From Reclinomonas americana ATCC 50394 (lineage: Eukaryota): DNA of 64,000 nucleotides. Position numbers and translations under genes: made by a program. Position 1 is the first letter of the stretch; each line of letters starts with the position of its first letter. Shown one piece after another: positions 1 to 64,000 of this stretch. Below the pieces are notes generated by a model. The model was not told where the DNA came from and ran no database searches. It was given only the letters and a program-made list of their open reading frames with translations. Location: contig PS015010.1 of assembly GCA_048213135.1 (NCBI GenBank), forward strand, positions 1,860,001 through 1,924,000, in the 5' to 3' direction.

Positions 1-51
1 GAATGCGGCACCGGTAAAGGCGAGGAATACAAGAAACAATAACTTTTTCAT
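1..51 (-). CDS. 5' end of a secreted protein, truncated by the window edge (MKKLLFLVFLAFTGAAF...)
   Basis: ATG at 51 followed by a signal-peptide-like stretch, just downstream of the 84..806 gene. Confidence 0.6.
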   Translation of the reverse strand, partial: MKKLLFLVFLAFTGAAF

Positions 52-83
52 TTTGCTTTATTGGGTTTATAGTTGGTCGTATA

Positions 84-806
84 TCAGGATGCTCTTTTTA
101 CAGAGCCACCGCTGCTGATGTTCACGTCCCTGATCAGCGCGGCACCCTTATAATGAATATCGCCACCGCTGCTGGCTTTGGCTGTCAGTTCTTTATTGAT
201 GGTGATGCTTACCGATCCGCCGCTGCTGGCTTTGGCATCGCAGTAATCCACCGACAAGTTATAGCTTTTGAAAATAGCACCGCTGCTTACCTCTACCTGT
301 AGTTTTTCCGCAACACCGGTTACCTTCACTACGGAACCGCTGTTCTGGTCCAGGCTGATGGTTTTACCCGATACCTGTCCTTCAAATACCGCACCGCTGC
401 TGAATTTCATTTCCAGGTCGCTGGCTTTGAACTCACCTTTGATCTCGGTACGTGAACCGGCAGAACCCTGCAGCTTCGCCAGTGTTTTAAAAGAAACATA
501 GGCTTTCAGTTTGCGTTTTTCACCGTTGGTCCAGGTAACGCCGTTATTGTCGTAATACAGTTTTAATGTTCCATCCACAATCTCGGTCTTGAAACGCGAC
601 ATGTACTTTTCATCGCTGGCGCTTACCGCCAGGGATTCGGTACCCGACTGGGTAAGGTACAGATCAATTCCACTGGATACGCTGATGCCCGTAAAGCTGC
701 CGCTCAGCGTGCGGGTTACGGCATTGGGATCGGAAATAACCTCCCCTTCCTGTGCGAAAACCGACAGGGAAACGAGGCAAACGAGGGATAACAATAGTTT
801 TTTCAT
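84..806 (-). CDS. Head GIN domain (DUF2807) putative adhesin-like protein
   Basis: Signal peptide; repeated SSG[AGS] beta-helix motifs; C-terminal ASSGGDIHYKG...SSGGSV. Confidence 0.85.
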   Translation of the reverse strand: MKKLLLSLVCLVSLSVFAQEGEVISDPNAVTRTLSGSFTGISVSSGIDLYLTQSGTESLAVSASDEKYMSRFKTEIVDGTLKLYYDNNGVTWTNGEKRKLKAYVSFKTLAKLQGSAGSRTEIKGEFKASDLEMKFSSGAVFEGQVSGKTISLDQNSGSVVKVTGVAEKLQVEVSSGAIFKSYNLSVDYCDAKASSGGSVSITINKELTAKASSGGDIHYKGAALIRDVNISSGGSVKRAS

Positions 807-952
807 CCTTTAAAATTTAGGTTTTAATGAAGAGAACATTCCTGCAACAGGCAGATAACCAGGCCGCTAAACCGGCAGACACCTTTTCCCGGCAAAAAAT
901 GTTCCATGGCTATACCTTATTGGTACGCATACCCGGACTGTTTTGTTACAGT

Positions 953-984
953 TTTGAGAAAATTCTTTCAAAAGCCTACCTTTG
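953..984 (+). promoter_or_regulatory. Bacteroidota sigma-A promoter (-33 TTTG, -7 TACCTTTG)
   Basis: TTTG 953-956 and TAnnTTTG 977-984 with a 20-nt spacer, just upstream of the TPP riboswitch. Confidence 0.7.
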
Positions 985-1011
985 TGGGGTAAACGTTCTT
1001 TTTAACCGTCT

Positions 1012-1100
1012 GAATTTCCGGGGTGCTTTCCGATAGAATCGGGAGGCTGAGATCATACCCGACAACCTGCACAGGGTAATGCCTGCGAAGGGAGCAAATC
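1012..1100 (+). ncRNA. TPP (thiamine pyrophosphate) riboswitch
   Basis: GGGGTGC...GCTGAGA-TCATACCC...AACCTG...AGGGTAATGCCTGCGAAGGGA matches the THI-box consensus; lies in the 5' UTR of a TonB receptor. Confidence 0.92.
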
Positions 1101-1175
1101 CCCAGTCTGATCCAGACAGAGGGGTAAATACAGTACCTGTATTATCGAAACGGATTTCAGCGCAACTATTTTTAA

Positions 1176-3338
1176 ATGAAAAAGTTATTCCTGTATGCAC
1201 TCCTGTGCGTACCGCCCGCTGCCTTGTATGCGCAAAAAGACAAAAAATTCAACGACACCACTTTCCTTCAACCGGTAGAAGTACTGGCCACCAGGGCCTC
1301 GGAAAAAGCACCCTTTGCCAAGACCGATCTTACCAAAAAAGAGATCGTCCGCAACAACCTGGGCCAGGACCTGCCTTTTCTGCTGAACCAGACCGCCGGT
1401 GTGGTGGTGAATTCCGATGCCGGTAATGGCGTAGGGTACACGGGCATCCGCATACGCGGTACCGACGCCACCCGTGTCAATGTTACACTCAACGGCATTC
1501 CGTATAACGATGCTGAAAGCCAGGGCACCTTCTTCGTTGACCTGCCCGACATCGCCTCTTCCACCGCCGGTATCCAGGTACAGCGTGGCGTAGGCACCTC
1601 TTCCAACGGGGCCGGTGCTTTTGGCGGTACCATCAACCTGTTCACCAACGAGATCAACCGCCAGAAATACCTGGAGTTCAACAACAGCTTCGGTTCTTTC
1701 AATACGTTGAAAAATACGCTGAAGCTGGGCAGTGGCATCATTGGCAAACACTTCACCATCGATGGCAGGCTGAGCCACATCAGCAGTGATGGCTACATCG
1801 ACAGGGCCAGTTCGAAGCTCCGCTCCTGCTATGTGAGCACAGCTTATGTATCGGAAAAAAATTCCCTGCGGCTGAACATTTTTTCAGGAAAGGAAAAAAC
1901 CTACCAGGCCTGGAATGGTGTGCCGGAAAGTATGCTGAGTACGCACCGCACTTATAACCCCAGCGGTACCGAGCGCCCGGGTGAGCCTTACGATAATGAA
2001 GTGGATGATTACCTGCAAACCCATTACCAGCTTTTCTACAACCATCGTTTCAGCAAACAGTGGAAAGGCAGCATCGCCGGTTTCCTTACGCGGGGCAAAG
2101 GTTATTACGAGCAATATAAAGGAGACGAATCGCTGTCGAAATACGGCCTGCCGGATTACAATGACAATGGCACCATCATCAGCAGCACCGACCTGGTAAG
2201 GCGCCTGTGGCTCGACAATTACTTTTACGGTTCTGTTTTTTCCTTACAATACCAGCAGAAAAAAACACAGCTCAACTTTGGCGGCAGCTATACCGTGTAT
2301 GATGGCGATCATTATGGTGAAGTGAAATGGGCCAAGGTGCAGGATGCCGTGCCTGCCAATTACCGCTGGTACTTTAACCCGGCGCTGAAAAAGGATCTTT
2401 CCCTGTACAGCAAATGGACGCAGCAATGGACGGATCACTGGCAAACTTTTGCCGACCTGCAATACCGATTCGTGGACTATAAAATAGACGGCTTCAGGGA
2501 TAACCCGGCCATTCATTTGAAAAACGATTACCATTTCCTGAATCCCAAAATCGGCATTACGTATTCGCATGCCGGCTGGCAGGCTTATGCCTCCTATGCG
2601 CTGGCAGGTAAAGAACCCAACCGCGATGATTTTGAAGCGGGGCAGACTGAACAACCCAAAGCCGAATACCTGAATGACTTTGAAGCAGGGATAAAGAAAC
2701 AGCAACAGAACTATTCGGCAGGTATTAACTTCTATTACATGCGTTACCGCAACCAACTGGTGCTGACCGGTAAGATCAATGATGTGGGCGCTTACACACG
2801 TACCAATATTCCCAACAGTTACAGGACGGGTGTTGAACTGGAGGGAAAAGCAATAATAGCTAAGTGGATGAACCTGGCAGCTAATATTTCTTTCAGCGAA
2901 AACAAGATCCGCAATTTTACCGAGTACCTCGATGATTATGATAACGGCGGACAGAAAACGAATTTCTATTCCAAAACCGATATTGCCTTCTCCCCGTCCG
3001 TAGTGGCGGGCGGCAGCATCAATTTTATACCTGTAAAAAATGCGGAGATCAGCCTGGTACCCAAATATGTGGGACGCCAGTATCTTGATAATACTTCCTT
3101 ACGTTCCCGCAGCCTGGATCCGTACTATCTCCAGGACATACGCCTGAGTTATTCCCTGCAGGGCAAAGTATTGAAATCGGCCAGCATCATACTGCAGCTG
3201 AACAATGTATTTAATAAGAAGTATGAGCCCAACGGGTATACGTTCAGCTACTATTACAATAATGAATTAACTACGGAGAATTATTATTTCCCGATGGCGG
3301 GATTCAACTGGATGGCGGGGTTGAATATTTCCTTCTGA
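1176..3338 (+). CDS. TonB-dependent receptor, probably thiamine uptake
   Basis: Plug motifs (IRGTDATRVNVTLNGIP, IQVQRG); C-terminal Phe; controlled by the TPP riboswitch. Confidence 0.9.
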   Translation: MKKLFLYALLCVPPAALYAQKDKKFNDTTFLQPVEVLATRASEKAPFAKTDLTKKEIVRNNLGQDLPFLLNQTAGVVVNSDAGNGVGYTGIRIRGTDATRVNVTLNGIPYNDAESQGTFFVDLPDIASSTAGIQVQRGVGTSSNGAGAFGGTINLFTNEINRQKYLEFNNSFGSFNTLKNTLKLGSGIIGKHFTIDGRLSHISSDGYIDRASSKLRSCYVSTAYVSEKNSLRLNIFSGKEKTYQAWNGVPESMLSTHRTYNPSGTERPGEPYDNEVDDYLQTHYQLFYNHRFSKQWKGSIAGFLTRGKGYYEQYKGDESLSKYGLPDYNDNGTIISSTDLVRRLWLDNYFYGSVFSLQYQQKKTQLNFGGSYTVYDGDHYGEVKWAKVQDAVPANYRWYFNPALKKDLSLYSKWTQQWTDHWQTFADLQYRFVDYKIDGFRDNPAIHLKNDYHFLNPKIGITYSHAGWQAYASYALAGKEPNRDDFEAGQTEQPKAEYLNDFEAGIKKQQQNYSAGINFYYMRYRNQLVLTGKINDVGAYTRTNIPNSYRTGVELEGKAIIAKWMNLAANISFSENKIRNFTEYLDDYDNGGQKTNFYSKTDIAFSPSVVAGGSINFIPVKNAEISLVPKYVGRQYLDNTSLRSRSLDPYYLQDIRLSYSLQGKVLKSASIILQLNNVFNKKYEPNGYTFSYYYNNELTTENYYFPMAGFNWMAGLNISF

Positions 3339-3351
3339 TAGCGACATAAGA

Positions 3352-3422
3352 AAATGAAGGAATGAAAGAATGAAAAAGAGTCATACACTCCTTCATTCTT
3401 TCATTCCTTCATTTTTTCATTT
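3352..3422. repeat. Mirrored 8-bp simple-repeat block (GAATGAAR)n...(YTTCATTC)n between convergent genes
   Basis: aatgaaggaatgaaagaatgaaaaa followed by the inverted ccttcattctttcattccttcatt. Confidence 0.75.
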
Positions 3423-3428
3423 AATTTC

Positions 3429-3743
3429 TTATCCTCCGAATTTTTCTTTCCACCCCAGCATGCCGCCGGAGAGATTTTTCACATCGGTAAAGCCAAAAGT
3501 CTGCAGCATCATAGCTGCCTGCATACTGCGTTGCCCGCTGCGACAATAGCAGATCACTTCTTCTTCTTTCAGGCCTTCTATTTCTTCTATTTGCATGGTC
3601 TGTATGCGTCCCAGCGGCACCAGCACACCACCGATATTAAATTCGGCATTTTCATGAGGTTCACGAACGTCAACCAGGTTCAGTTTCTCACCCGATTGCA
3701 TTCTTTCCCTTACTTCTTCTGCGGAAATACTAGTCATTGTCAT
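3429..3743 (-). CDS. Rhodanese-like domain protein
   Basis: DVREP...CYCRSGQRS active-site loop; LSGGMLGW. Confidence 0.9.
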   Translation of the reverse strand: MTMTSISAEEVRERMQSGEKLNLVDVREPHENAEFNIGGVLVPLGRIQTMQIEEIEGLKEEEVICYCRSGQRSMQAAMMLQTFGFTDVKNLSGGMLGWKEKFGG

Positions 3744-4554
3744 TAGGTTTTTTCGTTTTCAAATCAAGCGAATCTTTAGGAGCGATCATTACGGCCGATA
3801 CCCGGAGATCAATCACCTGTCCGGGTTGTATGTAAATGGGTTTTTTCTCTTCATCAAAACGTTTGGGGCTCTGTTCGTATACAAAAGCAGCAGCGGTATC
3901 CGATACGGCTCCATTAATGATTACCGCTCCAACACTCAGTCCCAGTGATTCCAGGTTGGCTTTGGCTTCGCCGTAAGTCAATCCCACCAGGTCGGGAACG
4001 ATCATCTGCTGGTTACCCAGTCCTCCTCCAATGATCAGTGTGATCCTGCTGCCCCACTGTACTTTGGCTTTTTCCGGGATGCGTGTACCGTTGTATTGCT
4101 GCTCCAGCACAGAGCCCATCATAAAGTCGGGCCGGTAAATGGTATCGCCCAGTTGCAGGTGACTGCGCTGCAGCATTTCGAGTGCAAAGCCAAGGCTCTG
4201 TCCTTCCAGGCGGGGCATGTCTACCATGGGCGGTATGGTGCGGTTAACGGTGATGAATACCATACGGTTGATCTTTACCGTAGCGTTGGGATCGGGCAGT
4301 TGTTTTAGCACGATGCCCTTGGCTGCAGTATCGGTAAACACGGAGTCCTGTATATATACTTCAAACCCCTTTTTTTCCAGTTCTTTAATGGCTTCGTCTG
4401 TTTTTTTACCTACTACAGAGGGTACGGTCAGGTACTCGCCGTGCTTGGTAAGCCATCCCAGCATTTTCAAAAACAGGAATAACACCAGGAAAGCGATCAG
4501 CGCCGCGGCCAGCAGGTTAACCCAGAAGGGCCTGTTCGTAATGAATTTGAACAT
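3730..4554 (-). CDS. PASTA domain-containing protein
   Basis: N-terminal TM segment and three VP.[LV].G PASTA repeats; next to ddl. Confidence 0.88.
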   Translation of the reverse strand: MFKFITNRPFWVNLLAAALIAFLVLFLFLKMLGWLTKHGEYLTVPSVVGKKTDEAIKELEKKGFEVYIQDSVFTDTAAKGIVLKQLPDPNATVKINRMVFITVNRTIPPMVDMPRLEGQSLGFALEMLQRSHLQLGDTIYRPDFMMGSVLEQQYNGTRIPEKAKVQWGSRITLIIGGGLGNQQMIVPDLVGLTYGEAKANLESLGLSVGAVIINGAVSDTAAAFVYEQSPKRFDEEKKPIYIQPGQVIDLRVSAVMIAPKDSLDLKTKKPNDND

Positions 4555-4600
4555 TCAGTGTATGGTTTTCTGTTTACCGTTCCAAGATACTATTAACGGC

Positions 4601-5581
4601 TCAAATAAAACATTCTTCTATAAGTGCGGAATAAAATTCCTTCAGCGTCCAGCCCATGGCCACTACCTGCTGGGGAACAAGGCTGGCGGCACTTTGCCCC
4701 GGCACGGTATTGATCTCCAGCATAAAGGGCTCCTGTACGGTTTCGTCATAAATAAAGTCGATGCGCACAATACCTTTACAGTTGAATATGCTGTAAACTT
4801 TTTCGGCGGCAGCCCTTACTTTGGCAGCAATGGATTCATCGGCCTGTGCCGGCGTGATCTCGTCACTGGCGCCTTCATATTTCGCCTCGTAATCAAAAAA
4901 CTCGTTTTTGGAAATGATCTCTGTCATGGGCAGGGTAATGATCTTCCCTTTGGAGCGGAATACGCCAATGGTGAATTCCCTTCCTTTAATGAATTCTTCC
5001 ACCAGCACCTGGTCGTCTTCCTTAAATGCTTTATCCAGTGCTCCACCCAGTTGTGCCGCTTCATTCACTTTGCTCATACCAATGCTGCTGCCCCCGTTAT
5101 TGGGTTTTACAAAAACAGGCAGTCGGAGTTCTTTGAGTACTTCTTCAGGGGAAGTTTTTTCTTCCTTAAAAAGATGCATCGACTTAGCCACATGTATGCC
5201 GGCAAAAGCGGCAACAGCCACTGTATATCTTTTATTGAAGGTCAGTGCGGATGTAGCCGCGTCGCAGGAGGTATAAGGAATATGCAGGCAGTCGAAATAG
5301 CCCTGCAGTTTACCGTCCTCGCCGGGCGTGCCGTGCAGACCTACCAGTACGGCGTCGAAAGTGATCTTTTTACCGTCTACTGTAAGGGAGAAGTCATTTT
5401 TATCTACCTGTACTTTTTCACCCGCTGCCGGTTGCCAGAACCATCCTGCGGGATTAATATCAATGGTGTAACAATCCCATTTATCCGTGTCAATATTTTT
5501 TTCAATGGTGGCTGCGCTTTTGTAGGAAATAACGGCTTCACCAGAGTAGCCTCCCGTTATCAGTGCGATGGTCTTCTTCAT
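4601..5581 (-). CDS. ddl: D-alanine--D-alanine ligase
   Basis: GGYSGEAVIS, LHGTPGEDG, VKPNNGGSSIG, YEAKY, LEINTVPG; start moved to ATG 5581. Confidence 0.95.
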   Translation of the reverse strand: MKKTIALITGGYSGEAVISYKSAATIEKNIDTDKWDCYTIDINPAGWFWQPAAGEKVQVDKNDFSLTVDGKKITFDAVLVGLHGTPGEDGKLQGYFDCLHIPYTSCDAATSALTFNKRYTVAVAAFAGIHVAKSMHLFKEEKTSPEEVLKELRLPVFVKPNNGGSSIGMSKVNEAAQLGGALDKAFKEDDQVLVEEFIKGREFTIGVFRSKGKIITLPMTEIISKNEFFDYEAKYEGASDEITPAQADESIAAKVRAAAEKVYSIFNCKGIVRIDFIYDETVQEPFMLEINTVPGQSAASLVPQQVVAMGWTLKEFYSALIEECFI

Positions 5582-5722
5582 GGGGGTGTTTGTATCAAGA
5601 GTTAGCAACAAAGAAACGATAAAAAAAGCTGGATTGGGTGTTTTGACAAGCGGGTTTAGGAAAATTTTATCGAATCGGAAATCAATTGCGAATTATCAAT
5701 TACGAATTACGAATACCGTTTC

Positions 5723-6220
5723 CTACTGTCCTTCCGGTGCACCCTCCTGTACGGGTTCACCCAGGCCTTCATTACCGGAGTCGAGGATAAATTTCCAGTT
5801 ACCGTCTTTTTGTTTTTTCCAGATGCTGACATACGTACCATAGATGGTGGTATCCTGCGAGGAGGGCCTGAGTGCATAAATGCCGTAAGTATACCCGAGT
5901 TCGCCGGAATGGGCTACTGCCCCGCCCCTGGGTTCCCAGGCCATGGTAAAGGAGCTGTCATTCTGCTGGATGAGGTAGTCCACCGCGTCGGCGCCGAGCA
6001 GCGGGTAGCGGTCATCACGGAGTAATACCCCGTTACTGTCGATATATTCAAGGAAAGCGTGCTTCATTCCTTTCTCCTCACTGAGTTTGGAAAAAGCCCT
6101 GTCGGCATCCATGAGTTTGATCTTTTCGTCAATCTCACTGGTGGCTGGCTTTTTCTTGTCAAAAAGACTGCAGGAACTGATGCTGATGATGAGGAAAGCT
6201 ACAATTAATATCCGGGCCAT
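5723..6220 (-). CDS. NTF2-like / DUF4440 lipoprotein
   Basis: Lipobox SSC; GELGYTYG...YVSIWKKQKDGNWK. Confidence 0.8.
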   Translation of the reverse strand: MARILIVAFLIISISSCSLFDKKKPATSEIDEKIKLMDADRAFSKLSEEKGMKHAFLEYIDSNGVLLRDDRYPLLGADAVDYLIQQNDSSFTMAWEPRGGAVAHSGELGYTYGIYALRPSSQDTTIYGTYVSIWKKQKDGNWKFILDSGNEGLGEPVQEGAPEGQ

Positions 6221-6287
6221 ATAACAATTTAGGTAAAGAAGTCAAAAGTAAAAAGGAAAAGGAAAAAGAGGGATGAAAGATGGGGAT

Positions 6288-6371
6288 GCGGAAGTGCCAG
6301 ATGCCATCGCCTGATCTCCGGCCAGCGACATCTGCCGTTCCGCCGGGGTCTTCGCGTAAGCGAGACCCCGG
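6288..6371. repeat. Two adjacent GC-rich hairpins (REP-like element or small structured RNA)
   Basis: GCGGAA..CAGATG..TCGC..GCGA..CATCTG..TTCCGC followed by CCGGGGTC-TTCGC-GTAA-GCGA-GACCCCGG. Confidence 0.55.
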
Positions 6372-6402
6372 TGATATGCAAAGGTTGTCAAAGGTGCGGG
6401 AT

Positions 6403-6440
6403 AAACAAAAAGGCGAAAGTATTGTAACAATACCCTCGCC
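6403..6440 (-). terminator. Rho-independent terminator of the ferredoxin gene
   Basis: Minus strand GGCGAGGGTATTG-TTA-CAATACTTTCGCC-TTTTTGTTT. Confidence 0.8.
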
Positions 6441-6501
6441 AGTGTGACGGGAAATATCACCCGCCTGTAAGAGGCATTACGCCTTAATTAAAAAGTTGAC
6501 C

Positions 6502-6849
6502 CTATAAATGCATTTTTTCTTTTTTCGCCATCAGTTCTTCTACTGTCTCCTGGTACATTTCATCAGGAACGCAGCAGTCTACCGGGCAAACGGCAGCACA
6601 TTGCGGCTCTTCATGAAAACCCTGGCACTCGGTGCATTTATTGGGAGTAATATAATACGTATCCACGCTAACAGGAGCATTGCGCTGGTCGGCATCAACC
6701 GTGCTGCCATCAAGCAGTGTGAAAGTGCCTTTTACCGTGGTTCCATCGGCCATGGCCCACTCTACTCCACCTTCATAAATGGCATTATTCGGACACTCGG
6801 GCTCGCAGGCACCGCAGTTTATACATTCGTCTGTGATCTTTATTGACAT
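6502..6849 (-). CDS. 2x[4Fe-4S] ferredoxin (YfhL-like)
   Basis: [12 protein letters not shown] and [22 protein letters not shown]. Confidence 0.93.
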
Positions 6850-6890
6850 CTATCGTAATTTTGTTTCCTGTGCAATTTAATAATTACACC

Positions 6891-7886
6891 ATGAATTTAC
6901 AACAACGGATCGATTTATTGCAAAACCTGGGACAGTATTTACAGGAAAACGGAACGGAATGGCAGGAAATAAAAACCCGGGCACATATCGCCAATGCCTG
7001 GTTTACGCCCGAATTCATTGACCTGGCTGTAAACAATATCTGCACAGCATTTTTAATGCCGGAAAAGCTGCACAACTGGGCGGCCCGTTATCACCTGGAC
7101 GATAATGTGGGCGGAAAGAATGTAGGCCTGGTAATGGCGGGCAATATACCGCTGGTAGGCTTTCACGACTTCCTGGCCGTTTTCCTGAGCGGGCATCAGC
7201 AAACCATTAAACTGTCTTCCAAAGACGATGTACTGCTGAAGCATATCGTGCAGAAAATGTACAACCACGATATTACCGTGCAGAACTACGTTTCATTCGC
7301 CGAACTGCTGAAAGGATGCGACGCCTATATCGCTACAGGCAGCAACAATTCCGCCCGTTATTTTGAGCAGTATTTCAGTAAATACCCGCACATCATCCGG
7401 CGCAACCGCACATCGGTGGCCATACTCACCGGTAAGGAAACAACAGAAGAGCTGGAGCTCCTTTCCGACGATATTCACCAGTATTTCGGGCTGGGTTGCC
7501 GCAATGTGACCATGTTGTATGTGCCCAGGGAATATGACTTTGTCCCGCTGCTGGCGGCCTTTAACAAATACAGTCATTTTGCCGATCACAATAAATACAA
7601 GAATAATTTCGACTACCAGTTGTCGCTGGCCCTGCTCAACAATATTTTCTACATGACCAACAATGCCACCCTGCTGGTGGAGAGCGATGCCATTTTTTCA
7701 GCCATCGCCCAGGTGCATTACTGTTATTTTGACGATGTGCAGGAGCTGCAGACCCGGCTTTCCTCCCATCCCGACATACAGTGTATTACCGGTGCTTACG
7801 GCATACCTTTCGGGCAGGCGCAAAAGCCCTCCCTTACCGATTATGCCGATGGTGTGGATACCATGCAATTTCTTTTGGGGCTGTAA
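6891..7886 (+). CDS. Acyl-CoA reductase (LuxC-like)
   Basis: VMAGNIPLVGFHD, IATGSNNSARYF, YFGLGCRNV; ATG at 6891 preceded by TAATTTTG (6856-6863). Confidence 0.85.
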   Translation: MNLQQRIDLLQNLGQYLQENGTEWQEIKTRAHIANAWFTPEFIDLAVNNICTAFLMPEKLHNWAARYHLDDNVGGKNVGLVMAGNIPLVGFHDFLAVFLSGHQQTIKLSSKDDVLLKHIVQKMYNHDITVQNYVSFAELLKGCDAYIATGSNNSARYFEQYFSKYPHIIRRNRTSVAILTGKETTEELELLSDDIHQYFGLGCRNVTMLYVPREYDFVPLLAAFNKYSHFADHNKYKNNFDYQLSLALLNNIFYMTNNATLLVESDAIFSAIAQVHYCYFDDVQELQTRLSSHPDIQCITGAYGIPFGQAQKPSLTDYADGVDTMQFLLGL

Positions 7887-8085
7887 TATATCCTGTTGAG
7901 AAAGAGAGCGATAGATGTACAGGCAATCACCAATCTACGAAATCCTTCCTAATTAATTGTTAAACATGCCCGCCGATCAAACGCATTTTGTCATTGCGTA
8001 GTTATTTTGTATGTCCGGGCACGATGATTGATAGGTTGTACCCTGTAAAATTCATAAATTCGAGAACTAAATAAAACCTACTACA

Positions 8086-9627
8086 ATGAAATTGAAACAA
8101 GTTTTATTCACGGTTGCCATTAGTGCTGTTACTGCTTTTGGGGTGATGTGGGGTTATGGTACTTATCTGAAAAAGAATAACACTTATGCGGGGCAGGAAG
8201 CGGGCGTTGTACCTTCCAATTACAAATACGCGGGCTTCCCCGATGGTTCCACGCCTCCGGGCAACGCGATTGATTTTACCGCACCTTCAGCTGCCGCCAC
8301 TCCCGCGGTAGTGCACATCAAAACCAAAACCAACGCCAAAGAAGTAAGCAATAGTCTTCCCCGTAACCGCCAGCAGCAGAACAACCCGTTCTCCGATTTT
8401 TTCGGTAACGACGATATTTTCGAACAACTGTTCGGTGGCCGTGGCAGGGGTGTGATCCCGGAACAAAGAGCTTCCGGCTCTGGCGTTATCATCAGCGAGG
8501 ATGGCTACATCGTGACCAACAACCACGTGGTGGACAATGCCGATGAGATCAACGTAACACTCAGCAACAGGAAAACTTACAAAGCCAAAGTGATCGGTAC
8601 CGATGCGGCCTACGACCTGGCCGTGATCAAGATTGAAGCTGCCGGCCTCCCCTTCCTGCTGTATGGCAACTCCGACGACCTGAAGATCGGTCAGTGGGTA
8701 CTCGCCATTGGTTATCCCCTGAACCTGGAAACGACCGTTACCGCAGGTATCGTGAGCGCCAAGGCCAGGAGCCTGGGACTGAACAAGGACAAGAACGGCG
8801 ACAGGGGCACAGCGGTTGAATCGTTCATCCAAACCGACGCCGCGGTGAATATGGGCAACAGCGGCGGCGCACTTATCAACACCGATGGTAAACTGGTGGG
8901 TGTGAACTCTGCAATTGCTTCCCCAACCGGTTATTACTCCGGTTACTCTTATGCCATACCGGTGAATATTGTTAAGAAAGTGGTGGACGATCTTATTCGT
9001 TACGGCAATGTGCAAAGGGGCTATCTCGGCATCAAGTTCAGGTCCATGACGGAGATCTCCGATGAAGAAAAGAAAGCATCCAATATTCCCAGCGGTACAG
9101 AAGGCATTTACGCTTTTGATGTGTCTACCGAAGGCGGTGCTTATGCTGCCGGTTTGCGCAGGGGCGATATCATCACCAAAGTGAACGGAACGGATGTGAA
9201 CAGCTCTGCCGAAGTGGTAGGCCTGATCGGCAGCTACAAACCGGGTGATAAAGTAGCGGTGAATTATCTCCGCAACGGTAAAGAGAATTCCACTTTCGTT
9301 ACCCTTAAGAACCAGTTGAACAGTTTTGATGTGGTGAAAGCCGATGAAGCGCTTGACCAACTGGGCGGCAGCTTTGCCACGCTTGACACCCGTAAGGCCA
9401 AAGAGTATGGCATTGCCGGCGGTGTGCTGGTTAAAAAGATCAACGGCGGTGCACTCAATGACCAGACACGTATGAAAGACGGCTTCGTGATTCTGAAAGT
9501 GAATGATAAAGATGTGAAATCGATCGAAGAGCTGAGGGCCGCGGTGGGCAATGCAAAAAGTATTACACTGAGCGGTTTTTATCCCGGGTATGACGGTATT
9601 TATGAATACCCGCTATCACTGGAATAA
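8086..9627 (+). CDS. HtrA/DegP (Do) family serine protease with two PDZ domains
   Basis: GSGVII, TNNHV, DLAVIKI, TDAAVNMGNSGG. Confidence 0.95.
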   Translation: MKLKQVLFTVAISAVTAFGVMWGYGTYLKKNNTYAGQEAGVVPSNYKYAGFPDGSTPPGNAIDFTAPSAAATPAVVHIKTKTNAKEVSNSLPRNRQQQNNPFSDFFGNDDIFEQLFGGRGRGVIPEQRASGSGVIISEDGYIVTNNHVVDNADEINVTLSNRKTYKAKVIGTDAAYDLAVIKIEAAGLPFLLYGNSDDLKIGQWVLAIGYPLNLETTVTAGIVSAKARSLGLNKDKNGDRGTAVESFIQTDAAVNMGNSGGALINTDGKLVGVNSAIASPTGYYSGYSYAIPVNIVKKVVDDLIRYGNVQRGYLGIKFRSMTEISDEEKKASNIPSGTEGIYAFDVSTEGGAYAAGLRRGDIITKVNGTDVNSSAEVVGLIGSYKPGDKVAVNYLRNGKENSTFVTLKNQLNSFDVVKADEALDQLGGSFATLDTRKAKEYGIAGGVLVKKINGGALNDQTRMKDGFVILKVNDKDVKSIEELRAAVGNAKSITLSGFYPGYDGIYEYPLSLE

Positions 9628-9647
9628 TACAATAAACAATACAGCAC

Positions 9648-9685
9648 AAACAGGCGGGCGATGATGATCATCGCCCGTTTTTATA
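9648..9685. terminator. Bidirectional terminator between htrA and the GH13 gene
   Basis: CGGGCGATGA-TGA-TCATCGCCCG with flanking A/T runs. Confidence 0.75.
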
Positions 9686-10966
9686 TCAGCATACGAATAC
9701 ACGGTATTCCCAGGCCACAAGTTCTATTATTACATCACTCCCTGCTTCCGGCAGGTCGCCGCCAAACCAGTCCTGGTAATCATTTTCCATAACAGGAATG
9801 CTTACCTGCTGTGGTTCCCTGCCCAGGTTGAGCAGCACCATTACCCGGCGCCTGCCTGCATGGCGGATGTAACACAGCATAGGCGCATCACCGGTATCCA
9901 TCCACTCCGTATATACATTTGGATCGGCGGCACGCAGGGCCGGATGCTCTTTTTTAAGCCGCAGCAGTTGCCGGTAAAAATCATGCAGGGCGTGGTAACC
10001 GCTCCATGGAATAGGATCGCGTTCAAAGAATTCCAGCCGCGTGGTATTGGGCAGCTCCTGCCCGCTGTAAACCAGCCCCATGCCATTCCAGGTAAAACTG
10101 AACACCGCCAGCGCTCTCGCCATATCACCATACTTTTCATACTCCGTTCCGTTCCAGCTGTTCTCATCATGATTACTGGTGAACCAAAGGGGTATGTGTT
10201 CATTACCGCAGGCAGTGTCATATTTTTCCAGCAAATGTTTTAGTGTATGCATCGCTGTATGTTCATGATAAAAATTGGACATGGCCGACATCCACTGCCA
10301 GGTATAGGCCGCATCAAAAACTTCCAGGTATTGCGGGTGATCGAGCGGGTCGAACTCGCCCAGCCAGAACAGGGGTTCGGTGCTGCTGAGCGCAGTCCTG
10401 GCCTCTTTCCAGAAATCGAGCTGTACCCAGAAAGCAAGATCACAGCGAAACCCGTCAATTCCGTATGCATCTATCCAGTATTGCATAGCGTGTATCATGG
10501 CCCGGCGCAATTCGGGGTTGCTGTAATCCAGTTCGATGATATCATCCATACCGCTGGCCTTTTTAAAATCACCCGTGGTTTCGTCGCGCTGGTAATAACC
10601 GGGATGCTCGTATGTCCAGTGGTGATCCCAGCCCGTATGGTTGGCCACCCAGTCTATTAGTATTTTAAAGCCCATGCCGTGCGCCTCCCGGAACAGTTTT
10701 TTCATTTCCGCCTCAGTTCCAAATTCCGGGTTCACGGCTGTATAATTGCGGCAGGCATAATAGCTGCCCAGCGTACCTTTCCTGTTCTTTACCGAGATGG
10801 GCGTAAGCGGCATAAACCAAAGTACGTCCACGCCCATATCCTTCAGCCTTGGCAATTCCTTCCTGAACTCCGCAAAAGTGCCACCCGGCGTATATTGCCG
10901 GAGATTTACCTCGTATACACTGGCAGCATTGATCCAGCCAGCTTTCTTATAGTCATTATGATACAT
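9686..10966 (-). CDS. GH13 alpha-amylase family glycoside hydrolase
   Basis: DWVANH, GFRCD, WLGE, SNHDE conserved regions. Confidence 0.92.
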   Translation of the reverse strand: MYHNDYKKAGWINAASVYEVNLRQYTPGGTFAEFRKELPRLKDMGVDVLWFMPLTPISVKNRKGTLGSYYACRNYTAVNPEFGTEAEMKKLFREAHGMGFKILIDWVANHTGWDHHWTYEHPGYYQRDETTGDFKKASGMDDIIELDYSNPELRRAMIHAMQYWIDAYGIDGFRCDLAFWVQLDFWKEARTALSSTEPLFWLGEFDPLDHPQYLEVFDAAYTWQWMSAMSNFYHEHTAMHTLKHLLEKYDTACGNEHIPLWFTSNHDENSWNGTEYEKYGDMARALAVFSFTWNGMGLVYSGQELPNTTRLEFFERDPIPWSGYHALHDFYRQLLRLKKEHPALRAADPNVYTEWMDTGDAPMLCYIRHAGRRRVMVLLNLGREPQQVSIPVMENDYQDWFGGDLPEAGSDVIIELVAWEYRVFVC

Positions 10967-11064
10967 ATTACAGGTACTAAATTATATGATTAGCTATAGA
11001 ATACGCTTCTTTAACAGAAAATCATAAATATTCCGTCATAAATAATACATATTAAATAGTCAAG

Positions 11065-11072
11065 TAACTTTG
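11065..11072 (+). promoter_or_regulatory. -7 promoter element TAACTTTG of ispH
   Basis: Exact TAnnTTTG with only 7 nt before the ATG. Confidence 0.6.
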
Positions 11073-11079
11073 CGGCGTA

Positions 11080-12306
11080 ATGAAACAGTTCAATGTTCCC
11101 ATCATATACAGGAGTCCGCTGATCGCCGCTATAAAAAGCAGGCGCCGCCAGCAGGATAAGATGAAGAAGGATTTTACACCTACCCTGCTCGACTTTGGTG
11201 CTTTACGGATACACCTGGCCCGTCATTTCGGGTTTTGCTACGGCGTGGAAAACGCTATAGATATCGCTTTCCGCACCATCGAGGAAAATCCCGGCAAGCG
11301 CATTTTCCTGCTCAGTGAAATGATCCACAACCAGCAGGTGAATGCCGACCTGAAGGAAAGAGGCGTACTGTTTCTGCAGGATACCTATGGCAAACAGCTT
11401 TTCCCTTTTGAAGAACTGACCTCAAATGATGTGGTAATCATTCCCGCCTTTGGCACCACGCTCGACATTGAAGCGAAACTCAACGAGATTGGCATCCCCA
11501 CAGAAAAATACAATACCACCTGCCCTTTTGTAGAAAAGGTATGGAACCGCAGTGAACAGATCGCCAAAAAGAATTACACCGTAGTGGTGCATGGTAAACC
11601 GCGTCATGAAGAGACCAGGGCTACATTTTCACACGCTTCGTCGCACACGCCTACCGTCATTGTTAACGACATGACAGAAGCGATTGCGCTGGCGGGTTAT
11701 ATCACCGGTGAAAAAGTGCCTTCGCTTTTCGCGGAGGAATTCGCCGGTAAATATTCAGATGGATTTGATGTGGAGAAGGACCTGCAGCGTATTGGTGTGG
11801 TGAACCAGACCACCATGCTGGCCAGCGATACACAGGCCATTTCAGATTACCTGAAACAGGTGATGACCGATAAGTACGGTCTTGAACCGGGAAACGTAGA
11901 AGAACGGTTTGCCGACACCCGCGACACTTTATGTTACGCCACCAATGATAACCAGTCTGCCGTATACGGCCTGCTCAAAACCCGGGCCGACCTGGCCATT
12001 GTGGTGGGCGGGTACAACAGCAGCAATACTTCTCACCTGGTGGAACTCTGCGAAGAACAGATACCTACCTATTTTATCAACTCAGCGGAAAAGATCATCA
12101 GCGCCGAAGATATTCTCCATTATAATTTTCACAACAAAACGGAATCCGTAACTCACGGTTACCTGCCATCCAAAGATGTGACCGACATCCTCATCACCAG
12201 CGGTGCCAGCTGCCCCGATGCACTGGTGGAAGAAGTGATCAACCGCATACTCTCTTTCTTCCCGGTGAATACGAGAATTGAAGAAATGATTTCCAGCTTT
12301 CAGTGA
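11080..12306 (+). CDS. ispH: 4-hydroxy-3-methylbut-2-enyl diphosphate reductase
   Basis: FGFCYGV, TTCPFV, DTLCYAT, VGGYNSSNT, TSGASCP. Confidence 0.95.
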   Translation: MKQFNVPIIYRSPLIAAIKSRRRQQDKMKKDFTPTLLDFGALRIHLARHFGFCYGVENAIDIAFRTIEENPGKRIFLLSEMIHNQQVNADLKERGVLFLQDTYGKQLFPFEELTSNDVVIIPAFGTTLDIEAKLNEIGIPTEKYNTTCPFVEKVWNRSEQIAKKNYTVVVHGKPRHEETRATFSHASSHTPTVIVNDMTEAIALAGYITGEKVPSLFAEEFAGKYSDGFDVEKDLQRIGVVNQTTMLASDTQAISDYLKQVMTDKYGLEPGNVEERFADTRDTLCYATNDNQSAVYGLLKTRADLAIVVGGYNSSNTSHLVELCEEQIPTYFINSAEKIISAEDILHYNFHNKTESVTHGYLPSKDVTDILITSGASCPDALVEEVINRILSFFPVNTRIEEMISSFQ

Positions 12307-12465
12307 TCAATGTGACAATTTGAAAATGTGACGATTTGAAAATTCCTCCATTTCAAAGAAGATGTTTGCTTTACAGAACTCTTTCAGGCATAATGAGAGA
12401 AAGGAACAATGCAACGATTTGAAAAATTGTCACATCGTCGCATTTTCAGATTTCCAAATTAACAT

Positions 12466-12495
12466 AAAAAAGAGCCCCCGCGGTTAAACGGGGGA
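12466..12495 (-). terminator. Terminator of the T9SS-secreted gene
   Basis: CCCCCG...CGGGGG stem followed by a T-run on the minus strand. Confidence 0.65.
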
Positions 12496-12545
12496 CATCT
12501 TTGTTTGTGCTTGGTTATCTGATATGTTCAAATATCTTGGTGATA

Positions 12546-14255
12546 TTATTTGATCAGTTTTTGTGTGCTCATCACCTCGCCGGCCTGTACTTTGATGATG
12601 TAGAAACCTTTGGCCAGTGCAGCCAGGTTATCGAGCACGATGTTGTTGATACCTTTAGTGAGGGTAGCTTGTTTGCTTACCAGCAGTTTACCTGTATTAT
12701 CGAACAGGCGGACATTGGCCTGGATGTTGGTTTCGCTGGAAACGGTTACGTTCACTTTATCATTGAACGGTGCAGGATAGATACCGGTAATGGTCGTTCC
12801 TTTGATGTTCACAGTAAGCGCAACGATATTGCTGTACTGGAAGTTGGCGTCTTTATCGATCAGTTTCAGCCTGTAATAGTTAACACCTGCATTGGCTTTC
12901 ACGTCGTCGAACTGGTAGTCAACCTGCCTGTCGCTGCTGCCCACTGCATTCACACGGCCGATGGCGCTGAAATGCTGACCGTCGTCGCTGCGCTGAATTT
13001 CGAAGTGGCTGCTGTTGCTTTCCTGCAGGCTGGCCCAGGTAAGGTGAGACCTTCCGTCGATATAAGCACCTTTCAGTGGTTTCAGTACCACAGGCAGGAT
13101 ACCGCTAACGGGTTCCAGCATACAAAGATCGTCGATAGCGAAGCTGATGGTAGAGTTGGTACCAGGCCTGATGTTGAACCTTAATTTTTTGTAAGTGTTT
13201 ACAGGAATGGTTGGTGTTACCACCATTTCAGACCAGGTTCCCGGAGTAGCGCTGATGGTCAGGGTTTGGGTACTGATTGTGGTATAAGAGCTGCTGTTAG
13301 TAGCCGTGGCGCCCTGTACTTCAATCACAATAACCGGGTCGGTTCCGCCTGTATACACTTTAGAGAACCATCCCCTGAAGGTCATACCACCCTGGAAGAA
13401 AGTGTTGGCATTGCTCACCGTGATCACCCTGCTCCATGCGATCGTAGAGGAGTTGGTGATATTGCTAACCACCATCATTTGTTTGCCTGAACGGGGGGCG
13501 ATAGCGCTCCATGCGGAGTTCATGGAATCGGGATTGTTGATCACCCTGTAACGTTCAGCGGTAGAAGTAGTTGTCCAGCGGGTAAGGCCTGTGGTTGCTT
13601 TGGCAGTAGCGCCGGTAGTACCGTTAGGTGTGCTGAAGTTATCAGTACCGTCGCCGTTACCCATTTCAAAACCACCGAAATAGGTTTCCATTGTGGGGGA
13701 AGCGGGATTGGTCACCAGCCTGTTGTCAGTACATGCGGTATAGCAACCTTCTGTAGCGGGTTTAGCGCTGATCCTAACATATTTGGCTTCGTAAGGATTC
13801 AGGTATTCCTCACCACCCCAGATGCTGGTGCCAGGATTGGTTTGCGGATCAAGACCGTCGGTCATCAGCAGCCTGAACTCCACTCCATTCAGTTGGGTGG
13901 TGTAAGCGGGTGTACCTACGTTGGTAATCACCAGGGTTGGCGGTGTATTGGCAGTAACGGGTTTAGACCATCCGCCAACGGTAGCAAAGCTGCGGCCATT
14001 GATGGTAGTAGTACCGTTATTTACATAAGTCCATGCTCCACCCGGTGTAGCGCGGAACTGCCAGTGATAAAAGGAATTCGCACCTGCATTGATCACGAGC
14101 GCAGAAAGAGAAACACTGTTTCCAGCTGTGAAGCAGGGTGGATTGTAGTAAACGATGTTGTGAGCTTTCGATGTTACAGAGAGCAGCATCGAGGAGAAAG
14201 TAAGTAATATTCCCAAGCACAGGGATTTACTTGTTGTTGTAGAGGTCGTCTTCAT
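12546..14255 (-). CDS. T9SS type-A sorting domain secreted protein with an uncharacterised N-terminal region
   Basis: Signal peptide; LPV...NYYRLK...IYPAP...KGFYIIKV..KLIK C-terminal signature. Confidence 0.85.
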   Translation of the reverse strand: MKTTSTTTSKSLCLGILLTFSSMLLSVTSKAHNIVYYNPPCFTAGNSVSLSALVINAGANSFYHWQFRATPGGAWTYVNNGTTTINGRSFATVGGWSKPVTANTPPTLVITNVGTPAYTTQLNGVEFRLLMTDGLDPQTNPGTSIWGGEEYLNPYEAKYVRISAKPATEGCYTACTDNRLVTNPASPTMETYFGGFEMGNGDGTDNFSTPNGTTGATAKATTGLTRWTTTSTAERYRVINNPDSMNSAWSAIAPRSGKQMMVVSNITNSSTIAWSRVITVSNANTFFQGGMTFRGWFSKVYTGGTDPVIVIEVQGATATNSSSYTTISTQTLTISATPGTWSEMVVTPTIPVNTYKKLRFNIRPGTNSTISFAIDDLCMLEPVSGILPVVLKPLKGAYIDGRSHLTWASLQESNSSHFEIQRSDDGQHFSAIGRVNAVGSSDRQVDYQFDDVKANAGVNYYRLKLIDKDANFQYSNIVALTVNIKGTTITGIYPAPFNDKVNVTVSSETNIQANVRLFDNTGKLLVSKQATLTKGINNIVLDNLAALAKGFYIIKVQAGEVMSTQKLIK

Positions 14256-14611
14256 TGTTTTATGTTTATCGCGTTATCAGATCAAGGTCAAACAATGATT
14301 TTTCAAGTTCAGTGTTGTCAGTGGACACCGCCTTTGGATGATACAAAGCACAGCCTTATATCCCGTTCAGGAAATAGAATTGGACTGGAGCACCGCCCCG
14401 GGAGTTTTTTGAAGGATTCTTGTGTTTTACTGTAATGGTGTCATTCACCATTGTGTATAGACTTAACTATACTAACATCTCGGCACATGGTTGCAAATGA
14501 CTCTTCGGATGGATATTGAGGAAATTTGGAAGATTTTCTACTGTATCTTGAACAGTGTTTTCTGTGTAGGAGAATGCAAAGCTAAAATATGTTTTGAAAA
14601 ATCAAAATTTT

Positions 14612-15298
14612 TTAAGCGGTTTTTTCTAACTTTTTTTTCGCGAGGTTGGCAGCGATCTCCAGTTGTTCTTCCATAGTAAGATGGGTATTGTCAATTTCTA
14701 TGGCATCGGGAGCTTTTCGCAAAGGACTGATCTCCCTGTTGGAATCGATATAATCCCGCAGTTCGAGGTTGCTTTTCACTTCTTCCAGTGTCACATTAGG
14801 ATTTTTGCTGTAGAGTTCCTTAAAACGGCGTTCAACCCTTACCGCTATATCGGCTGTCATGAATATCTTCAGTTCGGCGTCGGGGAATACGGTGGTACCG
14901 ATATCCCTTCCGTCCATAACAATGCCTTTCTTCTCCCCCATTTTCTGCTGTTGCGCCACGGCAAAGCTTCTTACTTCTCCTATGGCGGCAACGTCGCTTA
15001 CTTTTTCCGCGATCACCAGGTCGCGGATCACGTATTCCACGTTCTCATTATTCAGCCATATTTCCGAATCCTGGGATTTGTCGCTGGGCCTGAACTCCAG
15101 CACTACATGCTGTAAGGCTTCATGCACCTCTTTGGGATCTGTCCAGTCTACATGGTTGCGAAGAAAATATAAAGTGATGGCCCGGTACATGGCGCCGCTG
15201 TCGATATACACGTATTCCAGCTGTTTGGCCAGTTGTTTGGCAAGTGTGCTTTTTCCGCAGGACGACCAGCCATCGATGGTAATGATTATCTTTTTCAT
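14612..15298 (-). CDS. cmk: Cytidylate kinase
   Basis: ITIDGWSSCGKST, DSGAMYRA, VMDGRDIGTTVFPDA; start moved to ATG 15298. Confidence 0.95.
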   Translation of the reverse strand: MKKIIITIDGWSSCGKSTLAKQLAKQLEYVYIDSGAMYRAITLYFLRNHVDWTDPKEVHEALQHVVLEFRPSDKSQDSEIWLNNENVEYVIRDLVIAEKVSDVAAIGEVRSFAVAQQQKMGEKKGIVMDGRDIGTTVFPDAELKIFMTADIAVRVERRFKELYSKNPNVTLEEVKSNLELRDYIDSNREISPLRKAPDAIEIDNTHLTMEEQLEIAANLAKKKLEKTA

Positions 15299-15417
15299 CG
15301 CGTTGCAAAAATCAGGGTAATTAAGGGAAAAAGCAATTTTTTTCTTCCCTTGCTGCACCAGTCCGGGCACTGCTTTACATCGTTACGGGCGGCCCCGGTG
15401 AAGAACAATATACGAAA

Positions 15418-15444
15418 GAGATATCCCTCCTGCGTCGGGATGAC
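15418..15444. repeat. Short REP-like palindromic element (ATCCCTCCTGCGTCGGGATGAC)
   Basis: ATCCC...GGGAT hairpin ending in GATGAC, resembling a dispersed Bacteroidota intergenic repeat (from recall). Confidence 0.45.
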
Positions 15445-15502
15445 GGGTACACCCGGTTGTTACTTTGCTTTTACCGTGGAATTACCGGCTATTCCGGGTT
15501 AC

Positions 15503-15538
15503 AAAAAAACTCCGGGTTTCTGGCCCGGAGTTTTTATA
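15503..15538 (-). terminator. Terminator of the SdrD-B gene
   Basis: AAAAAAACTCCGGG-TTTCTGG-CCCGGAGTTTTT. Confidence 0.8.
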
Positions 15539-15556
15539 TATAAGATGATGATCTTC

Positions 15557-18500
15557 TTATCGCTGAACAATGATGGCTTTGGTCACCAGTTGCCCGTTTG
15601 AACTGATACGGAGGAAATACCTTCCGTTGGGCAACCTGCTCATATCCAGGTTCTCGGTCTGGCTGAGCGCTGTGAACTGCTGTTGCTGTACTGTTTTTCC
15701 ATCGGAAGAAATAATACAGAATACGGCAGGTTTGCCGGTCATGGCAGCAGTAACGGTTACATTAATATAACGATCGGCCGGCAGTGGGTAAACCTGCACA
15801 TCGGTGATGCTGCTGTTGAAATTAACACGGCGGATCTCGCTGTAACGGAACTGTCCGTCTTTATCCAGCATCTTCAACCGGTAGTAGTTGAGCCCCGTAA
15901 CCGGCGAGGTATGCAGGAATCCATAACTGCGGCTACCCGATGCCGTTACTGTTCCGATGGCATGGAAATTAATGCCGTCGGTTCCGTATTCCACCACGTA
16001 AGCGGAAAGGTTGGTTTCAATACCTGCTTTCCAGTCCAGGATCACGTGACTGCCCTGTGGCGCAGCGGTAAAGCTTTCCAGTCTTACAGGCAGGATATTA
16101 CTGAATGGCCAGTTGATGATACCCGCATCCATATTCGGAAAGTTGTTACCTGCCACAATGCTGAATGCTCCTGTTCTTCCGGCATTGCCACCGCTGGCGG
16201 TCACATCACTGTCGGTATCGCTTTCCGTACCGCTGTCGAGCGACTGCGTGGCATTGGCACCTGTATTTTGCGGGGCATAGGCGGGGTTGGTACCCGGCGT
16301 GCCTGTTACATCAAAGTTGGGCAGGTTTGCCGAGAAGATGAGGTAGTATCCTGTACCGGCGGGCACATTGGTGATCTGCCACCTGCCGGCACCGTCGGTA
16401 ACCGCGCTGCCGATAGCCGTATTGGACGCGTTGTACAGGGTAACAAGCACACCGGAGATACCGGGCTCGTTGGCATCCTGTATACCGTCTTTATTCAGAT
16501 CGGCCCATACAAAGTTGCCGATGGTAGCGGGGCGGCTAACAGTAATACCGGCATCAATGGTCAGGTCTGTTTCATTGGCGGTCAGCGCAATGAAGGAAGA
16601 CAGTCCTGTTGACGGGTTGGCGTCGTTGTTGGTATTGTCCTGGTTATCGCCGGGTGTATTCTGCTGTGTAAAGAGCATGTTCACCGGCACGGTGGTAAAG
16701 CCCACCATATAATTACCGGGTAACAGGTTAGGGAAATAATAAGCGCCATTGGCATCGGTGATGGCAGTCGCAACCGGATTGGTGGCTTCCGCGCCGGTTA
16801 TGCTGCCGTTATTGTCTGCATCGTAGTAGAGGCTTACCGTGGCCCCGCCAACGCCGGGTTCTCCCGCGGTTTGAATACCGTCATTATTGTAATCGTTCCA
16901 TACAAAATTACCGAGTGCTGCACGGGAACTGATGAGGCCCGCGTCGAGTGTAACATCATTGCGGTTACCCGAAGCCAATGCTACCGTACCGGTTCTTCCA
17001 CTGGTCCTGTCGGCATCACTGCCGGTAAGGGTGGTTGACCCGGAGGCATCTTTCGTGGCAAATTCATATCCTGCAGGCAGATTAGTGAAACCCGTGCTGT
17101 ACGTACCGTCGGCAAGGCCTGCAAAAATGTAATTACCATTGGCATCGGTGGTAGTGGTGGCAATAGCTGTGCCACTGTTGTTGTACAACGTCACTGTAAC
17201 ACCCGGAACACCGGGTTCGCCCACGGTTTGCAACCCGTCGCCATTCAAATCCTGCCATACAAAATTACCTACGGTGTTGGTATTGGCGGGAGGCGTTATA
17301 CCAAGATCGATGCTGAGGTTGTCTTCACCAACAGCCAGTGCGTATACGCCTGTCCGTGAGGCCCCGGCCGGCGCGCCACCTGTTCCCAGGGCGCCGCCAT
17401 CACTGTCAACATTATCGTTGCTGCCGGAATTGGAAGCCGATAAGGCAAAACCGGAGGGCAGGTTACTGAACTGAACCGCGTAATTACCTGCTGCAAGAGC
17501 GGTAAAGCTGTACTGGCCCAGTGCGTTGGTGGTGGTGGTTAATGTAGCGCCATCATCGCCATTGCCAACAATGCCATCGGCACCGGCATTGAGCAGTGTA
17601 ACGGTTACGCCCGCCACACCCAATTCGCCGGTTTCCTGGAGTCCATTGCTGTTGAGGTCGTACCATACAAAGTTGCCGATGCTGGCCAGTCCGCTGGGCA
17701 TGCCCTGGCGTATACCTGCATCCACAGTCGTATTGGTGGCACCTGCTGTAACCGTAGCACTTGCTGTTCTGCCGGTGCCGGGTATCACGTCGCTGTCTGT
17801 TGCATCATTACCCCCCAGGTCCTGGGCAGTGAAACTGTAACCGGATGGCAGGTTGCTGAACCCTGCGGTATAAGAACCTGGTGTAAGATTAGTGAAGAGA
17901 TAGTTGCCGTTAGCATCGGTATAAGTAACCGAAATGGCTGTTCCGGCATTGTTGTATAAAGTAACGGTAATGCCGGACACTCCGGGTTCACCGGCATCCT
18001 GCACACCATTCGCATTCAAATCACTCCATACTTTGTCGCCCAGTGCGCCTGCATTGGCTGCTGGTTGCGAGCTGTAATAACCCGCGTCGGCCGACATATT
18101 TTTAACACCGGCTGATAAAGTGTAGCTGCCGGTATTACCTGCCGAAGGATCCGGATCGCTGTCGATACCATCGGGCAATGTTCCGAACGCAATATTTTGC
18201 GCCGTACGTACCATACCAGCCACGGCTCCGAAATTCAAACGGTAAGTACCGGGTGTAAGCGAAGCAAAAAGATAGTTGCCATATCCATCGGTAGTGGCTG
18301 TTGCCACAGCATTGGCATCATCGCCATTGCCGGCAATACCATCAGGCCCAAAGCCTGGCCTGTACAGGGTTACAGTAACCCCGGGAATACCGGGCTCACC
18401 TGCATCCTGTATACCGTCGCGGTCATTATCATACCAAACCCTGTCACCCAGCGACGCCAGTGCTGTTGATACGGACCTGATGCCTGCATCCACGTTCACG

Positions 18501-21500
18501 ATCTGCTGGCCGGTTGTTACGGTAAAGGTTCCGGTAATACCATTGGTACCCGCATCGCTGTCGGCATCGCTTTCACCTGCTGTACCGGTTCCTGTGCCGT
18601 TGGCACCCTGGTTGGCGGTAACGAAAGTAGTGCCCGGAGGCGCTGAAAATCTTACACTGTAAGTGCCGGGTGTTACATTGGTGAAAAGATAATTACCATT
18701 GGCGTCGGTAATGGTTGTGGCTACTGTATTGCCGAGGTTATCGAGCAGACTAACGGTAACGCCTGCCACACCGGGTTCGCCTGCTGTTTGCAGGTTATCG
18801 TTATTGGTATCGAACCATACCCTGTTGCCTACACTGGCGGTGGCTGCAGGACTGTTAAAGATGATACCCGCATCAATGTTCCTTTCATTTTCACCGGCAG
18901 ATAAAGTAATGGTATAGGACTGGCCTGTGGTAGCGTTCACGTCGCTGCCTGTAGTTACAGGGGCAGTGCCCGCGGTATTGTCAACCGTATTGGTTTGCGT
19001 GGTGAACTGGTAATTGGCAGGAAGTGTTACCACTACACTGTAAGAGCCTGCCGCCAGGTTATCGAAAAGATAATTACCATAGGCATCAGTTACCGTAGTG
19101 GCTACCAGCGTGGTGCCGGTATACAATGCAACAGCTACTCCCGCAACACCGGGTTCGCCGGTATCCTGTACGCCGTCTTTATCATCGTCTCTCCAAACCC
19201 GGTCGCCTACAGAGGCAAGGGGTTTAAAGCCAAAGTCAATATCATAATTGGTGCTGCCATAGTCTCCCGTGGTTATGACGACCTGCGGGATGCTGCTGGT
19301 CATTACCGCATCATTATCACTTAGCCCGGCGGCGCCATTGCCGATCTTATTGGTTCTTGTCAATTGTAACCCCGCCAGGTTGCCCGCAGCTAACGGGCCT
19401 CCTTCCCCGTTATTGGCGCTGGCATCCCAGTCGTACCCCGTTCCGCTTGTAGCGAGGCGTACACGATAACTGGTGTTAGGTAATAAAGCCACGCCATAGT
19501 TGATACCTGTAGCGTCCGTTCCTGTCATGGAGGTGAGGTACCAGCTGCCGGTAGCGCTGGTGAGCACGGTGGTGGCTTGCACGCCTGCGGTAGAAGGATC
19601 GCTGTCTACAGCGTTGCCATTCGCATCTACCAATTCCAGCAACACATTCGCGATGCCGGATTCTCCTGCATCCTGTATGCCGTTACCATTGGTATCGTTC
19701 CATACCCGGTTGCCGATGCTGATGGGCGCATTGTATTCGATGAGTTCTATATCACCCAGGCCAATGCCTTTACCGGAATAGCCGGTATTGTTATCATTGC
19801 TGTTGGATACTTCGATGGCATGATCTCTTGGATTGTCACCATTGGTGCTCGAAAAGAAGTCTACCCCCTGCTGCCATACGCCGTTGGGGTCCATCGAGGT
19901 CACTGCGATCTCTCCGGTGCCCGGCAGCGATGTTATGGCTCCCGCTGTTGTGTTCAGGTGATAGTTGGCGTTCTGGCTGGCGGCAACGCTGTACAGGTTA
20001 TCATGGAAATAAAATTCACCACCGCCCGGGCCCTGGCCATTGCCTGCGCCGGATGTGGCTGTCTTGCTGCTGGAAGGCCCTTCTTTACCATTCGACTCCA
20101 GTTCATAAGTACAAGAGGAAGTACGGTAAGCACGCAGGGTCTCTCCCATAGCGGTAGCCACTGCCATAGTAGTGCCTGACAACATATAATTGAAGTGACC
20201 GAACTGGTCGCCTACCCTGTCCCTAAGACCGATCACCATCGAACCGTCAGACGGATCGAATTCAATACCGCAGAAGATGGCCTGGTTCAGGAAGTAACGG
20301 TTGGAACCGTTCCAGGTAAGGGATGTAGTAAAACCGGTATTCTTCCATACTTTGAAAGTTTCGTTGTAGTTATCTGTGTTAAGCCCGCGATCGAAATTGA
20401 GCGGAAACTGCAGCACAGGAGCCGAAGCCCAGGTATTTGTGGCGGGATCATATTCAAATACATAAGCCCAGAGATCGGTGTACTCCGGGTTGCCGGTGTT
20501 GTTATCTGTAGTGGTGGTACCGGTTTTTTCTCCCGTAGTCGCGGCACCTACATAGAGTTTGCCGCGGTAAAATTTCAAACCGAAAGGACGGAGAAAACCT
20601 TTGGTACCGTCATAAAATTGTGAATTGTCGGAAGCATAGGTAACCGCGTAACCACCACCCAGGCTGCTCCGCAATGGCGGATTGGGTATGGTCAGCGCAT
20701 TTACGGAAGACACTCCCGTAGGATTGGTCACACTGTTGAGGTTAAGCTGGTACACTTTCCTGTCGTACAAATTCACGGAATACAGTGCCTTTCCGTCATC
20801 TGAAATCTCAAGGTCTCCCAGGCCATACATGCCTGTCTGTGCAACAGCGGCCGGATCATTGCTTCTTGCCGTGGCATCGTTGGTAAGTCCGCGGGCTGTA
20901 TTACTTCCCACAACCCCCATACCCGAAGGATAGCTGGTAACAGGATCGGTAGTACCCAGGAAAGTGATGGTAGTTGCGGAGCCTACAGTGTAAGATGTAC
21001 CTGACCCGTAAGCAGGTCCGCCGTTTGTACGGGTATAATAACCGTTATTATCCATATCATAGAACTGAACACTGGCCGCGGATGCGGGAGTACCCAACGC
21101 CGTATCTAATATATAAATGCCGCCGCTGCCCAATGGGCCGAGGCCGGTATGCCGTTTAATAAAAGCACTGGTAAAAAGTTTACCCGCCTGTTTGCTGTAA
21201 GCAAGACCGTAACAACTGCCGATATAACTGGCGGCCATGGTACGGGAGACTGGTGTGGTAGCGCCAACACTGGTATTGGCCGCATTATAGGGAATACCCT
21301 GTATGGCCGGCCTTGTTGTTGCTGTGCCCGCTGTTCCCGCGGTAGGATTACCCTGCACGGAGCGGATCACATAATAATAAGGATTGAGGTTACTCACATA
21401 TTGCGACGACATATTTACCGGGAAATTGATACCCGTACTGCCACCGGTAACAAACTGCACATTACTGTTCCCGGCTATGGCAACACCCGGGCTCACCAGG

Positions 21501-21874
21501 TCATTGTCGGTATTCAGACAACTCATATTCGTGGGAAGAATGAACTCCAGCCGCACCGAAGCACCAGATGCCACAAAACCGGTATTGGAACCCGGCGTGC
21601 CATTATAAGCAGTTCCCGAAGCAGGAATGCTGTAAGCGCCCGACGCGTTGGTCGTAAAAGAAGCAATGAGCGCATCGCTGCTGTTGTACACATTTACGAT
21701 CACGCCAGCAATAAGCGGTTCGATCATAGGCGCAGCTGTTTGCCTGGTGCCATTGTTGTTAAAATCACGGAAAGCAGTGCCGGATAACTGCGCCTTTAGG
21801 GGATGGGCGGCCAGCACACAAAGGATCAAAACGGACAGAGCAATGCCTGCCAATTTAGGTAGAGGGTTTTTCAT
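15557..21874 (-). CDS. Giant T9SS-secreted surface protein with ~10 SdrD B-like repeats and an N-terminal putative beta-propeller region
   Basis: Nine G[ND].VW.D...[DN]G.Q..GE.G repeats plus one N-terminal copy; T9SS C-terminal domain; start moved to ATG 21874. Confidence 0.88.
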   Translation of the reverse strand: MKNPLPKLAGIALSVLILCVLAAHPLKAQLSGTAFRDFNNNGTRQTAAPMIEPLIAGVIVNVYNSSDALIASFTTNASGAYSIPASGTAYNGTPGSNTGFVASGASVRLEFILPTNMSCLNTDNDLVSPGVAIAGNSNVQFVTGGSTGINFPVNMSSQYVSNLNPYYYVIRSVQGNPTAGTAGTATTRPAIQGIPYNAANTSVGATTPVSRTMAASYIGSCYGLAYSKQAGKLFTSAFIKRHTGLGPLGSGGIYILDTALGTPASAASVQFYDMDNNGYYTRTNGGPAYGSGTSYTVGSATTITFLGTTDPVTSYPSGMGVVGSNTARGLTNDATARSNDPAAVAQTGMYGLGDLEISDDGKALYSVNLYDRKVYQLNLNSVTNPTGVSSVNALTIPNPPLRSSLGGGYAVTYASDNSQFYDGTKGFLRPFGLKFYRGKLYVGAATTGEKTGTTTTDNNTGNPEYTDLWAYVFEYDPATNTWASAPVLQFPLNFDRGLNTDNYNETFKVWKNTGFTTSLTWNGSNRYFLNQAIFCGIEFDPSDGSMVIGLRDRVGDQFGHFNYMLSGTTMAVATAMGETLRAYRTSSCTYELESNGKEGPSSSKTATSGAGNGQGPGGGEFYFHDNLYSVAASQNANYHLNTTAGAITSLPGTGEIAVTSMDPNGVWQQGVDFFSSTNGDNPRDHAIEVSNSNDNNTGYSGKGIGLGDIELIEYNAPISIGNRVWNDTNGNGIQDAGESGIANVLLELVDANGNAVDSDPSTAGVQATTVLTSATGSWYLTSMTGTDATGINYGVALLPNTSYRVRLATSGTGYDWDASANNGEGGPLAAGNLAGLQLTRTNKIGNGAAGLSDNDAVMTSSIPQVVITTGDYGSTNYDIDFGFKPLASVGDRVWRDDDKDGVQDTGEPGVAGVAVALYTGTTLVATTVTDAYGNYLFDNLAAGSYSVVVTLPANYQFTTQTNTVDNTAGTAPVTTGSDVNATTGQSYTITLSAGENERNIDAGIIFNSPAATASVGNRVWFDTNNDNLQTAGEPGVAGVTVSLLDNLGNTVATTITDANGNYLFTNVTPGTYSVRFSAPPGTTFVTANQGANGTGTGTAGESDADSDAGTNGITGTFTVTTGQQIVNVDAGIRSVSTALASLGDRVWYDNDRDGIQDAGEPGIPGVTVTLYRPGFGPDGIAGNGDDANAVATATTDGYGNYLFASLTPGTYRLNFGAVAGMVRTAQNIAFGTLPDGIDSDPDPSAGNTGSYTLSAGVKNMSADAGYYSSQPAANAGALGDKVWSDLNANGVQDAGEPGVSGITVTLYNNAGTAISVTYTDANGNYLFTNLTPGSYTAGFSNLPSGYSFTAQDLGGNDATDSDVIPGTGRTASATVTAGATNTTVDAGIRQGMPSGLASIGNFVWYDLNSNGLQETGELGVAGVTVTLLNAGADGIVGNGDDGATLTTTTNALGQYSFTALAAGNYAVQFSNLPSGFALSASNSGSNDNVDSDGGALGTGGAPAGASRTGVYALAVGEDNLSIDLGITPPANTNTVGNFVWQDLNGDGLQTVGEPGVPGVTVTLYNNSGTAIATTTTDANGNYIFAGLADGTYSTGFTNLPAGYEFATKDASGSTTLTGSDADRTSGRTGTVALASGNRNDVTLDAGLISSRAALGNFVWNDYNNDGIQTAGEPGVGGATVSLYYDADNNGSITGAEATNPVATAITDANGAYYFPNLLPGNYMVGFTTVPVNMLFTQQNTPGDNQDNTNNDANPSTGLSSFIALTANETDLTIDAGITVSRPATIGNFVWADLNKDGIQDANEPGISGVLVTLYNASNTAIGSAVTDGAGRWQITNVPAGTGYYLIFSANLPNFDVTGTPGTNPAYAPQNTGANATQSLDSGTESDTDSDVTASGGNAGRTGAFSIVAGNNFPNMDAGIINWPFSNILPVRLESFTAAPQGSHVILDWKAGIETNLSAYVVEYGTDGINFHAIGTVTASGSRSYGFLHTSPVTGLNYYRLKMLDKDGQFRYSEIRRVNFNSSITDVQVYPLPADRYINVTVTAAMTGKPAVFCIISSDGKTVQQQQFTALSQTENLDMSRLPNGRYFLRISSNGQLVTKAIIVQR

Positions 21875-22081
21875 TATGTCAGGTTTTTCAAAAGAAATGG
21901 CATTCCATATCACCGGTCAAAAAACCAGTGCATACGGGTAGTGGTGATCATCAGAGGAGGAAGTTGTTTTCGAAGGACTGGATAGGGTTAGCCGGGGTAA
22001 GCGGCTGTATATATGATCATCATGAAGATGAAAAATATTATTGTCTATTTTCGCTACACAAGCAACAACACAACCGGGTAT

Positions 22082-23191
22082 ATGTACTTATTTCACAAAA
22101 GATGTTTCAACACTGTAGCCCCGGTTATGCTTTTTTTTATTGTAACCGCTTCTTTTCTGAACGCCTGTGATGCATTCGAAAAAAAAGCCGGCAGGGAAAT
22201 CATTTCTTCTTCAACCGACTCTTTAAAAATTGAGTTGGGAAGACGGCTCTTTTATGATAAAGATCTTTCACTCAACAGCACTAAATCCTGCGCCAGCTGC
22301 CATAATCCGTCATTTGCTTTCAGCGATGGTTACAGAACCAGTACTACCGCTCTCGGGCAAACGCTGCTGCATAATGCACCCGGATTGATCAATACCACGT
22401 TCTACCGGTTTTATGACTGGGCCGATACCGGCATCAATCATTATTCAAAACAGATCAAACGGCCACTGTACAGCAATCACCCTGTCGAACTTGGCTTAAA
22501 CGTAGAAATACAACGTAAAATTGCGTTGCTCGAAAAAAATAATACTTATAAAAATTTATTCGCAGGTATTTATACGTCCAACCCCGCCATTACAACGGGA
22601 AATATAGAAGATGCGATCATCGCTTTTGTGCAGTCCCTGCAATCCTTTTGTTCGCCTTATGATCATTTTATGGCAGGCGACATTTCCGCCATGACCAGCG
22701 AAGCACAACAGGGTATGCAGCTTTTTTTCTCTGCCCGGCTGCAATGCGGCAGTTGCCATAAAGCCCCGTTGTTCACTTCCAATGACAGCAGGTATGCGTT
22801 ACCGGCAGACAGTATTTATTTCAATACAGGGCTATATAATATTAAAGGGCATTACCCTGCGGGAGATGAAGGTCTGTTTGAACATACCCGCCGTGCCAGT
22901 GACATCGGCAGGTTTAAAACACCTTCGCTTCGCAATATTGCTCTTACAGCCCCCTATTTCCACGACGGCAGTGCCGCTTCTCTTACCGAAGTGATCGATA
23001 TCTACAGCCGGGGCGGAAGAAAGATAGTTGCCGGTCCCACGACAGGTGATGGAAAGGACAACCCGCATAAGGACCGCCGGGTGAACGGCTTTACACTTAA
23101 CACGGCGGAAAAAAGGGCGCTCATCGCTTTTCTTTATGCCCTTACCGATTCCTCTGTACTTACCAACCCGGCCTTTCAGCCTTTAAATTAA
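22082..23191 (+). CDS. Di-heme enzyme of the MauG/MbnH (bCcP superfamily) type, probable lipoprotein
   Basis: CASCH and CGSCH heme motifs; NTGLYN...YP..D.GL; FKTPSLRNIALTAPYFHDGS...VIDIYSRGGR..GDG..NP; lipobox LNAC; start uncertain (22013-22127). Confidence 0.85.
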   Translation: MYLFHKRCFNTVAPVMLFFIVTASFLNACDAFEKKAGREIISSSTDSLKIELGRRLFYDKDLSLNSTKSCASCHNPSFAFSDGYRTSTTALGQTLLHNAPGLINTTFYRFYDWADTGINHYSKQIKRPLYSNHPVELGLNVEIQRKIALLEKNNTYKNLFAGIYTSNPAITTGNIEDAIIAFVQSLQSFCSPYDHFMAGDISAMTSEAQQGMQLFFSARLQCGSCHKAPLFTSNDSRYALPADSIYFNTGLYNIKGHYPAGDEGLFEHTRRASDIGRFKTPSLRNIALTAPYFHDGSAASLTEVIDIYSRGGRKIVAGPTTGDGKDNPHKDRRVNGFTLNTAEKRALIAFLYALTDSSVLTNPAFQPLN

Positions 23192-23257
23192 CATGATGAA
23201 GGAAAAAGCAACACCGGAAAATAAAAAGCTTTCTATAATTTGCAGCCACACATGCAT

Positions 23258-25003
23258 ATGAACCGAACTGCTTCTCTACTCCTGTTTATCCTGCTGGTCA
23301 TTTTCACGGGTTGCAACAACCAGGCTCCCACTGTAACCAATAGCGGGTCCGATAAAGATGCCCGGGAATCCATATTGGCGGATGACAGTGCAGTCAACAC
23401 CAGTTCTCCGCTGGTACAGGCATATACAGAGAAAGCTACAGCCGCATTGCAAAGCAGCATACCAGTATTGCCGCTCAGCCAGGCAGACAGCAGCCAGGCC
23501 AAGGCACAGCGCATCGCCCTCGCCGACCGGCGCTTTACCCAAAATTGTTTTGATCCGAAAACAGGCAAAGCCTGCCGCAACGAAATATTCAATATATACG
23601 CGGCCAGACCACAGGAGGTGCCTAAAGCATATGCTACTAATAAAGTTTACCGGGTAGAATTATATAACTATGCGTTAAACCTTACCACTGTTGGGTGGGT
23701 TGATCTTGCCTCCAGTCAGTTGATCCGTGTAAGCACCTTACCCGAAACACAACCCGAGATACCCGCCCACCTGAAAGACATGGCCCTGCAGATTGCCGTA
23801 AACGCTCCTGAAGTGATAAAGGCCCTGGGCTATAAACCCGGCGAATCAGCAGCACTGATGGCCAATACCAAAACAGCGCTGAACGCCACCAAATGCGAAA
23901 GAAGCATGCACCTGTGCGTGGCGCCCACTTTCATTAAAGGCGACAGGGCTTTGTGGGCAATCGTTGACCTCACCGATCATAAACTGGTAGGCATACGCTG
24001 GACAAGTGTTGGCGAAACCGGTCCCGCGCCACGCATCAGTGAAAGAAAACTGCAGTTCGACAAGATCATGAGCTGCAACTGCAAAACCATTACCCCGCTC
24101 AATAAGGATGGATGGAAACTGAATTACGTGATCACCAGTTCCGACGGTTTACGCATCAGTGAAGTATATTATAATAACAGGCTGATCATACTGAACGCCA
24201 AACTTGTTGACTGGCATGTGAGCTACAGTGGCACGGAAGGATTTGGTTACAGCGATGCAGCCGGTTGCCCGGAATTCAGCCAGGCGGCAGTAGTGGCCGT
24301 AAGCGAACCTAAAGTAAAAGAGCTGGAAGAAGGCGGAAAGAAGCTGGGCTTTGTACTGGAGCAAACCTTCAGGAGCGAACAATGGCCCAGGCCCTGCAAC
24401 TATAATTATATACAGCGATACGAGTTCTATACCGATGGCCGCTTTCGCATAGCCTGCGGCAGTTTGGGCCGGGGATGCGGCAACAATGGCACTTACCGCC
24501 CCGTTACCCGTATCCTGTTTGCCGAGCAGCAAGATTTTGCTGAATGGAACGGCAGCAGCTGGACGGCATGGGACCGTGAAAAATGGCAACTGCAAAACGC
24601 ACAAACTGCGTATACGCCTGAGGGTTATCAATACCGTGTTGGCGGGCAAAAAGGATTTTACCTGCAACCGGGCAATGGGCGTTTCAGTGATGGCGGAAGA
24701 GGCGACAATGCTTTTGTATATGTTACAAAATACCATACCGATAAAGACGAAGGAGAAACCGATATGGTAACCATTGGCCCCTGCTGCAATACCGACTATC
24801 ACCAGGGCCCGGAAAAATTCATTGAACCCAATCCCGAGCCTTTAGGCGGATCACAGGTAGTTGTATGGTATGTGGCACAACTGAAAAACGACGACAGGCC
24901 CGGGTTTGAATACTGCTGGGCAGAGTCGCTGCTCGACAAAGGCGTTTATAAGACGAAAGCTTATCCCTGTATGAGCGGGCCGATGTTTATTCCGATTAGA
25001 TGA
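23258..25003 (+). CDS. Cys-rich lipoprotein with a copper amine oxidase-like architecture lacking the His copper ligands
   Basis: Lipobox TGC; N2/N3-like motifs (VDLASS..QPEI..PEVIKALG; AIVDL); catalytic-domain-like WKLNY..DGLRISEVYY, YSDAAG, CNYNYIQRYEFYTDG, VYVTKY, VVVWY. Confidence 0.65.
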   Translation: MNRTASLLLFILLVIFTGCNNQAPTVTNSGSDKDARESILADDSAVNTSSPLVQAYTEKATAALQSSIPVLPLSQADSSQAKAQRIALADRRFTQNCFDPKTGKACRNEIFNIYAARPQEVPKAYATNKVYRVELYNYALNLTTVGWVDLASSQLIRVSTLPETQPEIPAHLKDMALQIAVNAPEVIKALGYKPGESAALMANTKTALNATKCERSMHLCVAPTFIKGDRALWAIVDLTDHKLVGIRWTSVGETGPAPRISERKLQFDKIMSCNCKTITPLNKDGWKLNYVITSSDGLRISEVYYNNRLIILNAKLVDWHVSYSGTEGFGYSDAAGCPEFSQAAVVAVSEPKVKELEEGGKKLGFVLEQTFRSEQWPRPCNYNYIQRYEFYTDGRFRIACGSLGRGCGNNGTYRPVTRILFAEQQDFAEWNGSSWTAWDREKWQLQNAQTAYTPEGYQYRVGGQKGFYLQPGNGRFSDGGRGDNAFVYVTKYHTDKDEGETDMVTIGPCCNTDYHQGPEKFIEPNPEPLGGSQVVVWYVAQLKNDDRPGFEYCWAESLLDKGVYKTKAYPCMSGPMFIPIR

Positions 25004-25138
25004 TGTGACAATTTTGGATGTGCGGATGCGTGAATGTGCAGATATGCGGATGTTGACGCCGCCTGGTCGCTGACCAGCGGTGTCATGCTGAATGACCGCA
25101 ATTTTGAATTTTGACTTTTTAATTTTGAATTTATTCAA

Positions 25139-26068
25139 ATGAAGCCCAACTCCCGTTTGCTGCTGATTGCTCTTCTCACCATCCTCTCTTCCTGCGGGGA
25201 AAAGGTGGAGGAAGATGAGGCCTTCGGCATTGGTCTTATTCCCTGCCAGCAACAGCCGAAGTTCCTGGGCAGTACCGGGCTTGATCCCCGGCGGAGTGCC
25301 TTCTCTACATCCGAACGAAAAATAAAAGGACTTGTACTGGTGCAGGTGCCCGCCAATCCCAACGACACCGCAGGACGGAAAACATGGCAACACCCCTCCT
25401 GGGGGCAGTTTGGCTGGATGGGTTCCATCACCACCGATGATAACGGCAACGCTTACACGGCACCGGTGCCGGTGATCAATATCCTCGACAACCCGCCCGC
25501 CAAACAAAACACCATTTATAAAACCGACGGTCAAACCGGCGAAATGAAAGCACTGGTGGAACTGCCCTTTTACGATAAGAATGAAACCGAAAATGTATTC
25601 GGGATACTCGGACTTTATTTCGATTGCCATGCCCGGATGCTCTATGCTTCCAGCGTGGCGGCCTCAACGAGGGACGCGGAAAAAGGCGTTATCTACGCTG
25701 TTGAACCCGAAGGCGGTAAAATAAAAGACAAACTGAGTGGCAGGGATGCCATCGGCCTTTGTGTATGTGGTATTACAGGAGAAAAAAGATTGTATTTCGG
25801 CAGCAGCCGCAACTCTACCGTCTATTCTGTTGGGCTGACCAAATCCGGAAATTTTACCGGCTCTGTAAAAGAAGAATTTTCTTTGGATATGATGGGTCCG
25901 AGGGGAGATGATAAAGCCCGTCGTATCCGGGTGGACAAGACGGGCGATATGATCATTTTTGGCGTAGAATTTAACTATAATCTCACCGCACCTACCGAAA
26001 AACAGGAAACCGTTTACCGCTTCAGGTACAGCGCCGAAGACAAGAAGTGGTTACCTGTTGCTCCCTGA
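25139..26068 (+). CDS. Hypothetical lipoprotein, probable beta-propeller
   Basis: Lipobox SSC; repeated blade-like motifs (ITTDDNGNAY, LYFDCHARMLYAS, KRLYFG, IRVDKTGDM). Confidence 0.65.
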   Translation: MKPNSRLLLIALLTILSSCGEKVEEDEAFGIGLIPCQQQPKFLGSTGLDPRRSAFSTSERKIKGLVLVQVPANPNDTAGRKTWQHPSWGQFGWMGSITTDDNGNAYTAPVPVINILDNPPAKQNTIYKTDGQTGEMKALVELPFYDKNETENVFGILGLYFDCHARMLYASSVAASTRDAEKGVIYAVEPEGGKIKDKLSGRDAIGLCVCGITGEKRLYFGSSRNSTVYSVGLTKSGNFTGSVKEEFSLDMMGPRGDDKARRIRVDKTGDMIIFGVEFNYNLTAPTEKQETVYRFRYSAEDKKWLPVAP

Positions 26069-28621
26069 TCAGGCTTCGGTTGTACTCTTTTTCTTAGCAG
26101 GGCCTTCCGATTTAATACTGAACTTGATCTTCGAATTTTCTTTATCGAGGTCGGCAATCATAACATCACCGGCTTTTATCGTCATGTTCAGAATTTCTTC
26201 TGCCAGCGGGTCTTCCAGGTATTTCTGAATGGCCCTGTGCAGTGGTCGTGCACCGAATTGAGAATCGTAACCTTTATCGGCAATGAAGTCCTTGGCTTCC
26301 GGTGTCAGCTCCATGGAGAAGCCGAGGTTGGCCAGGCGTTTCATTACACCTTTCATCAGGATGTCGATGATCTCGAAAATATCATCCTTGCTGAGCGAGT
26401 TGAACACCACCACGTCGTCGATCCTGTTCAGGAACTCGGGACTGAAGGTACGTTTCAGCGCTTTTTCAATCACGGCTTTATTGTTCTCTTCCGCATTCTC
26501 CATACGGGCCGCGGTAGCGAAACCTACACCATCGCCAAAATCTTTCAGCTGGCGGGCGCCGATATTCGAGGTCATAATGATAAGCGTATTCTTGAAATCC
26601 ACTTTACGGCCCAGGCCATCGGTCAGCATACCATCGTCGAGCACCTGCAGCAGGATGTTATAAATATCCGGGTGTGCTTTTTCGATCTCGTCGAGCAGGA
26701 TTACGCTGTATGGTTTACGTCTAACCCTTTCCGTTAGCTGTCCGCCTTCTTCATAACCTACATACCCGGGAGGCGCACCAATGAGGCGGCTTACGGTGAA
26801 TTTTTCCATGTACTCACTCATGTCGATCCTGATTAGCGCATCTTCGCTGTCGAACATATGACGGGCGAGCGAGCGGGCCAGTTCGGTTTTACCCACGCCT
26901 GTCGGCCCCAGGAAGATGAACGTACCGATCGGTTTCTTAGGATCTTTCAGGCCCACACGGTTACGCTGGATGGCTTTCACCACTTTGGATATAGCGTCCT
27001 GCTGGCCGATCACGGCACCTTTCAGATCGTCGGCCATTCGGCGGAGTTTCTCCGTTTCGGCCTGCACCATGCGCTTTACCGGTATGCCGGTCATCATGTT
27101 CACCACTTCGGCGATATCTTCTTCCTCAATCGGGAAACGCTTGTGTTTGCTTTCTTCCTCCCAGTCGCTTTTGGCTTTTTCCAGTTCTTCCTGCAAACGT
27201 TTTTCGGTATCGCGTAAAGAAGCGGCTTCTTCAAACTTCTGGCTCTTCACCACTTTATTCTTTTCCACTTTGATCTCTTCGATCTTTTTCTCAAGTTCGA
27301 TGATCTCGTTAGGAACATTGATGTTCTTGATGTGTTTGCGTGCACCCACTTCATCCAGTACGTCGATGGCTTTATCGGGCAGCAGGCGGTCGGTCATATA
27401 CCTGTCGCTCAGTTTTACGCAGGCCTCAATGGCTTCCTGGCTGTACGACACGTTATGGTAGTCTTCGTATTTGTTCTTGATGTTGTTGAGTATCTCTATG
27501 GTCTCTTCAACAGAAGGCTGATCCACGATCACTTTCTGGAAACGACGATCGAGTGCGCCGTCTTTTTCAATGTGCATCCTGTATTCATCCAGCGTGGAAG
27601 CGCCAATGCATTGCAGTTCGCCACGGGCCAGGGCTGGTTTGAAAATATTCGACGCGTCGAGTGAACCACTGGCGCCACCTGCACCCACGATGGTGTGTAT
27701 CTCATCAATGAACAGGATCACGTCACGGTTCTTTTCCAGTTCGTTCATGATCGCTTTCATACGTTCTTCAAACTGGCCGCGGTATTTGGTACCGGCAACG
27801 AGTGCTGCCAGGTCAAGACTTACCACTCTTTTATCAAACAGCACACGGGATACTTTACGCTGAACAATACGCAGCGCCAGGCCTTCCACAATGGCTGTTT
27901 TACCCACACCGGGTTCACCGATGAGGATGGGGTTATTCTTTTTACGACGGGAAAGTATCTGCGATACCCTTTCAATCTCGTTCTCACGACCTACGATCGG
28001 GTCAAGTGATCCATTCTCGGCCAGGCGGGTAATATCACGACCGAAATTGTCGAGCACCGGCGTTTTTGTTTTAGGCTGGTTAGCGCCTGCACCCCGCTGT
28101 GATTTCGGTTGCTGCCCGTACTGTTTTCTTTCTTCATCAAATTCATCATCCCCTTCGTCGCTGAATTCCGCGGAAGGCGGGTTGCTCGTCACAAAGCCCA
28201 GTTCATTTTTAAATACGTCGTAATCCACGTCAAACTGGTTCAGGATCTGGGTAGCAATATTTTCCTTGTTTTTCAGGATCGACAGCATCAGGTGTTCACT
28301 TTCCACCAGTGCGCTTTTTTGCGCTTTGGCTTCCAGTACCGTGATGCGGATCACCTTTTCCGCCTGCTTGGTAAGGGGAAGGGAATTAATGTTGGCGATG
28401 TTCTTACCGGTCTTATCCTTTACCGCCATTTCTATTTCCTTGCGTAGTTCAAAAAGGTCGATATTGAGTGACTTGAGTATTTTGACTGCCGTATTCTCTC
28501 CATCCCTGATCAGTCCCAGGACCAGATGCTCTGTTCCAATGAAATCATTTCCCAACCGGAGTGCTTCTTCGCGGCTGTAAGAGATGATCTCTTTTACCTG
28601 TGCTGAGAAATTGTTGTCCAT
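26069..28621 (-). CDS. clpC: ATP-dependent Clp protease ATP-binding subunit ClpC
   Basis: Clp-N repeats, [11 protein letters not shown] coiled coil, GPTGVGKT; start moved to ATG 28621. Confidence 0.95.
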
Positions 28622-28660
28622 TTCGGTTAAATTTAGCTTGTACAATAATACTGATAATTT

Positions 28661-28668
28661 CAAAGATA
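28661..28668 (-). promoter_or_regulatory. -7 element TATCTTTG for clpC
   Basis: Exact TAnnTTTG about 40 nt upstream of the clpC ATG. Confidence 0.5.
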
Positions 28669-28865
28669 TGTTTTGCTGTAAAGTTCAAATGTTAATATGT
28701 TGAAAAGTGCGGCGGAGTCAAACTGGCCGGGATTTTAGCCCGGTTTTAACAGTTTTTCCGGAGACGGGAACTACCCTTCTTTGGCAGCGGGGTCAGTTTG
28801 AAAAATTTCCTTTACTTTACAACCATCATCAACACCGGTCATCCACAATAAAACGTTTCCAAAAA

Positions 28866-29243
28866 ATGAATGTCAAAATAGATACCAAAGAAAAATTCAC
28901 TGTTATAACGCCGGATGAAACGGCCCTTCCTGCTAATATGACAGCGGAAATGAACGATCTGATGCTTTCCTACCTGTCAAAAGAAACTCCCCATATTGTA
29001 TTAAAAATGAATATGGTACAATCAGCCGACCCGGAAGTGCTGGACATGATCGCCGGGGTACAGCAGCAATTCTACCAGGAGAACCATTCTTTCGTAATCT
29101 GCGAATTACAGGAACCTGTGAAGCAGTTGTTAATGGAAAAAGACCTGCTCGATACCATGAATGTAACCCCCACCGAAAGCGAGGCCTGGGATATCCTGCA
29201 AATGGAGGAGATTGAGCGGGATTTGATGGATTGGGAAGACTGA
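28866..29243 (+). CDS. STAS domain protein (anti-sigma-factor antagonist-like)
   Basis: MNVKIDTKEKF...NVTPTESEAWD..MEEIER; conserved clpC-STAS-rnz context. Confidence 0.8.
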   Translation: MNVKIDTKEKFTVITPDETALPANMTAEMNDLMLSYLSKETPHIVLKMNMVQSADPEVLDMIAGVQQQFYQENHSFVICELQEPVKQLLMEKDLLDTMNVTPTESEAWDILQMEEIERDLMDWED

Positions 29244-29247
29244 TATA

Positions 29248-29352
29248 ATGAAGGAAGGAAGGAAGGAAAGAAGGAAGGAATAGAAGATGAATTGTGGTGT
29301 GTCGTCCGCGCCTGCATTCCTTCACTCCTTAACTCATTCATTCTTTCATTCC
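29248..29352. repeat. Mirrored (GAAG/GAAT)n...(CATT/CCTT)n simple-repeat block
   Basis: Purine tract followed by its inverted pyrimidine tract. Confidence 0.7.
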
Positions 29353-29431
29353 TTATGCAGCGCATGCAGCTTTTTGGCAGTCTTTTTGCAGACAGGAGAC
29401 AGATTATTACACCGTAAACAAACCTTATAAC

Positions 29432-30343
29432 TTGCTGGCACTAACTATTTTGGGAAACAACTCTGCGATCCCGGCCTTTGACAGGTTCCCTACGGCGCAG
29501 GTTTTGCAGACGCAGGACGAAAGCTACCTCATCGATTGCGGCGAGGGTACGCAGATGCAGCTGGCCAGGTACAAGGTCAGGCGCAGTAAGATCAACCACA
29601 TCTTCATTTCCCATCTTCACGGCGATCATTATTTCGGGCTCATTGGCCTCATCACCAGCATGAGCCTGCTCAACCGTACGCAGGAGCTGCATATTTATGG
29701 GCCTGCCCCGCTGGAAATGATCCTTAACCTGCAACTACAGGCTGCAGACACTCACCTCTCCTATCCTTTACATTTTCACGCGATAAAAGAAGAAGGCATT
29801 TTAGTCGATGGTAAAAAAATGACGATAAGCTGCTTTCCCGTTCAGCACCGCATTGAATGCTGGGGCTTCCTGTTCAGGGAAAAGAAAAAACCACGCAAAA
29901 TTGACCCCGACAGGGCAGCCAGTTATGAAATACCCGCTTCCTATTTTGAGCAATTACAACTGGGTAAAGATTATGTAACGAAGAAGGGCACCATCATACC
30001 TAATGACGAAGTGACTACAGCAGCCGCGGCTCCTTTAACCTATGCGTACTGTGCCGATACCATCTATGACGAAACGATAGCAGAAAAAGTAAAAGGCGCA
30101 GACTTGCTGTACCACGAAACCACTTACCTACAGGACCTCCCCGAAAGAGCCGCAGCACGCTATCACAGCACCACCATACAAGCCGCCGCCATTGCCCGGA
30201 AAGCAGGCGTAAAAAAATTACTCATCGGGCATTTTTCTTCGAAGTATGAAACACTTGACCAGTTCCTGGTTGAGACTTCTGCTGTGTTTGAGAATACGGA
30301 GTTGGCGCTGGAGGGAATTTGTTATAGAATTACTAATTACTAA
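29432..30343 (+). CDS. rnz: Ribonuclease Z
   Basis: DCGEGTQ, HLHGDH, YAYCADT, LYHETT, HST, GHFSSKY; TTG start. Confidence 0.93.
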   Translation: MLALTILGNNSAIPAFDRFPTAQVLQTQDESYLIDCGEGTQMQLARYKVRRSKINHIFISHLHGDHYFGLIGLITSMSLLNRTQELHIYGPAPLEMILNLQLQAADTHLSYPLHFHAIKEEGILVDGKKMTISCFPVQHRIECWGFLFREKKKPRKIDPDRAASYEIPASYFEQLQLGKDYVTKKGTIIPNDEVTTAAAAPLTYAYCADTIYDETIAEKVKGADLLYHETTYLQDLPERAAARYHSTTIQAAAIARKAGVKKLLIGHFSSKYETLDQFLVETSAVFENTELALEGICYRITNY

Positions 30344-30535
30344 TTACGAATTACGAATGACGAATTACGAATTACGAATTACGAATGTTGCTGAAGACAA
30401 CAGTATTCAATATATGCGGGTCTCTATAATTCACTACATTTTTTAATAGGATTGTTGCTATTATAAATTCTACTTGAATCAACACGATTCGTAATTCGTA
30501 ATTAGTAATTCGTAATTAATTAGTAATTCGTAATT
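30328..30535. repeat. MITE-like element: (AATTACG)n, ~100-bp core, inverted (CGTAATT)n
   Basis: Heptamer array 30328-30386 and inverted array 30487-30535; a related copy lies at 44283-44408. Confidence 0.75.
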
Positions 30536-30542
30536 GAAAACC

Positions 30543-31736
30543 CTACTCAATTTTAGTAACATTATTAAACCCATCCGCCATAATGAAGTTGTAAAAATCG
30601 GCGAACCATTTGCGCCACGATTGTTCGTTATGACGACCCTCTTCATCAATCACTGAATAGATCATAGCGGAAGAATGAGTGCCCAGTTCATCCATTACGT
30701 CTTCCATATCCTGCACATAAGACCCGCCTTCAAGACGTCCCATATAAAAAAAGAACTTACCGGTATTGCCTTTGGATAAAGAGTCCGTCATAGGACGAAT
30801 GGCGGGCGCCGTCCAGAAGGCAGGTGAGAAAATACCCGCCTTGCCAAACACGTCGGGCCGCCGCAGCATAGCGTAATAAGAGATGAGCCCGCCCATGGAA
30901 CTGCCTGCAATAATGGTATTGTCTTTCCCGGGCAGCGTTCTGTATTTTTCGTCGATAAAGTGCTTGAGTGTGGTGGCCAGGAATTCCACGTAAGCATCGC
31001 CCTCTCCTTTTCCGTATTTATCAAAATCGAAAGGATTGTATTCGTTCATGCGGCGGTTGCCATTATCAATACCCACTACAATGCAGGGGCGTTTTGTTTT
31101 ATTGCCCAGTGTGTCCAGGCATTCATCCACACCCCATTCGCCATAACCGGAAGTGTAATCATCAAAAAGGTTTTGTCCGTCGTGCATATACAGCACCGGG
31201 TAACGTTGTGTACTTTTCTCGTATCCTGCGGGCAGGTACACCCAGAGGCGGCGGTAGCGGTTGAGCTGTGGAATGTAAAAAGAGGTGTCGATGATATGAA
31301 CACCGGTTGTAGCGGTGTGCTGTTTGGGTGCTGGTGCAAAATCGTCGGACCAGCCCGCAATATTGAGGCTGATGGTGGTATCAGAACCCAGTCTCAGGAT
31401 ACTGTTGGGCACCTGCCCGCCTGTGGAGGTGGTCTGCACCTTGTTCCAGTTGCCTCTTGTGAATTTGAATTCCAATATACCTGAAGGCATATCCTTCAGC
31501 GTGACCACCAGCCTGTCGCCAACAGGCGTTAACAGGTATTGGGTGTTGCCCGGGTTCCAGCCATTAAAATTACCGGCAATGAAAATGCTGTCGGTTTTGT
31601 GCAAAGCCGGCGCAGCACTTACTTCTATGCGTACCGTGTATTGGGCTAAAGATGGGAAAGTGATACAAGCCAGTAACAGCAGCAAGAGGCTGCCGTTGAA
31701 TCGTTGGCGGTGTATGGATCTTTTTTGCCCGGTCAA
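30543..31736 (-). CDS. Alpha/beta-hydrolase esterase with an N-terminal CBM-like domain
   Basis: IAGNFNGWNP..FKFTRG.W; YPVLYMHDGQN; GSSMGG; GRHNE. Confidence 0.85.
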   Translation of the reverse strand: MTGQKRSIHRQRFNGSLLLLLLACITFPSLAQYTVRIEVSAAPALHKTDSIFIAGNFNGWNPGNTQYLLTPVGDRLVVTLKDMPSGILEFKFTRGNWNKVQTTSTGGQVPNSILRLGSDTTISLNIAGWSDDFAPAPKQHTATTGVHIIDTSFYIPQLNRYRRLWVYLPAGYEKSTQRYPVLYMHDGQNLFDDYTSGYGEWGVDECLDTLGNKTKRPCIVVGIDNGNRRMNEYNPFDFDKYGKGEGDAYVEFLATTLKHFIDEKYRTLPGKDNTIIAGSSMGGLISYYAMLRRPDVFGKAGIFSPAFWTAPAIRPMTDSLSKGNTGKFFFYMGRLEGGSYVQDMEDVMDELGTHSSAMIYSVIDEEGRHNEQSWRKWFADFYNFIMADGFNNVTKIE

Positions 31737-31737
31737 T

Positions 31738-32616
31738 TTATTTTTTGAGGTATGCTTTTACCTTTTGGTGCAGGTGTTCACTCAACGGAACCACCGGAAG
31801 CCGCAGTACATTTTCGATAATGCCCAATTCATATAAGAACGCCTTTACACCTGCGGGATTATTTTCCGCGAACAACAGGTCATTACCTTCCAGGCATTGA
31901 TAGTGCAAGGGTCTTGCCAATGTAAAATCGCCGCGGAGGCTGTACCGCACCATATCCGAAAAGGCTTTGGGAAAACAGTTGGCCGCCACGCTGATGACAC
32001 CGTCCATGCCGCAGGCGATCAGCGGCAGCGTAAGATGATCATCGCCGCTCACCACCAGGAAGTTGTCCGGTCTGTCTCGGAGAATGTGCATGCACTGTAC
32101 CATGTTACCGCTGGCTTCTTTGATGCCGGCAATATTTTCCACAGCAGCAAGACGCAAGGTGGTTTCTGCCGTGAGGTTGCTCCCCGTTCTGCCGGGTACA
32201 TTGTATAAGATCACCGGCTTGGGACTGGCCGCGGCCAATGCTTTGTAATGCTGGTAAATGCCTTCCTGTGAAGGCTTGTTATAATAAGGACTGGCGCTGA
32301 GCACCGCAACGGCCTTATCCAATGGATAGGTCTGCAGGTTCTCTACCGTTTCCTTGGTATTGTTACCGCCAATGCCCACCACAACCGGTACGCGGCCATT
32401 TACTTTTTCGTAAGTATAATTGATGATGTCCAGCTTCTCCTGTTTCTCCAGTGTAGGCGTTTCCCCGGTAGTGCCCAGGGTTACCACGTACTCTACCCCA
32501 TCGTTGATGATAAAGTCAATCAGCCTGCCCAGGGCGTCAAAATCCACAGCCCCACCGGCTTTGAAAGGCGTAACAAGGGCTACACCCGTACCCTGCAATT
32601 GTGTGCGTAAGCTCAT
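31738..32616 (-). CDS. dapA: 4-hydroxy-tetrahydrodipicolinate synthase
   Basis: GTTGE, PYYNKP, YNVPGRT, GIKEASG, SGDD. Confidence 0.95.
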   Translation of the reverse strand: MSLRTQLQGTGVALVTPFKAGGAVDFDALGRLIDFIINDGVEYVVTLGTTGETPTLEKQEKLDIINYTYEKVNGRVPVVVGIGGNNTKETVENLQTYPLDKAVAVLSASPYYNKPSQEGIYQHYKALAAASPKPVILYNVPGRTGSNLTAETTLRLAAVENIAGIKEASGNMVQCMHILRDRPDNFLVVSGDDHLTLPLIACGMDGVISVAANCFPKAFSDMVRYSLRGDFTLARPLHYQCLEGNDLLFAENNPAGVKAFLYELGIIENVLRLPVVPLSEHLHQKVKAYLKK

Positions 32617-32664
32617 TCCCGAATTTTTGGTGAAGATAAAAAAATCGCCGCACAGTTCATCGTA

Positions 32665-33060
32665 TTACTCAGCCCCTGTAATCTTAGGTGGTGTAAAACG
32701 GATCAGTTCCAGGTCACGTAATAACAGCCACCCGTGAATGGTATCACTTTCGGAAGAAAGGCTGCCAACCTGTATATACTTATCCCCTGCCCGGTATCCC
32801 TGTATAAAACTTTTCTTAAGCAGGTAGTCTTTCCGCCTGGCCAATACGCGGGGCTCATCAAAAAGATAGGCCGTATCGCTGGCTACAGCATAACTGTTAC
32901 ATACCGAACTGTCTACCTGCACACCGGCATCAATGGTATCTGAACCCGCCGGGGTCTTGTTTTCCGCAGTTTCGTTCTTTGTACCGCCCGGTTGATTGCC
33001 GTTACAGGAAAACAGGGTAAGTCCGAGCAACCCTGTAAAAATTAAGAAATGTATCCGCAT
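32665..33060 (-). CDS. Hypothetical lipoprotein
   Basis: Lipobox FSC; SH3-like C-terminal GW motif. Confidence 0.65.
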   Translation of the reverse strand: MRIHFLIFTGLLGLTLFSCNGNQPGGTKNETAENKTPAGSDTIDAGVQVDSSVCNSYAVASDTAYLFDEPRVLARRKDYLLKKSFIQGYRAGDKYIQVGSLSSESDTIHGWLLLRDLELIRFTPPKITGAE

Positions 33061-33077
33061 TGTTTTCAGTTTTGTTT

Positions 33078-33512
33078 TTACACCAGTTCCGCATTGCCGG
33101 TCATGTATTTCAGGTCGTATTTAAAGTGATTGATCCGCCAGCCGCCGGGCACCCTCGCCAGGCGGATATCATAGGTGCCGGTAAACTCACGCGTTTTACC
33201 GTTCACTGCCGATGCCTTGTAATGCGTAGCGGTGGCATAAGCAAACACAACAGCGCTGATGTTATCGATCGTTACCAGGTAGTTGCCGGCAAGATGATTA
33301 ACTGAATCAATTCCTTCAAAACCCTTTGCCCATAAAGCACAGATAGCAACGGCAGATTTCTCCCCCTTATCCCCGCCCAGGGAAGACATATCGAAGAACA
33401 CTTTTTCCGTGAACACTTCCTTTTCGAGTTTATCCCATTGCAAACTATCGGTATATATGAACAGTTTATTAACAACTTCAATGATCTCATCGCGTACAGA
33501 GAATTTTTCCAT
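33078..33512 (-). CDS. SnoaL-like / NTF2 family protein
   Basis: D..QWDKL, NHLAGNY.V, GTYDIRL..GGWRI. Confidence 0.8.
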   Translation of the reverse strand: MEKFSVRDEIIEVVNKLFIYTDSLQWDKLEKEVFTEKVFFDMSSLGGDKGEKSAVAICALWAKGFEGIDSVNHLAGNYLVTIDNISAVVFAYATATHYKASAVNGKTREFTGTYDIRLARVPGGWRINHFKYDLKYMTGNAELV

Positions 33513-33615
33513 GGTTGGGTTATTTGAGTATAAATATACGAAGGCTGTATGCTGGGAAAGTATCTGGGAAAAAATAGATGGTGTCCCGCAAAGCCGCGAA
33601 GGCGTTTAGCTGATG

Positions 33616-33996
33616 GATTAGGTTATATAACCTGGCTGATTACGTTATCCTACCTAAGCGGATACGTTACCTAACCTAAAGGATTACGTTCATCAACCTG
33701 AACGATTAGGTTATCCCACCTAATGAAATACGTTACCCAACCTAATGGTTTACGTCACCTAACCTAAAGGATTACGTTATGCTACCTAACCGGATACGTT
33801 ACCTAACCTAAAGGATTACGTTCATCAACCTGAACGATTAGGTTATCTCACTTAATGAAATACGTTACCCAACCTAATGGTTTACGTCACCTAACCTAAA
33901 GGATTACGTTATCTGACCTAACCGATCACGTTCCCCAACCTAACCGATTAGGTTACCCTACCTAACGGGACAGGTTACCTAACCTAATGGATTACC
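33616..33996. repeat. Tandem array of 17 degenerate 22-bp units (core TA[CG]GTT-N4-[AT]ACCTA)
   Basis: Exact 22-bp period from 33616; units 2-7 nearly duplicated as units 8-13 (132-bp higher-order repeat). Confidence 0.9.
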
Positions 33997-34081
33997 TTTT
34001 TTAGTCGACATCCTTTTAGCAGGTGTACAATAATGTATAAATGCAGAAACCACAGTAGTACTAAAGCCGAATCAAGGAACC

Positions 34082-34180
34082 GACCGGAAAACGCGATGTA
34101 ATCGTTTTCCGGGGTCTTTTGGCGCCTGTCCCGATGAGGAACGATATCGGGAGTTCTTTTTTGGACAAGCTAAAAAGAAC
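34082..34180. repeat. Three consecutive hairpins between the two arrays
   Basis: CCGGAAAACG/CGTTTTCCGG; TCCCGAT/ATCGGGA; GTTCTTTTT/AAAAAGAAC. Confidence 0.65.
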
Positions 34181-34296
34181 ATAAAAAATAGATGTTAGAA
34201 GTATGATGTGGTGCCCTCCACTAATCGAAAAATCCGCTAAGTTGCCCCTCGAAGAACGCCAGGTTAACCTTCCCGAACTCTGAAAAACCTAATGGA

Positions 34297-34664
34297 GATA
34301 GGTCCCTAACCTATCGGCGATACGTTACCCAACCTAACCCGGATAGGTCCCAAACCTATCGGCGATACGTTACCCAACCTAACGAGGATAGGTTCCTAAC
34401 CTATCGTGGATACGTCACCCCACCTAACCCGGATAGATCCCAAACCTATCAGGGATACGTTACCCTACCTAACCGGAATAGGTCCTCAACCTATCGGGGA
34501 TACGTTACCCTACCTAACCGGAATAGGTCCTCAACCTATCGGGGATACGTTACCCTACCTAACCCGGATAGGCCCCAAACCTATCGGGGATACGTTACCC
34601 TACCTAACCGGAATAGGTCCTCAACCTATCGGGGATACGTTACCCTACCTAACCCGGATAGGTT
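34297..34664. repeat. Tandem array of eight 45-bp units (22+23 bp): GATAGGT-N5-ACCTATC plus TACGTT-ACCC-[AT]ACCTA
   Basis: Units start at 34297, 34342, 34387, 34432, 34477, 34522, 34567 and 34612; partial ninth at 34657. Confidence 0.92.
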
Positions 34665-34802
34665 CATGGCTTCTTCCTTCATTCCTTCATTCTTTCATTC
34701 TTTCCTTCCTTCATTTAACATTACTGTATTGCACAAACCCGCACCCGTATTTTACATGGAAATGGTTAACTTGGAGCGACCAAAACCAAATACATTTGTA
34801 CC

Positions 34803-35213
34803 ATGACAGCCAGTAACAGAACCATACACCAGGGCCGCAACGTGAAACGATTTCGTGAAATGCTGGGCATAAAGCAGGACGCCCTTGCCGCCGACCTGGG
34901 CGATGACTGGAACCAGCAAAAGATATCTCTGCTGGAGCAGAAGGAAACCATCGACGACAGGCTGCTGCAACAACTATCCGCAGCACTGAAAATACCCGTG
35001 GAAGCGATTGAGAATTTTGATGAGGAGCAGGCGGTGAATGTGATTGCGAATACGTTTGGTGACTATGCTTTTAACTATGGGACAACAAATGTTCATCCCA
35101 TTGACAAACTCATGCAACTGCATGAAGATAAGATAGCACTGTATGAACGGATGCTGAAGGAGAAGGATGAGATGATGCAGGAACTGAAGCGACTTTTGGA
35201 GAGGGGCAAATAG
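34803..35213 (+). CDS. XRE-family helix-turn-helix transcriptional regulator
   Basis: HQGRNVKRFREMLGIKQDALA...QQKISLLEQKE; C-terminal LYERML..KDE; TACATTTG promoter at 34791-34798. Confidence 0.9.
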   Translation: MTASNRTIHQGRNVKRFREMLGIKQDALAADLGDDWNQQKISLLEQKETIDDRLLQQLSAALKIPVEAIENFDEEQAVNVIANTFGDYAFNYGTTNVHPIDKLMQLHEDKIALYERMLKEKDEMMQELKRLLERGK

Positions 35214-35233
35214 CCCTTTTCTTAAAATATTAT

Positions 35234-35267
35234 AAAAAAGCCGCATAAAATTGCGGCTTTTTGTTTT
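35234..35267 (+). terminator. Terminator after the XRE gene
   Basis: AAAAAAGCCGCA-TAAAAT-TGCGGCTTTTTGTTTT. Confidence 0.8.
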
Positions 35268-35382
35268 GAATTATTCTACATTTATAATGTTACCCTAAAT
35301 CTAATACCCCTGTCAAATCTCATAGAAAGAATATTTTCATAAAACAGCGCTGTTTTACATTTATATGAAGTGTATTGCACTA

Positions 35383-35479
35383 GCAACAATACGAAAAGCA
35401 TAGTGCTAACATATTGGCAACCAATATGTTTAATTTTTTGGAGCTTTTCGTAGTTGCGTATATCTATGAGTTAGCTGAT
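35383..35479 (+). mobile_element. Truncated attC-like site preceding cassette 1
   Basis: Stem GCAAC..TACGAAAAGC..AACATATTGG/CCAATATGTT..GCTTTTCGTA-GTTGC followed by GTTAGCTGAT at 35470. Confidence 0.55.
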
Positions 35480-35540
35480 ATTTTTAAGAGAACTCAATTT
35501 TCAACGAGCCCAAGACTATTAACAATAAATCAATTTTATT

Positions 35541-36359
35541 ATGACTTATGATGATGCGATAAGTACATTTCAAAAGCATTTGCAAAAACTTAATCAGTAC
35601 GGCACTGACTTTGAAGTGTGGTTATCAACTGCTATTGAACATGTTCATGACATTTTTAGCATTTTATCGCCTCAACATACAAGTATCACTCAAATTAAAA
35701 ATGACTACAATTTTGCAAGAATAAGAGATAAGTCGAACGACTTGCAAAAAACATACTCATATAAAGCTAAACAGCTTATTGAAAGTTTTATTGAACAGTT
35801 AGAAGATAAAAAGAGAATTGCAATAGCAGACGCAACTCAAAAAAGCAAAGCAGCAGCAAGTAAAGAAGTGAGCCTTCAACAGCAATTATCTTCGCTTACG
35901 ACTAAATACAATGCTCTATTTTCACAGAAGCAAAATTTTGAAGAGGAATTAAATCAAATAAAAAATCAGCCCAAACCAAAAAAATCTCTTTTTAAGGTAG
36001 CCAAGGGAGTTTATCAAATAAACACATCATTATTTTGGGGAGTAATTTTACCACTGCTTGGCGGATTTTTTGCTTTCGGGTTGTATGTTGGGACCACTAA
36101 ATTTGATAGAAACCTAATTGACTTGTCAGATAGTAATCGAGAACTTAAAAATGAGGTTGTTAATTTGAAAGACACAGTTAAGACTCGGGAAAACTCCGTT
36201 GAATATATGCGTCGAAATTCAGATTCAGCTTTAAATATATTAGGACACATGCCATATCAAGAGATGACTTTGGATACTTTGTCCTATAGAAAGGTTCAGA
36301 CAACAATCGAAAATGCTGGTGCTGCTTTGTACTTAAATATAAACTATCGGTATAAGTAA
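35541..36359 (+). CDS. Cassette 1: hypothetical coiled-coil membrane protein
   Basis: AT-rich ORF with one TM segment flanked by coiled coils. Confidence 0.75.
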   Translation: MTYDDAISTFQKHLQKLNQYGTDFEVWLSTAIEHVHDIFSILSPQHTSITQIKNDYNFARIRDKSNDLQKTYSYKAKQLIESFIEQLEDKKRIAIADATQKSKAAASKEVSLQQQLSSLTTKYNALFSQKQNFEEELNQIKNQPKPKKSLFKVAKGVYQINTSLFWGVILPLLGGFFAFGLYVGTTKFDRNLIDLSDSNRELKNEVVNLKDTVKTRENSVEYMRRNSDSALNILGHMPYQEMTLDTLSYRKVQTTIENAGAALYLNINYRYK

Positions 36360-36369
36360 AAGATAAAAC

Positions 36370-36571
36370 ATCAGCTAACATTGGTATTGCCAATAGTGGG
36401 GCTTGACGTTGGGACAATCAGCAATGGTAATTCTGCTGTGCTGTGGTTCGGGGCTGGACGAATAAAGCCCAGCTTTAATTCTTAGTATTTACCTTTATCA
36501 AAAAAACAGACAACAGTTCCGGGCGGACAGAATTCTAATTCCCCACCATCGGCAACACCTGCTCGTTGACT
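36370..36571 (+). mobile_element. Long attC-like recombination site 1
   Basis: ATCAGCTAAC at 36370; arms GGTATTGCCAATAGTGGGG and CCCCACCATCGGCAACACC; GTT at 36565. Confidence 0.72.
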
Positions 36572-36656
36572 GCAAGGCTACCGAAACCTCGTTCAATTTG
36601 AAGAGAGGTAAATAACTAACTTAAAAAATTATAATTCTGAATTTCAAGTATTTCAC

Positions 36657-37118
36657 ATGTCACTAAAAACTGATCTCGATTTTGAAGATAAAGAAACCAA
36701 AGAGTTACTTTCAAAGTTCGATTTTGAATATTTTCTAAAAGAAAATATTGAGGTAGAAAAATATTCCAAAGAGGACGTCGACCAAATTTATACTACATTT
36801 AAGAGCACGACAGTTGACCTTAAAAAAAGAGCAAAGAAAAACAAAAGACAATTCCTTCACTTTCTTGAAGGACAAATAAGAAAAGGATTTACAGGAGGCT
36901 TTTTACCTGCAATGTTTCATTTAGACAGAGGAAGGAGTCATCACTTTGTTGACTTTTCTGGAGTTGGTGAAAATTGGGCTTACTTCAAATTTTGGGCTGA
37001 CAATTATAAAAGAAAAGTAACTCTTAAAAAAGTTTGGGACATTATCGTTAAGGTCGGCAGTGTCTTAGCAATTATTTTATCAATAATTAAATTATGGGAA
37101 ACCTTTTCAAAAAAGTAA
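36657..37118 (+). CDS. Cassette 2, gene A: hypothetical protein with a C-terminal TM helix
   Basis: AT-rich ORF starting 92 nt after the GTT. Confidence 0.7.
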   Translation: MSLKTDLDFEDKETKELLSKFDFEYFLKENIEVEKYSKEDVDQIYTTFKSTTVDLKKRAKKNKRQFLHFLEGQIRKGFTGGFLPAMFHLDRGRSHHFVDFSGVGENWAYFKFWADNYKRKVTLKKVWDIIVKVGSVLAIILSIIKLWETFSKK

Positions 37119-37819
37119 GGAGTAAAATAAAAAAAGTTACACAATTATTTATCAGAAAAAGAGCTGAATTTACTCCTCTTGAAGAAGAAGATTATTTCCG
37201 CAGGTTTGGGATTGAAAAAAAAGACATCAAATACGAAGTAGTTAACAAAGAATTTTTAACTAAATCATTCGAGAAAGCCTGGGAAAATAGAAACTATGAA
37301 ATTGATAAGTTCTGGACAAGAGCCGCATATTTTTGGGGCTTTATTGTTTTAATTTTTGGTGGGTACATTTCATTATTGACAAGTGAGCATAATCAAAAAG
37401 CATTAGACATGCGTATTGACTTGTACTTAGTATTACTTGGTTTTTTATTCTCCTTGTCCTGGTGGTTGGTAATACTTGGAAGTAAATGCTGGCAGCAAAA
37501 CTGGGAAGCTCATATCGACAGGTTAGAAAATTATGTTTCTGGCCCTATTTATAAAACGATTTACTATTCGGGCGACAGATTTTACTCTGTTTCTAAGCTA
37601 AATGAAATCATGGCAATTGTTGTTTTCCTTGTCTGGTGTGGGCTGTTCGGACAATACACTTATAGTCATTTCAGATTTACTTTAAACTTCAATAAAATGG
37701 ACTTATTGGCAACATCTGCAATATTGGCGACATTATTATTTGCTTGTGCATTAAGATTTGGGTATTCGTTAGGAGAATACAAAAGTGATAAAAATAGTTT
37801 CATAGACCGTTGGGAGTAA
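37094..37819 (+). CDS. Cassette 2, gene B: multi-pass membrane protein resembling the RipA/Rip1 octameric membrane family
   Basis: R.YEIDKFWTRAAYFW, GSKCWQQNWEAHID.LE, GPIYK, YSVSKLN; four hydrophobic segments; family from recall. Confidence 0.6.
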   Translation: MGNLFKKVRSKIKKVTQLFIRKRAEFTPLEEEDYFRRFGIEKKDIKYEVVNKEFLTKSFEKAWENRNYEIDKFWTRAAYFWGFIVLIFGGYISLLTSEHNQKALDMRIDLYLVLLGFLFSLSWWLVILGSKCWQQNWEAHIDRLENYVSGPIYKTIYYSGDRFYSVSKLNEIMAIVVFLVWCGLFGQYTYSHFRFTLNFNKMDLLATSAILATLLFACALRFGYSLGEYKSDKNSFIDRWE

Positions 37820-37828
37820 AAGCCCAGA

Positions 37829-37991
37829 CAGCTAACAGAAGGTTTGCCGCAAGGCTAGCGGACGGAATAATAATCATCAGTTGTACTATTATCTACTAAT
37901 ATCGGGCTTGACCGAATACTATTCAGTTTTTGTTGTCTGGCTGAAACAACAATAATCCCAACACTGTGGCAAGCCTCGAACGTTAGCGGCA
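37829..37991 (+). mobile_element. Long attC-like recombination site 2
   Basis: CAGCTAAC at 37829; arms AGGTTTGCCGCA and TGTGGCAAGCCT; GTTAGCGGCA at 37982. Confidence 0.72.
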
Positions 37992-38023
37992 ATTCGTTGC
38001 AATTATTAAAAGAAAAGAAAATT

Positions 38024-38515
38024 ATGGCTCCTTACTTAAAAGAATATAGGCTTTCTGAAGTTATTGCTCTCATTGTGGCATTGTCAGTTACTGAGCATGT
38101 ATTTAGATCTAATGAGGGTTTAGAGAAATCATTTAGAGCAAATGCAAAATCAGCTAAAAACTGGATAGCTCTCGCAAAACAACATCCGGAGTTTTTTAGA
38201 CTGGGTGTTGATGAATTATCTGTTGCATTATTAATCAGATATTTTGATAACGCAGGTGCAGATGATAAAAAGCCTCGCTTAAGCATCGACCAAACCCAGA
38301 AATTAACAGATCAGGCGATAGAGTTACATGACAAACAATTAGGAAGATATCAACGTAATAGTTTTCGAATTCCGATTTTTACCACCGTGATCTCTGGTAT
38401 AATTGCGATTGTAATTGCAATTATCAGTTTGACAAATAACTCTCAAATAGAAAAGAAAATTGACGTTTTTACAAAAAAGCTAGACTCTATTCAAGTTGCG
38501 GTGCCGAAAAAATAA
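38024..38515 (+). CDS. Cassette 3: hypothetical protein with an HPEFFR motif and a C-terminal TM helix
   Basis: AT-rich ORF; ATG at 38024. Confidence 0.7.
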   Translation: MAPYLKEYRLSEVIALIVALSVTEHVFRSNEGLEKSFRANAKSAKNWIALAKQHPEFFRLGVDELSVALLIRYFDNAGADDKKPRLSIDQTQKLTDQAIELHDKQLGRYQRNSFRIPIFTTVISGIIAIVIAIISLTNNSQIEKKIDVFTKKLDSIQVAVPKK

Positions 38516-38525
38516 TGCATTATAC

Positions 38526-38670
38526 TGCCGCTAACAGTGCCTCGGCTATAGGCTCGACCTCTCAGTAGGAATATTCGTCTTTAAATAATAATTCGCATTT
38601 TATTTGTGCTTGGGTGGCCGGACAGACACAGCATCGAATACCAACGTCGCCAATGCCTGACCGTTGGCAG
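38526..38670 (+). mobile_element. attC-like site 3 with a degenerate left arm
   Basis: TGCCGCTAAC at 38526 (perfect complement of the cassette start); TCGCCAATGCCTGACC-GTTGGCAGC with GTT at 38663. Confidence 0.6.
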
Positions 38671-38917
38671 CAATTTCTTTCGGCCGCATAATTTTTCATA
38701 CCAATTAAAAACAATCTTATGCCGTGGTTGGCGTTTTCTTCAACCGCATCGCTTAAGGAGGAATAGACCCTCCCCTTCTAATGCTGCAGGTGATAATAAC
38801 AGCAACAACACCATCATACAGAAAAGGCGGTTTAAGTCAAATGGACTTATTTGTGTAATCCCCTCCTCAATCGCATCATCTATTTAGTATATATTAGCAA
38901 TACCCAAAACCCTGTCC

Positions 38918-40639
38918 ATGCATTCCGTACCAAACATTTCCAGCCGCAAAACCTCTTTGCTCGTCTTTTTAGCTTTCGCCGTGCTTTTCACATTCATTCA
39001 GCAATCATGCAGGAAAACCGATCTTAGTCAAACTTCTTTGGCGAAAGAGGAAGCGTTTTTCCGTACCTCGTCAAAAGACCCAAATGTATTACGCCTCATA
39101 AAGGCCCTGAAAGCTGAGAACAAACGCACTGGTTTTGTCAGCAAACTGCCGGAGAATAGTGGTACGCCCATTTGGGACAAATACGTGATGCGAAGCAGGA
39201 AACCCGACAAATCCATCTTTTGGCGGGGCTTGAACGGTGAGCCGGATTCCGTGGCCGTTATTCCTTTCACAAGCAATAATGAGAACCTGTCGGCAATCAT
39301 TGTTTATGACTCGTCAACGGTTTCGCCAGCGCTGGATTGTTATACGACCAATGGCAACCTTTACGCCATTTGCCACAATGCAAACGTCAATATTGACAAA
39401 GCCGAACAAATGCTCGCCCTGTTCCTGCAAATGGAAAATAGGGTATTCGGCAGCACGGTGTTTTATCATATCCCCGCGAAGATTTTCAAAAACCCCGCTT
39501 TGCCCGATACGGCAACGTCAGAAAAAATGCTGGTGATAGACACCGTAAGCGTACAGGGCTTTGCGGCGGACGATTGTTTCATTATCAAGTACTGCAATCC
39601 GGGCAATGTCTGCACGCCGCCGACGTATTGTGACAACTGCGCCGTTTGCCCATGGGTGTATTACTGCGATAGCCCTCCACCACCCACCGGTGGTGGAGGA
39701 GGTGATCCAACGCCCCCTCCTACCAATCCACCACCCACTGGAGGCGGAGGTGGAGGAAACTGCAGCAACTGCCCGCCACCGCCACCTGAACCCTGTCCGT
39801 TTGGAGGAGCATGGTATAATTTAGTACCGACTTACGAACCCTGCGGGCCGACCAACCCGCCGACAGAGCCGCAAATACCGTACAACCCTAATATTGCTGC
39901 AAGTATTACCATTGATACTTCAATTTCGAATAATTACCCATGTTTAACACAATTACTCACAGAAATGCCCAATTGCAATGCGGAAACTCAAAAAATATTG
40001 TATAATGTGTTTGGTAGAAAGACCGCAATAAACTTACATTTTGAGATGGATAATAATTTAGTGGTAGATACCCTTACAGATGCATATGCAACAGATGGAA
40101 GTGGACATTTAGTGACTGTTCCCGGTGACACAGCTTACCATTACTCCGATACTATCAAAATAAATCCATTTATTCTTCAAAGAGCATCTAAAGAGTATCT
40201 TGTGGGCGTATTATATCACGAATCTTTTCATGCCTTCTTGAACTGGGAACTTTATCGAATGCTTAATGGAGAAACGGATTCAAATTACCTAAAGCATTAT
40301 TATCCCATTTTTTGGGCATCTTTATTCACAAATACTTATGAGTCATTTCATGAACAAATGGCAAGTAACTATACGACCTCAATGGCTAATCTAATAAAAT
40401 TGTACTATAACCCATCGGCCCCGGACAGCATTAAAAACCGTGTCTCAAATAGCATTGCGTGGGGAGGACTGGAGGGAACAACAGCTTGGCGACAACCTAT
40501 CAGAGATACATGCCGCATTAATTCCGATAATAAAGCCGCAAGAAATTATTCATCGCCACAAACATATTCAACGACAGGTTGCGGTTCAATTACAAAATCC
40601 GCTACCACTGACCTAAAACTTACATCACAATGTCATTAA
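38918..40639 (+). CDS. Lipoprotein with a Cys/Pro/Gly-rich linker and a C-terminal HEXXH zincin-like domain
   Basis: Lipobox QSC; PPPTGGGGG twice; HESFH followed by HEQM. Confidence 0.75.
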   Translation: MHSVPNISSRKTSLLVFLAFAVLFTFIQQSCRKTDLSQTSLAKEEAFFRTSSKDPNVLRLIKALKAENKRTGFVSKLPENSGTPIWDKYVMRSRKPDKSIFWRGLNGEPDSVAVIPFTSNNENLSAIIVYDSSTVSPALDCYTTNGNLYAICHNANVNIDKAEQMLALFLQMENRVFGSTVFYHIPAKIFKNPALPDTATSEKMLVIDTVSVQGFAADDCFIIKYCNPGNVCTPPTYCDNCAVCPWVYYCDSPPPPTGGGGGDPTPPPTNPPPTGGGGGGNCSNCPPPPPEPCPFGGAWYNLVPTYEPCGPTNPPTEPQIPYNPNIAASITIDTSISNNYPCLTQLLTEMPNCNAETQKILYNVFGRKTAINLHFEMDNNLVVDTLTDAYATDGSGHLVTVPGDTAYHYSDTIKINPFILQRASKEYLVGVLYHESFHAFLNWELYRMLNGETDSNYLKHYYPIFWASLFTNTYESFHEQMASNYTTSMANLIKLYYNPSAPDSIKNRVSNSIAWGGLEGTTAWRQPIRDTCRINSDNKAARNYSSPQTYSTTGCGSITKSATTDLKLTSQCH

Positions 40640-41145
40640 GAGGAAACAAGACAAGTCTAATTTTAATCATTACTTTATTTGCAAATATTGCAAATGCTCA
40701 AAATGATGCTGTTGTAAACAAAGAAATAAACGAATATTCAACACAAGTGAGCAAAAATTTTTGGCCGCCACAAGAAGAACTAGAGAAAATTAGAAGTGAA
40801 ATGTATTTTGTATTGTTCCAAGTACGAGATTCTGTTGTAAGAATAATCGAGGTCTATGCGTCGAAAGACACTGTACTCAAAAAACACCTGGTGAGCTACC
40901 TTTCAAGCCAGATTGGGGTAAAAAAGTTCAAGTCTGTCAAAAATCATGATTATGTTTTGCCTATCGTAATAAAAAACGTAGCAATAAGGCCAGGCCTCCC
41001 TATTTATAATTCAGACTATGATTATTTACTGTGGAAGAATGGGAAGCCGAAGAAGTTTAACAGATTAGATAATATTACAACCTTGCCAATTTTTATTATT
41101 AGGAACAGTAAACCATTTTCTAGAAAAGAAAGCTTGGCGCCATAA
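40630..41145 (+). CDS. Hypothetical secreted protein
   Basis: Signal peptide; overlaps the upstream stop codon. Confidence 0.65.
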   Translation: MSLRGNKTSLILIITLFANIANAQNDAVVNKEINEYSTQVSKNFWPPQEELEKIRSEMYFVLFQVRDSVVRIIEVYASKDTVLKKHLVSYLSSQIGVKKFKSVKNHDYVLPIVIKNVAIRPGLPIYNSDYDYLLWKNGKPKKFNRLDNITTLPIFIIRNSKPFSRKESLAP

Positions 41146-41166
41146 ACGAAAAAAAAGCCTATAACT

Positions 41167-41628
41167 ATGAAACGTCTTTTTGCTCTGATTTGTTGTTTGA
41201 TACCGTTCATTCTGAGTGCGCAAGGCGGAAAATATTCCACAGCGATCGCTGAGCTAAAAAGAACAGTAGAAAGAAAAATAGATGCTCCTGAAGACCTGCT
41301 GTCCAAGCGTCAAAGTGCCGTTGTACTGGTCTCAATTTCGTTATCCAAGTCCGGTATTTTTAAGTCTGCAGCAGTGGGTTATAACGAACAATCCGACACG
41401 TATAGAATTATGGACAAGGCGATTAAGTCCGTAAGAGCTGCAACATGGAAAAAATTCAAAGGGGTTGAAAATATCCTCATCCCGGTTTTTCTGGCATTTG
41501 ATGACGAAACCAATTTTTGCTTTGACTGGAATCAATTTAATCCTCAAAAGATGGATCAAAGTTATTTCCAGGGCTTGTATTTAAAACCGTTAGTAATTCT
41601 TATTGGTAATCCTAGAAAAGTGCAATAA
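41167..41628 (+). CDS. Hypothetical secreted protein, weakly TonB-C-like
   Basis: Signal peptide; V.VSISLSKSG...W......IPV pattern. Confidence 0.6.
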   Translation: MKRLFALICCLIPFILSAQGGKYSTAIAELKRTVERKIDAPEDLLSKRQSAVVLVSISLSKSGIFKSAAVGYNEQSDTYRIMDKAIKSVRAATWKKFKGVENILIPVFLAFDDETNFCFDWNQFNPQKMDQSYFQGLYLKPLVILIGNPRKVQ

Positions 41629-41724
41629 AAACAGGTGTAGTCTTTCTTTTTTTACGCCATTATTGCTATTTGCACCAACCACGTTTCTTAAATAAGAAGG
41701 ATATCTCAAGTAAAATTTAAAAAA

Positions 41725-42736
41725 ATGCAAGAAAAGAGTTTTCAGAAATTAGTTTCAATTGCACTGATTGTTGTAACTCTTTTTTCCTGCAATGACAAAA
41801 AGCCAACAATCGCACCAGAGCAGAAAATTGTTCACAAGCCCTGGAAAGAACAAAAGCAGGAATACATCTGGACAACATCTACCCCCGATTCTGAATTGAT
41901 AAAAGGAACGGAATCATATAAAGATGGAATGGTTTTTAATGTATCGAAGCCAACTATTACCATTTACCAACCAGCAAAAAACAATACAGGCGCTGCCATA
42001 CTTGTATTCCCAGGTGGCGGTTATAATAAAGTTGCCATTGAATTGGAAGGCTCTGAAATTTGCGAATGGTTAGCAGCAAATGGCATTACAGGAATCCTGC
42101 TTAAATACCGCGTGCCCGGGTCGGGACACCATTATGACGCAGCTTGTCATTGTGGTAAAGACCCCATAAAACCATTGGCATTGCAGGATGCCCAAAGAAC
42201 AATGAGCCTGGTTCGCTTCAACGCAAAGCAATGGAACATAGACCCCGGCAAAATTGGTGTTATGGGATTTTCCGCGGGCGGACACCTGGTTGCGGATGTA
42301 AGCACCAACTACAGAACAAAAGCGTATCAGCTAACTGATGATATAGATACAATAAGCAGTAAGCCCAACTTTGGGATTGTGTTTTTTCCCGGGCATATGC
42401 TGGTGCATACAAACGGACCATATAGCCTTAACAGAAACTTACCGGTAGACAGCAGCACACCCCCTACATTTATCCTGCAGGCAGGTAATGACCCAATTGA
42501 TACCATCCAGAATTCGCTGGTATATTATATAGCACTGAAAAAAAAATCATGTACATGCTGAGTATCACATTTACGCAGAAGGTGGGCATGCATATGGTTT
42601 AGACAGAACAGCGCTCAACAACCCAAACTGGAACAAACTGCCTATTGCAGATTGGGAAGCTTTGGTCTTACGATGGTTACAGACAATTGGAATAATTCCG
42701 GGAAAAGATGAAAAACCAAAACAAACCAGCCACTGA
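41725..42736 (+). pseudogene. Alpha/beta-hydrolase esterase lipoprotein frameshifted in an A9 run
   Basis: PGGGY, GFSAGGHL and the catalytic Asp lie in 41725-42561; the His segment (HIYAEGGHAYG...RWL) continues in another frame after A9 at 42538-42546, ending at TGA 42736. Confidence 0.8.
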
Positions 42737-42858
42737 TAATGGGGAATGCTGAGCCAGCCCTCATTGACGCAGAAAACCCCCACATTTGACGTTTTTACAC
42801 CCTAATTACTATATTGCGACACAGTACTTTTGAATCGTAACAAAAAAACTTAAAAATC

Positions 42859-43296
42859 ATGGCACTCATCAACCCGCACATTAACTTCAACGGCAATGCC
42901 GAAGAAGCATTCACATTTTACAAATCCGTATTTGGTGGAGAGTTTGCAAGAATTGTACGACTCAAAGACATGGCAAACGCTGAATTCCCGGTATCTAAAG
43001 AGGATGAAGACAAGATCATGCATATTGCATTGCCTATCGGTGGTAATGTGCTGATGGGAAATGACGTTCCTTCATTTATGGGAACAGTAAATGAGAAAGA
43101 AAACAGGAGCAAAATCTCCATAAGCGCTGCCAGCAAAGAAGAAGCGGATCATCTGTTTAATGGTCTTTCTGCCGGCGGAGAAATAGAATACCCTATTTCC
43201 GACAGCCCCTGGGGTTCCTACTTCGGTATGTTCCGGGATAAATATGGTATTGAATGGATGGTTGACTTTGACGCGAGATATAACGGGAAAGTATAG
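42859..43296 (+). CDS. VOC/PhnB-like protein
   Basis: FNGNAEEAFTFYKSVFGG, IMHIAL, WGSYFGMFRDKYGIEWM. Confidence 0.9.
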   Translation: MALINPHINFNGNAEEAFTFYKSVFGGEFARIVRLKDMANAEFPVSKEDEDKIMHIALPIGGNVLMGNDVPSFMGTVNEKENRSKISISAASKEEADHLFNGLSAGGEIEYPISDSPWGSYFGMFRDKYGIEWMVDFDARYNGKV

Positions 43297-43305
43297 TCAA
43301 ATAAT

Positions 43306-43348
43306 AACAGGGCGGGTCTTCTGTAAAAGATCCGCCCTGTTCCTTTTT
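43306..43348 (+). terminator. Terminator between convergent genes
   Basis: AACAGGGCGGGTCTT-CTGTAA-AAGATCCGCCCTGTT followed by a T-rich tail. Confidence 0.75.
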
Positions 43349-43366
43349 ACTTTTGAATTTTAATTT

Positions 43367-43861
43367 TTACTTCTCCCTCAAATCCTTCTCCAGCTGACCA
43401 AACATCCCCCGGAATCCCTGTTCCATGTTGTCTTTCAAAGCATAGAAGGTATTCGTTTCCGATTCATTCGCATTAACAGGTTTGCTTTCCAGTACCAGCG
43501 TGGTAATACCGTCCTTTTCTGTGAGGGTGATCTTTATCAGCATCTCTTTGGGAAGATCGAGACCTTCAAAGGGTGGCTTAATGATATTGCCCTGCTCATC
43601 TGCAAAGGAGTTAACCCAGGTCATGCTGTTTGGCGGATCAATCTCGTGGTAATGCTTAATACCATAGGTGACCTGCGCCCCGTTCATGCGGTAATGAAAG
43701 TGTCCGCCGGGCCTGAAGTCGAGGCTGATGACATCGATCGGTGCTTCCACCGGTCCCCACCAGCGGCCCAGCGCTTCAGCTGTTGAAAAAGCGTCAAACA
43801 CCAGTTGCTTCGGTGCCTGGAATGTGGTTGTCATCGAGAAAAGATTACTTACTGTTTCCAT
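43367..43861 (-). CDS. SRPBCC (Aha1-like) domain protein
   Basis: APKQLVFDAFS..WWGP..DFRPGG; start moved to ATG 43861. Confidence 0.85.
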   Translation of the reverse strand: METVSNLFSMTTTFQAPKQLVFDAFSTAEALGRWWGPVEAPIDVISLDFRPGGHFHYRMNGAQVTYGIKHYHEIDPPNSMTWVNSFADEQGNIIKPPFEGLDLPKEMLIKITLTEKDGITTLVLESKPVNANESETNTFYALKDNMEQGFRGMFGQLEKDLREK

Positions 43862-43874
43862 TGTATGATCATTT

Positions 43875-44198
43875 TTATTTTTTTGATTTTTTCTGAACAT
43901 CGGCCAGGTATTTATCCAGGCTGCTGAACTGCTGTTCCCAGTACTTGCGGTACTGACTTACCCAGTTGTTCACTTCTTTCAGCGAACCGAGTTTCGCTTC
44001 GCAATACCGCTCCCTGCCCTGCTGCTTGATGGTCACCAGCCCGCACTCGGTCAGTATCTTAATGTGTTTGGAAATAGCCGGGCGGCTGATGCCGAAGTTC
44101 TCCGCCACGGCATTCAGGTTCAGCGGCTGTTGCACCAGCAGGCCAATAATGTCCCTCCTTGTGGGGTCGGCAATGGCCTGGAATACGTCTCGTCTCAT
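43875..44198 (-). CDS. ArsR/SmtB family transcriptional repressor
   Basis: DVFQAIADPTRR.I..ISRPAISKHIKIL..GLV..GRER. Confidence 0.92.
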   Translation of the reverse strand: MRRDVFQAIADPTRRDIIGLLVQQPLNLNAVAENFGISRPAISKHIKILTECGLVTIKQQGRERYCEAKLGSLKEVNNWVSQYRKYWEQQFSSLDKYLADVQKKSKK

Positions 44199-44217
44199 GT
44201 TATTGTTCTTTTATTAC

Positions 44218-44264
44218 GTAACCAATCGGTTACAAATATATGCGTAACTATTCGGTTACGCAAA
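44218..44264 (-). promoter_or_regulatory. ArsR operon promoter overlapped by two palindromic operators
   Basis: GTAACC-AATC-GGTTAC (44218-44233) and TGCGTAAC-TATTCG-GTTACGCA (44241-44262) flank -7 TATATTTG (44233-44240); -33 TTTG lies 20 nt upstream. Confidence 0.8.
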
Positions 44265-44433
44265 CTTTTATGAAAAAAAATTAATTACCAATTACGAATT
44301 ACGAATGGTGCTGATGCAGGAATTCAATTAGATAGCAGTATTCATTAGTATTGTTAATATGAATAACTTTTATCCTTCAGAGCCCCCATAATTAGTAATT
44401 AGCAATTGATACCTCGTATTTGAAAACCCGCAA

Positions 44434-44472
44434 TAAAAAAAAAAGTCCCGGGCACTCACGCACCCGGGACAT
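44434..44472 (-). terminator. Terminator at the end of the PUL operon
   Basis: GTCCCGGG...CCCGGGAC stem with a long T-run on the minus strand. Confidence 0.8.
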
Positions 44473-44495
44473 GTGTTGATTCACTCAAAAAACTA

Positions 44496-45383
44496 CTACC
44501 TTATTACCTTTATTTCTTTCAGGAAGTCGATGATGGCTTTGTTCACTTCGGAGTTTTTCTCTTTTGGGAACTTGCCATGCAAACCGCCTTCTACGGTCAT
44601 GAACTGTACTTTCACTCCCGCTTCCTGGTATTTTTTATGCAAGACTATCGACTGCTGGTAAGGCACTGTAGGATCAGCGTCGCCATGAACGATGAAGGTG
44701 GGCGGACTATTCTTATCTACATAGTAAATGGGAGAAACAGATTGGGCGAATTTTTCATCCTTGGATTTATCGCCCAACCATTGCGTGGCAGAACGGCTGG
44801 TTTTATTCGGACCATAAGCCCAGTCCCACACATCAGTAATACCATATTTATCGATGATGGCCGCTACTTTAATTTTTTCCTTCGTCGGACAATTGCCATC
44901 AAAACGGTGATCGTTGGCCAGCAAGCCTCCCATCAGGGCCAGGTGTCCGCCTGCGCTGCCGCCCATGATCACGATTCTGTCCAGGTCAATGTTGAGGCTC
45001 TTCGCGTTTTTAACGATGTAGATGAGTGCACAGCGGATATCTTCCACCGCTGCAGGCGCCGTAGCTTGTCCGCTCAGGCGGTATTCCACGTTGGCCACAG
45101 CAAAACCATTTTTGAAGAAAGAACTGAAACCGGTCTGTGATTCTTTCACGCCTTTATTCCAGCCACCACCATGTATATTGATCACAATGGGTGTTGGTGC
45201 ACCGCTGCTGGTATGATAGATGTCCATGCGGCCATCCCAGCCATTCACTTTGGTATAAACAACATTCAATTGAGCATTGTAGCCTGCGGGATACTCTACG
45301 GGTTTGTATACCGTATCCTGTGTATCCTGGGCGTAAGTGCTGAGTGATAAAAAGAGGCCTGCGGCCAGCAACAGTTTTTTCAT
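44496..45383 (-). CDS. Secreted alpha/beta-hydrolase esterase (BD-FAE/HSL-like)
   Basis: HGGGW, GGSAGGHL, HGDADPTVPY, GGLHG. Confidence 0.88.
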   Translation of the reverse strand: MKKLLLAAGLFLSLSTYAQDTQDTVYKPVEYPAGYNAQLNVVYTKVNGWDGRMDIYHTSSGAPTPIVINIHGGGWNKGVKESQTGFSSFFKNGFAVANVEYRLSGQATAPAAVEDIRCALIYIVKNAKSLNIDLDRIVIMGGSAGGHLALMGGLLANDHRFDGNCPTKEKIKVAAIIDKYGITDVWDWAYGPNKTSRSATQWLGDKSKDEKFAQSVSPIYYVDKNSPPTFIVHGDADPTVPYQQSIVLHKKYQEAGVKVQFMTVEGGLHGKFPKEKNSEVNKAIIDFLKEIKVIR

Positions 45384-45411
45384 TTTCTTATACTTATTAT
45401 TTGTTAATGTT

Positions 45412-46326
45412 CTATTTAGCGATAACGTATCGTTTTAAAAATTCGCTGATCTTTCCTTTTATCTCTTCCTGTTTTTCTTTTTCATAACCTCCATGTCCGC
45501 CTCCTGGTATGGTTACAAACTCATGCGGCACACCTGCTGCGGTCAGTTTCGCGTCGAGTTCTACCGACTGCTGGTATGGCACCCTGGGGTCTGCATCACC
45601 ATGGGCCAGGAAAACCGGCGGGTTGTTTTTGGCGATGTAGGTAACAGGCGACAACTCCTGTGCAAAACGGGCATCCTCTTTTCTTGATCCCAGCCATTCA
45701 AATACTGCGCCATCTTTCAGTACAGTCAGTTGCCCGTTTGCAGCAGACTGGAACAAAATTGAAGGTGCCGACTGGGCAATAATAGCCGCCACTTTATAAC
45801 CACGTTTGGTAACCGGACAACCGTTATCAAATTTTGGATTGTTGTTATCCATCAGTCCGGCCATCAATGCCAGGTGAGCGCCCGCCGAACTGCCACCGAA
45901 TACGATCCTTTGCGGATCTATGTTCAGTGAATCGGCATGCTCCAGCAGGTACATCATCATACAGCGAACGTCTTCAATTGCGGCAGGTGCATTACCCTGG
46001 GAACTTAAACGGTATTCCACATTGGCTACGGCAAAGCCCAGCCTGAAATACAAAGCAAAACCACCCTGCGCTTCCTTGTTACCATGCCGCCAGGCGCCTC
46101 CGTGCATATTGATGAGCACGGGTGCAGGAGTAGATCCGCGGGGTGGCAGGTAGAGGTCTGCCCTGCCCTGCCAGTTGCCCACCGTTTTATATACTACATC
46201 CATCTGCCGGGTATAGCCACCGGGTGTAGCCACTTCTTTACGGGCAACTGTTTCCTGTGCATGGGCTGTTACCCCCAGGCAAAGCATGAAGAAAAATGCA
46301 ACTATTTTTACGCCAGTGTACCGCAT
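45412..46326 (-). CDS. Secreted alpha/beta-hydrolase esterase (tandem paralog)
   Basis: HGGAW, GSSAGAHL, HGDADPRVPY, GGGHG. Confidence 0.88.
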   Translation of the reverse strand: MRYTGVKIVAFFFMLCLGVTAHAQETVARKEVATPGGYTRQMDVVYKTVGNWQGRADLYLPPRGSTPAPVLINMHGGAWRHGNKEAQGGFALYFRLGFAVANVEYRLSSQGNAPAAIEDVRCMMMYLLEHADSLNIDPQRIVFGGSSAGAHLALMAGLMDNNNPKFDNGCPVTKRGYKVAAIIAQSAPSILFQSAANGQLTVLKDGAVFEWLGSRKEDARFAQELSPVTYIAKNNPPVFLAHGDADPRVPYQQSVELDAKLTAAGVPHEFVTIPGGGHGGYEKEKQEEIKGKISEFLKRYVIAK

Positions 46327-47885
46327 CAGTAACTCGGGTTTTGTGGTATCACCAGTTGCGTATTTACATCAATCTCGTGCTGCGGTATTGGCAGCAGCAT
46401 ACGGGGCCTGGTGGTTTGTGCATACAATTCAGCCAGTGTAGGCGCCGGTGCAACGTATAATTTATAATGCTTGTCGTATTCCTTTGTGAAATGATCCTTC
46501 ATCGCCTGTTCCGAGGTAATGGTCGTCATGGTAACATTGAAACGCAACAGGTCGAACCAGCGCTGGTTCTCAAATGCGAATTCAATACGCCTTTCTTTCG
46601 ACAGAGCCTGTTCAAACTGCGCCACGGTGGTAATATCGCTGGTGGTATAGTTGGCGAGGCCTGCCCTTGGGCGAACACTGTTGATGTAGTTAATGCTTGA
46701 AGGTGAGAAGCCCTGTGCTTCGGCCATCATCAGCAGGATATCGGCAAAACGCAATACAGGCCAGTCGTTCTCCGCATCATCAACCAGTGTTACCTGTGAA
46801 AAGAATTTACGTACATATAATTTTTCCGCGGTGCCGGTGCCATAGCGGGCTATGAGCGTGGCTTTACGGGTATCGCCATTGGTCAGTGTATCGAGCTCAG
46901 CTGTTGGGTAATTCAATCCGTCGCCATCGCCATTGATTACGGCAGAGCCGGAACCCAGTGGTGCGAAGGTGTTGGCAAAGTTGCTGCCCAGTCCCAAACC
47001 ACCTGCTTTATAACGCACCGCGAAGATGATCTCGGAATTCATTTCATTGGAAATGGAGAATACGTTGGCATATGTACCCTGCAATGAATAACCGGAGTTG
47101 GTGATCACGTCCTGCAACAAAGGAATGGCTTCGGCTTTCCTGTTGAGCGTGAGGTACATTTTTGCCAGCAGTCCTTTGGCAGCCCATACGGTTGCCCTGC
47201 CCAGATCTTTACCACCGTTCGCTGCTGCGAGCTGCGCATAGGTCATGCTGGTCATGGAAGCGGCAGCAGCCTTAAGATCGGCCTCAATGAATTTATAAAT
47301 ATCAGCCACATCCACGCGGTTCATTGTTTTGGATTCCGCGGGTGTGATGGGTGTATGCACCAGGAATACGCCACCATACAAACGTACGAGGTTGAAATAA
47401 TGATAAGCCCTAATAAATAAGGCTTCACCGGCCAGTTGTTTTTTATCCGTGTCGGTGATGGACATACTGATCGGGTTGAAGGTAATCGTTCCTGCGGCGG
47501 GATCATATACCACACCCAGGCTGCGGAGCACCAGGTTCACGTTGCGGATATTGTTGTAGGTATTCAGCCAGTACTGGTACACCGCCTGGTGTGAAGTGCT
47601 GGGTGTATACATATCCAAGTCGCTCAGGTCGCGGTTGGTAGAGGCTGTACTGCCGGGCGCTCCCTGCTTGGAGTTATCGCTGCGCAGTTCGGTCATCTGC
47701 CACTCCAGGTTGAGCGGTCGTTGCAAACCGTTGTAGGCACCGGTCAACGCAATGCTGACCTCTTCCTTCGTGGAGTAATAAGTACCGGTATTGATGTTGG
47801 ATTCCGGGTAAAGATCGATGTTCTTTTTGCAACCAAAAGCACCGATCAGAAGGCAGATTACTGTGAGTTGTTGTATGCGTTTCAT
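46326..47885 (-). CDS. SusD/RagB family lipoprotein
   Basis: GEALFIRAYHYFNLVRLYG; LRFADILLM.AEA; ERRIEFAFENQRWFDL; QNPSY. Confidence 0.95.
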   Translation of the reverse strand: MKRIQQLTVICLLIGAFGCKKNIDLYPESNINTGTYYSTKEEVSIALTGAYNGLQRPLNLEWQMTELRSDNSKQGAPGSTASTNRDLSDLDMYTPSTSHQAVYQYWLNTYNNIRNVNLVLRSLGVVYDPAAGTITFNPISMSITDTDKKQLAGEALFIRAYHYFNLVRLYGGVFLVHTPITPAESKTMNRVDVADIYKFIEADLKAAAASMTSMTYAQLAAANGGKDLGRATVWAAKGLLAKMYLTLNRKAEAIPLLQDVITNSGYSLQGTYANVFSISNEMNSEIIFAVRYKAGGLGLGSNFANTFAPLGSGSAVINGDGDGLNYPTAELDTLTNGDTRKATLIARYGTGTAEKLYVRKFFSQVTLVDDAENDWPVLRFADILLMMAEAQGFSPSSINYINSVRPRAGLANYTTSDITTVAQFEQALSKERRIEFAFENQRWFDLLRFNVTMTTITSEQAMKDHFTKEYDKHYKLYVAPAPTLAELYAQTTRPRMLLPIPQHEIDVNTQLVIPQNPSY

Positions 47886-47903
47886 ATAGATGTGCTTTTC
47901 AGA

Positions 47904-50900
47904 TTAGAAATTAATGTCGATACCGAACAGGAATGTTTTAGGCATCGGGAAACTGCCGCGCTGGTAACCGTCAACCAGTGAAGAGCTGTACGGCCCGGTG
48001 GTAAACCTGGCTTCTGTATTGATGCCGCGGTATCCTTTCGCAGAATGGTAATAAAGATTCTGTGCAGAGAAATAAGCCCTGATATTACCGATGTGCGCCC
48101 TTTTGGCGAGGCCTTTAAAGGTATACCCGATAACCACTTCACGCAATGCGTAATAAGAAGCGTCTTCCACTACATAGTCGGTCAGCATCCAGTTGAAGCC
48201 CACGGTTGAGTAAGGCGTTTGGCCGTCGCCGGGGAACATGGGGCTCAGCCAGCGGTTGCTGTTGTAGTTCTTGTTATACCTTTTGGTTTCGTTGTAGTTG
48301 GGGTCGCCGTTGATCAGTTCGCCACCCTGTGAACCCTGGAAAGTAAAGCTCAGGTCCCAGTTGCGGTAAGTAATGTTGTTGGTAATGCCCCATGTAAAAT
48401 CAGGATAAGGATTACCGGTTACTGTGCGGTCTTTTTCATCAATCACCTTATCACCGTTCACGTCCACCAGTTTCAAACCACCGGGAACGAATACGTTGCT
48501 GAGGTTACTGGTGAGGCCCGCGGCTTTGGCGGCATCAATCTGTGCCTGCGATAACCATACGCCATCGGTTTTGTAACCGAAGTACTGGATGAGCGGACCG
48601 CCTACTTTATTGATGTATACTTCCGTCCTTTCGCCCTGGTTGGTCAGCTGCGCTTCCTGGCCGAGTTGTAATAACCTGTTTTTGTTGTGAGAGATATTAC
48701 CTACAGTTGTCCATTTGAAATTTTTCCTCCTGAAGTTATTGGTGGTGATCTCCAGTTCTATACCCCTGTTCCTCAACTGCCCGATGTTGTTGTAGAAGAA
48801 AGGAACACCGGTGATGGCCAGGCTGGACTGTTTCAGCAACAGGGCATCCGTTTTAGACTGGTAAGCATCGATAGAGAAAGAGATGGCGTTATTGAGTATC
48901 GTCATGTCAATACCGGCATTGAACTGGAAGGTAGATTCCCAGGTGATCTCATCATTGGCGATGAAGTCACGCGAAGGCGCCTGGCCCAGGCTGGAAGTGC
49001 CGGTACCTGAACCAAAGGGATAATTGGCTGAATACAACAGGTCAACGAAAGGATAATAGTTGTTCAGCCTGTTATTACCCGACACGCCATAGCTGCCCCT
49101 CAGTTTCAGGTTGTTGAGCCATGTGGCCTTCTCCATGAATTTTTCCTGTGATACTGTCCAGCCCGCGGATACAGCAGGGAAGTAACCCCATTTTTTTCCG
49201 GGTCCGAAGAAAGAGCTGCCGTCAGCCCTGATAGAGGCAGTGAGCATGTATTTGTTCTTGTAATTGTAAATACCACGTCCTAACCAGGACAACAGCGAAT
49301 ACCTGTTCTTAATATTGAAAGTACCTGTCAGGTTACCATTGGCATCGTAAGTAGGTGCCTGTATCTGGAGTGCATTGTTGGCGGTCTGGATGTTATCACT
49401 CGGAAAATCGAGGCCGGTGATCTGGTCTTCTTTTATGTCGGTGCGCTGCGCTGTAAAACCAGCCAGCAGGTTAATGTTGTGGTTCTTGATCTGTTTGGTA
49501 TAGTTTAGTGTGTTTTCTGAAAGCAGGTCAATGATTGTGCGGTTATTATATACGCCTTTGTTCACGTCGCCATCCCTGTTGGAATTCCTTTTCGCGAAGT
49601 CGATGGTGGATCCGTAACTGATGTAAGCGCTCGCCAGTGTTTTGAAATCCAGCCCGGGAATGATGTTGTAAGTCAGGTCACCGGAAACAAGGCCGCGGTA
49701 TTCATTGGTATTGATGGAACGTGTTTCCATAACCGACTTAGGTGTGTTGTTGGCAGTATTGAAAGGATCGAGTGCTGCCGTACTGGTATACAAAGTGCCG
49801 TCGGGCATCAACCCGCTGTAGAACCTGCCATTGAAGTGGCGGGCCTGCGCAAAATCACCGGGCCTTACATTCCAGGTAGTGCCCTGGTTTACGAAAGCCG
49901 CGGTAGTGGCATCATAGGAAACAGGAAGGAAGGACTGAAACCTTACAAAGTCGATAAAGTTTACGGAAGGCCTTTCCCTTTTGATGTAAGTGGGATTGAT
50001 ATTTACAGAGAGTTTTGCTTTTTTGCTGAGGGTGATATCCAGTTTGCTGCGAACGCTGAACTTATCGTATTCGCTGTGGTACATCATACCCTGGTCACGC
50101 TGGTAAGCGCCGGAGATATAATAACGTACATCTTTTTTTCCACCCGATACATTCAGCTGCAGGTTGCGCACTGTTGCATTGCGCAGGGCTTCCCGCTGCC
50201 AGTCGGTGGCCTTACCGCCCATGATGGTGTTCTCCACTATATAAGCTGCTCTTTCATTATTGGCGAGTATCCCTGTTCCGGTTGGTACCGGGATGCTGGG
50301 GTCTTTTGCTTTCAATGCGGCTTCATAATACAGCAGGTTGGTGTACTCCGTGGTGGTCATCATCGGGTACAGCTCGTATTGCGTTTTAGCGCCTGTTGAA
50401 AATTTGAGGGAGTATTTGGGTTTATCCGCTTTACCGCTTTTGGTGGTGATGATCATAACACCGCCTGCACCGCGTGAACCATAGATAGCTGCGGAGGCGG
50501 CATCTTTCAATACCTCTACCGACTGAACATCGGCCATGTTAACGAAAGAGAGGCCACCTTCCGGTACCGGGTGACCATCAACTACCACCAGTGGTTCAGG
50601 ACTGGCTGTGATGGAACTGGTACCCCTTACGCGTAGACGAAGATCGGCACCTGCTTCGGAAGAAAGATTCTGCACCTGCAGACCCGCTATCTTTCCCTGC
50701 AGTGCCTGGTCGAGACGTGATACAGGCGCTTCGTCCAGTTTTTCATTCTGGTATTTGGATACTGAGCCGGTAACATTTCCTCTTTTCTGTGTACCATACC
50801 CGATCACTACCACATCGTTCATGGTAGTAGTGGTAGATACCAGGGCCACGTCAATGGCCGTTCGGCCTTCAATAGGCACCGTCTGCGCCGCAAAACCCAC

Positions 50901-51128
50901 GTACGAAAATACAAGCGTGGTGCTGGAGCCGGCAATGGTGATAGAATAAGTACCGTCTTCCTTGCTGGTAACGGCGCCTTTCTTTTTGTCGGCAATAACG
51001 GTTACACCCTGCAGGGCTTCGCCGGTTGTTTTGTTGGTGATCTTACCCGTTACTACTTTGTTCTGCGCCGTGGCACAAATGCCGGTCAGCAGCGCGAAGA
51101 ACAAGAACAAACATGGTATTTTTTTCAT
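47904..51128 (-). CDS. SusC/RagA family TonB-dependent transporter
   Basis: VVVIGYG, LKDAASAAIYGSRG..GV..ITTK, ITWE, C-terminal Phe. Confidence 0.95.
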   Translation of the reverse strand: MKKIPCLFLFFALLTGICATAQNKVVTGKITNKTTGEALQGVTVIADKKKGAVTSKEDGTYSITIAGSSTTLVFSYVGFAAQTVPIEGRTAIDVALVSTTTTMNDVVVIGYGTQKRGNVTGSVSKYQNEKLDEAPVSRLDQALQGKIAGLQVQNLSSEAGADLRLRVRGTSSITASPEPLVVVDGHPVPEGGLSFVNMADVQSVEVLKDAASAAIYGSRGAGGVMIITTKSGKADKPKYSLKFSTGAKTQYELYPMMTTTEYTNLLYYEAALKAKDPSIPVPTGTGILANNERAAYIVENTIMGGKATDWQREALRNATVRNLQLNVSGGKKDVRYYISGAYQRDQGMMYHSEYDKFSVRSKLDITLSKKAKLSVNINPTYIKRERPSVNFIDFVRFQSFLPVSYDATTAAFVNQGTTWNVRPGDFAQARHFNGRFYSGLMPDGTLYTSTAALDPFNTANNTPKSVMETRSINTNEYRGLVSGDLTYNIIPGLDFKTLASAYISYGSTIDFAKRNSNRDGDVNKGVYNNRTIIDLLSENTLNYTKQIKNHNINLLAGFTAQRTDIKEDQITGLDFPSDNIQTANNALQIQAPTYDANGNLTGTFNIKNRYSLLSWLGRGIYNYKNKYMLTASIRADGSSFFGPGKKWGYFPAVSAGWTVSQEKFMEKATWLNNLKLRGSYGVSGNNRLNNYYPFVDLLYSANYPFGSGTGTSSLGQAPSRDFIANDEITWESTFQFNAGIDMTILNNAISFSIDAYQSKTDALLLKQSSLAITGVPFFYNNIGQLRNRGIELEITTNNFRRKNFKWTTVGNISHNKNRLLQLGQEAQLTNQGERTEVYINKVGGPLIQYFGYKTDGVWLSQAQIDAAKAAGLTSNLSNVFVPGGLKLVDVNGDKVIDEKDRTVTGNPYPDFTWGITNNITYRNWDLSFTFQGSQGGELINGDPNYNETKRYNKNYNSNRWLSPMFPGDGQTPYSTVGFNWMLTDYVVEDASYYALREVVIGYTFKGLAKRAHIGNIRAYFSAQNLYYHSAKGYRGINTEARFTTGPYSSSLVDGYQRGSFPMPKTFLFGIDINF

Positions 51129-51146
51129 AACAGCAGTTTATAATAG

Positions 51147-52367
51147 TTAAAAATCTGTATCGCTTAACAATTTTATGCGCAGCCGGTCTGATTTATCACC
51201 GGCTAAATTCTTTATTGATTGTGTGCAATCCTTACATTGAAAATGACGGTAGCCATCCTGCAGAATATCATATCCTTCTTCCACTTCAAATTCCCTGATC
51301 TGCGGGCCGTCCCATTTTTTTTCACCGGTGAGATAAGGCTTCAGTTCATTAAAAGCCAGTTTCAACGATTTGCCGGAAGGACTGGTATAATTCCAGAGAT
51401 CATCCCCGGAGCGTTCTGCCATTCGTGCCATTACAAAGAAGGCATCCATCACAAAAGTGGTATAGTGCAGCGAAATGGTACGTTCCATCTCCAGCGGGAA
51501 ACGACCGCTGGCATCCATCTGTTTATCCAGCCTGTCTTTGGCACTGGCGATGTATTTCTTCACCAGGGCGGGCTCGCCCAGGAAACTGGCGATGGAAATG
51601 CGTTGTGCTTCGTACCAGGCACCGTGATTATTTTTGGCATTCATTTCATCCTTGCCATTCTTGCTGGTTTCCATCCAGTTCAGGTAACCGCGAAACCATT
51701 GCTGCATGGCCTGCTGGCTGGCGGGTGTCCACGACTTCGCATCCTGTAAAAGCCCGATGCCATCGATGAGTTTTACAAAATGGCGGCTGTCGATCATGCC
51801 TGCTCCCCTGCCGGTGTTCTGTCCTTTGATGGCTTGTGCGAAGTTGAGGTTGGGATTCATCCGCGTGGCGGTATCAATGAACCATACCTGCAGCAGTTTG
51901 CCGGCGTGATCGGCATAAACTTTATTACCGGAATAATACCAGGCTAACGATAAGGTATATACGACGTCACACAATTTGGGCATATACTCTTTATCCTTGT
52001 ATTCTTTTACTTCTGGATTGGTCTCTCCATCCTTACGCAGGTAAGGAAGTCCATCGGGCTTGGAGGGATCGGGCCAGAAATAAGGCGCCAGGCTCATGTA
52101 ATCGTGTTTGTCGCCGCTCGGTGGCAGGTGCTTTTTCTCCATTACACTCACCGGGCCGAAAGCCAACCCTTTGTCGGCGTCTTTCAGCAGGTTCTTGTAC
52201 GCAGGTATTACCAGCGGGTCATTGTTCTTGATCCTTGCTTTATTCTTTTCCAGCGCCTGTATGTCCAGGGCAAATACGGATGGTTTGCCGGGTTGCGGAC
52301 CTGCGACAGCCGCAACCGCAAGTCCCATAGCGAGAACCAGTGATCCCAGTGCTTTAATCATGTTCAT
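51147..52367 (-). CDS. Alginate_lyase-domain polysaccharide lyase (PL38-like)
   Basis: SGDKHDYMSLAPYFWP..DG.PY.RKDG.TNPE; NNHGAWY; E.ERT.SLHY. Confidence 0.8.
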   Translation of the reverse strand: MNMIKALGSLVLAMGLAVAAVAGPQPGKPSVFALDIQALEKNKARIKNNDPLVIPAYKNLLKDADKGLAFGPVSVMEKKHLPPSGDKHDYMSLAPYFWPDPSKPDGLPYLRKDGETNPEVKEYKDKEYMPKLCDVVYTLSLAWYYSGNKVYADHAGKLLQVWFIDTATRMNPNLNFAQAIKGQNTGRGAGMIDSRHFVKLIDGIGLLQDAKSWTPASQQAMQQWFRGYLNWMETSKNGKDEMNAKNNHGAWYEAQRISIASFLGEPALVKKYIASAKDRLDKQMDASGRFPLEMERTISLHYTTFVMDAFFVMARMAERSGDDLWNYTSPSGKSLKLAFNELKPYLTGEKKWDGPQIREFEVEEGYDILQDGYRHFQCKDCTQSIKNLAGDKSDRLRIKLLSDTDF

Positions 52368-52369
52368 TT

Positions 52370-55300
52370 TTATTTAACGATTACGATCGATTTCCCTAAC
52401 TCCACGCCATCTCCCAATACCACAACACGGTACACACCACCCGGGAATTTCGTTACATCAATGGTATGGGTGATGAATCCTGCCGGCATAAAGATGTTTT
52501 TCTTAGCCAGTGGCTGCCCCGCCATATTGTATACTACAATGTTGGCGAGTTTGGGTTCCGGTGTATAGACCCTTACACTCAGCGTATTGGTAGCGCTCAT
52601 GAATACATTGATATACTGATCGCCTGTGCCGCTTTGCGGGTAAATGGTCAGTCGTGCGTTGGTGTAAGTGATGTTATAGTTGTTTGATGTTGCCCCCTGC
52701 AATGTAAGCGGGTAGTAACCCGGTGCAGAGGTAGTGGTGGCACTGGTGGCCACCTGTACAGGTGTGAGCAGGTTAGCCGCAGTTTCGCCCAGTACAAAAC
52801 CGGTGTAGGTGATGGTATATGGCGGATTGGGCTGTCCCTGTATTTTAGAAGTATCACGCACACGGATGGTGAGTGCCGCTTTATTTACCGTGAGTGTACG
52901 GGTTACATCAGGCGCGGGCGTATATCCTATGCTGCCCGCCTGTGAAGCCGTAATATTAGCTGTACCCGCACCAACAATGTGAATGTTGTTACCTACAATC
53001 GTTGCTACAGCAGTATTGCTGCTCACATACGTAATAGGAATAGTCGCATTGGTACTGGTAGCACCTATGGCGAAATCGGCATTGCCATATGTTTTAACCG
53101 GCAGCACGTTGAACGTAATGGTTTGCGATTGCTGCGGGTTGATGGTCAGTGTTCCGTTTACAAATACAATATTATAATTAGCAGCGGTAGCGTTATTCAC
53201 CGTAATCGGGTAAGTGCCTACCGGCGAAGTTTGCGTAGCTGTAGTGGCTATCACCACGGGTGTCAGTAATACCGCAGGCGTTTCACTATATACAAACCCG
53301 TTATAGTTGAAGGTCAGTGCCGGAACCGCTTCGTTAAAGAATTTGCTTTTGTTGTCTGCGGTGATCGTCAAAGTGGCTTTGTTCACCGTCAGTGTGCGGG
53401 TTACACTGGCAGCGGGATAAAAGCCATCACTTTCCTGTGAAGCGGTAATATCGGAAGTGCCGGTACCGGTAATGTGAATATTATTGCCTATGATAGTGGC
53501 TACCGCAGGGTTGCTGCTGGTATACACGATGGGTTTAGTCGTATTCAAACTGGTAGCACCACCATTGAAGTCTGCAGCGCCGTATGTCTTCACCGGTATC
53601 GCGTTGAAAACAAAAGGTTGTGTTGACGGAACGGCACCAACAGCATAAGCACCGAATGAAGTGATGCTGGCATTGGCGGTATTGGCGGTGTTATCGCCTG
53701 TGCCAATGGGCAGTGTATACGATGATCCGGTATTATAGATGATGCCGATATCTGTATTAGGCAAAGTGGTAAAGGTCGATCCTTCGAGACCTGTAACCCA
53801 ACCCAGTTGCAGGGTTGCGCTGCCGGTACCGCTTAAACGATTGATGTTCCAAACGGCATCCACCACATTTTGTTTTTGAATGGGCGTGAGTGGCGTACCA
53901 TTCACGGTGCCCTGCGAAGTAATGCCTTCGAAAACTGCTACCGTAAAATTGGACGCTGAGCCAGGTGTTAAACTAACCGGTAAATAATTAGCAGCACTGC
54001 CAACAGGAATAGTTGCTGCTGCTGCCAGGCCATCATAATGCACAATGCTTTGGTCACCTGTAGTGGTGTTGGCGATGGTGGCGATGTATTTTGAAGAACC
54101 GAATGTTCCGGTAATGACCGCCCCGGTAATGATGTGCACGGTATCGAGCGGACGCAATGTGATCTTTCCGTTCACCAGCAGGTGATCGTAAATCGTCATA
54201 CCCCTGTTTACGGTAACCGGCGCGTTGATCTCAACAAAACCGGCGTTGATAAATGTATTGGTGGAGTTGGTAGAAATACCGAAAGGTTTTGTTGTAGCGG
54301 CATTGATGATGTAGTTGGTGCCGCTCTGGAATGTTTTGGTGCCGGTAACCACAACGGAGCCGGTAAGCGTATCCATACCATTGGCATGCGCCGTTACCAT
54401 GGTGGCTGTATCACTCAGGAAAGTAAGTGCCACATTGGTTCCTGCAGTAGTAATGGGTTGTGAAAGATTGATGGTAGCATTGGCAGGTGAAGAACCCACT
54501 ACGGTAGTGTTGGCAGGAATACCTGCGCCAGTGATGGTAAGGCCGTTGATGCTGCCCATCGTTCCGGTAATACCGGTGATCTGGTAACTACCGGCAGTGA
54601 GTGTGCCGTTCAGTGCCGCTGCTGTATTATTGACACGGGCTGCGAATGTTCCGGCGCCGGTTACCTGTTTGGTGGTATAATTCATTTTCCCGTAAACGTT
54701 GAGGGAACTGTTCACGGTGAGATCACTGTTGAGCACCACGCTGCTGTTATCACCAACTGTAATGGCGGGCATATTGAAAGTACCGGTACCTGATATGGTT
54801 TGTGTACCGGTTGCACCGAGCACTATAGAGTTACTGCCTGCACCTACTGTATAAGTACCGTTCACGGTAAGATCGCCCAGCACAGACGTCTGACCGCTGC
54901 TGTGTGTGGCAAACGTACAGCCGGCCGCTACATTCAGGTTGCCCACGCGGTACAGCGGACCATCGCATGCGAAGGTGGCGCCATTCTCCACGAAAAGATT
55001 TCCGTATGCTTTGCCGGCAGAGAAAGTACCAAAACCTGAAGTGGCATTGGTTGCCCGGTGATACCAGTTACTGCCCGGGCGGATGTCGATTGCGGAGAAA
55101 GTGGAGTTATTACCAAAAGGACTGAAACCGCCATTGTAAATAATGTTGGACCCCGGCAGGAAGATCACGCTTCCGCCAGCAGATTGCGAACTGCTGCCAA
55201 AAGGATATGCCGCGCTGGCTGGGGTGAGATTGGTTGTAAAAGTAGAACCGCTGTTGAATACCATACCACCCACGGTTTGATTGGTGATGCGGTTCTGGCC

Positions 55301-55783
55301 TGTATTGGAAACAGATATATTACCGGAAATGTTTCCCGTAACTGAAGCAGGTAATGCTACTACTACGCTGCCATCTGCTGTAGCTGAACTCATGGTAAGC
55401 GAAGAACCCGCATCAATAACAAGGTCATCTCCTGTACCGCCATTGATGGTCATGGTACCGGTACCGCCACCGCCGGTTGGACGAAGGAATACCACGGAAG
55501 CATTGTTCGTCAGTTTCAGCTGGCCCAGTGATGTAGAGGTTACCGTAACGGTAACGGTACCCGTTGTAGGCACAGCACCACCGATATTGGTTCCGTCGAA
55601 AACCAGTACATCTGTTGCCGCGGCCGCGGACCTGGGCGAACCCGAACCATTGAGCAGGGTATTCCAGTTGGAGTTGCCGGTGAATGTCAGTGGGCCTGCA
55701 CCGCCTACCCAGTAATAGGTAGTCTGGCTGTAGCCGGTGATAGCGGCCATCAGGACAAAACAGGTGAAGAGTAATTTTTTCAT
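52370..55783 (-). CDS. T9SS-secreted protein with a beta-helix-like N-terminus and MBG/Ig-like repeats
   Basis: YYWVG start; KTYG.ADF and LTI.A.NKSK...GTYPI repeats; T9SS-like C-terminus. Confidence 0.8.
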   Translation of the reverse strand: MKKLLFTCFVLMAAITGYSQTTYYWVGGAGPLTFTGNSNWNTLLNGSGSPRSAAAATDVLVFDGTNIGGAVPTTGTVTVTVTSTSLGQLKLTNNASVVFLRPTGGGGTGTMTINGGTGDDLVIDAGSSLTMSSATADGSVVVALPASVTGNISGNISVSNTGQNRITNQTVGGMVFNSGSTFTTNLTPASAAYPFGSSSQSAGGSVIFLPGSNIIYNGGFSPFGNNSTFSAIDIRPGSNWYHRATNATSGFGTFSAGKAYGNLFVENGATFACDGPLYRVGNLNVAAGCTFATHSSGQTSVLGDLTVNGTYTVGAGSNSIVLGATGTQTISGTGTFNMPAITVGDNSSVVLNSDLTVNSSLNVYGKMNYTTKQVTGAGTFAARVNNTAAALNGTLTAGSYQITGITGTMGSINGLTITGAGIPANTTVVGSSPANATINLSQPITTAGTNVALTFLSDTATMVTAHANGMDTLTGSVVVTGTKTFQSGTNYIINAATTKPFGISTNSTNTFINAGFVEINAPVTVNRGMTIYDHLLVNGKITLRPLDTVHIITGAVITGTFGSSKYIATIANTTTGDQSIVHYDGLAAAATIPVGSAANYLPVSLTPGSASNFTVAVFEGITSQGTVNGTPLTPIQKQNVVDAVWNINRLSGTGSATLQLGWVTGLEGSTFTTLPNTDIGIIYNTGSSYTLPIGTGDNTANTANASITSFGAYAVGAVPSTQPFVFNAIPVKTYGAADFNGGATSLNTTKPIVYTSSNPAVATIIGNNIHITGTGTSDITASQESDGFYPAASVTRTLTVNKATLTITADNKSKFFNEAVPALTFNYNGFVYSETPAVLLTPVVIATTATQTSPVGTYPITVNNATAANYNIVFVNGTLTINPQQSQTITFNVLPVKTYGNADFAIGATSTNATIPITYVSSNTAVATIVGNNIHIVGAGTANITASQAGSIGYTPAPDVTRTLTVNKAALTIRVRDTSKIQGQPNPPYTITYTGFVLGETAANLLTPVQVATSATTTSAPGYYPLTLQGATSNNYNITYTNARLTIYPQSGTGDQYINVFMSATNTLSVRVYTPEPKLANIVVYNMAGQPLAKKNIFMPAGFITHTIDVTKFPGGVYRVVVLGDGVELGKSIVIVK

Positions 55784-55804
55784 AATAGCAGTATTTAATA
55801 ACCG

Positions 55805-57100
55805 TTAAACAGTAGTTGGGTTGGGTTTTATTTTGGGAGATGAAATGAATGTGATGCAGAGCCATGCCACAGGTACCAGCAGTGCGCCAAGGATGAAGAA
55901 CGAACTGTAACTGGTTTTGGTGATCACCGGCACCAGCAGTATGCTGATGATCGTACCCGCTACAGCCGCCGTTCCGCCCATGCCGGAAACAATACCTACA
56001 TTCTTACCATTATAATAATCGGAAGGCAGTGTTTGCAGGTTGTTGATCAGGAACTGGAAGCCGAATAAAGTAGCACTGATAAGTGCAATAGCAATGGAAA
56101 CATGATCTTTCAACTGATCGAGGTAAAGAGCAATACCGCTCAGTGACAACAGCATGATCACGGAACCGATAGTGATCGCGTTCTTACGGGCTTTTACCGG
56201 CGGTACACCTTGCTTGATCCTGCCGGACGAAAAGAATCCGCCAGAAAGGCCGCCCAGCGCGGCAAACAGGAATGGTACCCAGGCAAATGCGCCCACCTGC
56301 TTAATATCAAAAGCATACTGTTCTTTCAGGAAAGTTGGCAGCCAGGTCACGAACATCCACCACACAGGGTCAATAAAGAAACGGGAACTGATGATACCCC
56401 AGGTATCTTTAAAACCCAGCAATTCACGGGATGTATACACTTTTGTTTCAGTAACAGCAGGTATACCGTCTTCTTTGCTGAGGATATGCTCCTGTTCTTC
56501 TCTGGTGATCCAGGGATGTTTGTCCGGTGTGCCTTTGTTGATGAACAGCCAGGGTAATATCCACACAATCCCGAGCAGGGCGATCAGTACAAAGGTCATA
56601 CGCCAGCCGAAGCCCGCATATGACGCAGCAATAATTGGAGCGGCGACTACACCACCCAGCGAGGCGCCTGCTCCAAATATTCCCTGCGCAATAGCTCTTT
56701 CTTTAACAGGGAACCATTCCGCGTTGCTTTTGGTAGCTCCCGGCCAGTTACCCGCTTCGCTGATGCCGAGCAGGAAACGAAATATGTTGAATGATGCCAG
56801 TGATCTTGCCACGGCATGCAATGCAATGGAAATGCTCCATCCCACGATTGATACCACCATACCCAGGCGGGTGCCGATGGCGTCCATCATTTTGCCGGTA
56901 AGGGTTTGACCAATGGCATAAGCGATCATGAAACAGGTGGTGATGAGCGCCAGCGCGGTTTTGCTGTCCGCATCGGCGATACCGAATTCCTTATAGATAT
57001 AAGGCCACATCACATTGATTGCGGTGCGATCAATATAATTGATCACGGTAGCCACACCAATGAGGCCTATGATCCACCAGCGAAGTCCTTTTAGTTTCAT
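55805..57100 (-). CDS. MFS transporter, ExuT-like hexuronate family
   Basis: LRWWII..INYIDR; RFLLG.SEAGNWPGA.K..AEWFP.KERA. Confidence 0.9.
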   Translation of the reverse strand: MKLKGLRWWIIGLIGVATVINYIDRTAINVMWPYIYKEFGIADADSKTALALITTCFMIAYAIGQTLTGKMMDAIGTRLGMVVSIVGWSISIALHAVARSLASFNIFRFLLGISEAGNWPGATKSNAEWFPVKERAIAQGIFGAGASLGGVVAAPIIAASYAGFGWRMTFVLIALLGIVWILPWLFINKGTPDKHPWITREEQEHILSKEDGIPAVTETKVYTSRELLGFKDTWGIISSRFFIDPVWWMFVTWLPTFLKEQYAFDIKQVGAFAWVPFLFAALGGLSGGFFSSGRIKQGVPPVKARKNAITIGSVIMLLSLSGIALYLDQLKDHVSIAIALISATLFGFQFLINNLQTLPSDYYNGKNVGIVSGMGGTAAVAGTIISILLVPVITKTSYSSFFILGALLVPVAWLCITFISSPKIKPNPTTV

Positions 57101-57116
57101 AATCAAGCTTATCCTG

Positions 57117-58157
57117 TTAATTGCTCAATGGAATGTTCGATATGCCGGAAGCGGCGCCGGTAACGGTATTGGAGGTATATACCTTGTTTCCCGTTGTGGT
57201 GCCGTTGCTGCCGCTCAACTGGATATTAAATCCGTAGCCCGAAGCATTCACCGTGCAATTGTTGTTTTTAAATTCGTTGTAATTACCCCAGCCCGATACG
57301 GCACAATGTACCTGGTAACCATCCTTAAAGATGGTGCCACCCGGGTTGGTACCGGTATTATTTTCGATCAGTGTATAATTACCTTTTACATCTATCCAGC
57401 TATCGCCGCTGTTGGCACCGGTGATACCAGTAGCGTCAAACACATTACCGCGTATAATACCACCTGTAGTACCTTCTTTCACATCAATACTTTCCGCGGT
57501 TACATTCGGACCGATATGGTTGTTGAGTACCTGGTTGGAGTCGCAGAGATCCGGGTTACCATTGGTATAAGTTCCCCAGTTGTTTTTTGCGGAACCGATA
57601 TAGATGCCTTCGCCATAGTCGGCCGTTTTTAAACCGGTATTGCTGATATCGCAGTTGCGGATGATATTCTGTGAACTGTATTTACGGAGATGGATCGCCT
57701 CCTCTCCTATGTCATATACTTTCACGCCATCAATAATGGAGTAACGTGATCCGTCTACCATAATGCCTTTCAGCCCGTTGGTAACGGAGAAACCTTTTAT
57801 GACCCAGTAACCGGACTGCAGGTAAAGCACATAACCCGTATTCGTGCTGCCCGCATCAAGCACCGCGTTTCGTGTACCCCTTAATGTTATGGGCTGGGTT
57901 GCGGTTCCGTTCTTACCGGCCGGAATCACGAATTTGCCGCTGTAGGTACCATCCGCCATAATGATATCATCGCCCGCAAGCGCATTATCCAGCGCCTGCT
58001 TAAGCTCCGCGGCATTGTGCACATTAATGGTACGGCCCGTTGCTGCGGGGGTTGTGATTACAGTACCGGTTCTACTCCCCTGCGGGGATACAGTCGCTTT
58101 GCTGCAGGCCATCATGATGGCCAAACCTGCTATGTGTATGTGCCTGGTCAGTTGCAT
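57117..58157 (-). CDS. Right-handed beta-helix lipoprotein, candidate PL31-like polyuronate lyase
   Basis: Lipobox MAC; GEEAIHLR, YGEGIYIGS, AESIDVKEGT, DSWIDVKG; start moved to ATG 58157; family from recall. Confidence 0.6.
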   Translation of the reverse strand: MQLTRHIHIAGLAIMMACSKATVSPQGSRTGTVITTPAATGRTINVHNAAELKQALDNALAGDDIIMADGTYSGKFVIPAGKNGTATQPITLRGTRNAVLDAGSTNTGYVLYLQSGYWVIKGFSVTNGLKGIMVDGSRYSIIDGVKVYDIGEEAIHLRKYSSQNIIRNCDISNTGLKTADYGEGIYIGSAKNNWGTYTNGNPDLCDSNQVLNNHIGPNVTAESIDVKEGTTGGIIRGNVFDATGITGANSGDSWIDVKGNYTLIENNTGTNPGGTIFKDGYQVHCAVSGWGNYNEFKNNNCTVNASGYGFNIQLSGSNGTTTGNKVYTSNTVTGAASGISNIPLSN

Positions 58158-58158
58158 A

Positions 58159-58506
58159 TCAAATAAAATCTTCCCGCATGGGGCTGAATGTATCAATGAG
58201 TACGCCGGCCTCAAGGCATACGGCCCCGTGCATAACATTGGTGGGTATGTAAAAAGCATCGCCGGCTTTCAGTACTTTCTTTTCTTCCCCTATTTCTACT
58301 TCAAACACACCGCTTTCAATATGGGTGATCTGTATATGGGGGTGCTGATGCAGGGTTCCTACGCCGCCCTTTTCAAATTCAACGCGTACTACCATCAGCT
58401 TTTCATCGTAAGCCATGATCTTGCGCCTGACGCCTTCTCCCGTGGTTTGCCAGGGTACATCCGCATCCTCAATAAATACTTTGGTTGTTGTTTCAATTGT
58501 TGACAT
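58159..58506 (-). CDS. kdgF: Cupin, KdgF-like (uronate ring opening)
   Basis: LHQHPHIQ...HGAVCLEAG.LID.FSP.REDF within an alginate locus. Confidence 0.8.
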   Translation of the reverse strand: MSTIETTTKVFIEDADVPWQTTGEGVRRKIMAYDEKLMVVRVEFEKGGVGTLHQHPHIQITHIESGVFEVEIGEEKKVLKAGDAFYIPTNVMHGAVCLEAGVLIDTFSPMREDFI

Positions 58507-58547
58507 ATGCCGTTCGGTTTTTATGTTCTTGATGTAAACAGGGTGAA

Positions 58548-60737
58548 TTATTGCAATGGACGTTCATCGTACCATACCGCATAAGGGCCTGTCCAGTTTA
58601 TTATTTTTCCTTCTGTATTGATACTGTGTGGCTGCTTGCTGAAATCTTTATTGCACTGCACAACCAGTATTTTTTTATCTCCAAGCGAAACCCGCACAAC
58701 GCTGTAGTCCGCATCATTACGCAACAGGTCAATCTTTGTTACAGTGGGATACGCGTTGGAAGAGAATTCTATTACGGGGTCAAACTTCCCGTGTATCTCG
58801 ATCACATTCACAAAACTGGTATTACTTCCTTTTTTGCGTATGATATAGGCCGGTTCCCTGCGCAGGTTGAAATTAGGATCACCAGCGCCGGTGCGGGTGA
58901 AGAGAATACGGGTAGAGTCATCTGTCAGTGAACTCAGGGTATAATATGTTCTGCCGTTAAGAAAAGTGAATTGTGTTAATGGCGCACTGATCGATGCTTC
59001 CGCTTCTTTCCACAGATACTGGTAGCCGTTCTTTTTACCCAATGCTTCCTGTTTGCTGGTAGCTGCATCATACTTGAAAGAGGTATTGATCAGCTGTCCG
59101 TTGTATTGGAAAGGCAGATCGTACTGGTGTGGATCAGCTGATGCAGCGTTGAAAATATCAACAACAATCTTCCTGGCATCAGGAAGTTGTATACTGTAGA
59201 AAGTGCGTTGCAAACCCACACCGGGATAAGCGTTCGTTTCCGCAGCGCTTATTACCTGCACTGCTTTGCCATCAATATTGCTGAATAATTTATCGGAATG
59301 ATACTTCTCCCCTTTCGCTTCATCTCCGCCAAACTGGCTGGCTTCATCCACTACAATCGTATTGTGGGCAATGGTTTGACAAGCATACTTCGTATTCTCC
59401 GGCAGGTAACGTCCACCATACTTCTGCTCTACACCTATAAATCGTACAGAACCATAATCGGTGAATATTTCATTGCCTTTATCAAAAAGATTGAAATTGA
59501 GTTTATCAAAATGACCATGCGATAAACCATGCGAACTGTATTTTACAATAAGCGTGGTAAGATCGGCACCCTTGCCATTGCGTAAAAGACTAATACCTCC
59601 TTCATCTCCTTTTGCGCCATCCACGAATTCAACGGAACGGTAAGGATAATAAAGAGGAATATTTTTCTCGGTAGTCAACGCTGCTGCGATGGAAGCCCCA
59701 CCTTTGTGAATGATGACCCGGTCCTGCTTCTTAGCGACAGGAAGCAATCCTTTATCAGCTCCGTATACATCCCAGGCTATATCCAGTGCTGTTACCAGTT
59801 CATTGCTGGTGTAATCTTTTTCTTTCAGCGCATCGTTGATCGGGAAGAAAGTGCCATTAAGATTAGTTTGCTGCAAACCGGCGAGCAGGGCCTTTTGCAG
59901 GATGCTGCCTCGGTGTTTGAATATACCCAGTTCCGGCCTGGCGTGGTTCAGCGCATTGGCAAACAAATAATAAGGCAGTATGGCATACCGTAGATAGTAA
60001 GGACCTTCTGTATAATAACCATCAGGAGAGAACAGGCCATTCATCTGGGCGATGAAGCCCGACTTGCCGTCTTTTTCTGTACCGTACAAAGCCATATCCA
60101 CATAATCTTTATTACCGGTAGCAATACCTACGATACCCACACCTGCACAGGCCCATACACCATGGTTGTGAATGAGGTTGAACCAGCCTTTCAGGTCTTT
60201 GGTGAAATAGTCCACTTCAGGTTTGAAAGCACCGTCTTCGATTGTTTTTCTTTCTTCCGCGGTAAAACTTTTGTACACGAGATCGTAAGCCATACCCGTA
60301 TACACCAGCCAGTTGGCATCATTCAATGCCTGCCAGAAAATGTGGCCTGGCGAACTGCTGGTAGCCTGCGGATGTTTTTTAAGTTGCGGGTTCAGTACCG
60401 CATATTTCAGCAGCATACTTTTTACCAGCGTTGCATAACGGGCATCGCCGGTAAGGTTATACAGGATGCCGCTGTTGAACATGAGCATGTAATTGCTCTT
60501 ATGCTTGTCGTGTGTATAACCGCCTGCGGGATCTTTCGGAAAAGGCACATCAACATCTTTGCCCAGCCATACATCCACATCTTTTTTGATGTCGTCGAAG
60601 GAGGCTTTGAGCAAAGGATATTTGTTTACATCCTTTTTGATAAAGGCCGCGTCTGCGCCCGTAAAAAAAGTAACAGGATGCTGTGCCTGCGACATCGCAG
60701 ACAGTAATAGCAGGTTGATTAAAAGAAGAAAACGCAA
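58548..60737 (-). CDS. Oligo-alginate lyase, PL17-like (Alginate_lyase + Hepar_II_III domains)
   Basis: PKDPAGGYTHD.H, FWQALND, IHNHGVW, PDGYYTEGPYY.RY, HGHFDKL, KYGGRYLPEN. Confidence 0.88.
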   Translation of the reverse strand: MRFLLLINLLLLSAMSQAQHPVTFFTGADAAFIKKDVNKYPLLKASFDDIKKDVDVWLGKDVDVPFPKDPAGGYTHDKHKSNYMLMFNSGILYNLTGDARYATLVKSMLLKYAVLNPQLKKHPQATSSSPGHIFWQALNDANWLVYTGMAYDLVYKSFTAEERKTIEDGAFKPEVDYFTKDLKGWFNLIHNHGVWACAGVGIVGIATGNKDYVDMALYGTEKDGKSGFIAQMNGLFSPDGYYTEGPYYLRYAILPYYLFANALNHARPELGIFKHRGSILQKALLAGLQQTNLNGTFFPINDALKEKDYTSNELVTALDIAWDVYGADKGLLPVAKKQDRVIIHKGGASIAAALTTEKNIPLYYPYRSVEFVDGAKGDEGGISLLRNGKGADLTTLIVKYSSHGLSHGHFDKLNFNLFDKGNEIFTDYGSVRFIGVEQKYGGRYLPENTKYACQTIAHNTIVVDEASQFGGDEAKGEKYHSDKLFSNIDGKAVQVISAAETNAYPGVGLQRTFYSIQLPDARKIVVDIFNAASADPHQYDLPFQYNGQLINTSFKYDAATSKQEALGKKNGYQYLWKEAEASISAPLTQFTFLNGRTYYTLSSLTDDSTRILFTRTGAGDPNFNLRREPAYIIRKKGSNTSFVNVIEIHGKFDPVIEFSSNAYPTVTKIDLLRNDADYSVVRVSLGDKKILVVQCNKDFSKQPHSINTEGKIINWTGPYAVWYDERPLQ

Positions 60738-60757
60738 GTCAATCGTATTTTAATTGG

Positions 60758-61513
60758 TTAAACGAAATAGGAACCGCCGTTGATCTCCACGCTCTCTCCG
60801 TTGATGAACGAAGCGCCATCGCCGGCGAGGTACATCACCAGGTCGGCCACTTCGCCTGCCTGGCCTTCCCTGCGCAATGGCGTGGAAGCCGCTACATTGG
60901 CCCTGATCTCTGGTTTGGTGAACGTATCGTGGAAAGTGGTATTGATCATACCGGGTGAAACGCAGTTGACCCTGATGCCTTTAGGGCCCAGTTCCTTAGC
61001 CAATCCGCGTGTAAGTGTGAGCACAGCGCCTTTGGCTGTGGCATAGGCCAGCGCACCACCACCACCGCCATCGCGTGCCGCCTGTGAAGCGAAGTTCACA
61101 ATAGCACCACCCGATGTCATATGCGGCACAGTGGCCTGTGTAACGAGGTAAGCCGATTTTACATTTACATTCATAACGCTGTCCCAGAAGGCTTCGTCCA
61201 GTTCGGCCAGGGGCTTACGGCCCATGATACCGCCGGCGACATTTACAAGGACATGAATAGTATCCCCATACGCTGCAACACAGGCGTCAATTACTTTTTT
61301 CACATCAGCGGCTTTCGTCATATCTCCCTGCACCGCGATAGCTTCTCCGCCATTATTCTTAATCATGTCCAGCGTTTCGTTGGCCTGCACTTCATTACCG
61401 AAGTAATTAAAGCAGACTTTCGCTCCTGCCGCGGCGAGTTTTAAAGATACCTGCCTGCCAATATCCCGGGCCCCACCCGTTACGATCGCTGTTTTTCCTT
61501 TCATCATTGTCAT
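60758..61513 (-). CDS. SDR oxidoreductase, probable DEH reductase
   Basis: TGGARDIG, YATAK, SPGMI.T.FHD.F; alginate-locus context. Confidence 0.85.
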   Translation of the reverse strand: MTMMKGKTAIVTGGARDIGRQVSLKLAAAGAKVCFNYFGNEVQANETLDMIKNNGGEAIAVQGDMTKAADVKKVIDACVAAYGDTIHVLVNVAGGIMGRKPLAELDEAFWDSVMNVNVKSAYLVTQATVPHMTSGGAIVNFASQAARDGGGGGALAYATAKGAVLTLTRGLAKELGPKGIRVNCVSPGMINTTFHDTFTKPEIRANVAASTPLRREGQAGEVADLVMYLAGDGASFINGESVEINGGSYFV

Positions 61514-61694
61514 GAATTGTGTATGTTTTATACGTATACTGAATTGAAACTGTTGAACTCACCGCTATTGTAACAAGAAGCAACTGCTTAATCACCATTT
61601 TTTATGAGGGTATGGCCGGTGGTTGGACGAGCGTTTTTCGCAGCAATAGCAAGTTTCGTCATGTAATATTAGTTCCATTTTCCGCAGCGGAATT

Positions 61695-61819
61695 CCGGTA
61701 ACGATTTTAAAAAATTCTAATTATTGCGCAATATTGATGAATAAATATTAAGAAACAGCACTGAAAATAATAGTCACATAAAATTTTATCTCCGGGAACG
61801 ATACCGGTAACGCTACCGG
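61695..61819. promoter_or_regulatory. Putative LacI-family operators in the divergent intergenic region
   Basis: CCGGTAACGATT (61695), plus overlapping CG-centred palindromes CCGGGAACGATACCGG (61792) and CCGGTAACGCTACCGG (61804). Confidence 0.65.
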
Positions 61820-61865
61820 TAATCCCGTAAATCCCTTTGTTTTAGCTTTACGGAAAACTTGCTAG

Positions 61866-62903
61866 ATGAATAAACCGGCCACGATAAAAGACATTGCCCG
61901 GATATTGAAAGTATCCACATCCACAGTATCGAGAGCCCTGCGTGACGCTCATGATGTAAGCAAGGAAACCAAGAACGCGGTGCTGGCTTTGTCGGATGAA
62001 CTCAATTATCAACCCAATAAATTCGCACTCAGTCTCCAGCAAAAACAAACACACACGATCGGTGTGATTGTTCCCAATCTCGATTACGTATTGTCCACCA
62101 TGGTTAAGGGTATCGATGAGGTTGCGCTGGAAGCCGGTTACACCGTAATGGTTTGCCAGAGTAATGAATCGTTCGGCCGGGAGATCGTCAATACAAGACG
62201 TTTATCCGATAGCCTGGTGGATGGTTTCATCGTTTCCGTGTCAAGTGAAACCAAAGTATTCGATCACCTGAAAAAGATACAACAGAAGAACATGCCCATG
62301 GTTTTGTTCGACAGGCTTACACCCGATTTAGTAGCGCCTGGTGTTGAACTCGACAATACCGACGGTGGCTTCCAGGCGACAGAACACCTGATAGAACAAG
62401 GCTACCGCCGCATTGCGATACTGGCCGGGCCAAAAAATCTTGGCATCAGTAATGACAGGATGGAAGGTTACCTGAAAGCACTGAAGAAATACAAGATCCG
62501 CATCGATCCCGATCTTATTATTCATTGCGACTTCAACCAGCAATACGCTTACCTGGCTACACAGGAACTGTTGTCCATGAAAAAGAGGCCCGATGCTATT
62601 TTCACCATCAGTGACCGTATGGCGATTGGCGCCATGCTGGCGATCAAAGAGAAAGGATTAAAAATGCCCGCCGATATTGGCCTGGTAGGATTCAACAATG
62701 AACCTGTTACCAGCCTGGTGAGCCCGTCTATCTCCAGTGTTGACCAGCCTGCCTTCGAACTGGGCAAGATAGCGGCGAAACTGTTCGTGGAAATGATGCA
62801 CAATAACGATGACATGAGTCATATCAAGGAAATCCTGAAACCTAAATTATTCATCAGGGAATCTTCACAAAGGATACCCGTTAAAAACGGAAGGACAAAA
62901 TAA
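61866..62903 (+). CDS. LacI-family transcriptional regulator
   Basis: TIKDIARILKVSTSTVSRAL; periplasmic-binding-type effector domain. Confidence 0.95.
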   Translation: MNKPATIKDIARILKVSTSTVSRALRDAHDVSKETKNAVLALSDELNYQPNKFALSLQQKQTHTIGVIVPNLDYVLSTMVKGIDEVALEAGYTVMVCQSNESFGREIVNTRRLSDSLVDGFIVSVSSETKVFDHLKKIQQKNMPMVLFDRLTPDLVAPGVELDNTDGGFQATEHLIEQGYRRIAILAGPKNLGISNDRMEGYLKALKKYKIRIDPDLIIHCDFNQQYAYLATQELLSMKKRPDAIFTISDRMAIGAMLAIKEKGLKMPADIGLVGFNNEPVTSLVSPSISSVDQPAFELGKIAAKLFVEMMHNNDDMSHIKEILKPKLFIRESSQRIPVKNGRTK

Positions 62904-62909
62904 CCACGC

Positions 62910-64000
62910 ATGAAAAAAATCTTCTTCCTGGCCTGTGGCCTCTTCGTCAGTCTTGCCTGCCTCTGTAATACCATACTGGTAAAAAATATAGAAGAACTGA
63001 AAAAAGCCAACAGCACGGCCGCTCCGGGCGATATTGTTGTATTGCAGAACGGGAACTGGAGCAACGTCCGCATACTGCTTACCGCCAGCGGTACCGCTGA
63101 CCAGCCCATCACTTTTAAAGCACAAACACCGGGTAAGGTATTCATCACCGGCAATTCTTTTCTCAAAATTGGCGGTAATTACCTGGTTGTTGAAGGGCTT
63201 TATTTCCGTGATGGTTTTGCGGGGGACAATCCCGTGATCGATTTTCGTGTCGACAAAAAACAACTCGCCAATAATTGCCGGGTGACTAATACGGTTATCG
63301 AGTCTTTCAATAATCCCAAACGGATGGATGAGAATTACTGGATACAATTCTACGGCAAACGCAACCGGATCGACCATTGCAGCTTCAGCGGCAAACTCAA
63401 CATGGGCGTACTTCTTGCTGTAATTCTCGACGACGAGCGCAGCCGGGAAAATTTCCACTCCATCGATCACAACTATTTTGGTCAACGCCTGCCGCTGGCA
63501 TCCAATTCAGGAGAGATCATGCGTGTAGGCGTGTCGCAGCATTGCGAATTCAATTCCAATACACAGATCACGGATAATTATTTCGAGCACTGCGATGGCG
63601 AGACAGAGATCGTGTCCATCAAATCCTGCAGTAATGTAGTGCGCAACAACCTGTTCAAAGAATGCCAGGGCGGTGTAGTGCTGCGGCACGGCAACTATAA
63701 TACAGTTGAGAACAACATCTTCCTGGGTAATAATAAAGAAGGTACCGGCGGCGTGAGGGTCATCAATAAAGGGCAGTGGGTGGTGAACAACCTGTTTTAT
63801 GAATGCCGCGGTGTTGGGTTCCGTTCACCTTTAAGTATTATGAATGGCGTTCCTAATTCGCCTGCACACCGTTATGTAGCGGTTACTGAAGCCGTGATCG
63901 CCAACAACAGTTTTGTGAATTGTACACCCATCAGTCTTTGCGAAGGCAGCGATACGGAAAGAAGTGTGATCCCTTCGAGAGTGTTCTTCGGTAAAAATAT
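62910..64000 (+). CDS. PL6 alginate lyase (chondroitinase-B fold), truncated by the window end and absent from the ORF track
   Basis: Manual translation MKKIFFLACG...PGDIVVLQNG...NSGEIMRVGVS...CDGETEIVSIKS...LRHG. Confidence 0.88.
   Translation, partial: MKKIFFLACGLFVSLACLCNTILVKNIEELKKANSTAAPGDIVVLQNGNWSNVRILLTASGTADQPITFKAQTPGKVFITGNSFLKIGGNYLVVEGLYFRDGFAGDNPVIDFRVDKKQLANNCRVTNTVIESFNNPKRMDENYWIQFYGKRNRIDHCSFSGKLNMGVLLAVILDDERSRENFHSIDHNYFGQRLPLASNSGEIMRVGVSQHCEFNSNTQITDNYFEHCDGETEIVSIKSCSNVVRNNLFKECQGGVVLRHGNYNTVENNIFLGNNKEGTGGVRVINKGQWVVNNLFYECRGVGFRSPLSIMNGVPNSPAHRYVAVTEAVIANNSFVNCTPISLCEGSDTERSVIPSRVFFGKN

What the first reader, a model, noticed from the sequence alone, without database searches (positions are those of the whole stretch)
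22082..26068. MauG/MbnH-type di-heme enzyme paired with a copper-amine-oxidase-fold protein that keeps the quinone-precursor Tyr but lacks the copper ligands
Seen in sequence: the 23258..25003 protein follows copper amine oxidase (CAO) motifs in order along its length. These include N2/N3-like segments, the base-Asp motif YSDAAG (cf. YLDSG) and WPRPCNYNYIQRYEFYTDG (cf. the TPQ consensus TxxNY[DE]Y..W.F..DG; Tyr at 24401-24403). Where CAOs carry HxH it reads TYRPVTRI, and after VVVWY the third His is absent. The adjacent di-heme enzyme has Tyr at the distal-ligand position (VIDIY, as MauG Tyr294, where bCcP has Met), and no MbnP or MauAB-like partner is in the window. Established: CAOs make TPQ autocatalytically using Cu; MauG and MbnH oxidise aromatic residues of a partner protein through high-valent heme. 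Inference: the di-heme enzyme may install a Tyr- or Trp-derived quinone or Cys cross-link (Trp and Cys sit 6 and 2 residues before the Tyr) in a copper-independent CAO homologue, which would be a new cofactor-biogenesis system.
Basis: partly seen in the sequence, partly recalled or inferred. Interest (0 to 1): 0.88.

Follow-up and report, generated by a model that had tools for sequence, protein, structure and literature searches.

The report
Copper-less amine-oxidase homologue with di-heme partner
A conserved bacterial gene trio pairs a peroxide-using di-heme enzyme with a relative of copper amine oxidases that has lost its copper site but kept its cofactor tyrosine, which hints at an undescribed way of building or re-oxidising a protein-made cofactor.

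Summary
Gene 23258..25003 encodes a secreted lipoprotein that is a remote but real copper amine oxidase (CAO) homologue: hhalign 91.8 %, E 7.5e-7, 444 columns, against ≤0.4 % for reversed or shuffled controls. It keeps the residues aligned with the E. coli TynA cofactor Tyr, base Asp and neighbouring Tyr residues. All three copper-ligand His are missing. The four family-specific invariant residues are Cys337, Cys380, Cys407 and Pro518.

Gene 22082..23191 is an MbnH-type di-heme enzyme. In this window it has Tyr where peroxidases have the Met heme ligand.

A distinct clade of di-heme genes sits directly upstream of the CAO-like gene in 27 of 35 informative loci. In a 201-genome sample its four best matches all fall in genomes that carry the CAO-like gene.

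Three results weaken it:
- Eight of 16 Chloroflexota genomes carrying an intact CAO-like gene gave no di-heme match.
- Nine of 29 adjacent di-heme enzymes have Phe in place of the Tyr ligand.
- A β-propeller gene (25139..26068) is linked more often than the di-heme gene.

No quinone, cross-link or protein contact was shown. The structure and complex predictors were unavailable. The family is uncharacterised.

The parts
22082..23191 (+). MbnH-family (MauG-type) di-heme enzyme, 369 aa, with an N-terminal signal sequence. An alternative ATG start lies at 22013.
   Evidence: PF03150 E 4.9e-37. TIGR04039 341.7 bits against a cut-off of 362.85. PDB 6e1c E 2.2e-68 over residues 46-366.
22289..22303 (+). 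First CxxCH heme-binding motif (residues 70-74).
   Evidence: Motif positions 70 and 222 were found. The Cys and His are invariant in alignment A3.
22745..22759 (+). Second CxxCH heme-binding motif (residues 222-226).
23003..23005 (+). Tyr308 of VIDIY, at the position of the Met heme ligand of canonical peroxidases.
   Evidence: Aligned with the Met of 2c1u and identical to 6e1c. It is Tyr in 20 and Phe in 9 of 29 adjacent Bacteroidota enzymes. It is Tyr in 4 of 4 adjacent Chloroflexota enzymes.
23258..25003 (+). Copper-amine-oxidase-fold homologue, 581 aa, predicted lipoprotein (…FTGC). It lacks the three copper-ligand His.
   Evidence: A lipobox-like motif occurs in 104 of 181 full-length relatives, against 7 of 181 in a control stretch.
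24254..24256 (+). Asp333, aligned with the catalytic-base Asp of TynA (Asp413 in precursor numbering).
   Evidence: Asp in 268 of 276 rows.
24266..24268 (+). Cys337, a family-specific invariant residue (TynA has Tyr417 here).
   Evidence: Cys in 276 of 277 rows.
24395..24403 (+). Cys380-Asn381-Tyr382. Tyr382 aligns with the TPQ-precursor Tyr of TynA (Tyr496). Cys380 is family-specific (TynA has Gly494).
   Evidence: Tyr382 is present in 273 of 277 rows and Cys380 in 273 of 277.
24476..24478 (+). Cys407 in the GRGCG loop, a family-specific invariant residue. The loop replaces the longer TynA segment that carries HxH.
   Evidence: Cys in 274 of 276 rows.
25139..26068 (+). β-propeller lipoprotein, 309 aa. 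It is the gene most often adjacent to the CAO-like gene.
   Evidence: The family profile hits PDB 3vgz (YncE) at E 1.7e-5. The Atlas neighbours are SGL/NHL-type propellers. It is adjacent in 31 of 37 loci, in 9 of the 12 loci L069-L080 (8 further genomes, since L069 repeats L020), and in 4 of 4 independent Bacteroidota loci.
15557..21913 (-). Divergently transcribed 2118-aa surface protein. It has an N-terminal domain of about 700 aa with no known family, SdrD_B repeats with 9 matched stretches, and a type IX secretion tail. It is a loosely associated fourth gene.
   Evidence: A relative of the N-terminal 600 aa lies in the flanks of 15 of 37 loci and 1 of 4 independent loci.
21914..22081 (.). 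Shared intergenic region between the surface-protein gene and the three-gene operon. I infer that it holds a divergent promoter.
   Evidence: Gene positions and the sequence read. No promoter test was run.

Best explanation
The three same-strand genes 22082..26068 form a conserved extracytoplasmic module. It consists of a MauG/MbnH-type di-heme enzyme, a copper-amine-oxidase-fold lipoprotein and a β-propeller lipoprotein.

The CAO-like protein has lost the His3 copper site that normal CAOs use to turn their own Tyr into topaquinone and to re-oxidise it. It has kept the amine-oxidising half of the active site: the cofactor-position Tyr382, the base Asp333, Tyr323, Asn381 and Tyr384. It has also gained three invariant Cys next to that site.

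The mechanism I think most likely is that the di-heme enzyme docks on the CAO-like protein and uses H2O2 and high-valent heme to withdraw electrons over a distance, as MauG does with pre-methylamine dehydrogenase and MbnH with MbnP. This would oxidise Tyr382 to a quinone-type cofactor, possibly thioether-linked to Cys380 or Cys337. The product would be a copper-independent quinoprotein that oxidises an unknown amine at the cell envelope, with the propeller as a partner subunit.

Shown: the homology, the residue pattern, and the gene linkage with its clade specificity. Inferred: the contact between the proteins, the modified residue, any quinone, the substrate, and the role of the propeller.
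For: Homology and active site:
- hhalign gave 91.8 %, E 7.5e-7, over 444 columns, with clean controls.
- Ten of the 14 family-invariant residues are identical in TynA at the aligned positions. They include those aligned with the cofactor Tyr, the base Asp and their Tyr/Asn neighbours.
- These residues are kept in 268-276 of about 277 rows, so the site is under selection.

Copper ligands: absent.

Linkage:
- The di-heme gene lies directly upstream in 27 of 35 informative loci.
- It is adjacent in 4 of 6 independently sampled Bacteroidota genomes that carry the CAO-like gene.

Clade specificity:
- A 100/100 split separates 27 adjacent di-heme genes from 5 others. Three of those five were checked and lie beside MbnP-like genes.
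- The same clade also holds the unlinked copies of two genomes whose CAO-like gene stands alone.
- In 201 Bacteroidota genomes the four best matches to the di-heme profile (419.7-304.7 bits) all lie in genomes with the CAO-like gene. The next best match scores 268 bits.

Recurrence: divergent Chloroflexota CAO-like genes have MauG-type di-heme neighbours in 4 of 16 genomes, all four with the Tyr ligand. Di-heme adjacency lies on both sides of the deepest split of the CAO-like tree.

Precedent: according to passages read, MauG-type enzymes have His-Tyr ligation and oxidise residues of a partner protein.
Against: - Eight of 16 Chloroflexota genomes with the CAO-like gene gave no di-heme match at all (G001 and G002, G009, five genomes). 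Their CAO-like proteins still keep every key residue. The queries and thresholds differed between these calls, and the completeness of the genomes is not known.
- One Bacteroidota genome (G140) also lacks a di-heme gene of this clade.
- The Tyr heme ligand is Phe in 9 of 29 adjacent Bacteroidota enzymes, with no compensating conserved His, Met or Tyr column.
- The Asp or Glu that follows the cofactor Tyr in CAOs is not conserved here (Asn 154, Arg 68 of 277).
- The three invariant Cys could instead be disulfides or a metal site.
- No amine-catabolic genes flank the cluster. The neighbours scanned are housekeeping genes.
Confidence: 0.4

Rival explanations
1. Redox partner rather than maturase. 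The CAO-like protein makes or holds its redox centre by other means. The di-heme enzyme replaces copper and O2 in the oxidative half-reaction: it takes electrons from the reduced cofactor at every turnover and passes them to H2O2. The pair would then act as an amine:peroxide oxidoreductase.
For: - The copper site serves re-oxidation as well as biogenesis in CAOs (recalled), and it is missing here.
- Tight operon linkage fits a stoichiometric partner as well as it fits a maturase.
- The homologues that do without the di-heme enzyme could use another electron acceptor.
- Variation of the Tyr ligand is easier to tolerate in an electron carrier or peroxidase than in an enzyme that must form bis-Fe(IV).
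Against: The characterised members named in the passages read (MauG, MbnH) modify a partner once rather than cycling with it. The rival leaves open how a Tyr would become a quinone without copper.
Confidence: 0.2
2. The three invariant Cys form a new metal site, or a redox-active disulfide/thiol centre, that replaces the His3 copper site. The protein would then mature by itself, and the di-heme enzyme would be an accessory, for example supplying or removing peroxide or oxidising the metal.
For: - Apart from Pro518, the family-specific invariant residues are exactly three Cys. They lie 4 residues after the base Asp, 2 residues before the cofactor Tyr, and in the loop that replaces the HxH segment.
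- This explains why whole clades do without the di-heme gene.
Against: - These are exported proteins, in which Cys usually pair. A fourth nearly invariant Cys, Cys275 (276 of 279 rows), would allow two disulfides.
- The rare losses hint at pairing: Cys380 and Cys407 are lost together in 2 rows, and Cys337 and Cys380 together in 1 row.
- This rival does not explain the clade-specific linkage to the di-heme gene.
Confidence: 0.15
3. The CAO-like protein carries no quinone. It is a binding or scaffold protein, or a pseudo-enzyme, of a cell-surface assembly with the propeller and the giant secreted protein. The di-heme enzyme would modify another residue, for example a Trp to kynurenine to build a metal site as in MbnP, or would cross-link Tyr residues.
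For: - The di-heme enzyme's closest family is MbnH, whose described product is kynurenine in a copper-binding protein.
- Several Trp are invariant or nearly so.
- Relatives carry PKD, Ig-like and dockerin tails typical of surface proteins.
- A giant type-IX-secreted protein is divergently encoded next door.
Against: - The invariant Trp residues (286, 376, 537) are also Trp in TynA, so they look structural.
- No His is invariant. The best-conserved are His218 (46 of 54) and His320 (47 of 54).
- Near-total conservation of the Asp and Tyr that a CAO needs for catalysis is hard to explain for a scaffold.
Confidence: 0.15
4. There is no direct functional relation. The di-heme protein is a periplasmic peroxidase that merely shares an operon with the other two genes.
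For: It belongs to the bacterial cytochrome c peroxidase superfamily, and its Tyr ligand is not conserved.
Against: - The clade is found almost only in genomes that have the CAO-like gene.
- It sits immediately upstream on the same strand.
- Different di-heme subfamilies recur beside divergent CAO-like genes in another phylum.
Confidence: 0.05

Closest known systems
Copper amine oxidases (Pfam PF01179; E. coli TynA, Arthrobacter AGAO)
   Same: Profile-level homology across the D2, D3 and catalytic domains. Identical residues at the positions aligned with the TPQ-precursor Tyr, the Asn before it, the Tyr two residues after it, the base Asp, two further active-site Tyr and several structural Trp, Gly and Arg residues. 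Like TynA it is exported.
   Different: All three copper-ligand His are missing, and the HxH segment is deleted. The acidic residue after the cofactor Tyr is not conserved. It has three extra invariant Cys and a vicinal Cys-Cys pair that is lost together in 8 of 8 cases. It scores below the Pfam threshold. It has a di-heme gene and a propeller gene as constant neighbours.
MbnH/MbnP (di-heme enzyme that makes kynurenine in a copper-binding protein)
   Same: The di-heme enzyme's best family and best solved relative. Two CxxCH motifs and, in this window, the Tyr ligand. A gene for a presumed substrate protein lies next to it.
   Different: No MbnP-like gene is present. The neighbour is a 581-aa CAO-fold protein. 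The enzymes form a separate clade from the MbnP-linked ones. The score is just below the family cut-off. The Tyr ligand is Phe in 9 of 29.
MauG with methylamine dehydrogenase (tryptophan tryptophylquinone biogenesis)
   Same: The same logic is proposed here: a His-Tyr di-heme enzyme uses H2O2 to build a quinone in an amine-oxidising enzyme. That enzyme also has a β-propeller subunit (the heavy chain; recalled).
   Different: The similarity to MauG is only distant (TIGR03791 130.8 bits against a cut-off of 443.85; PDB 3l4m E 2.5e-15). The target fold and the target residue (Tyr rather than two Trp) differ. No homology of the propeller to the dehydrogenase heavy chain was shown.
Flavobacterium PhoX with a MauG-like peroxidase gene
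   Same: Another Bacteroidota operon that pairs a MauG-like c-type cytochrome peroxidase with a secreted lipoprotein enzyme. Its authors suspect a role in cofactor formation (passage read).
   Different: The partner protein is different, the function is likewise unproven, and it was not compared by sequence here.

Membership tests
Copper amine oxidase (PF01179 and its N2/N3 domains) | Reaches the Pfam gathering score for the catalytic domain. | tested here: not met
   21.4 bits against 27. The best score among 54 relatives is E 2.1e-6. No N2 or N3 Pfam hit.
Copper amine oxidase (PF01179 and its N2/N3 domains) | Homology over the D2-D3-D4 architecture. | tested here: met
   hhalign 91.8 %, E 7.5e-7, 444 columns, TynA 124-714. 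Controls gave <=0.4 %. The fold itself was not modelled.
Copper amine oxidase (PF01179 and its N2/N3 domains) | Cofactor-precursor Tyr in the N-Y-(D/E)-Y motif. | tested here: inconclusive
   Asn381, Tyr382 and Tyr384 align and are conserved. The D/E position reads Asn (154), Arg (68) or others of 277 rows.
Copper amine oxidase (PF01179 and its N2/N3 domains) | Catalytic-base Asp. | tested here: met
   Asp333 aligns with TynA Asp413. Asp in 268 of 276 rows.
Copper amine oxidase (PF01179 and its N2/N3 domains) | Three His copper ligands. | tested here: not met
   TynA His554 and His556 fall in a gap. No His follows VVVWY, and Asn544 lies at the matching offset.
Copper amine oxidase (PF01179 and its N2/N3 domains) | Mature topaquinone and amine oxidase activity. 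| not testable with these tools
   This needs protein chemistry.
MbnH family di-heme enzyme (TIGR04039) | Reaches the curated family score. | tested here: not met
   341.7 bits against 362.85, which is just below the cut-off.
MbnH family di-heme enzyme (TIGR04039) | Two CxxCH motifs and full-length likeness to the solved enzyme. | tested here: met
   Motifs at residues 70 and 222. 6e1c E 2.2e-68 over residues 46-366. That 6e1c is MbnH is recalled; the tool names it 'Di-heme enzyme'.
MbnH family di-heme enzyme (TIGR04039) | An adjacent MbnP-type copper-binding partner. | tested here: not met
   No MbnP-like sequence in the window (best E 0.48). The MbnP-linked enzymes form a different clade.
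MauG-type (as opposed to canonical) bacterial cytochrome c peroxidase | Tyr instead of Met as the sixth ligand of the electron-transfer heme. | tested here: met
   In the window, Tyr308 aligns with the Met of 2c1u. The rule itself comes from a passage read. Across the clade the residue is Tyr in 20 and Phe in 9 of 29. Ligation itself was not tested.
MauG (TIGR03791) | Family score and mauA/mauB neighbours. | tested here: not met
   130.8 bits against 443.85. No methylamine dehydrogenase family appeared among the 24 window ORFs scanned with Pfam. No dedicated MauA or MauB search was run.
YncE-type seven-bladed β-propeller (NF052280) | Family score. | tested here: not met
   18.4 bits against 400. 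There is only general propeller likeness: PDB 3vgz E 1.7e-5 and SGL/NHL-type Atlas neighbours.

The most novel reading that the evidence does not exclude
This would be a third kind of quinoprotein amine-oxidising enzyme, built on the copper amine oxidase fold but free of copper. A MauG/MbnH-type di-heme enzyme would oxidise Tyr382 with H2O2, and an invariant neighbouring Cys (Cys380 or Cys337) would add to the resulting quinone. The product would be a cysteine-tyrosine quinone, a sulfur analogue of lysine tyrosylquinone that has not been described. The enzyme would work with a β-propeller subunit, as the two known amine dehydrogenases do. Lineages without the di-heme gene would then reveal a second, still unknown route to the same cofactor.
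Probability: 0.15. Interest if true: 0.9.

Novelty: new variant of a known kind. Interest (0 to 1): 0.72.

Why it matters
According to the review read, TPQ and LTQ are listed as autocatalytic cofactors, whereas the Trp-derived TTQ and kynurenine need the di-heme enzymes MauG and MbnH. That the autocatalytic route uses the enzyme's own copper is recalled knowledge.

This family has at least 1842 members and 279 clusters at 50 % identity. It keeps the Tyr-quinone active site, has no copper site, and travels with a di-heme enzyme. It therefore allows a direct test of whether di-heme enzymes also build, or re-oxidise, Tyr-derived cofactors.

Either outcome is informative. One would be a new biogenesis route and perhaps a new cofactor. 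The other would be a copper amine oxidase fold put to a different use, with a tri-Cys centre.

The family has no name, no solved structure, and no mention in the literature searched. It occurs in cultured Dyadobacter strains, so the experiment is practical.

Tried and rejected
Tools that were not available:
No model, no Foldseek comparison and no view of the Cys geometry could be obtained.
- Complex prediction of the CAO-like and di-heme proteins was never accepted because the queue was full (26 calls). Nothing can be said about binding.

Searches that led nowhere:
- A single-sequence search of the PDB found nothing relevant.
- The propeller profile shows no likeness to the GSDH propeller that is fused to some CAO-like proteins (probability 0.3 %).
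- The N-terminal domain of the giant protein has no family in Pfam, NCBIfam or the PDB.
- No conserved substitute maturase was found around the Chloroflexota genes. Only the CAO-like and propeller genes are shared there.
- No fusion of a CAO-like protein with a di-heme domain was seen. Only 10 long forms of the 150 best representatives were scanned, and the search of proteins over 1017 aa found 2 proteins, both fused to GSDH.

Void result: the script had a two-residue indexing error. Its output is void, and one search replaces it.

Expression: contigs of two metatranscriptome runs from one study, 90-99 % alike, lie on parts of all three genes. DNA carry-over cannot be excluded and contigs cannot show an operon transcript, so I do not count this as evidence.

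Literature:
- The searches found no paper that links MauG- or MbnH-type enzymes with CAO-like proteins, and none on a Cys-Tyr quinone.
- The CAO phylogeny paper has no occurrence of 'Bacteroid', 'Chloroflex' or 'histidine' in the passage search.
- The two primary MbnH papers are not held.
- Supplements, for example of the peroxidase network paper read, are closed. A prior mention there cannot be excluded.

Full report
**What is there.** The window carries three same-strand genes: a 369-aa di-heme gene (22082..23191, alternative start 22013), a 581-aa gene (23258..25003) and a 309-aa gene (25139..26068). They are flanked by a divergently oriented 2118-aa gene (15557..21913, minus strand) and by a convergent gene at 26069..28663, which looks like a Clp-type ATPase from its sequence and was not scanned. 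The other flanking genes that I scanned are housekeeping: cytidylate kinase, LytB, an HtrA-type protease, tRNase Z and an esterase. The cluster is therefore an island among unrelated genes. The gaps between the three genes are 66 and 135 bases. By inspection, all three products begin with signal sequences. The second and third have lipoprotein boxes.

**The di-heme gene.** It matches Pfam CCP_MauG (E 4.9e-37). Its best curated family is the MbnH family, TIGR04039, at 341.7 bits, just under the cut-off of 362.85. MauG itself scores only 130.8 against a cut-off of 443.85. Its best solved relative is 6e1c (E 2.2e-68, full length), which shares the sequence around VIDIYS. In the printed alignment with the canonical peroxidase 2c1u, the Tyr lies opposite the Met of that enzyme. 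A passage read states that canonical enzymes have His-Met ligation at the electron-transfer heme and MauG-type enzymes have His-Tyr. No MbnP-like sequence is in the window.

**The CAO-like gene.**
- On its own the protein gives only a sub-threshold Pfam hit to the copper amine oxidase domain (E 1.3e-4) and nothing in the PDB.
- It belongs to a large unnamed family. At least 1842 proteins match at E<=0.001 among the 8000 candidates scored, all called hypothetical where named. There are 279 cluster representatives at 50 % identity.
- Of 54 diverse members (alignment A1), 39 hit PF01179 at E<=0.01.
- A profile of A1 ranks five CAO or lysyl-oxidase structures first in the PDB, at E 0.016-1.3. The remaining six hits are ATP-synthase b subunits and look like noise.
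- Profile-profile comparison with E. coli TynA, taken from the annotated K-12 record, gave 76.7 %. With 15 TynA relatives it gave 91.8 %, E 7.5e-7, over 444 columns from TynA residue 124 to 714.
- A reversed copy and five column-shuffled copies of the CAO alignment reached at most 0.4 % and 47 columns.
- The protein-language-model search agrees. The nearest clusters are hypothetical proteins partly carrying PF01179, followed by true amine oxidases at 0.89.
- The homology is real but distant. The fold itself could not be modelled.

**Active-site pattern.** Ten of the 14 invariant residues of A1 are identical in TynA at the aligned positions:

| Family residue | TynA residue (precursor numbering) |
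|---|---|
| Trp286 | Trp358 |
| Tyr323 | Tyr399 |
| Asp333 | Asp413 |
| Tyr382 | Tyr496 |
| Tyr384 | Tyr498 |
| Gly404 | Gly518 |
| Gly406 | Gly524 |
| Tyr413 | Tyr541 |
| Arg418 | Arg561 |
| Trp537 | the Trp of VVW |

- From my own knowledge of the E. coli enzyme, whose signal peptide has 30 residues, Tyr496 is the topaquinone precursor, Asp413 is the catalytic base, and Tyr399 is the Tyr that bonds to the cofactor. His554, His556 and His719 are the copper ligands.
- The two His of HxH fall in a 15-residue gap, because the family has a much shorter loop (GRGCG…TYRPV) there. The third His lies beyond the alignment, where the family reads WYVxQxxN.
- The four invariant residues that are not shared with TynA are Pro518 and three Cys. 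Cys337 lies four residues after the base Asp. Cys380 lies two residues before the cofactor Tyr. Cys407 lies in the shortened loop.
- In a survey of 320 rows these residues hold up: Tyr382 273/277, Asp333 268/276, Cys337 276/277, Cys380 273/277 and Cys407 274/276.
- Twelve rows, mostly fragments or divergent sequences, depart at a key site.
- The acidic residue that follows the cofactor Tyr in CAOs is not kept.
- A vicinal Cys509-Cys510 pair is lost together in 8 of 8 cases.
- Which Cys pair with which remains open.

**Linkage to the di-heme gene.**
- In 37 loci from one-genome-per-species contigs, a di-heme gene lies directly upstream on the same strand in 27. Two of the other ten have no upstream DNA, which gives 27 of 35 informative loci.
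- A tree of these enzymes plus seven di-heme genes found elsewhere in two Bacteroidota genomes and one Chloroflexota genome shows a 100/100 split. On one side are the 27 adjacent genes, counting the window's. With them are the two unlinked copies from genomes G004 and G005, whose CAO-like gene stands alone. On the other side are five genes. The three of these that I checked lie beside MbnP-like genes.
- In an even sample of 201 Bacteroidota genomes, five carry the CAO-like gene. The four best matches to the di-heme profile (419.7, 419.2, 383.9 and 304.7 bits) are in four of those five genomes. Three are adjacent and one lies 190 kb away on the same contig. The next best match, in a genome without the CAO-like gene, scores 268 bits.
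- A second sample of 201 genomes added one more genome with the adjacent pair.
- The four independent adjacent loci all read di-heme, CAO-like, propeller on one strand.
- The family is sparse: 5 of 201, 3 of 201 and 13 of 201 genomes in the three samples.

**Where the link fails.**
- Sixteen Chloroflexota genomes with the CAO-like gene were examined.
- Eight gave no di-heme match at all: G001 and G002 with the family model, G009 with the window protein, and five genomes with the A3 profile at E<=1e-10.
- Four have an adjacent di-heme gene. One is of the MbnH-like type and three are of a shorter, more distant type. All four have the Tyr ligand.
- The other four have only unlinked matches.
- The genomes without a di-heme gene form one or two clades next to the Bacteroidota clade. 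Adjacency occurs on both sides of the midpoint root (a quick tree, and the root is for drawing only). This reads as an old association that was lost in one lineage.
- The proteins of that lineage keep every key residue, so they presumably work without the enzyme.
- The completeness of these genomes is not known.
- One Bacteroidota genome (G140) also lacks a di-heme gene of this clade.
- Within the adjacent Bacteroidota enzymes the Tyr ligand is Phe in 9 of 29, with no compensating conserved column. In three of them the Trp between the hemes is Leu.

**The third and fourth genes.**
- The 309-aa gene is a β-propeller. Its family profile hits YncE (3vgz) at E 1.7e-5, and its language-model neighbours are SGL/NHL-type propellers.
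- It is adjacent in 31 of 37 loci, which is more often than the di-heme gene. It also accompanies the CAO-like gene in the lineage that lacks the di-heme gene.
- Two clusters of long proteins fuse a CAO-like part to a GSDH-type propeller. That propeller shows no detectable kinship to the 309-aa family.
- Other long relatives end in PKD, Ig-like or dockerin domains, which fits an extracellular location.
- The N-terminal 600 aa of the giant type-IX-secreted protein recur in the flanks of 15 of 37 loci and 1 of 4 independent loci. This is a loose association with no known family.

**Reading.**
- The residue pattern is that of a CAO which kept the reductive, amine-oxidising half of its site and lost the metal that normally makes and recycles the cofactor.
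- A specific clade of peroxide-activated di-heme enzymes travels with it. The characterised relatives of that clade oxidise residues of a neighbouring gene's product.
- The most economical mechanism is that this enzyme takes over the oxidative chemistry on the CAO-like protein. I favour cofactor formation at Tyr382, possibly involving an invariant Cys, at a confidence of 0.4.
- Catalytic re-oxidation of the cofactor (0.2), a self-sufficient tri-Cys centre (0.15) and a non-quinone role (0.15) remain live alternatives.
- The lineage without the enzyme and the Phe variants are the main arguments against a strict maturase model.

**Novelty.** The searches, and the passages read, gave no description of this family or of this pairing. 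A passage on Flavobacterium PhoX notes a comparable unexplained pairing of a MauG-like gene with a secreted enzyme. The primary MbnH papers are not held and supplements were closed, so a passing mention there cannot be excluded. I rate the finding as a new variant of known kinds: the CAO superfamily, and di-heme enzyme plus partner systems. There is a modest chance of a new cofactor.

Noticed in passing
window 25004-25138: The spacer between the CAO-like and propeller genes holds an imperfect GC-rich hairpin at about 25056-25080, seen by eye. It also holds an AT-rich stretch of about 35 bases (25098-25133) that many otherwise unrelated contigs of four runs match. This may be a short dispersed repeat or a terminator-like element.
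   Followed up: no
window 34001-42000: A low-GC stretch (0.35-0.44, against about 0.48 elsewhere). It encodes an 8xMP octameric membrane protein and two ORFs with no family. It may be an acquired island.
   Followed up: no
window 44496-55783 (minus strand): A polysaccharide-utilisation-type locus: a SusD-like protein, a TonB-dependent receptor, an alginate lyase, two BD-FAE esterases and a large MBG-domain protein.
   Followed up: no
proteins P0169 and P0392 (no locus): Two protein clusters of about 1110 aa fuse a CAO-like part with all key residues to a PF07995 glucose/sorbosone-dehydrogenase-type six-bladed propeller. This is a natural fusion of the CAO-like fold with a propeller of another family.
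   Followed up: partly
L015:7715-12690: In one genome whose CAO-like gene has no adjacent di-heme or propeller gene, the next two ORFs (814 aa and 710 aa) look like a metal-transporting P-type ATPase and a cbb3-type oxidase subunit. I judged this only from their N-terminal sequences.
   Followed up: no
L001, L002, L007 (di-heme genes, about 4900-5950): In three adjacent di-heme enzymes the Trp that lies between the two hemes in this superfamily is replaced by Leu (…FDLAN…). In a further nine enzymes the Tyr ligand is Phe. The redox wiring therefore varies within the clade.
   Followed up: partly
L034:669-5093 and 10109-13638; L087:15750-18001; L088:1-2945: Large related proteins lie within a few kilobases of the CAO-like/propeller pair in Chloroflexota as well. 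The L087 protein begins like an SdrD_B repeat (seen by eye). This recalls the giant surface protein beside the window's cluster, although its N-terminal domain gave no match in L034; L087 and L088 were not tested.
   Followed up: no
G300:C9:6171-7145 (L081): A Chloroflexota genome holds a second, high-scoring di-heme gene of this clade (393 bits) in a 550-aa open frame. Its extra N-terminal part appears hydrophobic (seen by eye), and it is unlinked to the CAO-like gene.
   Followed up: no

Follow-up and report, generated by a model that had tools for sequence, protein, structure and literature searches.

Three ageing gene cassettes on a probable orphaned platform of an integron-like system in Chitinophagaceae

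The window, i.e., the whole 64-kb stretch of DNA analysed here, is confirmed to contain a genuine, ageing array: three swappable cassettes follow a docking site, and no enzyme gene lies near them. Judged from sequence comparison with relatives, this array is very probably an orphaned platform, now ageing, that belongs to a widespread integron-like system of Bacteroidota by which Chitinophagaceae capture genes. The same comparisons show that the mobile unit of this putative system consists of a gene and its downstream hairpin body, cut at G/TT, that arrays begin at an attI-like motif, that the predicted recombinase of the relatives lacks the I2 insertion and carries an extra N-terminal domain, and that the predicted hairpin has 19-bp covarying, bulge-free arms with one fixed A-C mismatch. 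The window holds a small, decaying example, whose main value is the clean orthologue pair formed by cassette 1 and its counterpart in G119.

Layout of the array and its genes

The array is made up of the following features (coordinates of the window):

35370..35472, + strand: attI-like docking module, a ~80-nt spacer and a core motif (35451-35472), with no recombinase gene or gene tail 5' of the module
35471..36565, + strand: cassette 1, by its position the youngest; one gene between start and end box, then hairpin site 1, own ends pairing at 14/15
35541..36359, + strand: gene for the 272-aa protein of cassette 1, with a coiled-coil-like middle and a hydrophobic segment as judged from sequence
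36370..36574, + strand: hairpin site 1, from end box to AAC, with a 185-nt body (36380-36564) and 19-bp arms, then GTT; nearly intact
36566..37982, + strand: unit 2, with two overlapping genes; ends pairing at 8/15
36657..37118, + strand: gene for a 153-aa protein of unit 2, no family above cut-off (Pfam, NCBIfam, PADLOC)
37094..37819, + strand: gene for a 241-aa membrane protein of unit 2, Pfam 8xMP (PF24838), E 1e-30
37827..37991, + strand: hairpin site 2, with a 145-nt body (37837-37981)
37983..38663, + strand: cassette 3, by its position the oldest; one gene between start and end box, then decayed site 3, ends pairing at 10/10, then 11/15
38024..38515, + strand: gene for the 163-aa protein of cassette 3; the open frame reaches a TTG at 37997
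38526..38672, + strand: hairpin site 3, decayed, with a 127-nt body (38536-38662) and a damaged left arm; the last GTT box is the array end

The boxes are GTTAGCTGAT (35470) and ATCAGCTAAC (36370) in unit 1, GTTGACTG (36565) and CAGCTAAC (37829) in unit 2, and GTTAGCGGCA (37982) and TGCCGCTAAC (38526) in unit 3, with GTTGGCAGCA at 38663 as the final box of the array. Over the 15 nt compared, the start of each unit pairs with its own end at 14 positions in unit 1, 11 in unit 3 and 8 in unit 2. One of the box 10-mers recurs inside a gene at 42326, and no complementary end box was found beyond the final GTT, downstream as far as 47000. The AAC-to-GTT distances are 185, 145 and 127 nt in sites 1, 2 and 3, respectively, and the RYYYAAC box is absent from 35200-38800, so the classical attC consensus is not found in the region. 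The first-pass annotation, which had described three AT-rich, co-oriented units with self-complementary ends and long, atypical sites, is borne out in these respects: all its box coordinates were recovered on re-check, the units lie on the + strand with a G+C content of 33-35% (about 47-50% for most of the window), the complementarity of start and end is as claimed, being poor in unit 2, and its ~140-200 bp sites agree with the ~199, 159 and 141 nt obtained once the 7-nt boxes are counted.

The protein encoded by cassette 1 matches no Pfam, NCBIfam or PADLOC family above cut-off and is 78% identical to a protein of G119, where homology begins at an identical 16-nt start box, ends at an identical end box and is flanked by different neighbours (an IS110 gene and a toxin-antitoxin-like pair); no relatives of cassette 1 were found in viral contigs. 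The protein of cassette 3 has five homologues, every one unnamed or hypothetical, and as a query it gave no match in 251 family genomes; no orthologue of cassette 3 with genomic context was found. No credible defence match emerged from PADLOC among the cassette genes. Unit 2 does not fit the simple cassette model, given its poorly paired ends and the presence of a nearby (truncated) site at only 1 of 11 related metagenome loci carrying the 8xMP gene, and probably arose by the fusion of two cassettes or as a hybrid. Homology of its second gene with L049, which has a different upstream gene, starts 20 nt 5' of the start codon. A literature search on 8xMP returned unrelated papers only.

We infer that the head module acts as an attI site, where strands would be exchanged between G35470 and T35471. 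The segment 35370-35497 is matched by a profile made from 33 recombinase-to-array spacers (E 3.8e-11), the profile positions over the gene's end being unmatched. The core motif is one base off the motif adjoining the L146 and L148 recombinases, and in relatives a motif ending in GTT is conserved beside recombinases of either orientation, at ~50-230 bp from them. The core pattern has 40 matches in the genome contigs collection, 29 of which bear Bacteroidota titles, and 8 in viral contigs. Such modules are present in several copies per genome and are commonly orphaned, no recombinase lying within 400 nt of 29 of the 61 profile matches, or of 27 of the 30 outside the training loci. Because the array begins with such a head, it would represent an orphaned platform and not merely a cluster of attC-like sites. 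The first-pass view of a CALIN-like array holds for the hairpin sites in a row with no integrase nearby, and has to be amended for the head at 35370-35472.

Other candidates in this region were set aside. The segment 35383-35470 was considered as a short attC, but it is matched by the attI-spacer profile and by neither of the two site profiles. An upstream HTH gene was rejected as a component of the system, an attI-like module or site lying behind the gene in 1 of 30 homologous loci. A role for the upstream tandem repeats is not supported either (long tandem repeats at 3 of the 30 homologous HTH-gene loci). A terminator-like hairpin is located at 35408-35430. As to a cassette promoter Pc, no exact match to the Bacteroidota -7 motif occurs in 35214-35545, and the sigma-70 promoter scan is ill-suited to Bacteroidota.

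Hairpin sites and recombinases in relatives

Profiles made without the window (nhmmer) recover all three sites, with E-values of 8e-49, 6e-15 and 8e-7, the next match in the window being at E 0.1. Site 1 (E 7.8e-49) retains 16 of 19 Watson-Crick arm pairs and is 90% identical to a G045 site. Alignment to the closest site in G236/G045 presents site 2 (covariance model 78 bits; E 6e-15; arms 13/19) as the 183-nt type minus 38 nt internally, with several arm changes, and site 3 keeps 7/19 arm pairs (covariance model 22.7 bits, E 3.6e-5; nhmmer E 7.6e-7 for its 3' half). As far as these alignments indicate, sites 2 and 3 are deleted, decayed derivatives of the ~183-bp type. The hairpin scan recovered 48 sites in 40 related loci and none in the same loci shuffled. 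At the hairpin sites the Rfam search gave no match; the plasmid collection yielded one weak match, inside a gene, and the phage collection none. Synteny with the three nearest flank matches (G368, G291 and G196) is lost after dapA or earlier.

Bodies measure 179-187 nt in 182 of 224 sites, in a sample biased by the 60 of 120 loci obtained by resemblance to site 1 or 2. In the 19-bp arms, 14 of the 19 pairs change on both sides, with a covariation of 0.50 versus 0.16 in shuffled alignments (0/500) and at most 0.11 in slid controls. Across 65 aligned sites no bulge interrupts the register of the arm pairs, except for a single-base insertion in one sequence, and all 65 share a mismatch at one pair (fixed A-C, or G-T on the bottom strand). 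Consensus folding gave no structure in the hairpin loop, and folding energies do not separate the strands, the bottom one being more stable in 21 of 40. The two ends of a cassette pair over ~15 bp, position 11 being almost always mismatched, and carry a circle footprint: of 109 cassettes lying between two sites, 84 agree with their own end in 6-7 of the 7 positions past GTT, and 7 with the start of the next cassette. Two same-locus duplicate cassettes have gene and downstream body in common (identity 1.0), and the upstream bodies differ (0.61) in the one duplicate that is readable.

Arrays in relatives adjoin a tyrosine recombinase without the I2 insertion, which is present in 129 of 301 family genomes (E<=1e-40). 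At least one hairpin site lies in the sampled DNA at 26 of 42 recombinase loci; the remaining 16, several of them near contig ends, have none. The enzyme of one relative (P0001) aligns to VchIntIA (2a3v) in two pieces, with residues 261-283 facing 182-247, a deficit of about 43 residues; for TIGR02249 it reaches 191 bits, the cut-off being 265. The first catalytic Arg is 89-93 residues from the HxLRH motif in the 37 enzymes, out of 39, that could be parsed. The best whole-length profile is archaeal XerA (201.7 bits, cut-off 220), and the best solved match of the C-terminal part is VchIntIA. The N-terminal domain is a weak candidate for a HARP-like domain: DUF5710 matches 20 of 39 members and Pfam HARP 1 of 39 at E 0.084; the profile search returned SMARCAL1 HARP at rank 3 as a weak match (E 0.53), the predicted model (pLDDT 83) resembles UvsW with Z 4.3 (54 residues aligned at rmsd 2.4), a score that unrelated entries share, and the Atlas yielded unnamed Bacteroidota clusters only.

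Several proposals of the first-pass annotation gain from these comparisons. Mobile cassettes with a G/TT crossover are supported by the G119 orthologue and the own-end footprint, and a Bacteroidota system, of Chitinophagaceae type, by the commonness of the sites in relatives, where a covariance-model scan matched 77 of 101 family genomes. The outcome it had regarded as fatal, no further copies and orthologues not bounded at the G/TT positions, did not occur, site copies being common in relatives and the cassette 1 orthologue being bounded exactly at its boxes. The window is free of tyrosine recombinases as it had stated (no tblastn match with a relative's enzyme; best E 3.1 with a 39-sequence profile in six frames), and a recombinase encoded elsewhere accords with the arrays of relatives, supply in trans being assumed here. 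The search it had suggested, for an IntI-like or other tyrosine recombinase near other copies, leads to a tyrosine recombinase that is not a canonical IntI.

Proposed mechanism and alternative readings

In the mechanism we favour, a recombinase supplied in trans would act on a circular cassette whose site has folded as a single strand, and join that site to the double-stranded attI-like one. New cassettes would hence enter at the head, and older ones would be pushed outward and decay, with site 1 better preserved than site 2 and site 2 than site 3. Classical integrons lose attC x attC excision when both sites are stripped of their extrahelical bases, according to an excerpt of PMC2727003, so the sites here would need a different recognition mode; the two mismatch-marked stems may act as two inverted binding sites, replacing the extrahelical bases.

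Hairpin bodies appear to be exchanged between cassettes independently of genes, as suggested by one close and three distant pairs. The bodies of cassette 1 and its G119 orthologue are 57% alike, the median to all long bodies being 62%, and 22 bodies that are 84-90% like site 1 follow genes that show no detected similarity among themselves or with cassette 1 (ORF testable for 21 of 22). Among nine non-identical homologous pairs, drawn from ~120 large loci and smaller ones, four share 12-15 of their 15 end-box bases, as 148 of 3000 random pairs do, with bodies only 49-64% alike, and five do not keep their end boxes. The hairpin body would occasionally be replaced while the gene retains both end boxes. 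In the route we prefer, two sites of the same array would cross over at the AAC box, deleting a body and the next gene and leaving the first gene with the next body. For this exchange step alone, there is a serious contender, a little short of even: cassettes may have formed de novo again and again, or gene conversion may have copied a few template sites. Of 203 long bodies, 133 have a partner of at least 80% identity behind an unrelated gene, as if few templates had been copied, and PMC8352920, in the portion available, regards cassette genesis as a likely influence on how homogeneous attC sites are within taxa. However, independent origin would not be expected to produce identical 5' and 3' ends in orthologues, nor the paired change of start and end box in the L240/L220 pair, and body types ~60% alike would offer little homology for gene conversion.

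As for the system as a whole, it is improbable that the window holds a plain CALIN of a canonical integron, with ordinary long attC sites and a classical IntI elsewhere in the genome. The G/TT crossover, the own-end complementarity, the co-oriented short AT-rich genes and the C-terminal resemblance to VchIntIA all fit such an origin, and the I2 insertion is described as "not fully conserved" in an integron-like subgroup in a section of Smyshlyaev et al. (PMC8138268); yet the array-head enzyme is I2-less and well under the TIGR02249 cut-off, the arms have no bulged bases, RYYYAAC is missing from the region, and bodies of mostly 179-187 nt exceed the 57-141 bp quoted for attC in an extract of PMC5371416. 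Non-autonomous MITE- or REP-like hairpins inserting in an AT-rich island of immobile genes would account for bodies spread over unrelated genes and genomes, some flanking genes whose window homologues are without sites. Solo insertion, however, does not account for the own-end pairing (84 versus 7 of 109), for duplicates that carry gene and body together, or for the conserved motif, next to a recombinase, from which arrays begin, and this reading is more improbable still. Chance matches in AT-rich DNA, which the recurrent box 10-mer at 42326 and the poorly paired site 3 might recall, deserve next to no credence, since independent profiles match only these three places, shuffled loci yield no sites, an orthologue has identical ends, and most family genomes searched have a covariance match.

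Starting from the orphaned platform, a stronger reading can be put forward speculatively, at rather less than even confidence. It holds that a second integron class exists in most Chitinophagaceae genomes searched, in which single-stranded hairpins would be recombined without I2 or extrahelical bases, two mismatch-marked stems would be read instead, the N-terminal domain would bind 19-nt phased loop motifs, the enzyme would cut both site ends, and bodies would form a second mobile layer, shuffled while genes keep their end boxes. No paper describing this cassette system was found in the literature search. If the enzyme works as inferred, hairpin recombination would be possible without I2, a large mobile gene pool would so far have been missed, and the origin of integron integrases from double-strand recombinases, treated in an excerpt of PMC7790495, would be directly concerned. 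The uncoupling of body and gene would offer a handle on how cassettes gain and renew sites, and a caution against tracing cassette source by site alone.

Comparison with known systems

On sequence criteria, the system would work like an integron, yet it lacks two defining traits, the I2 insertion and the extrahelical bases. Each cassette closes with an imperfect hairpin in which AAC/GTT is invariant, and its start is complementary to its own end; in relatives a putative attI site with G/TT crossover adjoins the recombinase gene, the window's copy having no gene beside it. A tyrosine recombinase with the I2 insertion (intI_Cterm) is found neither in the window nor in the relative's enzyme, extrahelical bases in the L stem are absent from the 65 aligned sites, and the sites depart from attC of 57-141 bp with RYYYAAC/GTTRRRY boxes.

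As in sedentary chromosomal integrons (the VCR array of V. cholerae, VchIntIA 2a3v), a head site lies beside a tyrosine recombinase, followed by co-oriented units of gene and hairpin with a G/TT crossover, only AAC/GTT invariant at the crossover, own-end complementarity, and a covarying stem with a large loop. Unlike them, the relatives' recombinase is without I2, has an extra N-terminal domain and is co-oriented or divergent; the arms are 19 bp long with fixed mismatches and no extrahelical bases; the spacer is 3-4 nt here versus 5-6 nt; and most bodies measure 179-187 nt, their loop being phased and conserved, with many body types per array. The array resembles CALINs (2016, PMC4889954; Neron et al. 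2022, PMC9024848) in having at least two hairpin sites in a row, with no integrase gene or pseudogene nearby within the 64-kb window, and in being small and degraded; in contrast to them, it keeps an attI-like head, of which there are several per genome, and its sites are known as attC-like by sequence, not as IntI substrates. Finally, the recombinase shares with Xer-like simple tyrosine recombinases (XerA 4a8e, XerC/D) a catalytic domain without I2, XerA being its best whole-length profile, but differs from them in its location at cassette arrays, in scoring under every Xer cut-off, in its IntI-like C-terminal tail and in an N-terminal domain that matches DUF5710 in about half of the members.

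A small array of integron-like cassettes

The window holds a genuine array, small and decaying, that belongs to an integron-like system. Its DNA looks to be of Chitinophagaceae type: three genomes in the family of G002 (a genome titled Chitinophagaceae) have a ClpC 91-92% identical to the one encoded here. The AT-rich cassette region, with four co-oriented genes, lies between an HTH gene and the gene of a 573-aa protein:

34803-35213, HTH_3 gene, one of a family present in multiple copies in Chitinophagaceae (relatives in 35 of 251 genomes)
35471-36565, cassette 1, ending in hairpin site 1 (185 nt from AAC to GTT)
36566-37982, unit 2, including an 8xMP gene and ending in site 2 (145 nt)
37983-38663, cassette 3, ending in site 3 (127 nt)
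38918-41628, secreted-looking 573-aa protein whose middle is rich in Pro, Gly and Cys (SprT-like match, weak at E 0.004), then two short AT-rich genes

The box positions named in the first-pass annotation proved exact on re-reading of the sequence, and its statement that the window lacks a tyrosine recombinase was borne out, neither the gene nor a remnant being found within the 64 kb. Profiles of sites from other genomes (157 long and 13 short) match the window at E < 0.05 at the three sites only, and a covariance model gives 158 bits to site 1 (itself in the training set), 78 to site 2 and 23 to site 3.

Lengths of the hairpin body between AAC and GTT (n = 224) fall mainly at 179-187 nt (182 bodies), with 19 at 115-123 and 4 at 145-149; site 2 is of the 183-nt type with 38 nt, i.e., two 19-nt steps, missing. 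In the 65 long sites aligned, out of 103 collected at that stage, the 19-bp arms form 88.8% standard pairs, a rate partly selected, as sites were initially chosen by arm pairing. Not products of that selection are the changes on both sides at 14 of the 19 pairs and one position mispaired in all 65 sites (A opposite C in the alignment, which on the bottom strand would be G-T); two T-A pairs are invariant, and no bulged bases were found in these arms. Consensus folding of the loop gave no common structure; the loop is conserved in sequence, with strongly conserved C residues spaced by 20, 18, 12, 19, 19, 19, 13 and 18 nt; autocorrelation of its trimers peaks at 19, 38, 51 and 69. In its arms, site 1 departs from its site type by a single change and site 2 by several, and the left arm of site 3 is broken; decay thus rises with distance from the head, as would be expected if new cassettes enter there and older ones decay farther away.

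Unit 2 and cassette 3 fit less well. The two genes of unit 2 overlap and its ends are poorly matched; among 11 loci with the 8xMP gene, only L049 has a site behind it, truncated, and the gene upstream differs from that in unit 2. For cassette 3, no relative was found in the 251 genomes searched.

The head module and the recombinase of relatives

An attI-spacer profile made from 33 stretches behind co-oriented recombinases matches 35370-35497 (E 3.8e-11) except for its part covering the gene's end, and the array therefore begins at an attI-like module without an enzyme gene. Such modules are common: the profile finds 61 matches over 120 loci, 31 beside a long recombinase match (29 of them from training loci), 1 next to a fragment, and 29 with no recombinase match beside them. 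The pattern of the 22 bases up to the first GTT has 40 exact matches in 185,579 species genomes (29 with Bacteroidota titles), most of them continuing into bases characteristic of cassette starts, and five genomes checked hold 2-7 copies each, against 0 for the reversed control. The motif adjoins recombinases in both orientations, co-oriented and divergent, one copy lying 200 bp from the divergent tyrosine recombinase P0001 (locus L097).

Relatives of P0001 at E <= 1e-40 occur in 129 of 301 family genomes. The first-pass annotation had proposed looking for further site copies and for a recombinase near them; both turned up in relatives, the covariance model detecting hairpin sites in 77 of 101 family genomes, and sites being seen at 26 of 42 recombinase loci, nearly all pointing away from the attI-like motif. 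P0001 aligns with VchIntIA, the Vibrio cholerae integron integrase, in two pieces, with ~43 residues missing where I2 lies, and its profile scores below the IntI and Xer cut-offs. An N-terminal domain of ~70 residues is present in 38 of 39 enzymes from these loci, and 20 of the 39 aligned domains match DUF5710; a HARP-like fold is suggested, not established.

The attI-like module contains, at 35408-35430 and 40 bases ahead of the crossover, a perfect 10-bp hairpin followed by a T run, which could act as a terminator silencing the array. G002 (L088, C2:852700-859900) has a series of five attI-like motifs with one or two genes behind each, and the three whose flanks were compared share ~130 bp upstream, as if the docking module itself had been copied.

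Cassette movement and proposed exchange of hairpin bodies

When 18 kb of the window was compared with 401 family genomes, the best match was a G119 orthologue of cassette 1, in an array behind a damaged recombinase of the P0001 family. The genes are 78% identical, 16 bases from GTT and 20 around AAC are identical, and the similarity stops at these end boxes. In 109 cassettes with a site on both sides, scored at 7 variable positions, the start fits the cassette's own end at 6-7 positions in 84, against 7 for the start of the next cassette (mean fit to own end 5.8/7; random pairs 3.4/7). Pairing falls to 4% at position 11 and returns to 66-81% at positions 12-15; cassette 1 has this full pattern, including the renewed pairing, and cassette 3 its ten-base match and position-11 mismatch. 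These patterns indicate that cassettes move as units, and the crossover is placed, on sequence grounds, at G/TT, because both same-locus duplicates keep gene and downstream body unchanged, and because of the attI-first order.

The G119 orthologue is preceded, directly before its GTT, by an IS110-family transposase gene (L101:385-1430), with a gene resembling group II intron reverse transcriptases just upstream, and followed by a toxin-antitoxin-like pair. The IS110 element apparently lies inside the preceding hairpin site; IS1111-type elements likewise insert in attC. In G195, two arrays (L152 and L169) carry a 289-aa gene, 97% identical between them, behind a G/TT junction with differing upstream bodies; its product has an integrase-like N-terminus, and the gene is possibly an element targeting these sites.

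Bodies appear to have a history of their own. That of the G119 orthologue is well paired (17/19 arm pairs) and 57% identical to that of site 1, under the 62% median of site 1 against all long bodies, and bodies 84-90% identical to site 1 stand behind 22 other genes, for which no similarity to cassette 1 or among themselves was found. The widest comparison (260 sites) yielded a small number of homologous gene pairs, 11: two are identical duplicates with identical bodies, four conserve their end boxes (12-15/15) with bodies just 49-64% alike, and five do not conserve their ends. In three of the four conserved-end pairs, one body or both have a close twin (86-95%) that stands behind an unrelated gene, and a body of this kind is therefore younger than the split of the cassettes. 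One pair with 27% protein identity shows a matching change at one position of start and end box. Such swaps would arise in one step if two sites crossed over at the AAC box, and classical sites are described as partly depolarised when extrahelical bases are removed (PMC2727003). The main rival is that bodies were copied from template sites.

Flanking genes and relation to known systems

Upstream of the HTH gene, tandem arrays at 33638-33995 (period 22/66/132) and 34297-34663 (period 45, 8.2 copies) lie on either side of a short non-coding segment; small hairpins occur in their units, as do GTT and AAC triplets, and no connection of either with the cassette system was found. Behind a homologue of the HTH_3 gene in G212 (L225) come a recombinase tail, then an attI-like site and a cassette of site-1 type, a context seen at 1 of 30 loci. 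Downstream lie an alpha/beta hydrolase gene (41725-42730), apparently split by a frameshift in a run of A near 42540, and a glyoxalase-like gene (42859-43296). Their 65-76% identical homologues in G245, G338 and G221 have hairpin sites on their flanks; the window genes have none, and may once have been cassettes or be genes from which cassettes arose.

A search by title and abstract opening, with most subscription papers outside it, found no published description of this system. A tree of 21 attC-adjacent recombinases without intI_Cterm in Cury et al. (PMC4889954), and the appendix of Smyshlyaev et al. (PMC8138268) about an integron-like subgroup, for which they describe the insertion as 'not fully conserved', may bear on its novelty; a review counts Bacteroidota among the phyla with integrons (PMC8618304). 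In contrast with the classical integron, the relatives' enzyme lacks I2 and the hairpin arms lack extrahelical bases. The system seems to act like an integron, yet falls outside integrons by these two criteria.
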